DNA of 54,333 bases, counting the filler, from Jimgerdemannia flammicorona (lineage: Eukaryota): assembly GCA_003990765.1 (NCBI GenBank). It is 2 parts of 2 records of this genome, joined end to end, with 100 filler letters (N's around TTAATTAATTAA, not from the genome) between each part and the next. Parts side by side here need not be neighbours in the genome. Positions count along the whole stretch, not along the records: positions 1 to 27,132 come from RBNJ01000660.1; 1 more part is not named here. One strand, 5' to 3'. The translations under genes were made by a program, and so were the position numbers. The notes beneath the pieces are model-generated. The model searched no databases. It worked only from the letters and a program-made list of their open reading frames with translations, and had not been told where the DNA came from. This document shows, one piece after another, positions 1 through 54,333 of the stretch (the first letter of the stretch is position 1; the number at the start of each line of letters is the position of its first letter).

Positions 1-14
1 AAAAAAACTCATAG

Positions 15-338
15 GAAACCGCCCAGCTCGAGGCCGAGGCCTTCCAGCTCAAGCAGAAGGTTGCCCTGGCCGCCGAGGTTAAGTCTGTGCTGGACTCATG
101 GGTCCGGTACGAGACTTCGCTCCGCGAGCGCGAGCAGAAGCGCCTCGCCGCTTATGTCCAGGAGAGGGTCACCAAAGAGCTCGAAGACCCTAAAATCCAG
201 CAGGCCATCCTTGCGCAGGCTGTTATCGATGTCGAGAGTGCGTTTTTTTTTTTTTTTTTTTTTCCTTTTTCGCAAGGGGGGAATGTTTGGGTACAATTCA
301 TTAATTGCTCTCTCCATGGCACAGGGCTCGTCAAGTAA
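15..338 (+). CDS. ATP4: Mitochondrial ATP synthase subunit b (3' part, last two exons)
   Basis: Exon 15-237 follows an AG acceptor and reads ETAQLEAEAFQLKQKVALAAEVKSVLDSWVRYETSLREREQKRLA...LAQAVIDVE. The LDSWVRYE motif is typical of fungal subunit b. GT..AG intron 238-324, then last exon RLVK-stop. Confidence 0.93.
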   Translation, partial: ETAQLEAEAFQLKQKVALAAEVKSVLDSWVRYETSLREREQKRLAAYVQERVTKELEDPKIQQAILAQAVIDVESAFFFFFFFPFSQGGNVWVQFINCSLHGTGLVK

Positions 339-1324
339 ATCGCCTAGACCCTCTTTTTCGCTTACGCTTTATATACACAACAAATAAAAGGATAGCCTCT
401 ACGGATTCCATGTATGAGTGAATTGTGATTTATTATGGTCCTATATGGAATGGGGAGAATTGATCCATACAAAATCTTTGCACAATCGTGTGTCTAGGTT
501 GGAGTAGACATGAAACACAAAGATGGAAAAGCTTTTAATTCAATTCTGCGCTTGAAAGTTCCGGCTGTAGTCCATGTGCCCGTAGACACCACTCACTTGA
601 GCAAGAAATTATAGCCAATCATATTTCTAGACATTCTGTACAAATACTCCATCGCTCACAACACAGATCGAATACTTTGCACGAACACACTTCGAGAGTC
701 TGCGCTGATAAGAGGATAACTCTCCAAGGACAATCGATCCATTTGAGAGATCCAACGAGAGGTGGTTACGACGCAGAATACATGGAACCTTCAATTCGCA
801 AACACTCCTATTGTGCGATGTAAACCTTGGACCATTGTCTCGGCTCGCGATCCTTTGATTCATCCACGAATGAATATATGTATTGGCTGGTTGGCACATC
901 GTCTTCTTCTGGTAGAATGTCTTGACAGCAACAACGCTGCCAAGTTGCATGGCAGTTGAACGGGAATAGGAAGATGGGTGTATACGAGAATGCACAAAAT
1001 GTACACCAACAATCGCGCGATTCGTTATTATTATTATTATGTAGCAGCTTTGATATTCAAGATCTCATTGATGTGCCCTTCATCATCCCATCCTCTTCCT
1101 GTCGCACTGTCTCCTAAAAAAAATCTTGTTACCATGGCAAACCTATCAAAATAGTCATTTTCCTCAGTGATTGGAACGTAAATCCCGAGGTGAATGGTTT
1201 CAAGTCTATTGGGTTGAAAGATCACACGAACAAAGGTTTCCAATTGGGAACAACATAAACTCGCCGCCGTCCTCGGTCCTCGGTCCTCGCACCTTCATCT
1301 TCTCCTAACAGAACCATACTTATC

Positions 1325-4300
1325 CTACAACTTTGCCACGAGCTCCGGCGCAAAAAGCTCTCCCTGTAGATCACCCTTGTTATATTCGTCCCACCTGGCG
1401 GCGATGGGGGCGAACAGTACACGCTCGTCCACACCCAGAGCGTTCACCACATCCATCCCTATCCCCGATAGCGATGCCACTCCCTCGCGCACAAGCCTGG
1501 GAACCTGCTTGCCCGTCGGGAGCGAGATTAACCCTTGCGTTAGGTACCAGGCTAGGTTCGTGTCGATCGTCGTTAGCGACCAGAGGGTCATGATCGCCAC
1601 GAGGATTTTTCTGTGTAGTGTGTGTTTTAAGGAACAGTCAGTGAAAAGGAACAAGGAATATACTAGATTCTCAACGTCGCAGTAAAAGCCTGCAAACCCC
1701 ACACTCACTGGAGGTTGCCCTTGGCGCCCTGTACGGCCGCGCCGACCTGCTCGAGCACAATGCGCTCTCCGTGCGCGCGCGCTAGCGCCTGAATTCCGTC
1801 GGACTCCTGCCTCATCCACACTTCAAACAGCGGCGCGCCGCCCTTCAACTTGGCGTCCAGGGAACTGGCGAGCTGTGTGGATGGTTGGTGACAGGACGAT
1901 CGAGTTAGCGAAAAGGTCAAAAGTGCTTCGGGTTTGTTTTGAGAGGCTTGAGTGGGACATGTGCACGCTACACGATGCTGGCCAAATCGATCGTTCCAGG
2001 GAAAAAAAAAATTCAGATCCACACCCACCTCTTTCAACAAAAGCTGTTCTCTCAGCCTGAACAACTTAAGATGCGTCTCCGGGTTAGTCAGGTCCCAACT
2101 CTGCGCATTAGACGCTTGAGGCACGGAGGGAAGCTTGATACTCCCGGCCTGCACGCCGGTCATCAACTCCTTGGCTACCTTCTGCATCAGCACCGAGTTA
2201 TCGCCCTCGGCAGTCATGCCGGCGTGCGAGAAGCCTAAGGTCGGACGAAGGGGATACATAAGGTTTTTTTTTTTTGAAGGGGGGGGGTTAGGGGGTGAAG
2301 GCATTGCCGAATGGGTTCGGCTTCAAAGTAGGGGATGGTATGACACGTACCGATGAATGACCCGAACCGGTTGACGCTCAGGTAGCCCTGCCCGCCGCAT
2401 CTCTCGCGGCATATGGTGGCCACGCGCTCCGAGTTCCAGGTCACGAGGGGCTTGATGACGCAGCAGAGGCGGATGACCTCGTCGCTGTCGGAGCCGGTCT
2501 AAAAAAAAAAGAGAGTTTATGTGAACACGGATTGGAAACGATTTCGATAACGGCCATCCGCTCTCGGGATGGCATGCTTATAGCGTACCTGCGTGGCCCA
2601 CCGGGTCTTACAGTAGTTGAGCCCGATATTCAGTGCCACCGTCGCGGCCACGAGCGGGATCAGCGCACGCTGCTGGAGCTGATAGGCGAGAATGGGAGTG
2701 TCGCTGGGAGGGTTTGCGAGAAATGGAGGCGTTTAAAACCGATTCAATTGGCACGAAGAAAGCGCATGCGGGGGGTTCGTGCTTGGAGAATTGAAATTGA
2801 AAAGAGATGATGTATTGAGACCTACCTTTTGCCGGTGGGACCGACTGCCAGACGGCTGGAGGCGTACCGGAATGCAATGCTCAAACAGGCTGGAGGGGTG
2901 CCGCGGAATCGATCGGAGGGAGGGACGGCGATAGTTAGTCAAAGGTGGATCAATTGACTATGTGGCGCTATTGAGGATACAGGAAGATGCAATATGGCGA
3001 CACGTACTCTTGGTACCGCCGAGACACATGGAGGCGATCGCCAAGCGACCGGAGAGGAGCTGGTCTGCCACGCTGAGGAAGCGGCTGGGTAGGGTGAAAG
3101 AATATCGAACGAATGGGATGAGTCGAGGGCGGTAGAGCAAGCAACGTGTGACGGTAAAGTAGGCTCGCGATTGAGGCCCCGTTAACACGGTTCACAAAAG
3201 GATGATTTCGTTTGCAGGACTCTCCTTCGCACTTAGTACAGCGATAGAGCCAAAAGAGGTACGCACCCGCGCCTGGATGGGATCTTGGAGGTGAATTTGC
3301 CATCACGCGACACATCCGAGTACTTGTTCAGCAGGTTCTCGGCAGGAACACGGACCTGACGTGGCCGACAGGAATTACATGGTGAGGAGGGGAGGGAAGT
3401 TAGCGTGGGGAAGGATTTCGGGGTGAACATTTATTGGGTGACGAGGTCCGACGCGAGACGACATGGGGATGGATGACTTACGTTCTTGAACCAAAGCTTG
3501 CCTGATGGTAGTAGGTGATAGAGTTTGGGTAAATGGAATGACAGCTTTATTTCAGAATTTGGAAAAAAAAAAAAAAAAAAAAAACCGAACACAAAGTCAC
3601 GTACCGTTATCAACACCATTGCACTCGAACTTCTTGCCCATCTCCTCAATCTTGACGCCTTTGCTCGGGGTCATGCTGTGGGACACAAACAGAAACAACG
3701 CGCATCGGTTAAAAGGGTGATCGAATAAGCTCCACACACCGATGAAAGATCACAAAAGACTTAATGGAAGGATACGCACTTCTCCTCACGGATTCTGACA
3801 AGCACGACGTGTACGCCCTCGTTTGTGCCGTTGACGAAGGTTTGCGCGAAGACGACAGCAAATTTGGCGTGGACGGCCGACTGGTAAAGCGCGGTGGGTA
3901 TGAGTGGGGGTTTTTGTAAGCGAGGGAAAAGTGCGGATCTGGAGATGGATGGCAGATTCCGAGCGAGGTAATGTAATTGAGGTACTCACGTTGGTGATCC
4001 AGTACTTCTGGGCAAGGGTGCTTGGGGTGTTGACAATAAATTCATGCGTCTTGGGATCCTATTAAACGCGAAAGAATTTTGAGAAACGCGAGGTGACACA
4101 ACATGCGGCAAGTTCCACCACCATCTTGCGTGTGCGGACGGACCCGTCGTTCCGACACGACCGATCAGACCATGCGATGTCCGCATTGGACGTTCGAATG
4201 ACACGATACGTACGTAGGTAGCGGTGGTTTCCATCTCAATGGCGTTGTTGCCGTACCCAAGCTCGGTCAGCGCGAAGCACCCGATGCCCGTCATGTCGTC

Positions 4301-4876
4301 CACGCCCTTGAGGTACTTGCGGTGGCGCTCCGTGCCCAAGCGAATCAACGTGCCGCCGAAGAGGTTCCATTGGACGGTCATCTGCGGGCGGGGGGAGGAG
4401 GGGAGAGAGAGATTGAATTGGTGAGAGAGGGCTCAAAGAGGAAAGCATGGAATGTGGATGGATGGATGGATGAATTATTACCTTGGTGGCCATGCTGCCG
4501 TCGACCATACCGGCGACTTCGTGGGCTGGTGGAAAGAGAATGGAGGTAATTGGGAACGGGATCATTGACAGCCGTTGAGGATACCATATGCATTAAATTT
4601 TTGGTACAAGTACAACCCATCGAATGACATACCAGCAAAGATATTCAACGGGTTCTTCTCGAAATCAAACACGGAAATAAAGCCATTATGGGCCAGTTTC
4701 TCCAGCCTCCTCAGCGCGATCTCGCGTTCAAATTCCAGCGACACGTTCAGACGCGGCACATACAGTGGGTCCTTGGCCATGAAGTCCAGCATCTTGTCGC
4801 GGTTCTCATGGTTATCATGTTGTAGGAGGCGGCGCAGGGCGGCAGCGTCCTGGGGAGTGCAAGTGAGGGGCGACAT
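1325..4876 (-). CDS. Peroxisomal acyl-CoA oxidase, multi-exon
   Basis: Exon translations MSPLTCTPQ..., [88 protein letters not shown]. The C-terminus ELVAKL ends in a PTS1-type signal. Many GT-AG introns. Confidence 0.93.
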
Positions 4877-5086
4877 GGTTGGGTTGAGGGATCTGGGGAA
4901 GAGAGAAGAGAGAGGCTCACATGGTCGTGGAAATTTTATAATTATAAAGGATTGGGCGAGATGCGGGGGGAAGGGCAGAGGCTGCCCGAACGGGTTATTC
5001 CCACCGATCGGGGCACAGGACCTCACGTGAAAGGAAGAGGGCGAGAAAAAAATATTCAGCAGTCCAACACCTACACCACGCCACTA

Positions 5087-6402
5087 ATGACGAGTGCCAT
5101 AGACAACGATACCCAAGGTCACTATTATAGTGCAGATTATTCGCGTCACCCTCTCGCACTAACTCCCACCTCACGTAATACCGCCTTTTCGCTCTGCAAA
5201 TAATCGCGTAGCCAAACTCAAGGCCCTCGCCGACATGTGCTTGAACTTCTCGCGCGAGCTCCAGAACCCGCCCTCCATCGAATCGGGAGAATTCGACACT
5301 GTCAAGTTCAAGTACACAATACGTAACGACCCGATTCCACAAATCATCCTGTCTCATACATGTTGAACGTGCCCATTACGCTCGTTATTCACCAGCCGAT
5401 CTTGGACTTCTCCTCTCCATCCCAGGCGACCTCGCCACCGTCCTCATCAACGACGCCACCAAACTCACTATCGCCTGCAAACCGCCTTCCACGGCCTCGG
5501 CCGCCGGCCCAACAATCGCCACCCTAGGCGACACGGCCTTCCGACTCGCGGGCTTCGTCGAGTCGGTCCCGGTGTCATGCGGCCGGACGTACGTGGGGAG
5601 CATCCGGCGCACCGCCGGAGACGCGCTGCGTTCAGCAGTCGCGCTTTGCAACAGCTTCCTCGAGATTCCCGTCGCCATCGAGGCTGACAAGAAAGGCGAG
5701 TATCTCATCTCCACGGGGCAGCTGTGGGAGGCGTGCAAACATATGCAGGAGAAGACGCCCGCGGATAATAGGGAAGCTGTGGCGGCTAAATGGAGGCTTA
5801 TGACGGGGACGTTGGAGGATGGGGTTGCGGAGGTGGAAGAATTTGTCAGGGAGCAAGAGACGGGTGCAGGTGAGGATGGTGAGGAAGAGGAGGAGGAGGA
5901 GGATGGGTGGGATGACGTGTTGGGGGAGTCATCCAAGGTGCGGCTAACAAAGGAAGAGCTAGCGATCTGCGTACGGTGCGTCTCGCTATTCAAACTCACG
6001 CGCATGTTGTGCAAGAAGGTCCTGGCGCGGTGCATCCTGACGGCAGACGTCTCCAAGCCGGAAGTCATCGCGTGGCTCGACCAGCTGGGAGAGTCTGGCG
6101 CCGCGGTGGCCGACGCAGTCGACGAGTTTGGAGCTAGCATGTACGCGTCTGAGAATGTCGTCGGGCAGGCCAGGACGTTTGTGGAGATCGCGACGGAGCT
6201 TGTGCACGTGGCGCAGTCGTTTGCAGAGGGAGAACATGCAAAGTGGTTTGAGGTGAGTAATTGTAGGATGAGGGGAGGAGGAGGGTTTGGTCAATTCCAT
6301 TTCTGGGATTTTATTGATTGATTCCATACAATATAATAGACATGTGTGGCACAATACACCAAGACACTTGGGACTATCCAGGAGCATGACCCACAGATAT
6401 AA
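5087..6402 (+). CDS. Cyclin-D1-binding protein / GCIP family protein
   Basis: Spliced frame with LINDATKLTIACKPP, YLISTGQLWEACK, LEDGVAEVEEF, an acidic linker and DAVDEFGASMY. Introns about 5333-5425 and 6253-6339; last exon TCVAQY...PQI-stop. The first mini-exon (ATG 5087) is less certain. Confidence 0.75.
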
Positions 6403-6523
6403 CAGATATGGGGCGTGCTGCAACAAAACCAGACAAAGTGAACATTTGGGTGTCAGGCTTAAAATTTTATTTTCGCTCTAGCTTCCAATTTTGCCTATAG
6501 TAGGAGATAAAGACTACTTGCAC

Positions 6524-6965
6524 TCATTCCGACCTTATTCCGGGAGACGACGCGAGATTGATAGAGGCGTTTAGTCGAGTGTGGGTTGAACCATATATCC
6601 AGCTGGATTCCTCCTCCTCCTCATTTCCGTCTCCCTCGTCCTCGAATGTCTCGACGGGGCTGGTACGACTCAGAGTTATCGTATCCAACATTAATTGCTA
6701 AAGAAGCGAAGACAATACGCGTTAGTCGACAACTTGGTTTAAACATCCCTTTTACAACAAGATAAACGTCGACACATACGCGCACTTGGAGAAGATGGGT
6801 CAGGCCCTGGATTTGTGGCCTCATGTCCTGAATTGAAGTAGGCAGTTGATATATAGGGTATTTGTGGAACAGAGACACATATGACCGGCTTCCTGCTGGT
6901 CGCAGCTCAAATGTTTGGAATCCGCAGCCTATGGCACAAGTATTATAATGAATGTTAATCGCAGG

Positions 6966-6997
<32 letters not shown>

Positions 6998-9547
6998 TGT
7001 AATTGTACTTACTGCCCGTATAGATGCCAAAAAATCGGCCTTTGTCCCAAAGCTCTTCATTTCTGGTATCTTGTAGTCTGTGCCTCATAATGGTGTGCGT
7101 CTCACGGAACAAATCACTGCTTGTCTCCTTGAGGAACTTAGTGGAATATTCATCCTAGTCCTTCATGCGCTCCACAATCATGTAATCTTTTTTTTCGACA
7201 ACATCACGGACGACAAGATCAAGCTTCCGCCCAACTTGCTTTCTCGGTGTTTGAGTATCGGGGTGATATTGCCGATCAGAATTACGTCGCTTTCCACTTT
7301 CAATGCCTGACTTTTCCCCGTCAATCATAAACAGATTGTCCATGTCGTCCAGGAACTCGGTCAGCAATGGCCGCCTCCGACAGGTCATTCACACTAAACG
7401 GTGACGGGGTCTTGCTGTAGAGCCTCTGCCTATAACAGACAGGCCAAGGAGAGTTGTGGTGAGTAATCTGTATCCTGTTGCCATACTACATATGCTGCAA
7501 ACATGTCATGATCATCTTACCAGATCTTGCAGGAATCCTGGACCAAAGTGCAGGCAAACTTGTCAATGTCCGGCAATGGTACTTGACTTGCAGGGTTCCC
7601 TTTGACCAATGCCTTCTTCATCTTCAACAGAAAACTAGTGGTTGAAGGCGGCAGCTCCGGTAACTCAAAGACATTCTTTTCCATCATTTCCTCCCACTCA
7701 TCCTCACTGAACAGATTCTTGGTTACTGCGCAAGAGAAATCGATAGTGAAGGACCGTATCATGATCGTCGCGCCTTCCTGGAGGCAAGCTCTTTGAAGGA
7801 TCTCTTCCACCGAACGCCCAGAGCGTAGAACCCAGAACCGACTCTGGTCCATTCCTGCATAGCGCTATCAAGGCAGACGCAGAGGTATCAGTACTCTATG
7901 CTATAATGCATCAGGTGTCGTGTTAGATATGTACTCGTTCATCTACCTGTTCTCGCCGAGCCTTTTTGCTAGCAGAAACCTCTGATGCTTCTTGTGTTCC
8001 AGACTTTTCATATCGGTCTTTACGTTTTGCTCTAGTGGTGGACGATCCAGACTTTTGCGCCTTCTAGAGTGTATGAATAGAAAGTTAATAGACAGATCTT
8101 TTTTTTTTTTTTTTTTTTTTTTTAGAAAAGCTTCGGTATAATGTCGCTACCTTCATTTCATTGTTCACTATTTCCTCGCGAATCCCAAGTACATCCTAGA
8201 TAAAAAACAAAAACAAAACAAAAACAAACGTCAGCAGTGGAGAATTAACTGAGTCACAAGAAATCGAAGCACGAGAGCAAACATTTTCAAAACCGTGTTC
8301 CACCTGTGCAAGAGCAATCTCTTGGCCATTGCTGATATCACGCTCCTCATCGTCGAGAGTGCTTGATTCGCATTCGGAATTATGTGAATGCTCTTTGGTA
8401 AATTCTTCTTTTGCCGCATTTGCGGTGGCATGCATTGCAACGTTACTAATCCTGTCATTAATCCTTTCCTAGACGTCGATGATAAAAAAAGAATTAATTG
8501 ATTAATTAAGCAGGCATGATCTAATAAATTACATCAGTACATTTCCATAACTTTAAGTGGTTTGAATTTCTTAAGAGCAATGTATCGTGTAAGTACCTTT
8601 CGACCGCAATCCTACAGAAAAAAATTAATATGATGAGCGATTGATCGTCCTATACATAAACCTTGCAATTAGAATCATTTGTACCAGTTTTGCATTAATT
8701 TCTTCCATGATAGTTGAGACTCCTTTAGTGGTTCCACGAGTTATTGTACGAGCTGCTTTCATCTACAATCCAAAGGCCATCATTAGAACATGAATGCTAA
8801 ATACGTTTGGTAAAGACAATAAAATAAACCTTGTCAGCTTCGAGATCGGAACCCCAGACAAGTGATTCGACGTCATTCCAAAAGAGCCGAATATCTTGAT
8901 AATTACGACGATGACCCTTAATAAATTATTAACAATCAAAGTGGGCAAATATGACGTGTAGAGGAGCAATACGAACGAACAAGTAGCACTGGTTCGGGCC
9001 AACCACAACGAGCACACAACGGACACGGAGACCATAAGGTGAGCAGCGCGGAGAATGCCCACCGTAGTTGTGCACACAAGAGAAGTCTGGGACTTGTGAT
9101 ATTCGACACGCACGGGGGATATCAGAGGGTCAGGGCGGACAGTAAAACCCTCCTAGTCGGATAAACCCTCACCACAGCACAGTGATCCAAAAAAAAACTC
9201 GCCTCGAAATTCTCAAGAAGCTTGCTGGCAGTAACGCTTATCTCTTCAGCATCATCCTTCGTCAGTCGCTCCAGATCCTTCTTAAGATTGAAAGATTCCC
9301 TTCGAAACGAGAATGTGAAATCTTCTTGTTGACGTCGGTACTTGTAGAACCCGATATAGCTGTAGCTATCTGCGGAAGTACGCGGAACAGTTCGCAGGCG
9401 CATTCTAGGGAGTTTGCACAAATGGGATATTTCGGATGAGTTTGTACAACACTCATATACGGGTATGGTCTCAAATGCCTTCAAAAACAAGAACACTATA
9501 CCTTGCCCAAGGCCTCCTCTAACGGCGAATGTTTTGATCAACGCCAT
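6524..9547 (-). pseudogene. Multi-exon hypothetical protein resembling expanded Crinkler-type / PD-(D/E)XK nuclease-fold families of early-diverging fungi; one in-frame stop
   Basis: Exons include YSYIGFYKYRRQQEDFTFSFRRE, FWVLRSGRSVEEIL, GRKLDLVVRD...MIVERMKD*DEYSTKFLKE and FQTFELRPAG...LLQVR|QLMLDT. TAG at 7155-7157 is in frame with the downstream ORF. The family assignment is by resemblance only, and the start codon is uncertain. Confidence 0.6.
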
Positions 9548-10017
9548 TGCGCGTTAGTGGGTTGGCTTAAATTGCCATGTGTGATATCGGTTTCTTTAGG
9601 CCTACTTATTACATATTGTCACGTAGTGGTTGCTGAGTCCTTCAAATATGCCAGATTCTCTTCAAGGTGTATCTCTTAGACTAACTCAAGTTTGTTATAA
9701 GCAAGTTCTTATTGGAGTGCCTTCCTAAGGTCTTATAGTCCTCAAACTTCTTATCTTTAACTGTCTTGTTATCTCTTAGATTGCTTGCAAGGAAGTGTGT
9801 GTAGGTGAACTTGACTGACTTTATTTCAGAGGAAATAAGAGGGGTATTTATACAAAATATAATTCAATGGTTGCTAAGATATAAAGCTAAATATAAATTT
9901 CAATAATTAAAACTACTAAGTTCCAGGGTCAGTATTGATGATTGTACAGGTTCAGAATGCTGGTATTATTTAGTGTTACATCAAAATGCCAGTGCTGGAA
10001 CAATTTCGCATCACCTC

Positions 10018-10140
10018 AGAATACCAGTGCTGGTATTATCCAGTGTTACATGAGAATATTGGTGCTGGCATTATCCAGTGTTACATGAGAATACCAGTAC
10101 TGGCATTATCCAGTATTACATGAGAATACCAGTGCTGGCA
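10018..10140. repeat. 35-bp tandem repeat in LTR A with near-palindromic core ATACCAGTGCTGGTAT (also 18522-18622)
   Basis: Unit gagaataccagtgctggcattatccagtgttacat. About 4 units in the 3' LTR (the last split by an insertion) and 3 in the 5' LTR. Confidence 0.9.
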
Positions 10141-11326
10141 GGCCCTTTCTCCGCTACCTTACCAGTCACAAGGTTTGGTAGGCGACCTTCCGAGTCCCCT
10201 TTCCCCTAATATTACCCCCCTCTATCTCAGGTTGGTTTGCTGTGCCTGCAGGGGCATGGTGGGAGGAGGGCAATAGTGATGAGTTGCCCCTTTATCAGTA
10301 TCAGATCAGTACTTCCTCTACTTTTTCACAGATTCTGGTGCCTTCAGCTACATCTGGGGTGTGCCTGTTTTGGTGCGGTGTCTTCTTTCTTTTGCCGTCG
10401 CCAATAAGGAGTTGTTTCGGTGTATCTTAGGCTATGTAGGGAGTTGGCTGACCTTGGGCGTCAAGTGCTCAGTATAGGTTATCTGCAGGTCCTCGGTGCC
10501 TGTGGTGGGGCCCTCTGACTTTGGCGAGCTTCTCGGCAAGCGTGGTTCTGACATAGGTGACTGTTTTTCAGGTGATGTCAGAATGGGAGAGGAGATGGCT
10601 GTCACAGATAGGAGGAAGGGTGATTACAGTGAACCAGTAGAGTGCCAGGCTGGAGGTGGTCGTCGGGGCTGGAGTGAGTGCTGCTTTGGTAGGGCCTTTT
10701 GATTGGTGCGGTATGGTTAGGTGGTAGGTGTCACTCTTGGCTTCTTTTGGCAATTCGTGGGGTTGGGCCCCAGTCATCAGAGGGGGTCGGGGGGCCCGAG
10801 GCTACCCATTTCAGGCATCTTGGCTGTACTCAACTGGAACTGAGAGCTGATATGGCAATGTAATCGAGGCCTGCAGGCTTGAGTAGTGGGGTATTGGGGG
10901 TCTCCTCCCACCTCACATGTAAGTTCTCTACTCACCTCGACTGGGAGAACCAGGCCCTACCCACCATATTGTACTTTGATGAGAGTTTTTTCTTTGCCTG
11001 TCATTCTCTTTGGAGTGGCAGGGGCTATTCTATTCAGCTTGGACATGGCCTTGTACATACATTGGGTTCTCGGGTATGCGCTTTCAGTCGTTGGCATATG
11101 GCTGGGTTTCCCCTGGTGGTAGGGAGAGTATAGTATACAGAATGAGGTGTGGGCTACTTTACCCTACTGCATCTGGCATGGTTGAGCTACTGGACAATAG
11201 CTAGCCTAGGTTAATGGGGGGGCAGTGCTTGATGGGTGGTGGGGGAGGGTTTTGGTCTATATAGTCTAGATTCCCTTCCAATAAAAATCCGTGGGACATA
11301 GAGTCTGTTAAACAAAAAAAAAAAAA
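10141..11326 (+). mobile_element. Non-autonomous poly(A)-tailed retroposon, copy 1
   Basis: Absent from the other LTR. Has AATAAA at about 11279, an A-tail to 11326, and a flanking 19-bp duplication gagaataccagtgct(g/a)gca (10122-10140, 11327-11345). Second copy at 29867. Confidence 0.88.
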
Positions 11327-11366
11327 GAGAATACCAGTGCTAGCACTATCCAATATAATAAAGAAC

Positions 11367-12200
11367 TTAGAGCAGAAAGTTCAGGACCATGGGGGCTTCA
11401 TCATTATCATCATCATCACTGAAGGAGATGAGATTCACAAATTCATTGTTTTCATATGCTTCAATGTCATGTGGGATGACATCATCACCAATGACATCAT
11501 CACATTCAGTGGTGGTAGGAATAAGGAGATCTGAAGCTCTCCAGTTTATGAGGTTCTCTTCTACAAAATAAGAAACAAATGTGGAGTCTTGGAGAGGTCT
11601 AACCTGGATGCTTGGGCCTTGGAATACTGAGATCAATCCTTGTAGGAATTGGTCTGGGTTGTCCTGAAGGATGGAATACCAGAAGTTTTCTACTTCATCA
11701 CTGTTGAGGGTGATAGTGGACTGAGCTTCTGTAGCCATCCTGGCTTCTAGTGCATTGATACAGCAGGATGACAGATATCTGAAATCTGAGACTCTAACAT
11801 ACTCCAAGTTGGAGATCAATCATGGTGTATACCTGAAGATCTGATGGATCTTCTTAGCTATCTTTATTTTGCATATATCTATGAGGGTGGCATTTTGTAG
11901 CTCTTGAGTGCTGGTCTGTGGGAACTCCCAGCAGAGGAGGTTTCCTATTTCATACTCTTGCCATATTTAGAGACATTTGGTAGCAATGGTGATCCTTGTT
12001 TCCATTTTATAGCAGTAGAGGATAAAGTGATAAGGGTCTGTAGTACCCAGGTTGATACTGGGAATCCTTCTTGTATAGGTCCCCATAGCTCTTCTGATAT
12101 CTTGGAATATCCTTTCTTCAACTGAGATACCTTGATGGTTTCTTGACCTTGAGGTTTGGCAGGCAGCAGATATTTTATTTATGGTAAGTCTTTGAGCTAT
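11367..12200 (-). pseudogene. LTR-encoded (U3) ORF of family A, 278 codons, unknown function
   Basis: One unbroken frame IAQRLTIN...FQDIRRAMGTYTRRIPSINLG...DDDDNDEAPMVLNFLL with 2 internal stops. The same-length frame is present in the 5' LTR. Confidence 0.8.
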
Positions 12201-12416
12201 TTTGGGATTGGTGGTTCTTATTGATTGCTGCTACTATGGTTCCTTGATTCTTTTTTTTATATCCTTCAGGATGCTTATACTGTGGTCACAATGACTCACA
12301 GTTGGTCATCATTGCTCATCTTATATGTCATATAATCTTCTTGTGCTCTGATCTGGTGGCTTGCAAGGAAAGGCTGTCTCCTGTGCTAATGTCATCATTC
12401 TGGGGTCACTGTTACA

Positions 12417-12426
12417 TCTTCCTCCT
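12417..12426 (-). promoter_or_regulatory. Polypurine tract
   Basis: AGGAGGAAGA on the minus strand immediately before the 3' LTR. Confidence 0.85.
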
Positions 12427-12779
12427 GAATAAGAATCTTCTTGAGCATCCTTATTCATTAGTCTAGTCCTGAAAAATTTGCTGATCCCATAACCTCTGGC
12501 AAGGGATCAAAAAGTGGTATTTATGTGCTGATATCTTCTCTTTATATTTTGGTGTAATGATGAAGGGTCACTCTCTTCATATAGAGCAAGGGCCTGATTC
12601 TGATCTTGACCAATCAGTTGACAGTTCAAACTCCTCTGACTTCAATAGTCTCACAGATAAGTAGTTGCCAGTGCTGTATTCCTTAGAGAATGGTCCAGAC
12701 AGATAGCCTGCTGGTTACAGGACATGCTGTTATGATTCACAGACTAGAACCTCATGGGCAGTCATTACATTTTACTTCT

Positions 12780-15700
12780 CTTGTATAGGTTCATAGTACT
12801 TCTTGAGTCTGTTTCTGTATACCATAGTAGGCAGTATGGTCTCTGAGATTTTTCTAAGCCAGAAGGTAGTTCTCTTGATATCTTGCACATAGAAGGGTCC
12901 TTCCCATTTGGGCTCTAGTTTTCGCGACCATGAGGCTTCTATTATATTTCGATACAGTAGAACCTTTTCTCTGATTTAGATGGGTTCTAGGACCTTGTGA
13001 TTCTTTTCTGCATTCTTCCTTATCAGTACTTGTGACTTGGTGATGTAATCTTCAGCCTTCTTCCTGATTTGGTGTAGTCTCTGGATTTCTGCATCAACCC
13101 ATCTCCAAGTTAGGTCTAGATTTATGGCTGAGGTTCTATCAGAATCTTCTTCTCCAAAGAGCAGCTCTCTTGGGGTAAAGTATATGCTCTATGACTGTAT
13201 ATCTCATAGGACAGAGAGGGTGGTTGAGAGATAGTTATCCCAATTCTCATATGTCTCTGAGATCTTTGCTAGGATGTTCTTGAGGGTCTTGTTGGTTCTC
13301 TCTGTCTGTCTATTTCCTTGAGGGTGATATGCAGTGGTCTTGATGTGCTGGATCTTGTATTTCTGATATATTATCTCATAGAATCCATTGACAAATTCTG
13401 TGCCACGGTCTGTTGTGATTTGCTTTGGTGTCTTGTAGTGGTAGATAATTTCTCAGTACAGGAAGTTGGCTATAGAGAGGGCATTGGCTTCTTGTAATGC
13501 TCCTGCCTCTATCTATTTGGTGAAGAGGTCTATAATAACTATAATATAGCAGTTTCCTGATAGTGTTACTGATAGTAGTCCAATGATATCCATTGCGATG
13601 TAGTGGAAGGGGATAGGCTCAATTCTTAATAACTCAGGTGCCTGATCTTGCTGATCTTGTTTCTGTTTTTGGCACTTATCACACCCTTTGACAAATTGGT
13701 GCAGGTCTTCTTCCATCTTGGGCCACCATATAGTTCTTCTTACCTTGTCATATGTGTTGGTTTCTCCTAAGTGTCCTTGCTCATATACTTTCTTCATTAC
13801 TTGATACTTCTTATATTTGGGTATTATTAGCTTTCCTCTCTTTCTGAGTGTAGTGTTGTTTGGTTCAAACTGTTTTTAAGTCCAGTTGATGATGGTGGTT
13901 GTTCAGGGTTTGAGGTGGTTGGGCATCTTCTACTGCCCAAGATAGCTGATTAATCCATAGTATAGCTCCTTATTCATGTTGAATAGTCTTAATGGGGGTG
14001 TTTTGGGGTATCCTTGAGAGTGCATCAGCATTAGTGTTGGTCTTTTCTGAACAGTGCTTAATAGTATAGTCATACTCTTGCAGCCTGTAGATCTATCTGG
14101 CATATATTCCTTTGGAGTTCAGAGTGTGAAATAGCCAGGCAAGAGTGAAATAGTCTGTTTGAATAGTAAAGTATTTCTCAGCTAGGTAGTAGTGGAACTT
14201 GTCTACTGCCCAGACTACTGCTAAGCATTCAAGCTTGCATGACTCATAGTTCTGTTCTGCTCCATAGGTACCTCAGCTTACATAGGAGATGACATATTCA
14301 TATCCATCTTTCTTCTGAGCTAGGACTGCTCTAAGTCCTATAGTACTCGCATCTGTCTGCAGGATGAATTCTAGGTTCCAGTCTGGTCTTCTGAGGATGG
14401 GTGTTTGGGTCAACCTGGTCTTGAGTTCATTGAAGGTTTCTTGGTGCTTTTTGGTCCATTCAAATTTGATCTCCTTCTTCAGTAGCTCGTAGATAGGTGC
14501 TGCAATATTGGAGTATTTTTTGATGAACCTTCTGTAGTAGCTGGCCAGTCCAAGAAAGGTATGGACTTCTGTGGTTATTCTGGATCTCAGATAGGCTACA
14601 ACAGCCTCAATCTTCATGGGGTCTGTGTGGATTCTGGTCTGGTTGATGAGGTATCCTAGATAGGTGATTTCCTGAGCTGCAAACTTACATTTCTTGGGCT
14701 TGATGTAGAGGCCATGTTCCTTGAGCTTCTTGAGGATTAGCTATATGATTGACATATTCCTGTATAGTGTTGCTGAAGATGATCACATCATCAACATAGA
14801 CAAAGAGCTATTTTCCAATCTCATTGCTGAAGACTCTGTTCATCATTCGCTAAAAACTTGCTGGGGCATTGTATATTCCAAATGGCATTCACAGATAGAT
14901 ATAGATGGCATCAGGTGTGATGAAGGCTGATTTCTCACTGGCATCTTGAGTGAGACCAATCTGATGGAAGCCTGAGAACAGATCTAAGGTGGTGTAGTAT
15001 TTGGCTTCACTTCCAAGGGTGGTAAGGATTTCTTGAATATTTGGCAAGGGCTGCCTATCCTTCTTGGTGATGGCATTGAGTTTCCTATAGTCAATGCAGA
15101 GTCTTGGCATAAATTCTCCAGGCTTACTTCCTTTCTTCAGGGCAAGGACAATGGGTGAGGCCCAGGGACTGATAGCTTGCTTGATGATTCCAGCTTCTTC
15201 CATTTCCTTGAGTTCTGCTCGCAGCCACTCTCTGTAGGTAGGTGGTATGGGTCTGGCTTTCTGGTAGATGGGCTTGGTATCACTAGTGTCAACTTCGTGA
15301 TAGTACTTGGGTTCTTGGTTATGGATATCCCTAAAGTCTGTAGTAAGTACTCCTTTATTCTGATGCAGGATCTTGAGAAGTTGTTCCTCTAGGGGAAAGT
15401 TTTCTCCAATAGTATATGTGTGCTTGTTCTGGTCCTTGTCTTTCTTGTATTCAAGTTTGGTAATCTTGGTAGTGGCATAGGCTCCTCTTCCAGTAGATCC
15501 AAAGCCTTGTTCTCCTCTCTTGGTCTTGATGAGTTCAATGGCTTCTATGATCTTGGGCTTCTTGACTTTATAGATCAGCATCTGGCCAATCCTGTCATAC
15601 TTCTTGACTTTGAATGGGGTGATGTGGTTGTGATTTCTGACTATGAGGAAGATCTTACCAGTATAATCAGGGTCAATTACTCCTCCTTCAACTGAGATTT

Positions 15701-17990
15701 TGCTTTTGGCCAAACTGCTCCTGATTTTGATAATTCTGGCATAGTTCTCTGGCAGCTTAACTCCAATTCCAGTGCCAAGTAAGGTGGTGGTCTGTGGTTC
15801 AAGGGTAGCATCTTGAATGCTGACAAGGTCCATTCCTATGGCTCCTTCAGTCTTGTATTCTAGGATCTTGGCTTTAGGGTGAAACTTCTTAACCTTGAGG
15901 GTGATATCTGATTCTTATTCCTCCTCATCATCACTGTCAGCCTGAAGCTCTGGGGGCTGGTCATCTTCTTTGGCTTTCTTTTTTGCTTCAGCGGCTTCTT
16001 ACTCATATTTCTGTTGGCAGATTTTCCTGACTTCACTGATACAGGACCAGCAGTCATTCAGGTGTTCAGAGCAGTACATCCTAGTATCATGGGGGCATCT
16101 TTCTTGAGGGGCATAGCTATCAATGATCTTGTTGTACCACTACTCATCTGTGAGCTTGGGTGTCTTGTTCTTGTTCTTGTTCACTGAGTGCATGAAGACC
16201 TCTGTGTCCTCTTCATCTCCTTCCTCTATGTCTGGTAGGACTCCTTTATGGACATTGATAGAGACTCATATCTTTCTTCCTCTATAGTTGATCTGTATCT
16301 TCTGGGTATTGAGGTCAATGATGGCCTTGGCCTTGTGAAGCCATTGGTTGCTAATGAAGATGTTATAGTTGGTGGCGCTTGTAACAATCACATCTACTGG
16401 GATGGTAGCTCCTTCTATCTTGATGGGGACTTCTCGGATTTTGCCAAGGAAGGTAGCTCATGTACCATCTGCTATGACATAGACCATCTTGGTGGACTCT
16501 TCAATGTCCCAACCTAGATGGTCAATTGCCTTCTTACTCATAAGGTATCCTCCAGCACCAGTATCAATGATGGCATCAAAGATACAGTCTTTGATCTGGC
16601 AGAGGGTATAGGCTGATGTCTTGCACTGGTCTTCGGATTCTTCACCTGAGTTCTCAGATTCTTCTTGTGCATTGTAAGCTTCTACAATCTTGTACTCTTG
16701 ATTCTTGGCAGTAGTTGCAAGTCCTACTCTCAACTGCTGTCTGAAGATAGGGACTTTGGCTAGCTGTCCAAAGGTGGCATTGATCTTCTGTTCCTTGAGG
16801 TCCTTGTAGATACATATCATACTGGTGGATCTTGGTCTTGTGCAGCTTCTGTTCCTTCTTGCTTTTGCTTTCTCCTGAGACTGGAGTAGTGCCTTCTATG
16901 ATTTGGTGGACAGCTTTATCTAACTTTATGTCTTGATCAATCTCCTCGGATTGGGTCTACTTTGAATAGTGACAGCTAGAGTCTTCTTTGGTCTTCCAAC
17001 TGGCTTACTATTGCTCTTCTTATCATAGGGCTTGGACCAGGTTCTGGTACCTTCAGTAGCAGGATAGAATTCAAGCTCCTCATAGTATTCTTCATCATCA
17101 GTATCACCAATCTCCTCAATGACTACTGCATTGGTTTGTTCTCTAGTTCTGCTAGCATTACTTGGTTGGGCTTTACATCTTGTTTCAGTCATGCAACTCT
17201 TTGCATAGTGGCCTTCTTCTCTATATCTGAAGCATATGATATTGCATTCTTCTGTAGCAGCTACAAATCTCTGCACTGGTCTCCTGTTGATGCTTCAGAC
17301 TTCTCTAACGACATCACCAAGGTGTGCAGTCATCTCAGTGAACTGCTTGGCGAGTTCTTCCACTGGGTCAGCTTTGGCTATCTTGGGGGTAGATGGAGTT
17401 AGTTGTCTGTTCACAACTATAGCAGGTATGATACTAGTTGGCTTTGATGGCTCCATCTTGATGCCAGTTATTTTCTCCATTGAGTGTTCAGCAGAGTATC
17501 CTGGCAGTCCAATATCTCTGTGCAAAGACCACTTTCTGATCAAGGGTCAGTGCAGCTGGGGTAGACCAGATTGCTAGGGCAATTTCAGAGTGAACTCTTT
17601 TGAGGAAGGTTGAATCTGCTATTTGTTCCTTAAGGCAGTCATCATAGCCAGCCAAGACAATCTGGTAGTAGATTCAGATATAGAATGAGTTGGGATCTTC
17701 ACTAAGTCCCTAGCAAATAGTATTGAGTTGATCCTTGAGAGCTTGCTTGATCTCTTTGGTATAATATGTTGTTCTGAGAAAGACCTTCATGTTGGTAAGT
17801 TTGACTGTACCAGTATCAGCAATGGTGGCTGCATTGAACTTGTCTCTAGCAGGTCCTCTGAGGCTGACTGGTAGAAGGGCCAATTGTGCATCTACACCAA
17901 GGACTCATATAGTGGCGAATTGTTCAAAGTCTTCAATGAAGGTCAAGATTGACTCTTCAGTAGTATATCTATAGAATGTGGGGGGATGCA
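12780..17990 (-). pseudogene. gag-pol polyprotein of family A (stops and frameshifts)
   Basis: gag MHPPTF...FIEDFEQFA; zinc-knuckle relic CFRYREEGHYAKSC; protease AIIDTGAG; RT SPWASPIVL, LDLFSGFHQI, YVDDVIIFS; RNase H LQTDAS...DALSR; integrase GHLG...CDKCQ, TTDRGTEF, TTAYHPQ, KWEGPF. Confidence 0.95.
15489..15900 (-). pseudogene. dUTPase domain between protease and RT
   Basis: All five trimeric dUTPase motifs are recognisable: GMDL, IRSSLA, GVIDPDYTG, RIGQM, RGEQGFGSTG. Confidence 0.93.
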
Positions 17991-18097
17991 TTTCTATCTT
18001 ATCTTGAATTCTTGCAGAGGTGACTCTTGTAGTCAGGGTAGTTATTGTGGGGGTTGTTCATTTTTCAGCTTGAAAGTGAGGGATTCATCTTGAATCA

Positions 18098-18114
18098 CCA
18101 GCCAATGGGTACCA
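18098..18114 (-). promoter_or_regulatory. Primer-binding site (priming tRNA not identified)
   Basis: TGGTACCCATTGGCTGG begins 3 nt (ACT) after the 5' LTR end. Confidence 0.7.
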
Positions 18115-18631
18115 AGTTGTTATATAGTGGTCACTGAGTCCTTCAAATATGCCAGATTCTCTTCAAGATATATCTCTTAGACTAACTTAAGTTTGTTATA
18201 AGCAAGTTCTTATTGGAGTGCCTTCCCAAGGTCTTATAGTCCTCAAACTTCTTATCTTTAACTGTCTTGTTATCTCTTAGATTGCTTGCAAGAAAGTGTA
18301 TATAGGTGAACTTGACTGACTTTATTTCAGAAGAAATAAGAGGGGTATTTATATAAAATATAATTCAATAGTTATATACTAAGATATAAAGCTAAATATA
18401 AATTCCAATAACTAAAACTACTAAGTTCCTGGGTTGGTACTGATGGTTGTACAGGTTCAGGATACTGGTATTATTTAGTGTTATATCAAAATGTCAGTGC
18501 TGGAACAATTTTGTGTCACCTCAGAATACTGGTGCTGGCATTATCCAGTGTTACATGAGAATACTAGTGCTGGCATTATCCAGTGTTACATAAGAATACC
18601 AGTGCTGGTATTATCCAGTGTAACAAAGAAC

Positions 18632-19465
18632 TTAGAGCAGAAAGTTCAGAACCATGGGGGCTTCATCATCATCATCATCATCACTAAAGGAGATGAGATC
18701 CACGAATTTGTCATTTTTATATACTTTGATATCATGTGGGATGATGTTATTGCTGATGATGTCATCATATTTGGTGGCAGCAGAAACAAGGAGATCTGGA
18801 GCTCTCTAGTCTATGAGATTCTCTTTTACAAAATAAGGAACAAATGTGGGGTCTTGGTGAGATCTAACCTGGATACTTGGACCTTGGAATACTGAGATCA
18901 ATCCTTGCAGAAATTGGTCTGGGTTGTCCTGAAGGATGGGATACCAGAAGTCTTCTACTTTATCGCTGTTGAGGGTGATAGTGGACTGGGCTTCTGTAGC
19001 CACCCTGACTTCTAGTGCATTGATATGGTGGGATGATAGGTCTCTGAAATCTGAGACTCTAATATACTCCAAGTTGGGGATTGACTATGATATATGCCTG
19101 AAGATCTGATGGATCTTTTTAGCTGTCCTTATTTTGCATATATCCATAGGGGTAGCATCTTGTAGCTCTTGAGTGCTGGCCTATGGGAACTCCCGGCAGA
19201 GGAGGTTTCCTATTTCATACTCCTGCTATATTTAGAGGCATTCAGTAGCAATAGTGATCCTTGTTTCCATTTCATGGCAGTAGAGGATAAAGTGATAAGA
19301 GTCTGCAGTACCCAGGTTGATACTGGGAATCCTTCTTGTACAGGTCTCCATGGCTCTTCTGATGTCTTGGAACATCCTTTCTTCAACTGAGGTACCTTGA
19401 TGGTTCCTTGATCTTGAGATTTGACAGGCAGTAGGTATTTCATTTATGATAAGTCTTTGAGCTAT
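18632..19465 (-). pseudogene. LTR-encoded ORF of family A, second copy
   Basis: 834-nt frame colinear with 11367-12200: MFQDIRRAMETCTRRIPSINLG...EDFWYPILQDNPDQFLQG. Confidence 0.78.
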
Positions 19466-19468
19466 TTT

Positions 19469-20974
19469 TGTAAGAGGGTTGCTTTTTAGAGTAACCATTA
19501 CATAGTTCTGAAAGGGTTTTCTGGAAGTTCTGGATATTCTGGAAGATTATTTTCTTATGGTCAAGATCAATTTCATATAGAGTACATCCTCTATACTTAT
19601 TGATTTCAAGATCAGATTGATGTCTCAACCAAAGTCCTTTTTTGGACTAGTTCTGGATGTTCAGGATTTTCTGTATTTCAGAAAGTTCAAGAAACTAAGA
19701 CCAGCTTAGTTGAATTGGCATATCACTGTAGACAATACCCAATTAGAAAATTTCATGATGGAGTTAGGAGTGGAACCTAATAGAGAGTAGATTTACTTAA
19801 GAGTGGTTTATGGGTTATTAAATAGGTTTATTCGCTATTCATGATATTGCTATACTAGGAGTAGTTGTGTGAAGAGATATTGTGGGAAAGTATTGTGGAG
19901 AAGTATTCAGGAATGTTCTTATATATTCGAGTCTCAGATTCTGAGGTCTGGGGAAGGGGATATTTATACTAGTGAGGGGCTATCTGAACTATACTAGATA
20001 TGGATGTAGCACTAAGTACCTTGCTGAGTCGGAATGCAGTCATATAGTACAAGTGTGATCTGACATGTCAAGAGATCATCTGGCTGTTGAGTCAGTTCAC
20101 AGTTATGTCATACAAGACTAATCTAACTATACTATGACTGCTAAGCTATTTATAGGTTTAGGTACTATCTGGGTAGTCTTTGATGACATCACCATCAATA
20201 ACATCATTGCTGGCAAAGTCTGAACAGTTTTCTGACTTCTAATATTATCAGTTTCAAGATGTTGTCACTTCTATCTCTTACAAGATTAAGGCTGTCCTTA
20301 GTGGTAGTAGTTGTATAAGAATAACAGGTCTTGGTTCTCTTTTTTTTTGGTCTACTGGTGCATTTATAAGGACTGACCATTCTTATCTAGGGCAAGGGCT
20401 CTCAATGTCATGGCTGGGGGTTTGAACCTCTTGGAAATGATATTTTCTGTAATCCGAGGCAATTTCTAGTAGTAATATCTGTCATGTAGATGGCTTGAGA
20501 TTGGTTTTGATAATGTCAGCTTTCTTGAGTTCAGATGAAGTGTCCATCACTCTCCAATAGAGGTAATACAGATAGAGTGAATGGAGTTGTTCAAATGCAT
20601 TTTGTTTCTGCTAAGTAATGAGGTCTTATATAGTTACAGTGTATCTTGGTCTTGAGTTTGATAAGTGTAGTTCATAAACCTTTTGATGGGTGAGATAGGG
20701 TTCTTCTTGTCTCGATTTGAGTTTGGTACTTCTGGTTTCCTTTTGTAATAGTATAGTACACCAAACTAGTTTATAGAGGTTCAGAGTCAGTCTTATAGTT
20801 GTAGTACTTCTTCTAGTATTCTTATATCTTAGTAGTGGGTTCTCGTGCTTACTGGTGTATTTCATATAACTAGGTGATCTTTTCAGTAACTTGTTTTGTA
20901 GTCTCGCATATAGTTTTCAAATTAGTTCTGAGGATGTCATGCGATTTTGGTGGCTTAGAGGTTGTGTGCTTACA
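19469..20974 (-). mobile_element. Solo LTR of family B inserted in the 5' LTR of family A
   Basis: TG...CA ends and a 5-bp ATTTT duplication; the empty site in the other LTR has a single ATTTT. Reverse-complement homology to the ends of 24020-26081. Confidence 0.92.
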
Positions 20975-21284
20975 ATTTTGGGATTGGTGGTTCTTGTTGG
21001 TTGCTGCTACTGTAGTTCCTTGATTCTTCTTTTTATATTCTTCAGGATGCTTGTACTGTGGTCACAATGACTCACAGTTGGTCATCATTGCTCATCTTGT
21101 ATACTGTATGATCTTTTTGTACTCTGATCTGGTGGCTTGCAAGAAAAGGTTGTCTCTTGTGCTGATGTCATTATTCTGGGGTCACCATTATAATATATAA
21201 ATTTCTCATCTTTGGATCATTATTGATGAGTTTAGTTATGGTTCAAAATGACATATGTAGAATTATCTCTATATAAAAATAAGT

Positions 21285-22940
21285 ATGAAATTAGTATACA
21301 TTAAATCTACTATGGAACCAAAAAACTACAGTACTATTAGAAGTATTTTGAAAAAAGAACAGAGTGAAAAGATTGTACCATATATTTTCAAAGTACTTGA
21401 TACCAAAACTATTCAAGAATATTTGGATAAAGAGAGAATTACCTACAAAATCTACCAACAATTAGACAGTTTTAATAGAAGTATAAATATCTTTTACCAA
21501 GAAGATATTTCTAGACAAAGTCAAGGAGAATTAAATTCTAAAAAGTGAGAATTTCTAGAAACTTTCAAAGAACCAAAGAAAAAATAAAAATATAAAGAGT
21601 AAAGATATATAGAGGTAGTCCTATGTATTTTTTAATATATTGTATAGAAAAAATTTAACAAAACTAAACAAACTATACATAAAATATATATAGTAAATAA
21701 TAAAAATCTAACTAAATACAAGAAGACACTCTATTTTTTAGAACTTGGTTGCAGTTGTGGTTGCTCTACCAAAGTATCTAAAGAAGAGTTTGTCAAATTG
21801 TGTAAAGCCTTTTAAGTTCTTTCCAAGTCTGAACAAGACATCTTTTTAATAACTCAACTCAAGGCAATAGATAAGAGAGTTAATACTAGTCAATGCCTTA
21901 AGAATAGAGTTCATATCAATAAGAAAACTATCTATTATTGAGATTATAATACATCTCTTTACCAGAAGACCTATTTGAATATACTAGAAATTAGTTGAGC
22001 TCATTTTGAAAAATATCAGAAATTATTTACTGAATAATGGTCTTCTATTATAGCTCTATAGTAATACTAAAAAGATACTTAAGTAAAAGACCAAAATAGT
22101 TATTAATAAAAATATGACTATTATAGTAAAGAATTTTCTTTTGAATTATGCTGAAGTTCATGGCCTATCTAGTCTAGTAAGAAATATTAATTGAGTCACT
22201 CAATCAATTATCTTTTTATCTGCAGAAATAAGCTATAAATCTATTTACTATAATTTTTTAGCTAGTCTAGAAGATAGTACTCTGTACATACTCAAATATG
22301 ATATGTTTTGCAAATTATAGCATCAACTGACCCTATATATCCAAATTATAAGCCCCTGAATTAATTTATATAATACTTATTAATACTTATAAAATAATTT
22401 ATAATTTAAAGCTTATAAAGAAAAAGAGGCCTAGGATTTATTAAAGAAATATAAAGAGCACCTAGCCAAAGCCAAGTTAGAATAAAACTATTACAACAGA
22501 AATACCAGTTAGTAGAAGAATAGAGAAAGTTAATTGATTAAAATTATTCTATCATTATAGCAAAAGGTAAAATACTATATTATAGTATTGATATAGTTAC
22601 TCATTATAGTTATGACTGAGCTCAGAATATCTATATATCTCATTCAGATCAACAGATTGATAAAGTATATTTGTTTGATATCTAAAATAAAGTAATATGA
22701 GAGTAAATTAATTATATACTGAATGAGAATGAGCTTATCAGAAAGGGTCTAAATAGTGTACTTAGTCTGATTTTTGATAGAGTTAAGCAATTGAATAAAG
22801 GTAAAAAGTATCTAAAAATTACTTATAATAATATAGGTAAACAAAATAAAAATATTATTATACTTTAGTTTTACCTATACTTGGTAATTGCTGGTTATTA
22901 TAAAAGTATTGAATTAAACTTCATAGTTCTGAGATATATG
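21285..22940 (+). pseudogene. Heavily decayed Sola-like DDE transposase relic
   Basis: Recognisable blocks GCSCGC, EQDIFL, YAEVHGL, FLSAEISYKSIY, HYSYD*AQN, NYILNENE, ITYNNIGKQNKN (for DNxGGQNKN) and ELNFIVLRY (for FMVPGH). Confidence 0.7.
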
Positions 22941-24307
22941 TATGAATCTGAGAAATAGATTTATCATAAATTTAGATATAGAATAAGTTTGGCTATAAAT
23001 TATAGGTATTTCTGCTTCTTTTATTTATATTTTTATAGCTTTTTTGTTAAGTTCTCATCTAATTACTAAATCAGTAGCAAATGATTTAGATTTCATTTTT
23101 TATATAAGTTCTTAGCATACTTCTTTAATTTGGTCTCAGGTTTCTTAGTTAATAGTATTGATATTATTAGATAAATGATTTTTGATAGAGATTACTATAT
23201 TTCCTATTTTGCTATAATTTGGTAACAATTTTGCTTCTCTTAGCAATAACAGTATTATTTTCTGTTGCTTAAAAAACTTTATTACTTTCTCAGCTCTTTT
23301 TTGAGAGAAAGCTTTTCATAAAGCTCTTTTAATTCCTAAACTTCTATAATTTTCTTTATATTTAAGAACAATTCACATATAAAAATAGAGTGAGTTTTAG
23401 ACAGTAATTGGTCCTATTGATATACCAATTTTGTAACCCTCTAGATTACATATCTTGTTAACTTTTCTACAATATTCTAAAGTATTAGCAAAATTTTTAA
23501 TCATTCTTATCTAGTAATTTCTTTAAAATTTTCAATATAATATCTAGTACATAGTGCTAAATGACCTCTAGTATTTGGTCTTAAAACAATACCAGCAGTT
23601 ATCCTATCTTTTGTAGAGATTTAAGATTTAAGCTCTTTTTTTTAAGAAGTTTTATTTTGTTATATATATATATATATGACAAACTATTTTACTTTCTTCT
23701 ACACTTTTTGGACAAATATAACTTGAAGTATTATCTAGTTTTCAAGAAAAGTGTTTATTTTGCTCACCTCTTTTAATTTTTTTATAACAATTCTAACATT
23801 GAGAGCATTTATATCCTCAACTGTCTTTATAAGTGGTAATATCTCAATTAAGTATGATTTGATATTAATTATAATAAATAGTTATTCTATCTCATCTACT
23901 ACTATCTTTTTGATTAATAATTCTTATTCTGAAAGATCAATCAAAAATTTCTTTATTTTTACATTTTTGTAAGACTTGATTAAAGAACTTTATTTTATTT
24001 CTTTCTCAATCTTTATTAGTATAAGCGCACAACCTCTAAGCCACCGAAATTACACGTCACCCTCTGAACAAGCCACTGAGATCACACGCGACCTCCAAAC
24101 AAATCTGGAAATCACCTGCTTGATCACAAAGCTGAGTCAAACTGAAGTCACAGCGCATAAAGCTGAGTCAATACGAAGTCACGGAACACAAGATCTACAC
24201 AAACGGAACATTACCAATCAGGACCAAATGCATATATACTGAGCACCAAGACGCGTCAAGTCAGAGAACCAAAACAAACAACAACCACAACTTCCAAACA
24301 CACAAAC

Positions 24308-25405
24308 ATGACCACTGAGATCTACAACTGCATCCGCACTGACATTTGGAATGCCATTGACAACCGAGCTACACCCCCTCTGCCCCTCATGAATATCCAT
24401 AGCCTGGCCCCCCTCTACTTCGTGGAAGCCCGATGGAATGCCCTGAACATGCTTAGCGAGGCCCACCGAATCGGACAAATCTCAAGCTACTACCAGATCA
24501 GCCGCCTCTTGGAAGACATGGTCGAACACCACCACGATACAGACATTACCCAGATGTCTCAACACCAGAAGCTCATCGCCCGCAAACATCGAGAACTCTT
24601 CTATGAGTACAATACCTTTATTCTCCGCCTCCGAGTTACTACTAGCGAAATGGTTGCTACCCTGTCCTACGGCCAAATTGATGACATAATACAAGAAATC
24701 AACCACAAGTACCTCGAGTATGTCGAAACTACAGACAGAACCTTCCCACACCCCGATGACCATATCCTGCAAATGCCTCAAGTCGGATATGCCATGAAGG
24801 ATGTCTACGATATAATCCACTTCGATGAAGATGAAGCAGAAGACAACGACCCCTCTGACACCGATATGACCTCTAGCCAAGGATCTCTGCCAACCCTAAT
24901 CACTCCACCAACCTTGCCAATGAACTTACAACAGTTCATAACTACATACGAGACTTATTGAGACAATGACCACTGGCATGAATACCAACCCGCATTCACC
25001 CCCGATTACTTCAACTACAATGAAGAGACCGGAGAACACAACCTGTACCTTCAGATAACCCTCGAGATTGAACCAACCACTCCACCACCCAAGTACGAGC
25101 GACTTGAATCACAGCCGCCAGCATACTATAACCCCGCAACTCATAGTGCTGTAACCTATAGAAGGTACGCAGACAGTAAATCCGATGAAAGCGAAGACAA
25201 TACACCCATCCTTCACCCACCAATACCTTACCCAGCATATGAAACAGACGATGCTATTCTGTGGGACGGAGACGAAGTCCCAATGTATTACTACCTCAGC
25301 CAACAAGGAGAAGTAATCCATGAACCACTCTTCCTAGATGACTACTTCATCAGAGATGATGCAATTGATGGTGATGTCATCGAAGACTACCCAGATAGTG
25401 CCTAA
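24308..25405 (+). CDS. LTR-encoded (U3) ORF of family B, 365 codons with one internal TGA
   Basis: The 217-aa ORF continues in frame past TGA 24959-24961 for a further 147 sense codons to TAA 25403-25405. It has an acidic, proline-rich C-terminal half and lies entirely within the LTR. Confidence 0.8.
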
Positions 25406-25903
25406 ACCTATAAATAGTCTAGCAGTCATAGTATAGATAGATTAGCCTTGTACGACGTGACTGTGAACTGACTCAGCAGTCAGGCGATCTCTTGACATGT
25501 CAGATCACACTTGTACTATGTGACTGCATTCCGACTCAGCAAGGCACTTAGTGCTACATCCATATCTAGCATAGTCCAGATAGTCCCTCACTAGTATAAA
25601 TACCCCCTCCCCCAGACCTCAGAATCTCAGACTTGAACAGACAAGAACATTCCTGAATACTTCCCCACAATACCCCTTTATACAAATACTCCTAGTATAG
25701 CAATATTATGAATAGCAAATAAACCTATTCCATAACCCACAAACCACTCTTAAGTAAATCCGCTCTCTGTTAGGTCCTACTCCTAACCCCATCATGAAAT
25801 TTCCTAATTGGATATTGTCTGCAGCGATACACCAATTCAACTAAGCTGGTCTTAGTTTCTTGAACTTCCTGAAATACGGAAAATCCTGAACATCTAGAAC
25901 TAG

Positions 25904-27132
25904 TCTGAAAAAGGACTTTGGTTGAGACGTCAACCCGATCTTGAAATCAATAAGCGTAGAGGACGTACTCTATATGAAATTGATCTTGACCATAAGAAAA
26001 CAGTCTTCCAGAATATCCAGAACTTCCAGAAAACCCTTCTAGAACTACGTAACGGTCACTCTAAAAAGTAACCCTCTTACAACTTGGTAGCAGTGGTTTA
26101 CAATCCAATTCCACTTCAAGACGCTTCCTCACCCTACAACAAACCCCTCTGAGAATTCCTACAAGTTGGTATAAAGCCCAACCTCTGAACTGGAATTTAT
26201 CCTGAACCATCTGACAATCTGGAGAGAATTGAACCTGACGTACAAGGACAATTTGACCTCCACACCTGCAACAAGTGGGATAAACTTCATTCAAAGAAAG
26301 AAGTACTCAAGTTAAACCAGCAAATAGGCGAAACCCTATTCACCGAACTCCTTGCACTACACCCAGCAAGTCAAGACGAAGAAGGTCTTATTGAAGCCTT
26401 CTTTACTCTTCTCAACAAGAGTTTTGTCAGCTCCACAAATCCGAGCGACCTAGGACAACCAGCAGCAGTCTTTCTAGCCTTAGTTCCTCACGAAGCCCAA
26501 GCCTCTGTAGCCAAGTGGCTCAACTCTACCGACTATCACCGTACCAGGACCAAGACTGCCTTATACTACCGATTCCAGAACAGCAAGGCCCGCCATATTC
26601 TTAAGGAAGAAGCAAGAGAAGCCCTTCATCAACTACCTGACCCTGAACCAGAAGCAGGCCCTGCCACTGCCCTACCTGAATCTGAAACCAATACCGAACC
26701 AGAACTTGACTTTGAATTAAGTCCATCTGAAATCAGATATACAACTGATTCCGTCTACTTTGACGCCGAGCAAACCCAATTACACGGGGACCAAACCGAA
26801 GAGGAGGAGGAGTATCTCAGTGAATTCGATCCCGGATACACCACCGAAGGAGACGCACCTCCATCAGGCCAGAACACACCGACACAGCAACAAACAGCTA
26901 TTTATCAAGCCCTCACTCCAGACCCACAGCTATTACTCCAGCAACTTACACAGACTCAAAGAACACCCTCACACTCTGCACCAGTACCTCAAGTAGTACC
27001 AGTAACACCACTACCAGTAGTCCAACCGCCTCCAGTAAACAACATGGCGAACCAACAGATTCTAGACCTCACCGCCCAAGTGGCTATAATGGCAGCAACC
27101 ATTACTGCTTTAGCCGAACAGACCCGACCTAC
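25904..27132 (+). pseudogene. Long reading frame starting inside the LTR and leading into probable gag
   Basis: About 409 codons with only three stops (26069, 26150, 26186). First ATG at 27044 (MANQQILDLTAQV). Confidence 0.65.
26085..26093 (+). promoter_or_regulatory. Primer-binding site, initiator tRNA-Met type
   Basis: TGGTAGCAG 3 nt after the LTR end, matching the complement of the eukaryotic tRNAi-Met 3' end. Confidence 0.7.
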
Positions 27133-27231
27133 NNNNNNNNNNNNNNNNNNNNNNNNNNNNNNNNNNNNNNNNNNNNTTAATTAATTAANNNNNNNNNNNN
27201 NNNNNNNNNNNNNNNNNNNNNNNNNNNNNNN
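27133..27231. other. Assembly gap / artificial contig linker
   Basis: N run with an embedded TTAATTAATTAA (27177-27188), which gives stops in all six frames. Confidence 0.95.
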
Positions 27232-28588
27232 NTTTTTTTTGGAGGCTGTACCACCAGCAATACACTAGACTTGATCCAAACAACTTATATCTACAACCAT
27301 CTACAATTTTCCTCCTTCGTTTTTTATTCCCATCCGGACCTTTCGCGAGAGCGCCTCAATCAACCGGACACTCTATCTTACTAATTCCCCAATCCGGGCT
27401 CCCCGGATTTTCTTGTACGACCACTCCGCTCACATCCGGACGGGGGCCTGGGGCCCAGGAAGAGACTTGCATGTAAAAAAAATAAACAAAAAGTTGATGT
27501 CTTTTCCCGGCAAGGGATATCTTGGCAAGCGCTACTCTTTGCCTATGCCAAGGATTGGCTAGCCTTCGTGCCAAGAAGATTGCCTTTTTGACATTTATAT
27601 ACGTACGGGGTGAGTGTATTGGAGATATATAACAAAGTTCGTGAATGCGCTGCAGCCTGTCAACAGTCGGGCTTGGGATCATCGGCTAAACTCGGCGGTG
27701 TAGAGGCACGTGCTCAGAAATCGACAAGCGAAATCCTTGTGTAACCCTACCATTAGCCATTAACGGAAGTCTGCTACGCGCTTAATAATTAAGCACGTAG
27801 AAGCTCCCAGTGGACTTCTTCCGCAAGGATTACTTAGAGGAAGCTTACATATCATAGTGGAATTATCTAGTAAATGGCAAGAACATGTATAAATAAGAAG
27901 AGGTTGGGGATGACAATAAAGCAGTTCTGAAATCTTGAATAAGTAAGCGCATATTGCCAAGGATCGGATATCCAAGGAATATCACATACAACAGGTCGCT
28001 TTTCAGGCTCCCCTGGTGGCCTTCAGACACGTTTCTTAGTAAGATCCTTAGCATACATCCCCAACAAATTCCTTCTATTAACCGCTCATATCCACGCCCT
28101 CTTTATAATCATTTTCCTATTGATAATTTTTGTGCAACCTTCACAGGCAGCCCTACCACGTGGCAGGGACGCCAAGACAGCGCCTTCGGAGATGTCCAAA
28201 CCTTCGACTCAGTGTCCGCGCCGACCACGTAGCGCAAATCTCCGTCACTTTTTCTGGAGTAATTCCGAAATTTGGAAGGCGAACTTAGTGCCTTTTTCCC
28301 ATTTGCCATTTGGGCCCACTCGCTTGGGGCCGTGAAAAATATGCCCGCCAAGCTGACGTCACGCTCCGTCAGGTCCTTTGTTGACGCCCGGATGGCTTGA
28401 GTCGGACTTTGATAGACAGCATTGGCCATTGCTAGTCAGCACCATCACCAAAGATAAACTGGTGCTCCTTTGCAGAGGCAGCCCCATCAGGTAGAGCCTG
28501 GCAAACTCACAGGTGCATTATGCTATTATATAAGGTAAAAAGATGTTAAGGATGTGAGTTTGAGAGTATGGTGAGAACATTGTCAAAC

Positions 28589-29133
28589 CTATTTATAAAT
28601 AAATACATCTTCCAACAAAGCTTGAAGAAAGATCCTGTGGGCCCCATTCACATCTCTGTCAATGTTGAGGCTACACCTCTTGCAATGGAAGATCTTTTTT
28701 CCTTTAAGCTTCTGATTTATCTACTCACACTAGCTATATGTCTTACTTGTGTATACCTCTGATATGAAGCAAACATGTTTCCCAAACTCTTCTGCCTTTG
28801 ATACCAGCCTCTCTCTAAACCTTGTATGTGCTCATATCATTATCTTGCATACTGTCCTACTGCTGATCTTCCAGTATCTAGTCTTTCTCTCCATCTTACT
28901 GCTATTGAATCTGAGGATAATAATGATATCAAATATCTGGACCAGTCACAGTGCAGCCTTCTTGTGAACTCAGATTGTGGATGCAGAATCACAATCTCAT
29001 CTATCTGTATCTTATAGAGTTATACTTTCTAGTAGATATCCTATACAAGAGATAAGATTATTAAGAGTAAGATATAAGTGAACTAGTTTCTGAGTATCTT
29101 TGATATCTATCTTATCACAGCTATGTATTAGAG
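28589..29133 (-). pseudogene. Fanzor2/TnpB-family RNA-guided nuclease relic (C-terminal half)
   Basis: VHKKAAL*LVQIFDIIIILRFNSSKM...TVCKIMI*AHTRFRERLVSKAEEFGKHVCFISEVYTSKTYS*CE*INQKLKGKKIFHCKRCSLNIDRDVNGAHRIFLQAL: RuvC-II, zinc ribbon and DRDxNGA RuvC-III motifs. Confidence 0.9.
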
Positions 29134-29445
29134 TAGTGCTCTCAATGAATTGAATCAAAGGTCCTATTTAATTTGAGATTTGATTCAAACCCTATTTTTC
29201 AAAATATAATAACTCAATGAAAACATGTTCAAATTTAATAATCTTTAGCTTATTAGATTTCTCTATATAAGAGAAATCCAATAAGCTAAAGATCATTAAT
29301 TTTGGACATATTTTTATCAAGTTATTATATTTCAAAAATAGAATTCAAATTAGATCTTTAATTTGATTTTATTCAAACTTGATTTGAATTGAAAAAACTT
29401 CAATTTAATTTAATTTGAATTAATTCAATTTATTTGAAAGTACTA
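29134..29445. mobile_element. MITE / foldback element
   Basis: Imperfect TIRs (tagtgctctcaatgaattgaat and attcaatttatttgaaagtacta) and an internal hairpin of about 170 bp centred near 29267. No target duplication seen. Confidence 0.75.
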
Positions 29446-29699
29446 GTTTGAGAGTTATAGTTATAGTTTTGATTTATTATAGTTCTTTGTTTTGATATAC
29501 TATATGTTTAGTATATATGCTTTTGGTCCTAATTGATAAGGTTCTATTTTCATATATCTTATATTCTATAACTTTGAGTTTTCTTAGCTTCATAATCTAT
29601 AACTTCAGTTTGACTTAGCTTTATAATCTTATATATAGTTTTCAGATTTGTTCTAAGAATAATGTATAATTTTAATAGCTTAGAAATTATATACTTACA
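29446..29699 (-). repeat. Hypermutated fragment of a family B LTR (first ~250 bp), preceded by a purine tract
   Basis: The reverse complement aligns to 24020-24298 with mostly C>T/G>A changes. AAAAAGAAAGAAG lies just upstream on the minus strand, suggesting a 3' LTR. Confidence 0.8.
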
Positions 29700-29866
29700 A
29701 CTTCTTTCTTTTTAGTTTTCAATATTCTTGTCAAGTTTTTCTAATTTGATCTAGTATTGTTATACTATTTGGATGGTTAAAAGTCTAGTAATGTCCTTTT
29801 TTCTCAGAAAGTAGTATGTTTATAGTAATATATTAAATTTATATATTAAAGAGTTATAAGTTCACT

Positions 29867-31026
29867 CCTTTCTCCGCTACCTTACCGGTCACAAGGTTTG
29901 GTAGGCGATCTTCTGAGTCTCCTTTCCCCTAATATTACCCCCTCTACCTCGGGTTGATTTGCTGTGCCTGCAGGGGCATAGTGGGAGGAGGGCGATGGTG
30001 ATGAGTTGCCCCTTTATCGGTGTCGGATCGGTGCTTCCTCCACTTTTTTGCAGATTCTGGTGCCTTCAGCTGTATCTGGGGTGTGCCCATTTTGGTGCGG
30101 CATCTTCTTTCTTTTGCCGTCGCCAACAAGGAGTTGTCTCGGTGTATCTCGGGCTATATAGGGAGTTGGCCGACCTTGGGCATCAAATACTCAGTATAGG
30201 TTACCTGCAGGTCCTCGGTGCCTATGGTGGGGCCCTCTGGCTTTGGCGAGCTTCCCGGCGAGCATGGTTCTGGTATAGGTGACTACTTTTCGGGTGTTGT
30301 CGGGATGGGAGGGGAGATGGCCATCACAGATAGGCGAAAGGGCGATTATAGTGAACCAGTAGGGTGCCAGGCTGGGGGCGGTCATCAGGGCTGGGGCAGG
30401 TGCTGCTTCGGTGGGGCCTTTTGATTGGTGCGGCATGGTTAGGTGATAGGTGTCACTCTTGGCTTCTTTTGGTGGGTAGTGGGGTGAGGCCCCAGTCATC
30501 AGAGGGAGTCGACGGGCCTGAGGCTACCCATTTCAGGCATCTTGGCTGCACTCAACTGGAACCAGGAGCTGACACGGCAACGTGATCGAGGCCCGCAGAC
30601 TTGAGTAGTGGGGTATTGGGGGTTTCCTCCCACCTCATGTGTAAGTCCTTTACTCATCTCAACTGGGAAAACCAGGCCCTACCCACCGTATTGTACTTTG
30701 ATGAGGGTTTTTTCTTTGCCTGTCATTCTCTTTGGGGTGGTAGGGGCTATTCTATTCGGCTCAGGTGTGACCTTGTACATACGTTGGGTTCTCGGGCATG
30801 CGCTTTCGGTCGTTGGCATATGGTTGGGTTTCCCCTGGTGGTAGGGAGAGTATGATGCACAGAATGAGGTGTGGGCTTATTAGCCCTGCTGCGCCTGGCA
30901 TGGTCGAGCTGCTGGACAATAGCTAGCCTAGGTTTATGGGGGGGCAGTGCTTAGTGGGTGGTGGGGGAGGGTTTTGGCCTATATAGTCTAGGTTCCCTTC
31001 CAATAAAAATCTGCAGGACATGAGTC

Positions 31027-31096
<70 letters not shown>
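29867..31096 (+). mobile_element. Non-autonomous poly(A)-tailed retroposon, copy 2
   Basis: Colinear with 10144-11326 over its whole length. Has AATAAA and a ~67-nt A tail. Confidence 0.88.
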
Positions 31097-31098
<2 letters not shown>

Positions 31099-32862
31099 AA
31101 TCACTATTCTGAATAGAAATCTTTCAACAATAGTAAGGCAGATTGTTTTAGAATATATATATACTATCTCTCTATTAATGAATATCATCATAATGATATA
31201 TTTATAGTTTAGACTAACTGTTATAGGTAATGATATGTACTATATAATTACTATATTTAATGAGATCAGTATCATATCTATATATCAGAATCTTGAATAT
31301 ATTAAGATTATTATATTATATAACTGAAATAATTATATAATCAATTTCTTCTTATATATATAGTCTCAAATATTTTATAGATTATCTGAATTATCTCATA
31401 GTATCTTCTATCTACTGCTAGCTACAGTACTGTTTGAGTTTACTGATCTCTAATTTCTATATCAGTACTAAATATAGTATAGAGTATTCTTACAATCTTG
31501 AGATAATTGCTCTTTACTATAATATATAATAGTGATATTTTATTATATTCTTGTTAATTGATATTAGCCTTGATATCTATAACTAAAATCTTATGAAGCA
31601 ATATCTATCTATTATTATATATAACAACTCTACTAGTTATATATTCTCTAAAAATTATTAGGAGGTTTAATTATTACTAAACCAGTATCTCAATAAGATA
31701 TAAGAGTGTTTTAATCATGGTATCAATTGCATATTCACTTTTATCAATAATTGTCAGCTTAGTGACATCATGCATCTCTTACAGCTACTAGTCAGATTGA
31801 TTAATCACAATATCTGAGAGAGTGGTAGTATTCTGCAAGCAGACATCAGTTACAGATATGCTATCATTATTAACTGATATCTCTGCAACTGGTTCTGACA
31901 TCTCTTACTACTGCTGATCAGGCCAATGAATCCAATAATTCCAATCATTCATAGTGTCAGGAGGTCCATGAGAGAGACCTAATAAATAGGAGGCCACTAT
32001 ACAGCTAAAACAAACGTCTCCCCTCTGGGCCCTCAACTTAGTGGGGTAAATGCTGGTGCTGTATTCTTTGGTCACCTATGTAGGTTTCTGAAATACTGTT
32101 CTTGCATTTAAGTTTTTTTTTTTTTAAAAAAAAAAAAATTGAATCGCACAACGAGCAACAAAGATTTGTGTCCAAGCCAGTTGGGTTTGCAAAAGGAATA
32201 TATTAATTTGGTTTCAAGGAATGCGAAGGGATACAATGTGCAGTTCCAAAAATACTCTAGTCATAAACAACAGCACAGTACAATATCTCACCTGTGCCAT
32301 AAAAAAATAATAGGCTGCAACGTTCCAAATGGTTGATGCCGAAGCGAGATTCCGATGCGTACGGTATGCTTCAGCGGCGCACAAGGCAACAGAACCATCG
32401 ATATTTACAGGCATCCAACTTGACATCTACGCGAAAACTGAGAGATATTTTGAGAGGTTTGGAGATAACCTCGAGGCTACTGATAACCATACGACGCCAG
32501 AATTGACAGAAAGACCTGATCTACGTCTGATTTCTCCGTTGATATGATTGTTTCAAAAATTCTTGCAACCTGAGAACAAAACAAACCTCTCACTGCGGAT
32601 CCTCAAAAAAAACATAATATTGGAAAATAGACTGGCCTTCAGTAAGATTGTGAAAAATGATTTTACACTCTAGCCTTCGGGAACCCCTACGAAATTGTAC
32701 TTTGAAATTGCACTATCAAGAAATTGGTCGAGGATGGGTCATAAGCTCAGACAGAGATCATTTCTGATTTTTTTATTTGCTTGAATTTCGTTAAGCAGAT
32801 GTTTAAGTGATTTTTACAAGCATGTAAACAGGTACAACTACCATAGACTACAACTTGCAAAA

Positions 32863-33560
32863 TTAAACATGAGCTTGCCCACGGTCCTCATCAATGCTTA
32901 TCGTAATACCCCTCTCACTGGTGAAGTCAACCCAACCTTCTTTCTCACCCTCGTATCCACCAAGACCCAACCACTTCCCGAATGGCCATTGCTTTTTCTG
33001 CAGCAGACCGGCAAATTTGTCCGCCAAAGCCAACCACGCCCAAAAATACTCAACGATCACTTTGCCTGTTTTGCATCCAACCATGACTTTCGATGCGTTC
33101 CACCCGTCGAGATATCCAATCTGGATGACCTTCTCATCGTCGTAGCTGTAGAGACTGTTCTTGAGATCTCTTGGAACGAGTTGTGCGGGCGTCAACGGTT
33201 TTAGGTCAGCGCCCACTCCCAGGATGAGGTTGAAGCCATCCGCAATGCGGATCGCTCGCCCACGATTCGTCTGGACGATCTTTGCAAGATCTTGTTGAGG
33301 AGTGTGCGCGAGTTCTTCAAGGAGTTTCTTGGATAAGGAGTGGTCGAGTGGCGGCGGTGGCTTGAATACTTTGCTGTAATCTCTTAAGTCTCTTAGAACT
33401 TCGGGGGGAGGTTTGTTGGGGTCATGCCAGCGCCTATTTTGAGAATGCACGTATTCAATGGAGCACACCATTCTGTAACTCTGAGGATAGTATCAAACTA
33501 GTAACAATATTCTTACCCGAAAGCAGAATCACATTTATCTTCTTCAGGAGGTTGGTTCAT
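32863..33560 (-). CDS. Hypothetical protein with US22/SUKH-like C-terminal pattern
   Basis: Intact 202-aa ORF 32863-33471 in CpG-retaining DNA. A probable upstream exon (ATG 33560, short GTAAG...ACAG intron) joins in frame. Pattern VIQIGYL...VMVGCKTGKV...LALADKFAGLL. Confidence 0.6.
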
Positions 33561-35230
33561 CGTAGTGTCACTCTTGTTTGAAGTCTGGAAAGTGTTTGAT
33601 ATGTTTAAGAAGTCTGGAAACGTTTAAGAGGTCTGGAAAGTTTTTGATACGTTTCGTCATCGCACGTGTCCCATTCGTCATCGCATACGTATGTCTAATT
33701 TTCAACGGAAAACGTCGCTTGCACCATTACACTTTAATCCACAATGGCGTTAATACCCTTGCTCAATAACATTACCCAACAATTGCGGGGTCCAGTGGAT
33801 CTATCGCTTTTACAACAACTGAGGACCGACATCCGGATTTCCACTGTCCATGCTGTAAGTATCAATATCAATACTTTGATGACTATGGATTAAGCTGAAT
33901 AATGTCACTTTTACAGTTTTTCTCCTACTTTGAGTCAGAGGCGTCTACACCTGCGGAGGGAAATGCTGTAGCTGCATTTCTGCAAAATGTGTCCTGTTAT
34001 AAAGCCCATAGCTTTGGTCCACAAGCGAGAATCCTAAATAACACAACCTCATCAGGATATGCCGAAATCGCAGCTCGAGCGGTATGTAATGGAACTTAAT
34101 GAAACAATGGATCAATTGCCAACTAACGTTGACAAAATCTTGGATATTTCGCCTTCCAGATAACCGCGCATATTAGCACTCTCAACCCGGTGCCTTCTAC
34201 AGACAAAATCTTGTTGATGATGACCCGATTTCTAGACTACTTCTACGTGTCTGGCACACATGCTGGCCTCCTGCCTTTGCGGTCGTTAAATCCCCGTCTT
34301 ACTACTCCGAACCCAACCCTCCCGTCCCTTCGTGAATAATAAATTGGATGAATATATGTTTGTGTATTGGGCGAATGCGTGCATGAGGAAAGTTCTGTCT
34401 CGAATGCGTTGCATCGGTCAGTTCGAAGAACCCGACATGAAAAGGTGTACAAGAGGGAGGTGGGTGGGAGTGAAAACTGTATGGTAGCGATTAAGCGGGA
34501 TGGGAAGTGGTCAGGATGTTGGTGAACAATAATTGCATAATTGCTAATTATAAATGCATATTGCCTAATCGAGTAATACACGTCTTTAACGCGCTATCCC
34601 TTCGGGATCCCTTCATTAAATCCCCGTCTTACTACTCCGAACCCAACCCTCCCATCCCTTCGTGAATAATAAATTGGATGAATATATGTTTGTGTATTGG
34701 GCGAATGCGTGCATGAGGAAAGTTCTGTCTCGAATGCATTGCATCGGTCAGTTCGAAGAACCCGGCCCAAAGAAATTAGATGAGCTTACATCGTGGTCGT
34801 AGGGCCTACACAGAGCGTGGTCATTAGGATCTGCATTATGTTAATGCGATTTGTCCGTGGTCTAAGGCCCTGCCCGAGTAAGGAGAGATAGCCTGCCCAT
34901 GGTCTTCAAATCCTACACTACCCGCAATCTTGAGACTTAGCATTAGAGCGCATGTCCTATCCGGGTCTTTGTGATCTTAGGATTCTGCGTCATGGGGGCA
35001 AGTGAGCCAACCATGGTCTTCAAATCCTGCACTACCGCAGTCATAGGACTCGGGTCGTTGTGGTCTTAGGATTCTGCGTCATGGGGCGTACCAAACCATG
35101 GTCGTGGAAACTTCACTGCCTCACAATCTTGGGACTCGGCGCAAAAGCGGGTCCTATGTGGGTGCTCGTGGTGAAGAGTTCTACATGGATGGCCGATAAA
35201 GGTTGGATGTGACGGCGGTGATTTGTATGA

Positions 35231-36250
35231 TCACGTAGCATATCTGGCCATATTATGAGAGGCCAGAATCGTCGTCAAGGAGAGGATGCGAGAGATGGGC
35301 ATCCGAATGTATAGTCGATAGGCGTCACTACGCCACCGCCCAAGAATTTGAATCTCGTAGTCCGAGAACCCAGCCTCGGTGGCATCAGAAGCGGCCCCGA
35401 TGCGAAAGCTGTGTCTGGCAAAGGCAGATGCTTCCAACCCAACAGCCGTAAGAAGGGGCCATAGGCCCGAAAGGAGCCATGCTCGAGAGAATGGAGCGTT
35501 GTTGGCCCGGCGGAAAAGTGGCGAGTCGGGAGGGGCCGGAAAGGAGTAGAAGAGGGCTTGGAGAAGGAGGACGGCACATGGGGCGCCGACTGGTGTGCGA
35601 GCGATATAGAGAGTAGTGCCCTTGCGGAAAGGGTCTGTCTTGGAGGAGGGGATGGTCAACGTAATGTAGGCGGGGTTATATGCCGAAGGTATAAACTGTA
35701 TGGCAGAATGGGAGAGGTTGACAGTAGGGTCAAATGCTGCCGGTCCCCATGTGAATTCACCAGAACGAAGGAATCTGAAATATGCGAGTGTAATGGCCGC
35801 CGCGAAATTGAGGTGGTTTTCAGTAGAAAGGTCCAAGAGGGGAAGAATTCGTGATAAGATAGAGATAGAGATGGGAAGGCGTGGTCATGGGGTTGACTCC
35901 CCGACCCAACGCTTGATGCCCCGAAGGATCCGTGGAAGCTGAAGCAAGTCTTTTAAAGGGTCTGGAAGGCCGGCATCGATGTGGAGCGAGCGAATGGCAG
36001 ATAGGTATGATTTGATGGTGGCCAGGCATAGGCGTTGTAGGGCCAGAGCACATACCCACTGAATCAGATGTCGTTCGGGAGCTGGTAGAATGGAACTGTC
36101 CTGGTTGCGGAGGTTGTTGATGGTGCAGAATTTGAGGAAACTTCATTGGCTGGTCGAATATAATTGGCATGTAGAGTCTGCCAGGCTGAACCATAGGAAG
36201 AATGCAGCGAGGGGCAGAAGACCATGGGGGTAGGAAGAGAGCCCGGCATT
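35231..36250 (-). pseudogene. Tyrosine recombinase of the Ngaro element
   Basis: Catalytic motifs FLRSGEF, SKTDPFRKG, HSFRIGAA and GRWRSDAYRLY. The N-terminal part is frameshifted. Confidence 0.92.
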
Positions 36251-37933
36251 GTTGGGGTCTGGTCAGCATCAGGGGCGAGGGAGTAAAACTGCAGGAGGTC
36301 GAGACGAGACAATGCGTCAGCAATGGCATTAAGACAGGAGGGGATAAATGATGCTCGTAATTGGAAAGAGTATGAGGCCCCCAGAAAGAGAAGTTGGTAA
36401 AGGAGTTCAAGGAGTTTCGGGTTGCAAGAGGTGCCGAAATTGATGCAGGACATCGCGGCCTGATTGTCAATATGGACGTGGATGCGGTGAAACTACCAAC
36501 GGGAGCCCCACGTAGCCGCAGCGATGACAACGGTATATAATTCCTTAAATTGGATATCTTTGGGAAGAAGATCTGCGGGCCAGGGGATAGAGAACCATGC
36601 TCCATCGAAAAATGCTGCAAAGCCATGGGTGCTACTGGCATCAGTCCAGAATCGATCATCAGTGACCTCTTCCTATGGAGCGATAATCGTGCTCCATTCC
36701 ACAGTGTGAGGAATTGTAACCACCAACGTAAGTTAGCAAAAAAATCGGCAGTCAAGTTGATATGGTGATCGGGGTGGGAAACGGAGGTCGAAATATTGAT
36801 AAAACAGTGAAGGAAGGGTCAGCCCTGTGGAATGACCCGACAAGCGAAGGAAAGGGACCCAATGAGTGAAAGGATATCCCATTTGGTGGCGGTTGCCCGA
36901 ATAGAGGTTGACTGGGTGATGAGGTTGGTTATTGTTGTGAGAATAGATTGGATCTTGCCCTCAGGAAGACATGCCTCCATGGTAGTTGTGTCGATCTCGA
37001 TGCCCAGAAATGGAAGACAGGTAGAGGGGCCATCCACCTTTTCGTCCCGCATGGAAAATCCGATAGCATGGCAGATGGAAAGGAGAAGATGGAGTGGTAT
37101 TGCAGCTTGAGATGGGTGGCAGGCCCCGAAAGTATCATCGACATACCGAATGATATCATTCAGACCATGGTGTTTGAAAAGCCATTCGAGCATTTTACCA
37201 AAGACATTGAAGAGGAATGGAGATGAATGTAGTCTGAAGGGAAGGAATCAGTCAAAATAAAAAAGACCCTGCCAGTGGAAGCCTAGCAGTTCCCAATCCT
37301 CCGGATGTACCAGAATATGTCGGAAGGCATTCGCCAAGTCGACTTTGAACAGTAGATACCTCTGCTGAGATGTCGTACAATATCCAATGCTTGATCAAAG
37401 GCAGCATACTTGAGAGTAAAATCATTGGGTGATATACCATCATTTACTGATGTACCATGAGGCCAAGAGAGATGATGAATGCAGCGCCGATTGGTGGATC
37501 CTTTCTTTGCCACTGTACCCAGCGGAGACGCCCAGAAATTCAGGAATGGAGGGTGGGAGAAGGGGCCCGCAATGCGGCCGGCTGCAACTTCTGTTGTAAT
37601 GTCATCGGAGATCGCTTGAGGAAAGGCATGGGCCAAAGGTAGATTACGGCATGACTGAGGGTGGCGTGGGCCTGCAAAGCCTATGCAGACACCACGGTAT
37701 AGAGCAAGTAAGATAGTGGATAAGAGATAGTGGTTGGGGAAGTCTCGAAATGCAACTGCCCAAATATCGGCTCGCAAGGGAACCGTAGGGAGAGGGAAAA
37801 TGTCTAAAATATGTTTGGCAGAGGTCAGGGAAGTAGAGAGAGGAAAGGTGAAGGTGGTGTTTGGAGGTCGAGGGGGTGTCATTGTAGAAGGGGCGGAAGG
37901 GAGGACCGTTATCAGGGCTTCCGATACGCCCAT
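36240..37933 (-). pseudogene. Reverse transcriptase / RNase H of the Ngaro element
   Basis: SPLGTVAKK, HHLSWPHGTSVNDGI, KVDLANAFRHI, RYVDDTF, FLGIEIDT and NAIADALSR. Frameshift near 37365 and internal stops. Confidence 0.92.
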
Positions 37934-37954
37934 AGAATCCTATAATGTACATTG

Positions 37955-39626
37955 GAATACAGCATGTGCCTTTCCACAACGAGAACACTGATGTTTGTAG
38001 GGACAACCCATATGAGTGCAGCCTTGAATAAGGGGGTCGATGGCACCAGCTCGGTTAATGTGGTTGTAGGTGCGGCACACACCGGAAGGAGGATATGGTT
38101 GTGAAGTCGAAGCCTAGTTGCGCCATGCAGGTTTTCTCGCAGAATGAGAAGTCAACGGGGTGGACCCAGGGGTTTGGCGGTGGAAGTGTGGGCGTGGTAG
38201 TAGATATAAAGACATTAGTTCACCATCCCGAGTAGCCCAGGCCATACATGATGTGTGAGAGAGAGGGGTGGCAATTCGTCGAGCATGGAATTTGATGTGG
38301 TAGTCAAAAAGCGCCTCCCATTGGTAATCAGTGTTCAAATGGATGAGATCGGTAATATAGCGGAAGAATGCAGTGGGATCCGTGAGGCCAGGGAATGCAT
38401 CATAGAGAATGCTGAAATATAGTAGTAAAGGACCAAGTAGGGAAAGGAGATTGGGAAAGTCGTGGACTATGGCAACCTCCCATGGGCGTAAGATGTGGGA
38501 GAGTATAGAAGGATCGATCTCCTCGATAAAGTGGGGTCGTTTGGTGTGAGCGCCGATGGGGCCCGGATAACGAGTTTTCCGAGATCATGTGGATGGAAGG
38601 TATTGTGGATGATAGCAGAGACCATTGTAGGATTCGCGTTGGAGTATTTGGCAAGGTTGGGACTATCATAGACAGATGGAAAAAAGCACGCACCTGCAGG
38701 CATCGCACCGGGAGGCAGCACACCTGGAGGCATCGCCCCTAGAGGCATCGCACCTGGAGGCATCGCACCTGGAGGCATTGCCCCTGGGAGCATTACCCCT
38801 GGAGGCATTACCCCTGGGGGCATTACCCCTGGAGGCATCGCCCCTGAAGGCACCACACCTGACTGCATTGAGGTGGGCATCGGAAATGACCAGTTAGAGC
38901 CTGCTGTATAAGGAAAATAACCCGATGCCGAAAATGGAGGTGGTATGTGGGAATAGCCCATAAAAGGGGTATCGATAAGTGAGGGTCAGATGTCGGAAAG
39001 GCCCGGAGAAGCTGCTGAAAGTGGGAAGGCGGCTGGTGGTAGCGAAGGCCAAAAATGGCTGTTGTAGGTAAAGAGTGCTGGGGCGTAACTCCGGTGTATG
39101 AGGTACGAAAATATCTGAGACGGGGATGCCTGAAACTAGAACTGGCATTGTAAGGGTGCCGAGAACAGAAACCGGCGCAGAATGGAAAATTGGCGCTGAG
39201 GCAGCTGATGCGGTGCTGGGGGGTGTGGGGTCAGTGAGAAAATCCGGGTCAGAGGCTGGGTCAAGGGGGTAATCCAAGATAGATGGGGCCCGGGCTTTTT
39301 CGAGACGGTGGCGCAAGGAGGCGATTATCTGGTCTTGCTTGGTCTCGATCGAATGTGGTGAATGGAGGTGTGGAATCTGTGTGGGAAGGGCCAGTAGTGG
39401 CCAAAATGCCTGCGACAGGTTCAGGCATGGGGCAGCGGTCGTGAAGTTGGTGAAGCATCAGCAGAGCAGCGTTATCGCCAGTGGTTGAGGTGTAGGAAGC
39501 GATAGCTGCCAGTATAGCATTGGCGTCTTGGGAAAGGGGATATGTATGGGAGCCGGTAGTGTGGTGTCCAGGGAATTGGTCCCCCACAGAACGGCAGACC
39601 AGACAGGAGTTACAAGGGAAAGTCAT
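37955..39626 (-). pseudogene. ORF1 (gag-like) of the Ngaro element
   Basis: Broken frame with N-terminal CxxCxxC, YQWEALFDYHIKFH and C-terminal CRTYN...C...CPYKHQCSRCGKAH. Contains 11 pentapeptide repeats at 38695-38859. Confidence 0.8.
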
Positions 39627-40399
39627 TGGATTGTGTATGTATGTATGAAGGTGAAGTTCGTATTGTTGTTGGTTTTATTTTTGCTATGATGATGTAAATA
39701 TATACGATACAGTGAAAACCATATGGTAGCAATTAAGCGGGATGGGAAGTGGTCAGGATGTTGGCGAACAATAATTGCATAATTGCTAATTATAAATGTA
39801 TATTGCCTAATCGAGTAATACATGTCTTTAATGTGCTATCCCTTCGGGATCCCTTCATATATAAATTCCAAATACGAAGATGGTCACTCAGACATCATCG
39901 TTGATTCAGGCATTAGCGCCATTTCGGAGGCAACGATAAATAAGGAACGTAAACGCAGGGAAAAACTGTTCTCTCAAGAACTCATCGATATTGTCAAAAA
40001 GGAGAAATATGTTGATATCGAAATGGTGTGGAAAAACTGACCAAGTCCCCGAAATTTATTTGATGGCCAGCCGTCAGACACATACTGGTTGGGAGCCATC
40101 AGATCCTTGCGATAGTTGCAAGTACACATATCGACAGATTTGGATCATGCCTGGAAGGCTAGCAGAATCCCAAAATTCCCTTCACTGCGCGGAGCATTCT
40201 GCTATGAATCTCATGTTTTTATCATGGGCCAACAGAGCGAATTGGTAACACGTGCCATTAATCGCAATCATTGAAGTGGGATAACCGAAGGTCGGAGCAA
40301 GGTGATTTGGCGGGAGTCTCGTAGCTTTGCGTATATGTCAGAAGTAGAACATAGTTCAAACTTCGGCAAAATGGCCGGAGCTGAATGGTTAATGTGAAC

Positions 40400-43300
40400 A
40401 CCTCAGAGGGGTTGTGTGCTGAAACACAGCTAACTGATTGCTGCTTAAGGCTGGTGTAATGTCTGAGTTGAAGCTAAGCTTCAACTCTCATGTCCCTCAC
40501 AACTACATTGTATACATGTTTTGATTTATTTTGGGGAATATCATAGCAAGTCAGAATATCGACATTGCGTGGTGAATGGTCAGTTCAGCATAAGTGAACC
40601 TGGCCCAAGAAATAAAGTGTAGATAGTAGTAAATGCTTACTTCATGGTCAATGGAGGTCCTACACAGATAGCCATGATCAATGGAGCATCCTACATGTAG
40701 GCTGCTTTGCTCAGGGATCTGTATGGTGGTATGGTATGACATGCTGTAGTTGAAGGAGGTTATAAACTGTTCCCTGGCTGCAGTCTTGTGGTTGAGGGAG
40801 GTCTGCATAGATGGACAATAAATGACCTGTATGATGGATTCTACATGAAACCTTGTGGTCGAGGGAGGTTTAGACTGAATAGCCATGGTCATTGGATAAG
40901 TCCTGTATGTGTAAGCTGTCTCACTCAGGGACCTGCAAGATTGACTATAATCTGTGGTCAATGGAGGTTTATAACCATTTCCTGGATGCAAAGAATGCCA
41001 TAAGCAAGGTGATGTGTGAGATTAGCAAGTGGATATAAGTTTGATAAGTATTGCTATACTATTGCTCAAGAACCTGGATCTCATAATCAGTAAAGCCGGC
41101 AATGACAGCATCAGTAGCTGTACCAATGCAAAAGCTGTGACCAGTGTAGAGTATCAGGTTGATGCCATTGGCAATGAGGCAGGCATGAAGCCTGGCAACA
41201 AGGTGGGCATAGAAGAATGCAGCACCACCAGGGCATATAAAAAGTAGTGAGGTGGGAGCTATGGAGTGCTGGAGGAAGAGCATCCAGAGTAGAAGAACAG
41301 TATAGAGCACATCCAAGAGGGCATGGGCCATATAGATTATCATACTCTGACAGAATAGGTCAGTCTTAGATACTGGCAGGGTTAGAGAGATGTATGCTGG
41401 ATTATCGAGAGATGGGAAGAAGGAGACAGAAGCCTAAGAGGAGTATATAGTGAGGTCAAACAGAGACCATATAAATTCCCCAGACCAAAGGAAGCCATAA
41501 TATGTAAGAGTAATAGCAATAGCAAAGTCAATGTCAGCCATAAGGTCAAGGAGTAATAATACTGAACACAGTAATCAAAAGGTGAATGAGAGGTGGGGGC
41601 ATAAAGCAGGATTGCCTAACCAATACTTTATACTACAAAGAACCCATGGTAACATTAGTAATCCATGAAAGGATCCAGGAGTCTCATATCAATGTGAAGA
41701 GAGTAGATGACTAATAGGTACACTTTGATGATAGAGTACCAAAGATGTTGAAGAGTGAGAGAAGATATTCATGACATTAAGGACATTTTTAAGGCTGGTA
41801 AGATATTACTGAAATTCAGAATATTGTACAAGATGCAATAGTTGAGGAATCTCTGCTGTCTCACTGAGTATGTACATCTCATAGAAGTTGTCAAATCATG
41901 CCAGAGAAAGAAAGCCACAATGGATGAAAGGCTGGCATTTATGTCATATCACCAATGGGGGTCAGATTCTGGTTGATATTAGGGGTAAGAGAGCAGAAGT
42001 GGGAAAGGTCCAAGCAGGATAAAGAGTCAGCAATGGAATTATCCTTTGAATGAATATAAATGGCATGAATTTGGAAGGAATATAAAGTGGCAAAGTAGAG
42101 AAGATGTCAAAGAAGTTCCAGGAGTTTGGAATTGCAGGACATCTTAGAGTTAATATAGTACATAACTGCCTGGTTATCAATGTGAAGACAGATGTGGCAG
42201 AACCTCCAGTATTCACCCCACATTACTGCTGCTGCCACAATTGCATACAACTCCTTGAACTGAATATCTTTATCAGTAAGATTGGTAGACCAGGGGACTG
42301 AAAACCAAGCACCTTCAAAATATACTGCAAAGCCTAGTGAACTACTGGCATCTGTTCAGAACTGTGCATCAGAGTTAGTTGTCCAGTCATCTGATGGAAT
42401 GACTGTAATGCTGTTCCAGTGAGAGAGAAATGTTTGCCACTAGGTAATATTAGCATGGAAATCAGTAGTGAGATTGATGTAGACTAGTAACAGTAGAAGC
42501 CAGGTTGATAAACTGATGAAGAAAGAGTCACCTAGCAGGTAAAACCCAGTATGCAAAAGAGAGTGAGCCAATCAGAGAAAGAAAATCTTATTTGGTATAG
42601 ATGTGCCAAGTACTCTAGTGGCATAGGTCAGTCAAGAGTATAGAGAGCTTCTCTGCTAGCAAGCAGGCTTCTATGGCAATGGTGTCAATGATAATATCCA
42701 AAAACATAATAGAAGTAGATGGCTCTGCAACCTTCTCATCCCCAATATGGAAGCCAAGAGAGCAACAGATAGTCAGTAGGAGATGAAGCCAATCAGTTAC
42801 AATGGGGCCTGGTAGGGATCCGAGGAGAATATTATCAATATATTGTATCAGGTCAAGTAGGCTGTACTGGTGTAATAGTCACTGAAGTATTTCAGCAAAG
42901 ATATTGAATAAAAACAGTGATAAATGAAGCCCAAAAGACAGAAATCAGTCAAAAAAATATTCTTGTCACCAGTGAAAGCTGAGCAATTCCCAGTTGGTGG
43001 GATGAACCAGGATATGCTGGAATATATCTGCAATATCAATCTTGACAAGAAGTATACTATAGCCCAAATGTTGAATGATGTCCAGTGCTTGATCAAACTT
43101 AGAATACGCTATTGTAAAATCCTCAGGAGCAATTCTGTTATTGACCAAGAGATTATGGGCCAGGAGAGGTGATGGATCCATCACTATTTAGAGGAACCCT
43201 TCTTTGCAATAGAGCCAAGAGGTGATGCTTGAAAATTGACAAATAGTGGGGTACCAAAAGGCCCAGCAACTCATCCTATAGTGACTTCTATAGTAATATC

Positions 43301-43983
43301 CATATCAATCATAGTAAGAAACTCTCAAGCAGATAGAAGATTGCAGCAGGTTTGAGGATAATGAGTGCTATAGTAGTCAATATAAATATTGTGATCAAGA
43401 GCATCAAGAATCATGCTTAAGAGAGAGTAGTTGGGGAAATCTCAGAAAGCCAACTTCCATACCAAGGCCTGAAGGGGCAGAGCTAAAAGAGGAAATTGAA
43501 GAAGGATATGATGAACAGACAGGAAAGAGTCAGTCAGTAGAAATGACAACTGAGTGTTAGGAGGAGTTGGTGGCAGACAGATGGCTGGTAGAAGATTGGT
43601 TGTTGTGGACAAGAAAGAAGAAAAGCTCAGCAATGAAAGGAGTAGACTAAAGTACACCCTAACTGGATTCTAGCTTATACAAGAGAATATACCATGGCCA
43701 GTGAAATTGCACTGTATACATCTATGATCGAATAGGCAGTCTTTCTGTGAGCAGCTATGAGAAGACAAGTCAGAAGCTCCTGACCAGATAATATAATTGA
43801 AAGCTCAGTACACTTCAGTAGAAGGAGTGCTATATGAAGTACTGGATGAACTGGCACAGATCTGAGGAGTCTTTGAGGTAGAGCCAATGATGGAACCCAG
43901 GGGCCAGGAGGTAAGTTGGTGGTGGCCTAAGAGATATAGTGACATTTTGCCATCATGTACAGCCCATGTAGTGCAGCCCTCAC
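40400..43983 (-). mobile_element. Second, diverged and decayed tyrosine-recombinase retroelement (5'-truncated)
   Basis: YTGHSFCIGTATDAVIAGFTDYEIQVL (YR); VKIDIADIFQHILVHPTNWELLSFHW (RT); RNase H relic. The left boundary is approximate. Confidence 0.85.
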
Positions 43984-44369
43984 CAGTACTCAGGTTGAGG
44001 CTAGGGGTCCTTCTTGTACAGGTCCTCATGACTCTTCTGATGTCTTGGAACATCCTTTCCTAGATTGAAGGGCCTTGATAGTTCCTGGACCTTGAGGTTT
44101 GGCAAGTGGCAGGCATTTTGTTTATAGTAAATCTTTGGAACTATTTCTGTGAGTCTTATTTGAGTTGCTGCTACTACAGTTTCTTGATTCTTCTTTTATA
44201 TTCCTTATGATGTCTATCTTGTAGTCATAATGACTCACAGTTGGTCATCATTGCTCATCTTGTAGCCTGGATGAGTCATGCCATATGATCTTCTTGTACT
44301 CTGATCTGGTGGCTTGTAAGGAAAGACTGTCTCCTGTACTGATGTCATCATTCTGAGGTCACTGTTACA
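43984..44369 (-). repeat. Truncated family A-like LTR (U3 end)
   Basis: Aligns to about 12040-12416, ends gtcactgttaca and is followed by ATAT. Encodes MFQDIRRVMRTCTRRTPSLNL. Confidence 0.88.
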
Positions 44370-44520
44370 ATATTTAGAATTCTATCAAATCAGTCTCACA
44401 GAAGTAATAAGTGAGAAGTCAGCCTTTATCACCTCAAACAGAACCTATATCTACCTATGAATACTATTTGGAATATACAATGTACTAGTAAGCTTCTAGT
44501 GAATAATAAATAAAATCTTC
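44370..44520 (+). pseudogene. Gypsy RT fragment related to family A
   Basis: FYQISLTEVISEKSAFITSNRTYIYL*ILFGIYN, compared with FHQIGLTQDASEKSAFITPDAIYIYL*MPFGIYN in element A. Confidence 0.75.
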
Positions 44521-47284
44521 TACTATAAGTGGGCTCAGTTGAGACCACAGATCAATAATTGCAGAAATATCTTTGGTATTGATGTCTTTGGTATATACAC
44601 CTTGTCTCTGTTTCTGTTTTGGGGCAGTAGCAGGATAATGTAATGTTTTAATATGCATTGTAGGTATATATTTCCTATTTGGGTAATCTATAGCATTAGG
44701 TTCTTTACACTTATTCTATTTATCTATCTAACTATACTCTTATAAACTCCTCATAGTTCTCACTATCAACTCTTGTCCCCTTTGTCAGCATGATTATTCA
44801 AATATGTCAAAAGAGCAATATAAACTAGGGTCAGTGGCCTGTCTACTCTACCATAATGTTCTATTTATTGAATATATTCTCTGCTTCCTTCAAGATGACT
44901 CCAATAAGGATAATCTTGATATCAGCTCACTGATTATATATCTCAAAGACCTCTCTAACAATATTTCATCTACTTCTCAACAACAATCAACCTGGCTCTC
45001 TGCTTGTATATTATCTAAAGTCTCTGTATACACTATCATCCTCCCACCATTACAGTCATGTCTGCTAGCATACCATTCTCCACTGACCTCTCTGTCAAGG
45101 CTAGTGTAACTCATTTTCAAGAATGAACCAATACTCAGAACTACCATTTTGATGAACAGATATATGATAGTACTCAATGGAACAAGATTTTGTAGTAGTG
45201 AGGAATTCCTCATCACTACTATTGGTATCACCATGGAGGTCCATACTATCAAAATGGTTATCAGTTCCAATTTCTGTATAGTTGGAATTATAAGACCTCC
45301 AGAGGAAGAGGGTATTAATGAGATACTGTCATTCATAGCAGTCTGCAATCACTGGATCCAGCAGAGGAGGACAGAGGCTAACTGTGACAGCCTCAGTGAC
45401 TTGTCAAAGAAACTTAGCATATTCAGCCTAGGTGGCCTGTTGTTGTTGTTGAAGTTATTTATTACTCATAGTAATGTGGTAGAGGGGTTTTTTGCAGTCA
45501 CAAGAAGAGATAAACTACCAAGCTTTCAAAATGGCTAAGGAACTCCATAGGAGTCAAGATACTTTTATTATAATGTTTTATATGAAATATCTCATATATA
45601 TATCTTAGACAGATGAAATTTCAAATGTAAGATCTTGTTTAAGATAAAATAAAGTATACCAATACTTTCAGAATAGCAGAAACTAACTCTGAAATGGTCC
45701 AGACCAAAGCAAAGCTTAGTCCAGAATGTTTAACAAATGAAGTAGTATATAGTCATACTCACAATAGTATTTAAATCTAGACTATAATATATCTATCTTT
45801 AAATCAATATAAATTCTTCCTTATCTTCTCTCTCTGCTATACTACAAATATCATGAAATAGTAAAGATGAAAATGTTACAGCCACAACCCCAATACCTTT
45901 ACATATTGATCTAATGATACTATCCTATACTATATCTATATATATATATTCTCAAATATCCTTATAAGTGGCAATGATCAAAGATACTATATTTTAGATT
46001 ATTTAAGTATCTGCAATCAAGATCTCTATGTCCTGGGTTATCCAATCAGAATAATTCTGAAGAAGAGTTTCTGGAGTGTCTAAGGTAACCCACAACTCTA
46101 TCTGACAAAGTTCATACTACTGTACTAAAAATATTTTATAATAGATTTCACAAATTATATATAGAGCTGATACTCTTCTACCTAATCCAATAGACCTCTG
46201 TTTTTCTTAATTTCTTTATTGAGATGTATCAGTCAAAAACACAGTTAGTATTGATAGAATGTAAAATATCTATTGATAATACTGCTGGTAGTCCTGGGGG
46301 TTTTTTTGGATACCTATGCATCCTTAAATATAAAGATAGCTGATTATTTTGAAAGCTATATCAGTAAATAGCAGAAGTTATTTGTATTTTTCTCTGCACT
46401 CTAATTAAAATATGATAGCAACTCTATATAATAGTATATCTAAATTGGTATATAGTGATCACAGATGACCAAAGAGCCATATTAAGAAGAAATCTCTAGT
46501 TCTGACTACTTCTGAGATAGCTCCATACTCTGGCAATATTACTTTGTTCAAATATAATACTGAACATATAGAGTTACAAGCTAAGTCAGTATACTAATAA
46601 TGATAGCACTAGTATATACTACTTATTATCATTATGATGGCAATTCTCATTCTGATATATTATGATCTAGACTATATCATACAGACTATATTAGATATAT
46701 TAGATACTCCAGACTATAGAGAACAGATATATATAATATATAGAAACTATATATCTAATATCACAATATTGTTAGATATAGTACTTGATACCAGTATTAT
46801 ATATAAATCTACCTTACCAATATACTATAACATAGTGGACATGTAACTGTGTAAGTATATCAGATTTCTGTATCTTGAAAACTTAATCTTTTTTAACTCT
46901 ACAGAGTTCTCAGAATGTAGGAGTGGGTGAGTTCAAAGTATATCTGCCCACAGACTTACTAGTTCTCTTACTTTCTCTTTGCTTTGAACTATTTTGATCT
47001 GAGGTTTTATTCACTCTAGATACTGGAGATATTTATACAAATTTGCTAGCTATAAGGTGGCTAAGTTATAACTATGTTTTCTATGAGTCACTTTTCACAA
47101 GTATTAATTCTTAACATCTGTGAAATCTCAACATTTGTGAAAACTTTAACATTCATTAAAACTTTAACATTTGTAAAATGACTGCTATTTGTAAGGCTAT
47201 ACTATATTTGGGAATCAGATTCAAGTATAAAGAGATTCCAATGGGATAGTGCATTAAAGATATATATTACTTGATCAGGCAATA

Positions 47285-50070
47285 TGAAGGGATCCTGTAG
47301 GGATAGCACATTAAAGATATATATTACTCAATTAAGCAATATGCATTTATAATTAGTAATTATACAATCATTGTTTACCAACATCCTGATATCTTTCCAT
47401 CCTACTCAATCACTACTATATGGTTTTCACTCTATACATTTCACTCACACATTTATTATCTTACTTCAAATAATATTAATATATTATAAAACTAATATAC
47501 ACAAATAACATAACAAATACACATAACCCAACCTACACCAATCTATGCAAGACCATATATATAGTATGTTTGCACTATACTTGCTAAGTCTGCCACATTG
47601 CTGATGATGACTTTCCAGGATACCACACTACCAGCTCTATTATATGCCCCTTATCTCATGATCTTGAGACCATAATGGCTGCTATTGCTGTATGCACCAA
47701 CAATGATAATGCTGTCAATTTACTGACCCTCTACCAACTTTCCCCTGACCTCACTGACTCATCTTCCACATTACAGCCTACTCTGACTGAGATGCCCATA
47801 TTACCAAGCAAGACCAGATTATCGCTGCCTTATATTGCTGCCTTGGAAAAACCCAAGCCACACTAGTGATATCTATTTCTTATTCTGCACTAATTTCAGT
47901 TTTAGGCACTCCTTCAGTCTCCAGTCAGGTCTCAGGCATTTATTCAGTCTCAGTCAGGTTTTAGGTATTACTATCTTGGATTATTTCATAACAGTTCCAT
48001 CTGTTTTCTGGCCATCCCATCTGCCTATAGCTGTTTTACTCCTGGTATCACTCAGAGCTCCACTCTATCACAGCATCCCATCTCCATTTCCAGCACCCAC
48101 CCATTTTCTATATATGGCAAGCTCTACAAGGCCATTCACAACTACAATGGCAGTATCTATCCCAATGGCTGCCTTGATGTCAGGTGTAATGCCCTTAGGT
48201 ATGTCCTCTTTTTTTCTTCTGTATATGATATCTCTATCCTCATCAAGTTCTAACATAAACCTTACCACAGTTTCCACCATCATCTACAATACATTTTGCC
48301 CACACAATCTGGGAAAGCTTGTCATCTACTCTCCTTCTGCCATTATACCTCACAACTCTCATTTCATTGAGGAAATCGATCCTGTCATTCTTTCTTGCAT
48401 TCTATGCCCATGGGAGGTCATGATCATTAAGGATTTTCCAAACCTCCTCACATTATGTGGCCTGCTGTACCTGTCTTTCTGCATTCTTTACAACACTTTT
48501 CCAGGCCTCACTGACCCCACCACATTCTTTTGTTACATCACTAACCTTATTCAATTGAATGTTAATTATCAATAAGAGGCACTCCTCAATAATCATCTTG
48601 AATTTTATGCTCAACAGATCATGTCTCTCCTCTCCTATACTGCTTATATGGCTTGGGCTTCACAGGATGGTGAGCTCATATCTCTATACCTTCTCTCTCA
48701 TCCTCTCTATCCACTGTCTCAAGTACCTCCTATTCCTCCAGACCTCCTCAATACAATTAATCATATTCACTACCAAATGTGTACTAGGCCTTCAACTACA
48801 TTGATCATACCAGTGCCATCAACTTCTCTATTATTGGCTGCACCTGCCAGTAATGTCCTTATCAATACCAATGCTCCTGCTGTGACAAATGTCATAATAT
48901 ATTTGAATGCACTTTATAGGATCTTATGAGTAGATCAGCAGACCTTGTTATGCTCTCCATTTTATCCCAGTATACCCTCCCTCATCATCTTTACCATTTC
49001 CTCCATGACTCCCTCAGCACATACTGGTCATATCACAGGCCCCTTCTCCTATCCCCCATTTTAAAATTTTTGGGCATCACTGCTGGGCACTATTGCAAAG
49101 AAGGGACCCACAATGCAGTACTGCATCTACTATTTATCTTGGCCCCTAGGATGTCTGTCAATGACAGGATTGATTTTGCTATAATATATACAGTCTTTGA
49201 TCAGATACTTGACATAGTATGGTATCACCTTCTTATTTAAGATTGATCTAGCAAATACCTTCTAATACATCATGATTTATCCAGAACACTGGGAATGGTG
49301 TCCAGGCTACTCATCCCCACCTTCCTTGATATATTCTTGTATCTACCAATAGTTCTCACATCTCTGACTACTGGACCCCAGATATTACATTTGCTATAGC
49401 CATCATACTTGTATACTTCAGTTTCCTCTGGCCTGGTGAAATTATGTGGGATCACTCCTTCAAACAACCCCTCATACATATCTCTTGGGGCTGCATTAGT
49501 TTCCATCCATCTGTCTTTGTTCCCACTTACATCATTCTGACACTCCCCTCCTTCAAGTCAGACTCATTTTGATATCTACTATATGTCATTTCTCTTCTTT
49601 AGTGCCTTTTTCTCTCCTTGACTACAGGTTAATACACTTTGTTTCTCTGCCCAGTTAGTAAGCAATTTTGCAATGATAGTTGGTCAGCCTTGGTCCTCTG
49701 GTTATAGCTTCGGATTGGCACTGCCTTGGATGCTATGGCTGCTGAACTAGGTTGACCACTTGTCACCCCTCTCTACCTATACTGCTCATGCACCCATCTA
49801 CTGTGACTACATATCACCCCCTCTGCCTATACTGCTTGTACACTCATTTACTGTAACTGCTTGATGCCCCACTTCTTCACCATCTTGCCTGGTATATATT
49901 CTCATCCACTCTACACTGGCTCACAACTGTTCATCACCCAACTTCTATGCCACCTAACATCCCTGCACTAGCACAATATTTACATCTGTTCTACATTGGC
50001 TGACAACTACTTGTCACTCCACTTTTCCAACATTTCTGTACTGGTACATATTCACATCTGTTCCAACTCT
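47285..50070 (+). mobile_element. Third Ngaro-type element, internally deleted and decayed
   Basis: Starts with the A repeat (tgaagggatcctgtagggatagcac). ORF1 relic KDFPNLLTL...LTDPTTFFCYITNLIQLN, plus short RT and YR fragments. The right end is approximate. Confidence 0.82.
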
Positions 50071-51995
50071 CTAGAGAGGGGAACTATATGATATCTTACT
50101 GATGGTATGGTGCAAACTGGTATATATATTTTTGAGAAGACACACAATTGATTTATTTGAATATTACCAAATTCTGCTCACTCTCAATATAATTTATCAA
50201 AAGGTTTCCCACCCTCAATAAATTTGAAATTTAGTGGTAATATTGTATATGTTACCAAATTCTACCTACTCTCAATAATATTTATAGCATTTCCATTCTC
50301 CTAACAAGGCCTTTTTGTCAAGGGTAGGAAAAACAATTTATCAAAAGAAATAGTCTGAGGCCTTAAAAAAACAAAACAAAACACAATTTCACACTTTGGC
50401 CTTTTGGGGTAATACTAGATCTGGCTTTCGAAATTGACCTTGGAAAATTGCACTATCAATTATACTCTGGCCTTGAGGGTGACACCAGATCAGGCTTTGA
50501 AATTGCACTATCAGGTCATTAAATCAGGGAATAATGGAACGTAAGAGTGCAAATTTTGAACAGTCACATTTTGTTGAGGGTGGATCACTAGCTCAGACTT
50601 CAAAATTTTTTTGAAGGCTTTTTTCTACATATGTATACATATTGTAATGTGCCCGGCTCAATGGAGGCAAATTATAAGGTTGGGGGTTGATGTAGTTTGG
50701 CTTGAGCCCCCAGTTACTTTGTCAAAAAGCAATAAAATGTTCTAAGATTCCTGAGGTCCTTGGTGTTTAGTGGTATAATAGTCAAATCTAGATATAATGG
50801 TCAATTTCCTTATTGGGACGGGTTCTTGGGTGTAGCGGCAATTTGTATGTATGGAACAGTATATGTGACGGTCTGGCAATTTAGCGGTCTTCCTTCTTAG
50901 GTAATGATCTCTGTGTAGCGCGACAGGTTCCTTATGCATTACAGTCTGGCAATTTAGTGGTTTCCTTGTGCGATTTCTGCATGACGATCTTGTGTAGCGT
51001 GAGCAGGTTCCTTATCTGGTAATTGGCGGATAACTTGATTTGGCGCGGATTCTCCTGAATTGGCAGGTTTCTCTGGGAATAATAACTGGTGGCTGAATCG
51101 GCAGCTCACTGGGAATTGCATTGGTGGCGGATTCTTCCTGAATCGGCTCACTGGGAATGGATAAATAACTTTGGATGGTAGAGACGTGGATAACTCGAAT
51201 GTCGCGGATTCTTCCTGAATTGGCTCTTCTGGGAATACAGGATAACTTGATAACTCGGATGATGCAGATAGCTCAGATGCAGATTCTTGGCAAGTTACAT
51301 CAAAGACTGGCTTCATTTGCACAGGGTTACATCATAGACTGACTCCACTGCGAAGTTGCGTCAAGTAGACTGACTTGTGGCAAGAATAGCGGGCTCTCTG
51401 GGAATGGTGGCGAATAACTCGAAAACAGCGGATGACGCGGATTCTTCCTGAATCGGCAGACTTCTTAATAACTCAGATTCTCTTCTCTTGGCAAAGTTAT
51501 GTCTAGACTGGCTTCGTTTACATAGATTTACGTCATTAGACTGGCTCTACTGTGAAGTTGCATCAACAGACTGGCTTTATGGCAAAAGGCGGACTTCTTC
51601 TTGAAAATGGCGGCTTATTCCTTAAGCAGCAGATTACTTAAATAGTGGTGAAGTTCTTTCTTGAACTTGGCGGATTTCTCAGATTCTTCAGGCTTATCTG
51701 GCAAGCAAACCAAAAATGGACTTGTTCTTTATATCAGAAAGTGGACCAGAGTGGGAAAAGGGGACCAATGCTCAATCTTTAGAGACTTCTTTGGTTTGTA
51801 CTTCAATTCAGACTGAGGTTTATTCACTCTTGTCTCTGGGGTATTTTATACATTGTGGTTGCTATCTGGTTGCTATCTGGATAATTATAGATTTACCATC
51901 TCTGGTAATGTTTGGGTGTGTCTACAGGATATGAGTGTGTCCACTGGACACAGGTGTGTCCTCAGGACACAGATAAACAACTCTGATTTGGTATC

Positions 51996-54333
51996 TGAAG
52001 AGATCCTGAAGGGATAGCATGTTAAAGACATATATTACTCAATTAGACAATTACATATATATATCATACAATTACAGAATTCATTATATGCTCAACATTT
52101 TATCCCCTTTCTCTTATACTCAATTATCTTTACTATCATACAGTTTTACTTACACATTTATCAATAAAGTATAGTCATCATTATAATTACCAATAATTAC
52201 AATAGTAATATACAAATACATATATATATATATATAAAAAAAACTACACAAATTGTACCAACCATGATATGCCTCTGCAACTCTTACTAGGTCTGCTATA
52301 CTGCAGGTGATAACTTCTCTGGATAACATAATACTGGCTCAAATATGTGTCCCTTATCTCACAATATGGAGGCTATCATGACCACCATTGCAGCATGCAC
52401 TGAAGAGAACAATGACATTTTAACATCACTTCTTCAATTCTGCAATTATTACAATATACTGTGACATTTACCTGAACTCACTGCAAGTGTATTCTCTCTA
52501 GTGGATTCCACACCCCAGCTTACTAGACTACTATAGACAGATTTTGACCAGAACACCTATATTGCTAAGCAAGACCAACTAATCACTACTCTATGCCACT
52601 ACCTCAAAAAAGCCCAAGCTCCACCTCTTCTGACTATTATTATTGACCCAGTATCTGATCCTGATTATCTCACTAACCCTAAACCCCTGGACACTACACC
52701 AGTGGTATCTATGTTGCATCTGGTACTAATTTTAATTTCAGATATAGATATTCCACAATGTGAGTTTCAGGTATTTCTGTCTCAGATATTTTCATATCTC
52801 TGTTACTGGAGCTTCTCACTTGGCAGTCTCTATCTATAATGATCCAGCCAGTTTTTTGGCCATTGTTACTGACTACCACCTTTCCACTTCTGGTATTGCT
52901 GGACCCTTTCAGTTTCCAGCACCTATCTACTGATATTTCACTTACCATCTACTCTGGCATCTCACCTCTATTTCCAGCATCCAGCTACTTTTCTTATATG
53001 ATAAGCTCTATGAGACCTCCTATAACTATGACTGCTACCCACCTTTACGGCCACCCCAATATCTATAGGTATGGTCTCAGGTGTCTTCTGTATATAATAG
53101 CCCCAACCTCATCAAGTACTTGAGTGCAAACCTCACTATGATCTCTGTCATTCTTTATAACACTTTTTGACTATAAGATCTGGGAAAACTAGTTATCTGC
53201 TCCTCTTCAACCCTTACTCCTCCTGATCCTCATTTTATTGAGGAGGTCAACCTTACCACTCTTATGTATATCTTATGGCCACAGGAAGTTGCTATGGTCA
53301 AGGATTTCCCCTATCTTCTTACACTACTTGGCTCTTTGTTACTATATTTCAGCATACTCTACAATGTATTCTCAGACCTTACTGACCCAACAGCATTCTT
53401 TTGCTATATCTCTGACCTCATCTATCTAAACAGTGATTATCAATAGAAGGTAATACTCAATTATCATATCGAGTTTCATGTATAACAGATCACTACCTCT
53501 CTCTCTCATATATCATATTTGGCATAGGCTACTCAGGATGGTGAACTTATATCTTTGTACCTACTCTCTCAATCTCTGTGCTATTCTACTGGGTCTGCCT
53601 CATCTGTTGCTTATTCACTAAGAATCTCTCCTTCATTATGACTACCTCAGCACAACCAGCTTTATCAGTCATCAAATGTATGCCATACATTTAACCATAT
53701 TGATCAAAATGGTACCATCAACCCCTCCTTAACTGGCTGTACCTGCCAAAACTGCTCTTACTGACATCTGTGCTTCTATTGTATAAGACCACATGGTATG
53801 TTTGAATGTACATTATAGGATCCTATGGGTGAATTGGTAAACCTCATTGTAGTTCCCCCTTCTGCCTCATCAATAAGACCCCCACCTTCTACTTCTTTAA
53901 CATTACTTTCCTCTCAACCACCTAATATCTCCTTCTCCTTCTCTCTCACCACCCCTCTGATTTTGGCCAAATACCTCCTTAGATATCTTCTCTCTTCCAA
54001 AAACCTTTCTTTAAGCTAACATATGAGTATTGGCATTTCAGAACTTCTCTGACTGCTACTTATTATCTATGATCTTACTTACATTATGTCAAGGTATTCA
54101 CATTGACTTCATGGACATGCACTATACTCAAATATATTGCAACTTACCTTCTGTGCATGCCTTTCCTCAGACAATTTTAGATAACATTATAACTGAAATT
54201 ACTATGGGCTGTATTGCAGGCCCCTTCTCTCACTCTTTCTTCCAAAACTTTCAGGCTTCCCCACTGGGCACAGTGGTAAAGAAAGGTTCTGTCAAATAGT
54301 ACCACATTCACTACTTATCATGGTACATCTTTT
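51996..54333 (+). mobile_element. Fourth Ngaro-type element, 5' part, runs off the window
   Basis: A repeat start tgaagagatcctgaagggatagc; ORF1 relic VKDFPYLLTLLG...DPTAFFCYISDL; RT start IAGPFSH...ASPLGTVVKKG. Confidence 0.88.

Follow-up and report, generated by a model that had tools for sequence, protein, structure and literature searches.

The window analyzed here, i.e., the whole stretch of 54,333 nucleotides from Jimgerdemannia flammicorona, carries an LTR with a long reading frame inside it (LTR B and ORF B) and, upstream, two copies of another LTR (LTR A), each with a frame of its own (ORF A), on either side of a Ty3/gypsy interior. The coordinates of these features are collected in Table 1.

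Table 1. Features of elements A and B and of the solo LTR in the window
Feature	Position	Strand	Remarks
LTR A, 3' copy	9617..12416	-	polypurine tract (AGGAGGAAGA) before; interrupted by an unrelated 1183-bp repeat at 10144-11326
TATA-2 of LTR A (TATAAATACCCC)	9841..9852; 5' LTR copy 18342-18353	-	followed by AATAAA
35-nt tandem array, LTR A	9958..10140	-	5.2 copies; lies past the ORF A stop and ahead of TATA-2
ORF A, 3' LTR copy (A1)	11367..12173	-	268 codons + stop; ATA start position; TAA 11969-11967, TGA 11822-11820
Conserved leader of ORF A	12192-12175	-	same motif directly before ATG in L001 and L002
TATA-1 of LTR A (ATATAAAAAAAA)	12251..12262	-	~85 nt upstream of ORF A start position
Interior of element A (Ty3/gypsy)	12417..18117	-	protease, dUTPase+RT, RNase H, integrase zinc-binding domain
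Integrase_H2C2, element A	13516-13875	-	Pfam match
RT_RNaseH_2, element A	14276-14740	-	Pfam match
dUTPase+RVT_1, element A	14892-15914	-	Pfam match
Aspartyl protease, element A	16461-16895	-	Pfam, weak match
LTR A, 5' copy	18118..21192	-	interrupted by solo LTR B-short; PBS-like site (TTGGTACCCATTGG) after
ORF A, 5' LTR copy (A2)	18632..19438	-	ATA start position; stops at codons 69, 71, 86, 118, 211
Solo LTR B-short	19469..20974	-	1506 bp; inserted in the ORF A leader of the 5' LTR of element A; without ORF B
LTR B, 5' LTR of element B	24021..26081	+	2061 bp; first bases TATAAGCGCACAACC, last bases CTCTTACA
TATA-1 of LTR B (CATATATAC)	24231..24239	+	~70 nt upstream of ORF B start codon; sequence reading
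ORF B	24308..25405	+	365 codons; decayed copy, one in-frame TGA at 24959-24961 (codon 218)
TATA-2 of LTR B (TATAAATACCCC)	25595..25606	+	presumed core promoter of element B
PBS-like site, element B (TTGGTAGCAGTGG)	26084..26096	+	two bases past the LTR B end
First internal open frame, element B	26189..27130	+	314 aa; cut off by runs of N (27133-27232)
Third LTR A-like copy, fragment	43979..44383	-	LTR 5' end + first ~55 ORF codons; blastn 79%; HMM match

The ends of LTR B are fixed by the TSD-flanked solo LTR at 19469-20974 (B-short), both termini being common to the two. On the left, contig similarity (sequencing run X2) ends at 24022, and on the right LTR B terminates in CA ahead of TTGGTAGCAGTGG, the PBS-like site found after 26081, an arrangement that recurs at the PBS-like site of element A (CA-AC-TTGGTACCC). 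Short contigs from four sequencing runs, at a likeness of at least 80%, covered 30, 29, 29, and 23 of 30 bins, and the LTR was spanned by none of them. The first internal frame of element B, possibly gag, matches no Pfam family and does not resemble anything in the interior of element A. No Pfam domain was found in ORFs of at least 45 aa between 19400 and 34800, a region in which element B is cut by the runs of N, and tblastx detected no similarity between element B and the interior of element A. What links element B to A is only its LTR, the PBS-like site, and motifs common to the LTRs. Of the two gypsy families proposed from the sequence alone, that of element A is borne out by its gypsy domains; the neighborhood of LTR B yielded no pol domain.

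Element A shows the order protease - RT - RNase H - integrase between two LTRs that defines Ty3/gypsy (Metaviridae). LTR A starts with TGTAAC directly after AGGAGGAAGA and ends in ACA before TTGGTACCC, and its 35-nt array counts 3.1 copies in the 5' LTR (18523-18630). Almost all differences between the two LTRs (106/108) are transitions. The fragment announced near 44000 was recovered by tblastn at 43979-44137, with 68% identity over 53 aa.

The solo LTR B-short is flanked by an exact 5-bp AAAAT target-site duplication and has the ends TGTAAG...CTTACA. It aligns with LTR B over positions 3-50 (83%) and 768-1507 (89%), while its middle is unrelated to LTR B and non-coding (10-17 stops per frame), and the last 18 codons are all that remains of ORF B. 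The expectation that the gene is retained in solo LTRs thus fails in the one solo LTR of the window. As B-short transposed without the gene, the latter is dispensable in cis, and since LTR B and B-short have only their ends in common, the U3 interior is clearly exchangeable. Taken across B-short, LTR A, and LTR B, the marks of bona fide LTRs are present, namely TG..CA-type termini, a TSD, and an adjacent PBS or PPT.

The coding frames of ORF A lie on the minus strand, the same coordinates being full of stops when read on the plus strand. The ORFs lie inside the LTRs and are sense to their element, as claimed: the A repeats flank a minus-strand PR-dUTPase-RT-RNaseH-integrase region, and the same is confirmed for B by the LTR ends and the PBS-like site. 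The 278-codon ORF described for both LTR A copies does exist at 11367-12200 and 18632-19465 but contains 2 and 5 internal stops, respectively. Likewise, the 365-codon frame of LTR B is found at 24308-25405 (+) but is not clean, its single TGA splitting it into a 217-aa ATG ORF and a 147-aa continuation in the same frame. Both ORF A copies have ATA where intact relatives start with ATG. Compared with dinucleotide shuffles, A1 has 2 stops in 277 codons versus 17.4 +/- 4.0, A2 has 5 versus 16.2, and ORF B has 1 in 365 codons versus 20.0 +/- 4.2, with 0/1000 shuffles as open in each case. The three window frames are free of frameshifts over 268-365 codons, the other five frames at these loci hold 5-31 stops, and at each of the 8 in-frame stops the nearest intact relatives have Gln or Trp (ORF A was aligned to P0004 and P0009). 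Judged from these frames, A and B are real genes, now present as decayed copies; with all three window copies broken, nothing functional is encoded here now. We also considered that element A was already ORF-dead at insertion, with lesions shared by its two LTRs, and dropped this idea: the two LTRs have different stops at codon 118, TGA and TAG, which, together with the 106/108 transitions, makes parallel mutations likely in the two ORF A copies.

Relatives of the A type comprise 9 proteins (5 in the first search) and 2 metagenome loci, at 36-79% identity; among them are P0009 (271 aa) and P0011 (342 aa, 36% identity, E 8e-49). The two metagenome loci, L001 and L002, came from a scan at the DNA level in which an open frame was not required, and both carry complete ORFs (291 and 323 aa). 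For the B type, 1.84 billion representatives yielded two matches, both fragments: P0003 (128 aa, 91% identity to ORF B) has the same starting Met, and P0001 (247 aa, 65% identity) has Trp opposite the ORF B stop and the same C-terminus. A metagenome scan with the B alignment gave 325 pattern matches, 0 of which were confirmed. Differences between members decrease from the third to the first to the second codon position. The comparison of A1 with L002 gave pS 0.73 and pN 0.30, and that of L001 with L002 gave pS 0.77 and pN 0.38, with saturated synonymous sites. NG86 is, however, biased under extreme transition bias, and the two LTRs of element A alone already give dN/dS 0.43. The purifying selection invoked in the sequence-only reading is supported for the family, which was kept open over deep divergence (pN 0.30-0.38 versus pS 0.73-0.77), whereas the broken copies of the window are not themselves under selection.

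No Pfam match was obtained for 9 members or pieces even at E 0.1-1, noise far below the cut-offs aside. The possibility that the frame is gag was rejected, the A and B profiles matching nothing else in the six-frame translation of the window.

The position of the genes within the LTRs follows one layout. A and B lie between the LTR start and TATA-2, in agreement with the earlier placement in U3, the U3/R boundary being drawn from motifs; in LTR B, it is the location of TATA-2 downstream of ORF B that places the ORF in U3. The gene of element A is found in both LTRs and is absent from the interior, unlike an internal accessory ORF (aORF). Both LTR A copies, LTR B, and L002 share the same TATA-2 12-mer TATAAATACCCC; AATAAA follows it at once in A and L002, and in B after ~120 nt. 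The leader motif directly precedes the start in A1, L001, and L002. This DNA context comes, the fragment aside, from four copies only (LTR A, LTR B, L001, and L002). Both TATA functions, the poly(A) signal, and the placement in U3 were assigned from motifs read by eye; on this reading, TATA-1 of LTR B would be a promoter and its TATA-2 the putative core promoter of the element.

The relationship between A and B is the point on which the pairwise and profile evidence differ. LTRs A and B have no obvious DNA similarity, as previously noted, at least at the blastn level and apart from shared short motifs. The ~57-aa protein alignment put forward earlier did not survive: BLASTP gave E 0.27 and 0.82, and the Smith-Waterman score was reached by 321 and 362 of 1000 shuffles. 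These chance-level values would suit two unrelated passengers, A and B having picked up or evolved different coding segments in a variable U3, with an N-terminal likeness that is convergent or composition-driven; the exchangeable U3 interior of LTR B and B-short, common only at their ends, points the same way, as does the hhalign probability of only 0.14-7%. At the profile level, however, the A-family HMM detected P0003 at 17.7 bits (E 1e-7 at Z=1), a score reached by 0/5000 shuffles (max 13.6), whereas the reversed P0003 sequence gave -0.2 bits. Moreover, the signal rises with more divergent profile members, from 19.4 bits (E 3e-8) for an A profile of 9 sequences against B to 22.4 bits (E 3.6e-9) for a profile of the three most divergent ones, and the reverse search with the B HMM retrieved P0011 (E 2.5e-4) and P0010 (E 4.6e-4) over collinear residues. 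The region of B detected by the A-family profiles is its first ~120 residues. The window's own B copy reached only 7.9-11.7 bits against the A profiles (1/5000 shuffles as high). With hhalign, the E value for A versus B was 0.4 at first and 0.0052 after the addition of more divergent rows, with an alignment that begins at the DIRRAM/DIWNAI motif pointed out from the sequence alone; of 152 column shuffles, 2 exceeded the observed score as unexplained outliers at 130-135, the next highest being 26.1. In addition, the two genes lie at comparable distances from the LTR start, and each has the identical TATA-2 12-mer downstream. Thus, the proposed kinship stands as homology at the profile level and not as pairwise similarity: by these comparisons, A and B are distant homologues over at least the first ~120 residues, a relationship visible only with profiles, and we regard two unrelated passengers as unlikely.

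Two other explanations concern the location and the state of the gene. It could be a usual kind of 3' accessory ORF, normally located between pol and the polypurine tract, which a secondary boundary shift brought into LTRs A and B. A polypurine-like run (GGAGGGAGGA) and TGTAA immediately follow the stop codon in L001, resembling the polypurine tract and LTR start of element A, so that the gene may sit just upstream of the LTR in this lineage; yet L001 is a 1535-bp contig of ambiguous context. Against this reading, both LTRs of element A contain the gene, the 5' one upstream of the PBS; LTR B, too, is a 5' LTR that precedes its PBS; and in L002, as in A, the gene is followed by the core TATA motif and AATAAA. 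We therefore give a boundary shift even less credit than unrelated passengers. Least probable of all is a dead relic that once coded (e.g., a captured host gene) and is no longer under selection, its open relatives being merely the youngest copies. It would account for the three broken copies out of three in the window and for the mere two, fragmentary, relatives of B, and the database proteins are open frames by construction (ascertainment bias); against it stand the complete open frames at 36-56% identity with saturated synonymous sites (P0011, L001, L002, and P0009), the intact ORFs in 2/2 loci from the DNA-level scan, and the lack of any host-type homologue among 1.84 billion representatives or 5.8 billion clustered proteins.

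Altogether, we favor, as the probable reading, an LTR-borne gene family located in U3, of which A and B are homologous members and the window copies mutated ones. The window would hold three mutated copies (two A and one B) of a real gene family without Pfam match, sitting in the U3 of the LTRs of related LTR retrotransposons. In intact relatives, the protein is 247-342 aa long in the A type and about 365 aa in the B type, with a conserved, mostly helical N-terminal and central part followed by a strongly acidic tail. Each gene would lie between two TATA elements, its own putative TATA upstream (with the leader in the A type) and the LTR core TATA downstream. With its own TATA upstream and the core TATA and AATAAA downstream, the LTR could be a self-contained transcription unit while also serving as the element end. 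Transition-only hypermutation, as seen between the two LTRs of element A, presumably also inactivated the window copies. More tentatively, and with somewhat less than an even chance in our judgment, every ORF-bearing LTR in this clade of probably fungal elements (both LTRs of each element and possibly ORF-keeping solo LTRs) could be a complete gene with its own promoter, a conserved 250-365-aa protein, and the LTR poly(A) signal, whose product would act in trans as a "public good" for the element family, either as an LTR transactivator or as a suppressor of host silencing.

The acidic tails reported for both proteins were confirmed, the last third having a net charge of -17 to -25 in 5/5 members examined; the charge of the first 45 residues is +1 to +8 in the A type and -1 in B. 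Searches of Pfam and of PDB profiles detected no DNA-binding family for the members searched, and the PDB sequence profile search gave 0 matches at E <= 5. The AF2 single-sequence model of B 1-217 (pLDDT 40.8) and the model from a 13-row alignment (pLDDT 50.2) are both of low confidence, and Foldseek gave no meaningful fold match in the PDB (best E 0.25, TM 0.15). In the ESM Atlas, the best score was 0.86 for P0004, and the L002 ORF scored 0.91 against an unnamed cluster (244 aa, 61 members) that may itself represent the family. With neither a Pfam match nor a solved relative nor a usable model, the protein is a candidate for a new fold or function. It would most likely be a trans-acting factor serving the element family. 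Our best single guess, itself rather doubtful, is a transcriptional activator or adaptor that acts via its acidic tail with interspersed hydrophobic residues and perhaps targets the repeats of the LTR itself; next, and less probable still, comes a factor counteracting host silencing. The anti-silencing or host-modulating function first proposed is, as such, pure conjecture, the tools used having yielded no functional lead.

Retrotransposon LTRs are treated as non-coding control regions, which pipelines mask and whose coding capacity is ignored in TE classification. To our knowledge, a protein gene inside an LTR is otherwise known mainly from a few retroviruses. Among the titles and abstracts retrieved on ORFs in LTRs, MMTV sag was essentially the only such case. 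Like genes A and B, sag is a protein-coding ORF in sense orientation in U3 and hence duplicated in both LTRs, so the family shares the sag-type location and not the Sag sequence: no member matches any Pfam family at E <= 0.1-1, MMTV_SAg being the Pfam family name of the MMTV superantigen. Moreover, sag is from a vertebrate retrovirus and not from a retrotransposon; its start lies upstream of the polypurine tract, and its RNAs are spliced or come from an internal promoter, whereas here the whole gene lies inside the LTR with its own putative TATA box. HIV nef and foamy-virus bel/tas encode accessory trans-acting proteins at the 3' end that reach into U3 and overlap the LTR only in part. Foamy tas, a transactivator with an acidic activation domain and an internal promoter, resembles by analogy the mechanism guessed for genes A and B. 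No homology of the A/B family to retroviral 3' accessory genes was detected with Pfam or the PDB profile.

The aORFs described for plant LTR retrotransposons reportedly lie in the internal region, unlike genes A and B, which are inside the LTR and apparently fungal. Such plant aORFs are extra to gag-pol, mostly of unknown function, and lineage-specific, and a term search of that review gave no wording that places them inside an LTR (PMC7264820). Among crapaud subfamilies of Podospora, the 5' half of the LTR is exchanged and the rest shared, which matches the pattern of LTR B and B-short, and the abstract and passages searched mention no ORF in the LTR (PMC10787394). In the openly available literature covered, no retrotransposon was found to carry a gene inside its LTR.

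If the complete-gene reading is true, no accessory gene family carried in LTRs would have been described before outside retroviruses, and this one would be a natural case of gene dosage scaling with element copy number. A conserved LTR gene with signals suggesting its own transcription would add a new class of TE accessory genes, and ORF-keeping solo LTRs, if such exist, would be potential protein sources. The "complex" organization known from retroviruses (MMTV sag and foamy tas) could then arise in non-infectious elements, and the family would offer a handle on the dealings between element and host, be it transactivation or anti-silencing. As a minor observation, among the 20 sequencing runs listed (best share 0.33), none of which is on record as RNA, run X16, RNA by guess only, gave a high figure over 25664-25915.

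The frames called ORF A and ORF B are real genes, and the central claim of the sequence-only reading, a conserved protein family encoded inside the LTRs of two LTR families, was largely right, although the copies in the window are all broken. None of the three frames (A1 and A2, the copies of ORF A in the 3' and 5' LTRs of element A, and ORF B in LTR B) is intact. The 365-codon frame proposed at 24308-25405 (plus strand) exists; it is interrupted by a single in-frame TGA (24959-24961), which splits it into a 217-aa ORF beginning with ATG and, in frame with it, a further 147 aa, and is otherwise open. For ORF A, the coordinates put forward (11367-12200 and 18632-19465) held, but the strand is minus and the frames are broken: plus-strand translation of both regions gives many stops, and both copies have ATA at the position of the start ATG in intact relatives. 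No frameshift was found in any of the three frames, and equal openness was reached in none of 1,000 dinucleotide shuffles of each, while the other five frames of the same segments hold 5 to 31 stops.

Coordinates of the features, with stop counts for the three LTR gene frames (shuffled values are for dinucleotide shuffles)
Feature	Coordinates	Strand	Codons	Stops observed	Stops in shuffles
A1 (ORF A, 3' LTR copy)	11367-12200	-	277	2	17.4 +/- 4.0
A2 (ORF A, 5' LTR copy)	18632-19465	-	277	5	16.2 +/- 3.7
B (ORF B)	24308-25405	+	365	1	20.0 +/- 4.2
3' LTR of element A	9617-12416
5' LTR of element A	18118-21192
150-bp repeats	34283-34764, 39707-39860, 47282-47435
Mitochondrial ATP synthase B chain fragment (host gene)	15-335	+
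358-aa frame with GCIP N- and C-terminal domains (host gene)	5245-6318	+
L001 (metagenome locus) features	170-197, 1481-1508, 1252-1280

Among 5.8 billion clustered proteins, a word-indexed search returned one relative of B (P0001); among 1.84 billion representatives, a profile search returned two (P0001 and P0003). P0003 (128 aa) is 91% identical to B and starts at the same Met. P0001 (247 aa) shares 65% identity with B over 250 aa, carries Trp opposite the window TGA, and runs on to the C-terminal residues and stop codon of B. For A, a first search gave five proteins and a second nine, including P0004 (247 aa), P0009 (271 aa, its start matching the ATA at 12173-12171), and the divergent P0011 (342 aa; E 8e-49), with 36% identity along its whole length. 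Moreover, a pattern scan of metagenome DNA with the A family, independent of gene calls, found two loci, L001 and L002, both with complete Met-to-stop ORFs (291 and 323 aa, respectively). The L002 ORF (69-1037) matches an unnamed ESM Atlas cluster (61 proteins, 244 aa) with a score of 0.91 and 159 shared features; this cluster may be the family's own. Between A-type lineages, synonymous sites are saturated and non-synonymous sites are not (pS 0.73 and pN 0.30 for A1 against L002; pS 0.77 and pN 0.38 for L001 against L002), and differences are most frequent at third, then first, then second codon positions. Such numerical ratios are soft, since the LTR pair of element A, expected to be neutral, already gives a dN/dS of 0.43 because 106 of its 108 differences are transitions. 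The persistence of complete frames at 36 to 56% identity is a stronger argument for real genes than the ratios.

A relationship between A and B emerges only when profiles are compared. The pairwise alignment originally offered as evidence is at chance level, with BLASTP E values of 0.27 and 0.82 and Smith-Waterman scores reached by 321 and 362 of 1,000 shuffles. In profile-profile comparison the values were weak and gained in significance as A members of greater divergence were included: E 0.4 (probability 0.14%) in the first run, E 0.0092 for P0011 alone against B, and E 0.0052, with a probability of only 7%, over 117 columns from the DIRRAM/DIWNAI of the alignment first offered, with the more divergent members. 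The observed hhalign score of 27.8 stood against 13.7 and 14.1 for reversed alignments, and was exceeded by 2 of 152 column shuffles, odd outliers at 130 to 135, the next best being 26.1. At the level of HMMER profiles, the relationship becomes clear. An eight-sequence A profile matched P0003 with 17.7 bits (E 1e-7, single comparison) and the window copy of B with 9.9 bits (E 2.3e-5), aligning A positions 4-127 with B residues 12-133; these scores were reached by none of 5,000 shuffles of P0003 (maximum, 13.6) and by 1 of 5,000 shuffles of the window copy, and reversed sequences scored below 0. A nine-sequence profile gave 19.4 bits (E 3e-8; shuffle maximum, 13.1) and one built of only the three most divergent A members 22.4 bits (E 3.6e-9). 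Conversely, the B profile recovered P0011 (E 2.5e-4) and P0010, another A relative (E 4.6e-4), over collinear residues, with a weak second match on an acidic DD-x-I-x-DD-x-I motif near the C terminus. Altogether, A and B are probably homologous, if distantly, along the first ~120 residues at least, and would form one family as had been proposed.

In the closest intact relatives, the residues opposite all eight in-frame stops (two in A1, five in A2, one in B) are Gln or Trp, the pattern expected of the transition-only process that separates the LTRs of element A. Between these LTRs (11328-12203 and 18593-19468), 108 of 876 aligned bases differ, 106 of them by transitions; most C/T differences fall in CpA and CpC contexts, and few in CpG. 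This divergence resembles hypermutation of a RIP-like or deaminase type more than it does ordinary drift. At codon 118 the stop reads TGA in one of the LTRs and TAG in its partner; identical positions were therefore mutated twice. In contigs holding other copies, differences from LTR B are likewise mainly C>T and G>A.

The location of the genes inside LTRs, sense to the element, was borne out in both families. Element A belongs to the Ty3/gypsy class and lies on the minus strand, with protease, dUTPase plus RT, RNase H, and integrase zinc-domain matches within 13516-16895, and both its LTRs carry ORF A. Its 3' LTR begins with TGTAAC after a polypurine run; its 5' LTR terminates in CA, and AC-TTGGTACCCATTGG comes next. 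For LTR B (24021-26081), the key comparison is B-short, a 1,506-bp solo LTR (19469-20974) that interrupts the 5' LTR of element A; its ends read TGTAAG...CTTACA, and its target duplication, AAAAT, is exact. LTR B and B-short are alike over their first ~48 nt (83%) and last 740 nt (89%); because of these common ends, 24021-26081 is a true LTR, and ORF B is therefore wholly LTR-internal. AC-TTGGTAGCAGTGG follows directly, matching the arrangement in element A, and the similarity of contigs from a public run ends exactly at 24022; contigs of soil-metagenome runs also hold closely similar LTR copies. The middle of B-short is unrelated to LTR B and non-coding (10 to 17 stops per frame), so the suggestion that the gene is retained in solo LTRs fails for the one in the window. 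Downstream of LTR B lie a 314-aa frame without family match and then runs of N; no pol domain was found up to 34.8 kb, which leaves the gypsy label proposed for element B a putative one.

Each ORF has a TATA-like box 55 to 85 nt upstream; a leader motif directly before the start codon is common to A1, L001, and L002. Downstream of the gene, both LTR A copies, LTR B, and L002 share the exact 12-mer TATAAATACCCC, with AATAAA ~25 nt behind it in A and L002; the interval from stop codon to box in LTR A is taken up by a 35-nt tandem array, present in 5.2 and 3.1 copies. From these motifs, the downstream box would be the element's core promoter, which would place the gene in U3; AATAAA would serve as poly(A) signal, and a transcript from the upstream TATA-like box would terminate inside the LTR it started in. 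Among known systems, MMTV sag, with its reading frame in U3, comes closest; complex retroviruses offer looser analogues in their 3' accessory genes, which reach into U3. The openly accessible literature searched on ORFs in LTRs yielded MMTV-type cases only. The paper passages searched make no mention of a gene inside the LTR of a retrotransposon, and the terms "in the LTR," "within LTR," and "inside the LTR" are absent from the accessible text of a plant aORF review (PMC7264820).

The family matched no Pfam entry, and neither a solved relative nor a usable model or fold match turned up. Helices predominate in the structure predicted for its conserved part. The acidic tails first noticed in A and B recur in all five members assessed (net charge of the last third, -17 to -25), and the first 45 residues carry +1 to +8 in A-type members and -1 in B. 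B-short transposed without the gene, which is therefore dispensable in cis; this, with conservation across diverged LTR families, fits a factor supplied in trans. Our best guess, of low confidence, would be a transcriptional activator or adaptor using the acidic tail; an antagonist of host silencing, ranked next, is somewhat less likely.

Several further observations concern these elements. The dUTPase domain of element A (14892-15914, minus strand; Pfam E 2.8e-26) lies between protease and RT, an arrangement already known in some fungal gypsy elements according to the available text of PMC2864245. A 141-bp piece (44380-44520) adjoining an LTR A-like fragment is 73% similar to that region, in inverted orientation. 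An unrelated 1,183-bp repeat (10144-11326) interrupts the 3' LTR of element A within its 35-nt array; it has no Pfam match and holds no member of the LTR gene family, and a second copy, 88.5% identical, lies 19.7 kb away (29867-31047). Two 44-N runs (27133-27176 and 27189-27232) directly follow the first internal frame of element B and interrupt its readable interior. In L001, a 28-nt motif flanks the ORF on both sides (24/28 identical; score reached by 0 of 300 shuffles), and a polypurine-like run plus TGTAA directly after the stop codon resembles a PPT and LTR start.

LTR B is separated from the 5' LTR of element A by a very AT-rich block (21200-24020; GC 0.23 at 22001-24000), in which small tandem repeats, also AT-rich, occur at 22360-22408 and no ORFs or family matches were found. 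A GC-rich region (34200-41500, minus strand) has many long minus-strand frames, a weak RVT_1 match (36822-37247, E 5e-4), and segments 64 to 69% similar to 47-54 kb (47280-48700 and 52000-54290); these three stretches are probably further, older retroelements. Host genes lie at the left end; their compactness and the type of the elements suggest a fungal origin. The repeat-rich region starts after ~9.6 kb.

Follow-up and report, generated by a model that had tools for sequence, protein, structure and literature searches.

A decayed Fanzor2-type nuclease gene and the proposed right end of a probable IS607-like transposon in Jimgerdemannia flammicorona

In the parts of the literature cited here, Fanzor and pro-Fanzor nucleases are marked by the replacement of the canonical RuvC-II Glu with Pro or Gly and by an alternative Glu 45 to 50 residues downstream (PMC10530073, PMC11832414), as well as by a DPG motif in RuvC-I (PMC10711439). 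The shifted Glu is described there as common to Fanzor1, Fanzor2, and one bacterial TnpB clade (PMC10530073, PMC10711439, PMC11832414). An association with the tnpA gene of IS607 is reported for no Fanzor1 in the sections cited from PMC10711439, and solved Fanzor1 chains are listed with their PDB codes in PMC11423790. Decayed Fanzor copies are common, and partial copies have been counted in one fungus (sections cited from PMC10432273).

The window examined here is the whole stretch of 54,333 nt of DNA from J. flammicorona (GCA_003990765.1), of which positions 27,233 to 54,333 correspond to RBNJ01000661.1. We read one locus in it, with a probability of about 0.82, as what is left of the rear of a dead IS607-like transposon, formerly the carrier of a Fanzor2 gene for a eukaryotic RNA-guided DNA endonuclease of the TnpB type; its RNA module is also ruined, and there is no sign of a present function. 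The recognizable remainder comprises approximately 580 bp of gene, which begin in the RuvC-I region and extend through RuvC-III; behind them lies a 3' tail that ends at position 28389 (Table 1).

Table 1. Features in and around the nuclease relic
Feature	Positions	Strand	Basis
Multi-copy host repeat with CpGs retained, forming the flank; first ~20 bases, 28368-28388, as predicted former guide	27955-28388		Depth; guide role from family mechanism
Right-end terminal motif, reading TCAAGCCATCCG in gene sense, last base 28389	28389-28400	-	Motif match, contig breaks
47-nt right-end-terminal segment, multi-copy in the source organism	28389-28435	-	Loose ends and depth
Tail next to the right end, with homology to the final 90 nt of L081, the closest relative	28389-28487	-	Local alignment
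CpG-free block around the relic, 1471 bp	28404-29874		CpG count
Second-frame piece reading QALPDGAASAKEHQFIFGDGAD-stop (stop 28432-28434)	28432-28500	-	Straight translation
Extra sequence of ~110 nt, putative insert or former intron, borders +/- few nt	28511-28620	-	Hairpin to right-end distance, L081
Relic core: RuvC-II region, shifted Glu, zinc ribbon (TNB), RuvC-III	28589-28969	-	Own profile, PF07282, guided_TnpB
Remnant of the conserved 9-bp RNA hairpin, codons A-R-x-I-x-L-R-A	28620-28642	-	4 of 9 pairs broken
Weaker part up to the RuvC-I region, DPG reads GPL	28970-29167	-	BLASTP to P0002, 8 of 150 matches listed, L081; outside own profile
Foldback repeat (arms of 69 nt with 86% complementarity), immediately upstream of where recognizable codons end	29196-29338		Arm complementarity; variant copies in run X1
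Poly(A) retroposon interrupting the CpG-free block	29867-31096	+	Second copy and target duplication
Second CpG-free, AT-rich block, may be the ruin of the element front	31097-32014		Size argument

A minus-strand frame with C-terminal motifs of the TnpB family had been pointed out in the first-pass annotation, and we recovered it at approximately 28588 to 29167 as a run of 193 codons, interrupted by 8 in-frame stops but free of frameshifts in the translation. Its stop-free pieces of 51, 37, 33, and 43 amino acids place it below the size for the default ORF list. The Pfam family PF07282 (Cas12f1-like TNB) matched in two halves, at profile positions 1 to 32 (E = 6.6e-6, 26.6 bits with a cut-off of 26.3) and 38 to 60 (E = 2.6e-5, 24.7 bits), and the NCBIfam model guided_TnpB matched with E = 2.4e-11 and 43.5 bits, which is under its cut-off of 100, a shortfall explained by the loss of two thirds of the protein. 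The read-through peptide, with stops written as X, was scored against 1.84 billion proteins and gave 4117 matches with E <= 1e-3, of which 1063 had E <= 1e-10 and the best 1.2e-30. Our own profile of 104 relatives (492 positions) matched with E = 4.4e-46 at profile positions 340 to 467, covering 28583-28969. A BLASTP alignment to P0002 (E = 3e-39) included residues 1 to 190, the alignment to L081 spanned relic residues 5 to 185, and pairwise alignments reached 29125-29167 in 8 of the 150 matches listed. The Protein Atlas confirmed the family assignment of P0002 and gave nothing further, and a word-indexed protein search with the relic returned 469 candidates, none of them at E <= 1e-10. The TnpB-family signal is far above chance; matches to TnpB/Fanzor profiles had been named beforehand as the test of the assignment, and they were found with both PF07282 and our own profile.

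The 2 motifs read earlier by the first-pass annotation were both present. In IIIILRF, a Leu (CTC, 28913-28915) occupies the canonical RuvC-II position (L85), at which Pro occurs in at least 90% of the relatives' rows, and CTC is a single C-to-T change from CCC. In ISEVYTSKT, the invariant Glu (E137) was kept at 28757-28759, and the relic thus shows the arrangement typical of Fanzors and pro-Fanzors, with Leu at the Pro site and the Glu 52 residues downstream of it. The DRD of RuvC-III was also kept (28652-28660). The RuvC-I Asp column (D2), where the alignment is weakest, reads Gly, leaving the catalytic D-E-D triad incomplete, with the Glu and the RuvC-III Asp present and the RuvC-I Asp replaced. 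One zinc-binding Cys (C144) has become Tyr (TAT) while the other 3 were kept, and the DPG of the relatives aligned to GPL at a heavily decayed site, at which RTF is read in a neighboring frame. The frame corresponds to the C-terminal half of a TnpB/Fanzor nuclease with the Fanzor-type shifted RuvC-II Glu.

The conserved columns were kept in 47 of 77 cases. Of the 30 that were changed, 18 require nothing but C-to-T or G-to-A substitutions and 1 requires the opposite direction, which leaves 11 that fit neither. The last CpG before the relic is at 28403, so that the flank said earlier to retain its CpGs from about 28430 was placed about right, and the next is at 29875. The ratio (CpA+TpG)/(ApC+GpT) in the block is 1.6, and the observed to expected CpG ratio in the flanks is 0.98 (28100-28440) and 0.57 (29867-30400). 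The decay is mainly C-to-T and G-to-A of the CpG-deamination type, and it has stripped every CpG from the block. The gene is dead and no nuclease can be produced from it: it contains 8 premature stops, both the RuvC-I Asp and a zinc-binding Cys are replaced, and the front half is unrecognizable, as is tnpA.

The right end of the element was found by anchoring on the terminal motif; a MAFFT alignment of the tails had misplaced the relic. The motif matched 11 of the 12 bases at the terminus of the elements L092, L083, and L137, 3 copies that cease to be alike 1 to 2 nt past it, and ..CCATCCG also closes the tails of L081, L084, L087, L104, L123, and L135. In sequencing run X1, which like run X2 consists of contigs of uncertain kind, 7 contigs begin to match the window exactly at 28389 and carry unlike sequence before it. 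Further loose ends were seen at 28434/28435 (3 contigs of X1 and 1 of X2), and the depth in the bin 28348-28478 was 525, compared with 373 for the exact unitig alone. The tail of L081 aligned to that of the relic with z = 4.0 (2 of 300 shuffles scored as high), whereas the tails of the other 8 relatives gave no significant alignment (z from -1.1 to 1.5). At the nucleotide level, the 3' tail showed no likeness to 80 viral loci (best E = 0.13; none with nhmmer) and only a non-collinear match of 22 nt to 80 metagenome loci (E = 0.014), and no terminal inverted repeats were found around 27850-28650. The motif lies 265 nt past the RuvC-III motif in the relic and 104 to 182 nt past it in the relatives, a difference for which an insert is offered as a conjectural explanation. 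A second AAGCCATCCG at 33233 on the plus strand was rejected; it is part of an unrelated ORF, and what precedes it was by eye unlike the relic tail. Judged from these matches, the right end of the element appears to be at 28389, approximately 50 bases beyond its earlier placing. The non-coding 3' end announced in the first-pass annotation thus does hold the right end, but it extends to 28389 rather than stopping at 28430-28440.

Two other readings of this border are improbable to the same degree. In the anatomy proposed at first, a scaffold at 28440-28590 would be followed by the end of the element and the start of the guide at about 28430-28440. The exact multi-copy unitig does stop at 28443, which means that the copies diverge at 28443/28444, the single-copy relic unitig starts at 28414, and the CpG-free block ends close by. 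However, both the family terminal motif and the 7 contig breakpoints are at 28389, the L081 tail aligns through to that base, the conserved stem of the relatives maps to 28620-28642, which is outside the proposed scaffold, and folds of 28440-28620 were no more stable than those of shuffled sequences. According to the other reading, the host repeat is a composite with an internal border at 28389, and CCATCCG matches there by coincidence. It draws on the flank and the last 55 nt forming one exact unitig at 5 to 7 times the single-copy depth, on the 8 of 9 tail alignments that were not significant, and on a chance rate for CCATCC of 0.11 per 500 nt. A match of 11 of 12 bases is nevertheless unlikely to be due to chance when it falls on a break shared by 7 contigs and has the expected orientation downstream of the expected gene, and the z-score of the L081 tail alignment also speaks for a true element end at 28389.

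The depth of the flank was 373 to 892, compared with 52 to 74 for single-copy sequence, and an exact unitig of 297 nt in run X1 (28147-28443; depth 373, 5 to 7 times single-copy) spans the proposed end. The flank and the element end are therefore repeated together, and 28389 could fall short of the end of the whole repeated unit. No copies of the coding part at 80% identity or more were found in run X1, and run X2 was without cover over 28741-29526. In a separate observation, one X1 contig joins 28433 to 29979. If, as this unitig would imply, the element sits at the same site in several copies of the host repeat, the pattern might be taken as natural evidence that a Fanzor has homed under RNA guidance in a eukaryote, whereby an omega RNA with a guide from the flank would have directed the cutting of element-free repeat copies and repair from an occupied copy would have filled them. 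We consider this quite improbable; segmental duplication, or capture of an end fragment by the host repeat, accounts more simply for the depth of the unitig. That the genome is eukaryotic follows from the LTR-retroelement domains (RT, RNase H, protease, and dUTPase) and the GCIP-domain gene that are also present in the window, together with the poly(A) retroposon and its target duplication. The second copy of this retroposon, at 10144-11326, is 88.5% identical and has a target duplication of 19 nt; the poly(A) tract occupies 31031-31096. Variant copies of the foldback repeat were seen in run X1 (places 29229-29274), and these 2 repeats flank and interrupt the relic block.

The closest relatives (55% identity) are located in IS607-like elements of 2.0 kb, directly behind a serine-recombinase tnpA gene, and the element of L092, L083, and L137 measures 2023 bp from the tnpA ATG to CCATCCG. 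All 8 of the tested segments from the closest relatives matched Resolvase. An ORF with Resolvase and MerR-HTH domains was identified with Pfam directly upstream of the relatives at 14 of 23 viral loci, and our own TnpA profile detected tnpA at 60 of 80 viral loci and at 49 of 80 loci from metagenomes. For the relic, no tnpA was found in the whole window (84 ORFs by Pfam; 2 TnpA profiles and tblastn), and neither the profile of 104 relatives nor a tblastn comparison of 150 relatives with the entire window showed the N-terminal half of the nuclease beyond the relic. Likewise, tblastn of the 9 closest metagenome frames showed neither of the two beyond the relic. The searches for the N-terminus and tnpA yielded only poly-Lys artefacts at 31023-31249 and chance matches (E >= 0.06), the 84 ORFs of at least 50 amino acids in 24000-34500 contained no transposase according to Pfam (2 low-complexity matches fell on the poly(A) tract), and 31098-32100 showed no trace of either part when read by eye. 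By its size, the second CpG-free block may be the ruin of the element front, comprising the nuclease N-terminus and tnpA; no protein signal was found in it with our own profiles, with tblastn, or by eye. The stretch in which tnpA would be expected is interrupted and AT-rich. With neither part found in the window, membership in the IS607-like group is argued from the relatives and the right-end motif.

Since viral contigs, many with lengths of 100 kb to 2.2 Mb, were confirmed to carry 294 relatives, and Fanzor2 is termed virus-enriched in the text cited from PMC10530073, the relic could have been imported with integrated giant-virus DNA rather than being a resident cellular transposon. We regard this as very unlikely, because the 84 ORFs in 24000-34500 include no other viral-type gene, the closest relatives (50% to 55% identity) are on metagenome contigs and not on viral ones, and Fz2 is described as broadly present in fungi (part of PMC10432273).

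The mechanism of living relatives, as far as it is set out in the sections cited (PMC10432273, PMC10530073, PMC10711439, PMC11832414), would apply to this family as follows. The transcript of the last ~100 to 130 nt of the element would fold as the omega RNA scaffold, beginning with a conserved hairpin in the final codons and stopping at the right end, and the next ~20 bases of the flank would serve as the guide. The nuclease would cut copies of the site that lack the element, and repair would restore it. A pseudoknot is also reported as part of the Fanzor2 scaffold. The hairpin of the relatives has 9 bp, lies within the last codons, and shows compensatory changes. Among 109 sequences, 57.5% of the cells were paired, compared with 49.4% in shuffles (0 of 500 as high), and the covariation score was 0.239 versus 0.151. 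In a subfamily of 35 members, in which all 4 Watson-Crick types occur, the 5 pairs not fixed by our choice of members were paired in 95.4% of the cells, compared with 65.5 +/- 2.6% in shuffles (0 of 2000 as high) and 41% to 64% in slid controls. RNAalifold recovered the same helix from 7 close relatives.

In the relic, 4 of the 9 pairs are broken, and the hairpin is separated from the right end by 254 nt, compared with 93 to 131 nt in 7 relatives. The intervening 28511-28620 looks like extra sequence absent from the relatives; it holds an in-frame TAG (28589-28591), a 10-bp stem is formed there by 28502-28511 with 28553-28562, and L081 has an insert of 49 nt at the same place. In the second frame downstream, the relic reads ALPDGAA, seven residues that are also read by a frame of the 3'-terminal DNA of L081, and the stop at 28432-28434 leaves a tail of 43 nt, comparable to those of L084 (44), L104 (46), and L135 (39). 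This piece is probably the ancestral C-terminus. The region 28440-28590, previously called GC-richer and hairpin-prone, is weakly so in the first respect (GC 0.43 versus 0.38 in the coding part), and the second finds no support; folds within 28400-28649 in gene sense gave z-scores of -0.22, -0.05, -0.78, and +0.04, and the antisense fold gave -1.63. A search of Rfam at E <= 1 over 27800-30000 returned only 3 matches, to plant miRNAs and below threshold, each of them within the foldback (29218-29318). The first-pass annotation was right that the omega RNA of this family is made at the 3' end, but homology would place the start of the scaffold within the ORF, near 28642 and not at 28590, and in the relic its stem is broken and the fold signal absent. 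The RNA module would thus have been ruined by the loss of 4 of the 9 pairs of its hairpin and by the splitting of the scaffold by ~110 bases. A functional orphan omega RNA serving an intact paralog elsewhere is extremely unlikely: the final 47 nt occur in multiple copies and are well preserved, and ORF-less "ghost" elements or extra guide-RNA copies are described for other Fanzor families in the parts cited of PMC10432273 and PMC10530073, yet against this stand the broken hairpin, the split scaffold, the fold z-scores near 0, and an 11-nt deletion at 28561 in the copy of a second strain.

The Fanzor2 label given at the outset held. In a PDB search with the relic, the best solved relative was 9b0l, "TnpB-like protein L79" (E = 3.1e-9), and 3 full-length relatives matched the same entry with E-values of 9.7e-24, 3.3e-24, and 3.5e-17. 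A profile of the relic and 17 relatives matched this mimivirus Fanzor2 with E = 2.4e-52, collinear with chain residues 138 to 509, and the profile of the relatives (393 positions) was collinear with ISDra2 TnpB residues 10 to 369 and ApmFz2 residues 138 to 509. A compact TnpB-like core that lacks the REC insertions of Fanzor1 is a further mark of Fanzor2, and it would have to be read from these relatives, as the N-terminal half of the relic is missing. No chain named as Fanzor1 was listed in the PDB searches with the relic, the 3 relatives, and the profile at E <= 10. The shifted Glu, which had been put forward as the mark of a Fanzor, is present, but since it is common to several groups, including the bacterial TnpB clade, it does not separate Fanzor2 from the others. 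By these similarities, we assign the relic to the Fanzor2 type, as it appears closer to the solved Fanzor2 than to chains named as Fanzor1. The probability of a Fanzor1 relic is practically negligible; although a shifted Glu with Pro at the canonical site is also described for Fanzor1 (part of PMC10530073), the PDB searches list none, ApmFz2 matches with E = 2.4e-52, and the closest relatives lie behind an IS607 tnpA, which the cited part of PMC10711439 reports for no Fanzor1.

The relic is an ordinary molecular fossil of a known kind and by itself matters little. Its use is in annotation, where it points to an IS607-like family of Fanzor2 in the source organism. Intact copies and their guide RNAs can be sought with the motif of its right end (..CCATCCG) and with the conserved RNA hairpin located in the last codons. 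It is also a clean case of CpG-directed mutation killing a protein and its RNA module together.

Among the known systems, the mimivirus Fanzor2 (L79; 9B0L; described in parts cited of PMC11832414 and PMC10530073) has the same RuvC and zinc-ribbon C-terminal half with a Glu shifted by about 50 residues, and it is collinear with the family profile of the relic over residues 138 to 509. The canonical RuvC-II position is Gly in ApmFz2 and Pro in the relatives of the relic, and the relic differs in being dead and without a recognizable tnpA or N-terminal half. As in IS607-like Fanzor2 elements, a tnpA with MerR-HTH and Resolvase domains precedes the closest relatives; in such elements the RNA module occupies the 3' end as far as the right end. 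The 2023-bp family (L092, L083, and L137) and L081, with 50% to 55% protein identity, have the terminal ..CCATCCG and the last-codon hairpin in common with the relic, and L083 and L137 are decayed like it (GC 0.30 to 0.34, CpG observed/expected 0.51, stops). Unlike the relic, these 4 have retained tnpA along with all or most of the nuclease frame, and their tails after the stop are 44 to 90 nt long, compared with 200 nt in the relic from its first in-frame terminal stop, or 43 nt from the alternative stop. The bacterial TnpB proteins called "TnpB2" or "pro-Fanzor" are described, in the sections cited (PMC10530073, PMC10711439), with the DPG motif, the alternative Glu, and the IS607 tnpA seen in the relatives of the relic, whereas the relic itself lies in eukaryotic DNA between retroelements and shows CpG decay of the host type. 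For the Fanzor1 family of Spizellomyces punctatus, the cited part of PMC10432273 describes inverted repeats of 30 nt, of which none were found at the relic, and full, partial, and ORF-less "ghost" copies with a common right end, with which the multi-copy 47 nt of the relic may be compared.

The minus strand of the window contained one frame of 193 codons (28588-29167) with 8 in-frame stops (1 TAA, 4 TGA, and 3 TAG) and no frameshift, here called the relic. The open pieces were 51, 37, 33, and 43 amino acids, so short that the frame was missed by the normal ORF list. Two of the pieces matched the Pfam domain PF07282 (Cas12f1-like TNB) in order, at profile positions 1-32 (E 6.6e-6) and 38-60 (E 2.6e-5). 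The read-through peptide, P0001, in which every stop was written as X, was scored against 1.84 billion representative proteins, yielding 4117 matches at E<=1e-3, of which 1063 reached E<=1e-10. The top match was P0002, a protein of 410 amino acids (E 1.2e-30, 41% identity), of which residues 217-410 aligned with P0001 residues 1-190 in BLASTP (E 3e-39). A profile was built from 104 of the 150 matches listed for P0001, with kept lengths of 340 to 700 amino acids. Since this profile matched 28583-28969 with an E-value of 4.4e-46, with no second match in 27233-32600 nor in the whole window, the core of the relic is certain. The segment 28970-29167 was supported by 8 of the 150 matches listed and by L081, the locus of one relative.

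Relatives of the relic were confirmed on viral contigs (294) and metagenome contigs (496), and 80 of each were kept as loci. A MerR-HTH and Resolvase ORF, corresponding to an IS607-type TnpA, was located upstream in 14 of the 23 viral loci checked with Pfam, which were drawn from 26 picked at the top of the list. A profile of these 14 ORFs identified a TnpA-like frame in 60 of the 80 viral and 49 of the 80 metagenome loci, and in several of the loci that lacked such a frame the upstream sequence was too short to contain one. The closest relatives were L081 and L092, each with 55% identity to the relic (over 118 and 91 amino acids, respectively), then L137, L082, L085, and L103 at 47% to 50%, and L083 at 52% (best segment). 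All of these loci contained a TnpA-like frame, and Resolvase was matched by 8 of 8 segments from the closest relatives (Pfam, E 1.1e-20 to 2.3e-4), three of which scored slightly below the curated cut-off. It was also noted that L083 and L137, two of the three copies in the closest related element family, were decayed likewise, with a GC content of 0.30 to 0.34, and a CpG observed/expected ratio of 0.51; their tnpA contained stops, and their nuclease frames were broken. Separately, the predicted nucleases of L082, L085, L103, and L109 (and the predicted proteins P0018, P0021, P0154, P0026, and P0028) had a long N-terminal extension with a common motif, YWN..LW.PT..NSWF, and this extension overlaps the tnpA coding region in a different frame. 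Either it is an artefact of gene calling, with an apparent conservation that reflects only that of tnpA, or it may be a real overlapping frame.

The right end of the element was located from the relatives and from contig ends. L092, L083, and L137 represent a single element in three copies, 86% to 91% alike, and because the likeness spans the ATG of tnpA to 1-2 nt past CCATCC(G/A), this element measures 2023 bp. In L081, L084, L087, L104, L123, and L135, the 3' tail ended in ..ATCCATCCG or ..CCATCCG. CCATCC was present within 500 nt downstream in 17 of the 116 loci that kept RuvC-III intact and extended 150 nt or more beyond it (background 0.11 per 500 nt), 7 of these at 100-199 nt. In the relic, positions 28400-28389 (gene sense) read TCAAGCCATCCG, which agrees with the L092 terminus at 11 of 12 bases. 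Independently, contigs of uncertain kind from two public sequencing runs, X1 and X2, were compared with the window: 7 X1 contigs began to match exactly at 28389, with preceding sequences that were mutually unlike (agreement 0.45), and four contigs from both runs ceased matching at 28434/28435. The last 90 nt of L081 aligned with 28487-28389 (z 4.0; 2 of 300 shuffles as high), and no significant alignment to the relic tail was obtained with the eight remaining relatives (z -1.1 to 1.5). Because the terminal motif, the 7 contig starts, and the L081 tail alignment coincide there, the putative right end is placed at 28389, about 45-50 nt beyond the end at ~28430-28440 proposed in the first-pass annotation.

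In the relatives, the A-R-x-I-x-L-R-A codons directly after RuvC-III can fold into a 9-bp hairpin. In 109 ungapped, codon-aligned sequences, the helix was paired in 57.5% of cells versus 49.4% in shuffled sets, none of 500 of which reached the observed value, with a covariation score of 0.239 versus 0.151 that exceeded every slid control. For the 35 of 108 sequences reading GCN CGN ... CGN GCN, the five pairs that this selection leaves free were standard in 95.4% of cells, versus 65.5 +/- 2.6% in shuffles (0 of 2000 as high) and 41% to 64% in slid controls. In this subset, pair 21-39 occurred as A-U, U-A, U-G, C-G, and G-C, and all nine pairs were present in 27 of the 35 sequences. RNAalifold predicted the same helix from seven close relatives. 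Because the paired changes fall at synonymous sites, there is good evidence for an RNA structure that overlaps the ORF end in the relatives. This fits the published omega/reRNA scaffolds, which begin within the ORF and run to the right end (PMC10432273, PMC10530073, PMC10711439), and we infer that the hairpin belongs to the omega RNA.

In the relic, 4 of the 9 pairs of this hairpin (28620-28642) were broken (C.A, C.A, A.C, and C.U), and in place of its two Arg codons stood CAC and CAA, which differ from CGC and CGA, respectively, by a single G>A change. The distance from hairpin to right end was 254 nt in the relic (28642 to 28389) versus 93-131 nt in the relatives. An omega RNA scaffold had earlier been placed at 28440-28590, about 50 nt off. 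The description of the stretch as hairpin-prone was over-read, as the fold energies of 28400-28649 (gene sense) did not surpass those of shuffled sequence (z -0.22, -0.05, -0.78, and +0.04). Rfam gave nothing relevant over 27800-30000 (E<=1).

Roughly 28511-28620, about 110 nt that include the in-frame TAG at 28589, had no counterpart in the relatives. A second frame downstream of it reads QALPDGAASAKEHQFIFGDGAD followed by a stop at 28432-28434, and matches a frame of the 3'-terminal DNA of L081 that reads ALPDGAA (letters read by eye). L081 had 49 nt inserted at the position corresponding to the ~110 extra nt (L081:2726-2774), right after the hairpin. The extra sequence in both may mark an old intron position, with splice signals that are unconvincing in either; alternatively, the extra ~110 nt of the relic could be an insertion.

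The coding part of the relic is single copy, since it was represented in X1 by one exact unitig (28414-29136) at a depth of 51.7, which is that of single-copy sequence, with bin depths that left no room for a further contig at >=80% identity. In X1, the last 47 nt are common to at least 7 other places. The junction of the right end with the flank also seems to be repeated: the unitig 28147-28443 was exact over 297 nt, with a depth of 373 versus a single-copy depth of 52-74. In one X1 contig, 28433 was joined to 29979. In run X2, which has the same organism label, the sequence matching 28144-28614 contained 5 mismatches, lacked 11 nt at 28561, and had 10 nt inserted at 28207; its depth was 294 versus a baseline of 128. 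This match ended close to where the extra ~110 nt begin on their upstream side, and a more diverged piece covered 28388-28659.

None of the searches of the window revealed tnpA or the N-terminal half of the nuclease. Adding the foldback, the retroposon, and the ~120 nt of extra sequence to the 2023-bp element length would, purely as a size argument, put the left end at about 31.9 kb, near where the CpG-free DNA stops. By content, the window is eukaryotic, as indicated by its LTR-retroelement domains, poly(A) retroposon, and GCIP-domain gene.

Sequence features in the surroundings of the relic and elsewhere in the window
Feature	Position	Strand	Remarks
Small foldback repeat (probable)	29196-29338		69-nt arms, 86% complementary, 5-nt loop
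AT-rich sequence	530 bp, upstream of relic codons		GC 0.20 over 29170-29866
Poly(A) retroposon, 1.2 kb	29867-31096		Poly(A) of 66 nt
Second poly(A) retroposon copy	10144-11326		88.5% alike; 19-nt target-site duplication
Second CpG-free AT-rich block	up to 32014		Upstream of relic codons
LTR-type retroelement pieces: protease, dUTPase, RT, RNase H	14273-16895	-	Domain matches
Second RT fragment	36822-37247		LTR-type retroelement piece

The foldback had variant copies in X1 with C/G where the window has T/A, and its Rfam miRNA matches were weak and below threshold. Two runs of 44 N (27133-27176 and 27189-27232), 1.2 kb from the relic and within the filler between the two records, were read as assembly gaps.

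Of 77 columns conserved among the relatives, the relic kept 47; among the 30 that changed, C>T/G>A alone can account for 18, the reverse direction for 1, and neither for 11. CpG was absent from 28404 to 29874, with observed/expected ratios of 0.98 and 0.57 in the flanks, and (CpA+TpG)/(ApC+GpT) was 1.6. By the Neurospora index rule, the lack of CpG together with the TpG/CpA excess points to CpG deamination, not Neurospora-type RIP. It was also observed that the AT-rich CpG-free blocks at 21000-24000, 28404-29874, 30906-32014, and 44000-47000 adjoin blocks with a CpG observed/expected ratio near 1.

Motif states were read from A1, an alignment of the relic and 17 relatives. The canonical RuvC-II position was Leu in the relic (CTC, 28913-28915) and Pro in at least 90% of the relatives' rows, and the invariant alternative Glu was kept at 28757-28759, 52 residues downstream, so the motifs quoted in the first-pass annotation were correct. 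RuvC-III DRD was intact (28652-28660), the place of RuvC-I DPG read GPL, the first zinc Cys had become Tyr with the remaining three kept, and one conserved Trp had become a TGA stop.

The best chain for the relic among all PDB chains was 9b0l, the "TnpB-like protein L79" (a mimivirus Fanzor2; E 3.1e-9), which was also matched by three full-length relatives (E 9.7e-24, 3.3e-24, and 3.5e-17) and by the A1 profile (E 2.4e-52, in collinear order over residues 138-509 of the chain). Behind 9b0l, this profile ranked an AI-designed RNA-guided nuclease (1.2e-25) and ISDra2 TnpB (3e-18). No chain named Fanzor1 was among the PDB matches listed, even at E<=10; three Fanzor1 proteins have been solved (PDB 8GKH and the 9CE*/9CF* series; PMC11423790). 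The PDB matches and the TnpA beside the closest relatives therefore assign the relic, as judged from sequence, to the IS607-borne Fanzor2 lineage. The first-pass annotation had identified it as a Fanzor2/TnpB relic, with a TnpB/Fanzor profile match as the test, and this is borne out by PF07282, our own profile, the protein matches, and the best PDB chain. The rearranged RuvC-II, which had been taken as a Fanzor hallmark, does mark the lineage but not Fanzor2 alone, because published accounts describe Glu replaced by Pro/Gly with a Glu 45-50 residues further on as a feature that Fanzor1 and Fanzor2 share with a bacterial TnpB clade (PMC10530073, PMC11832414, PMC10711439). The relic is a real yet ordinary fossil of a known family, and Fz2 is reported to occur broadly in fungi (PMC10432273).
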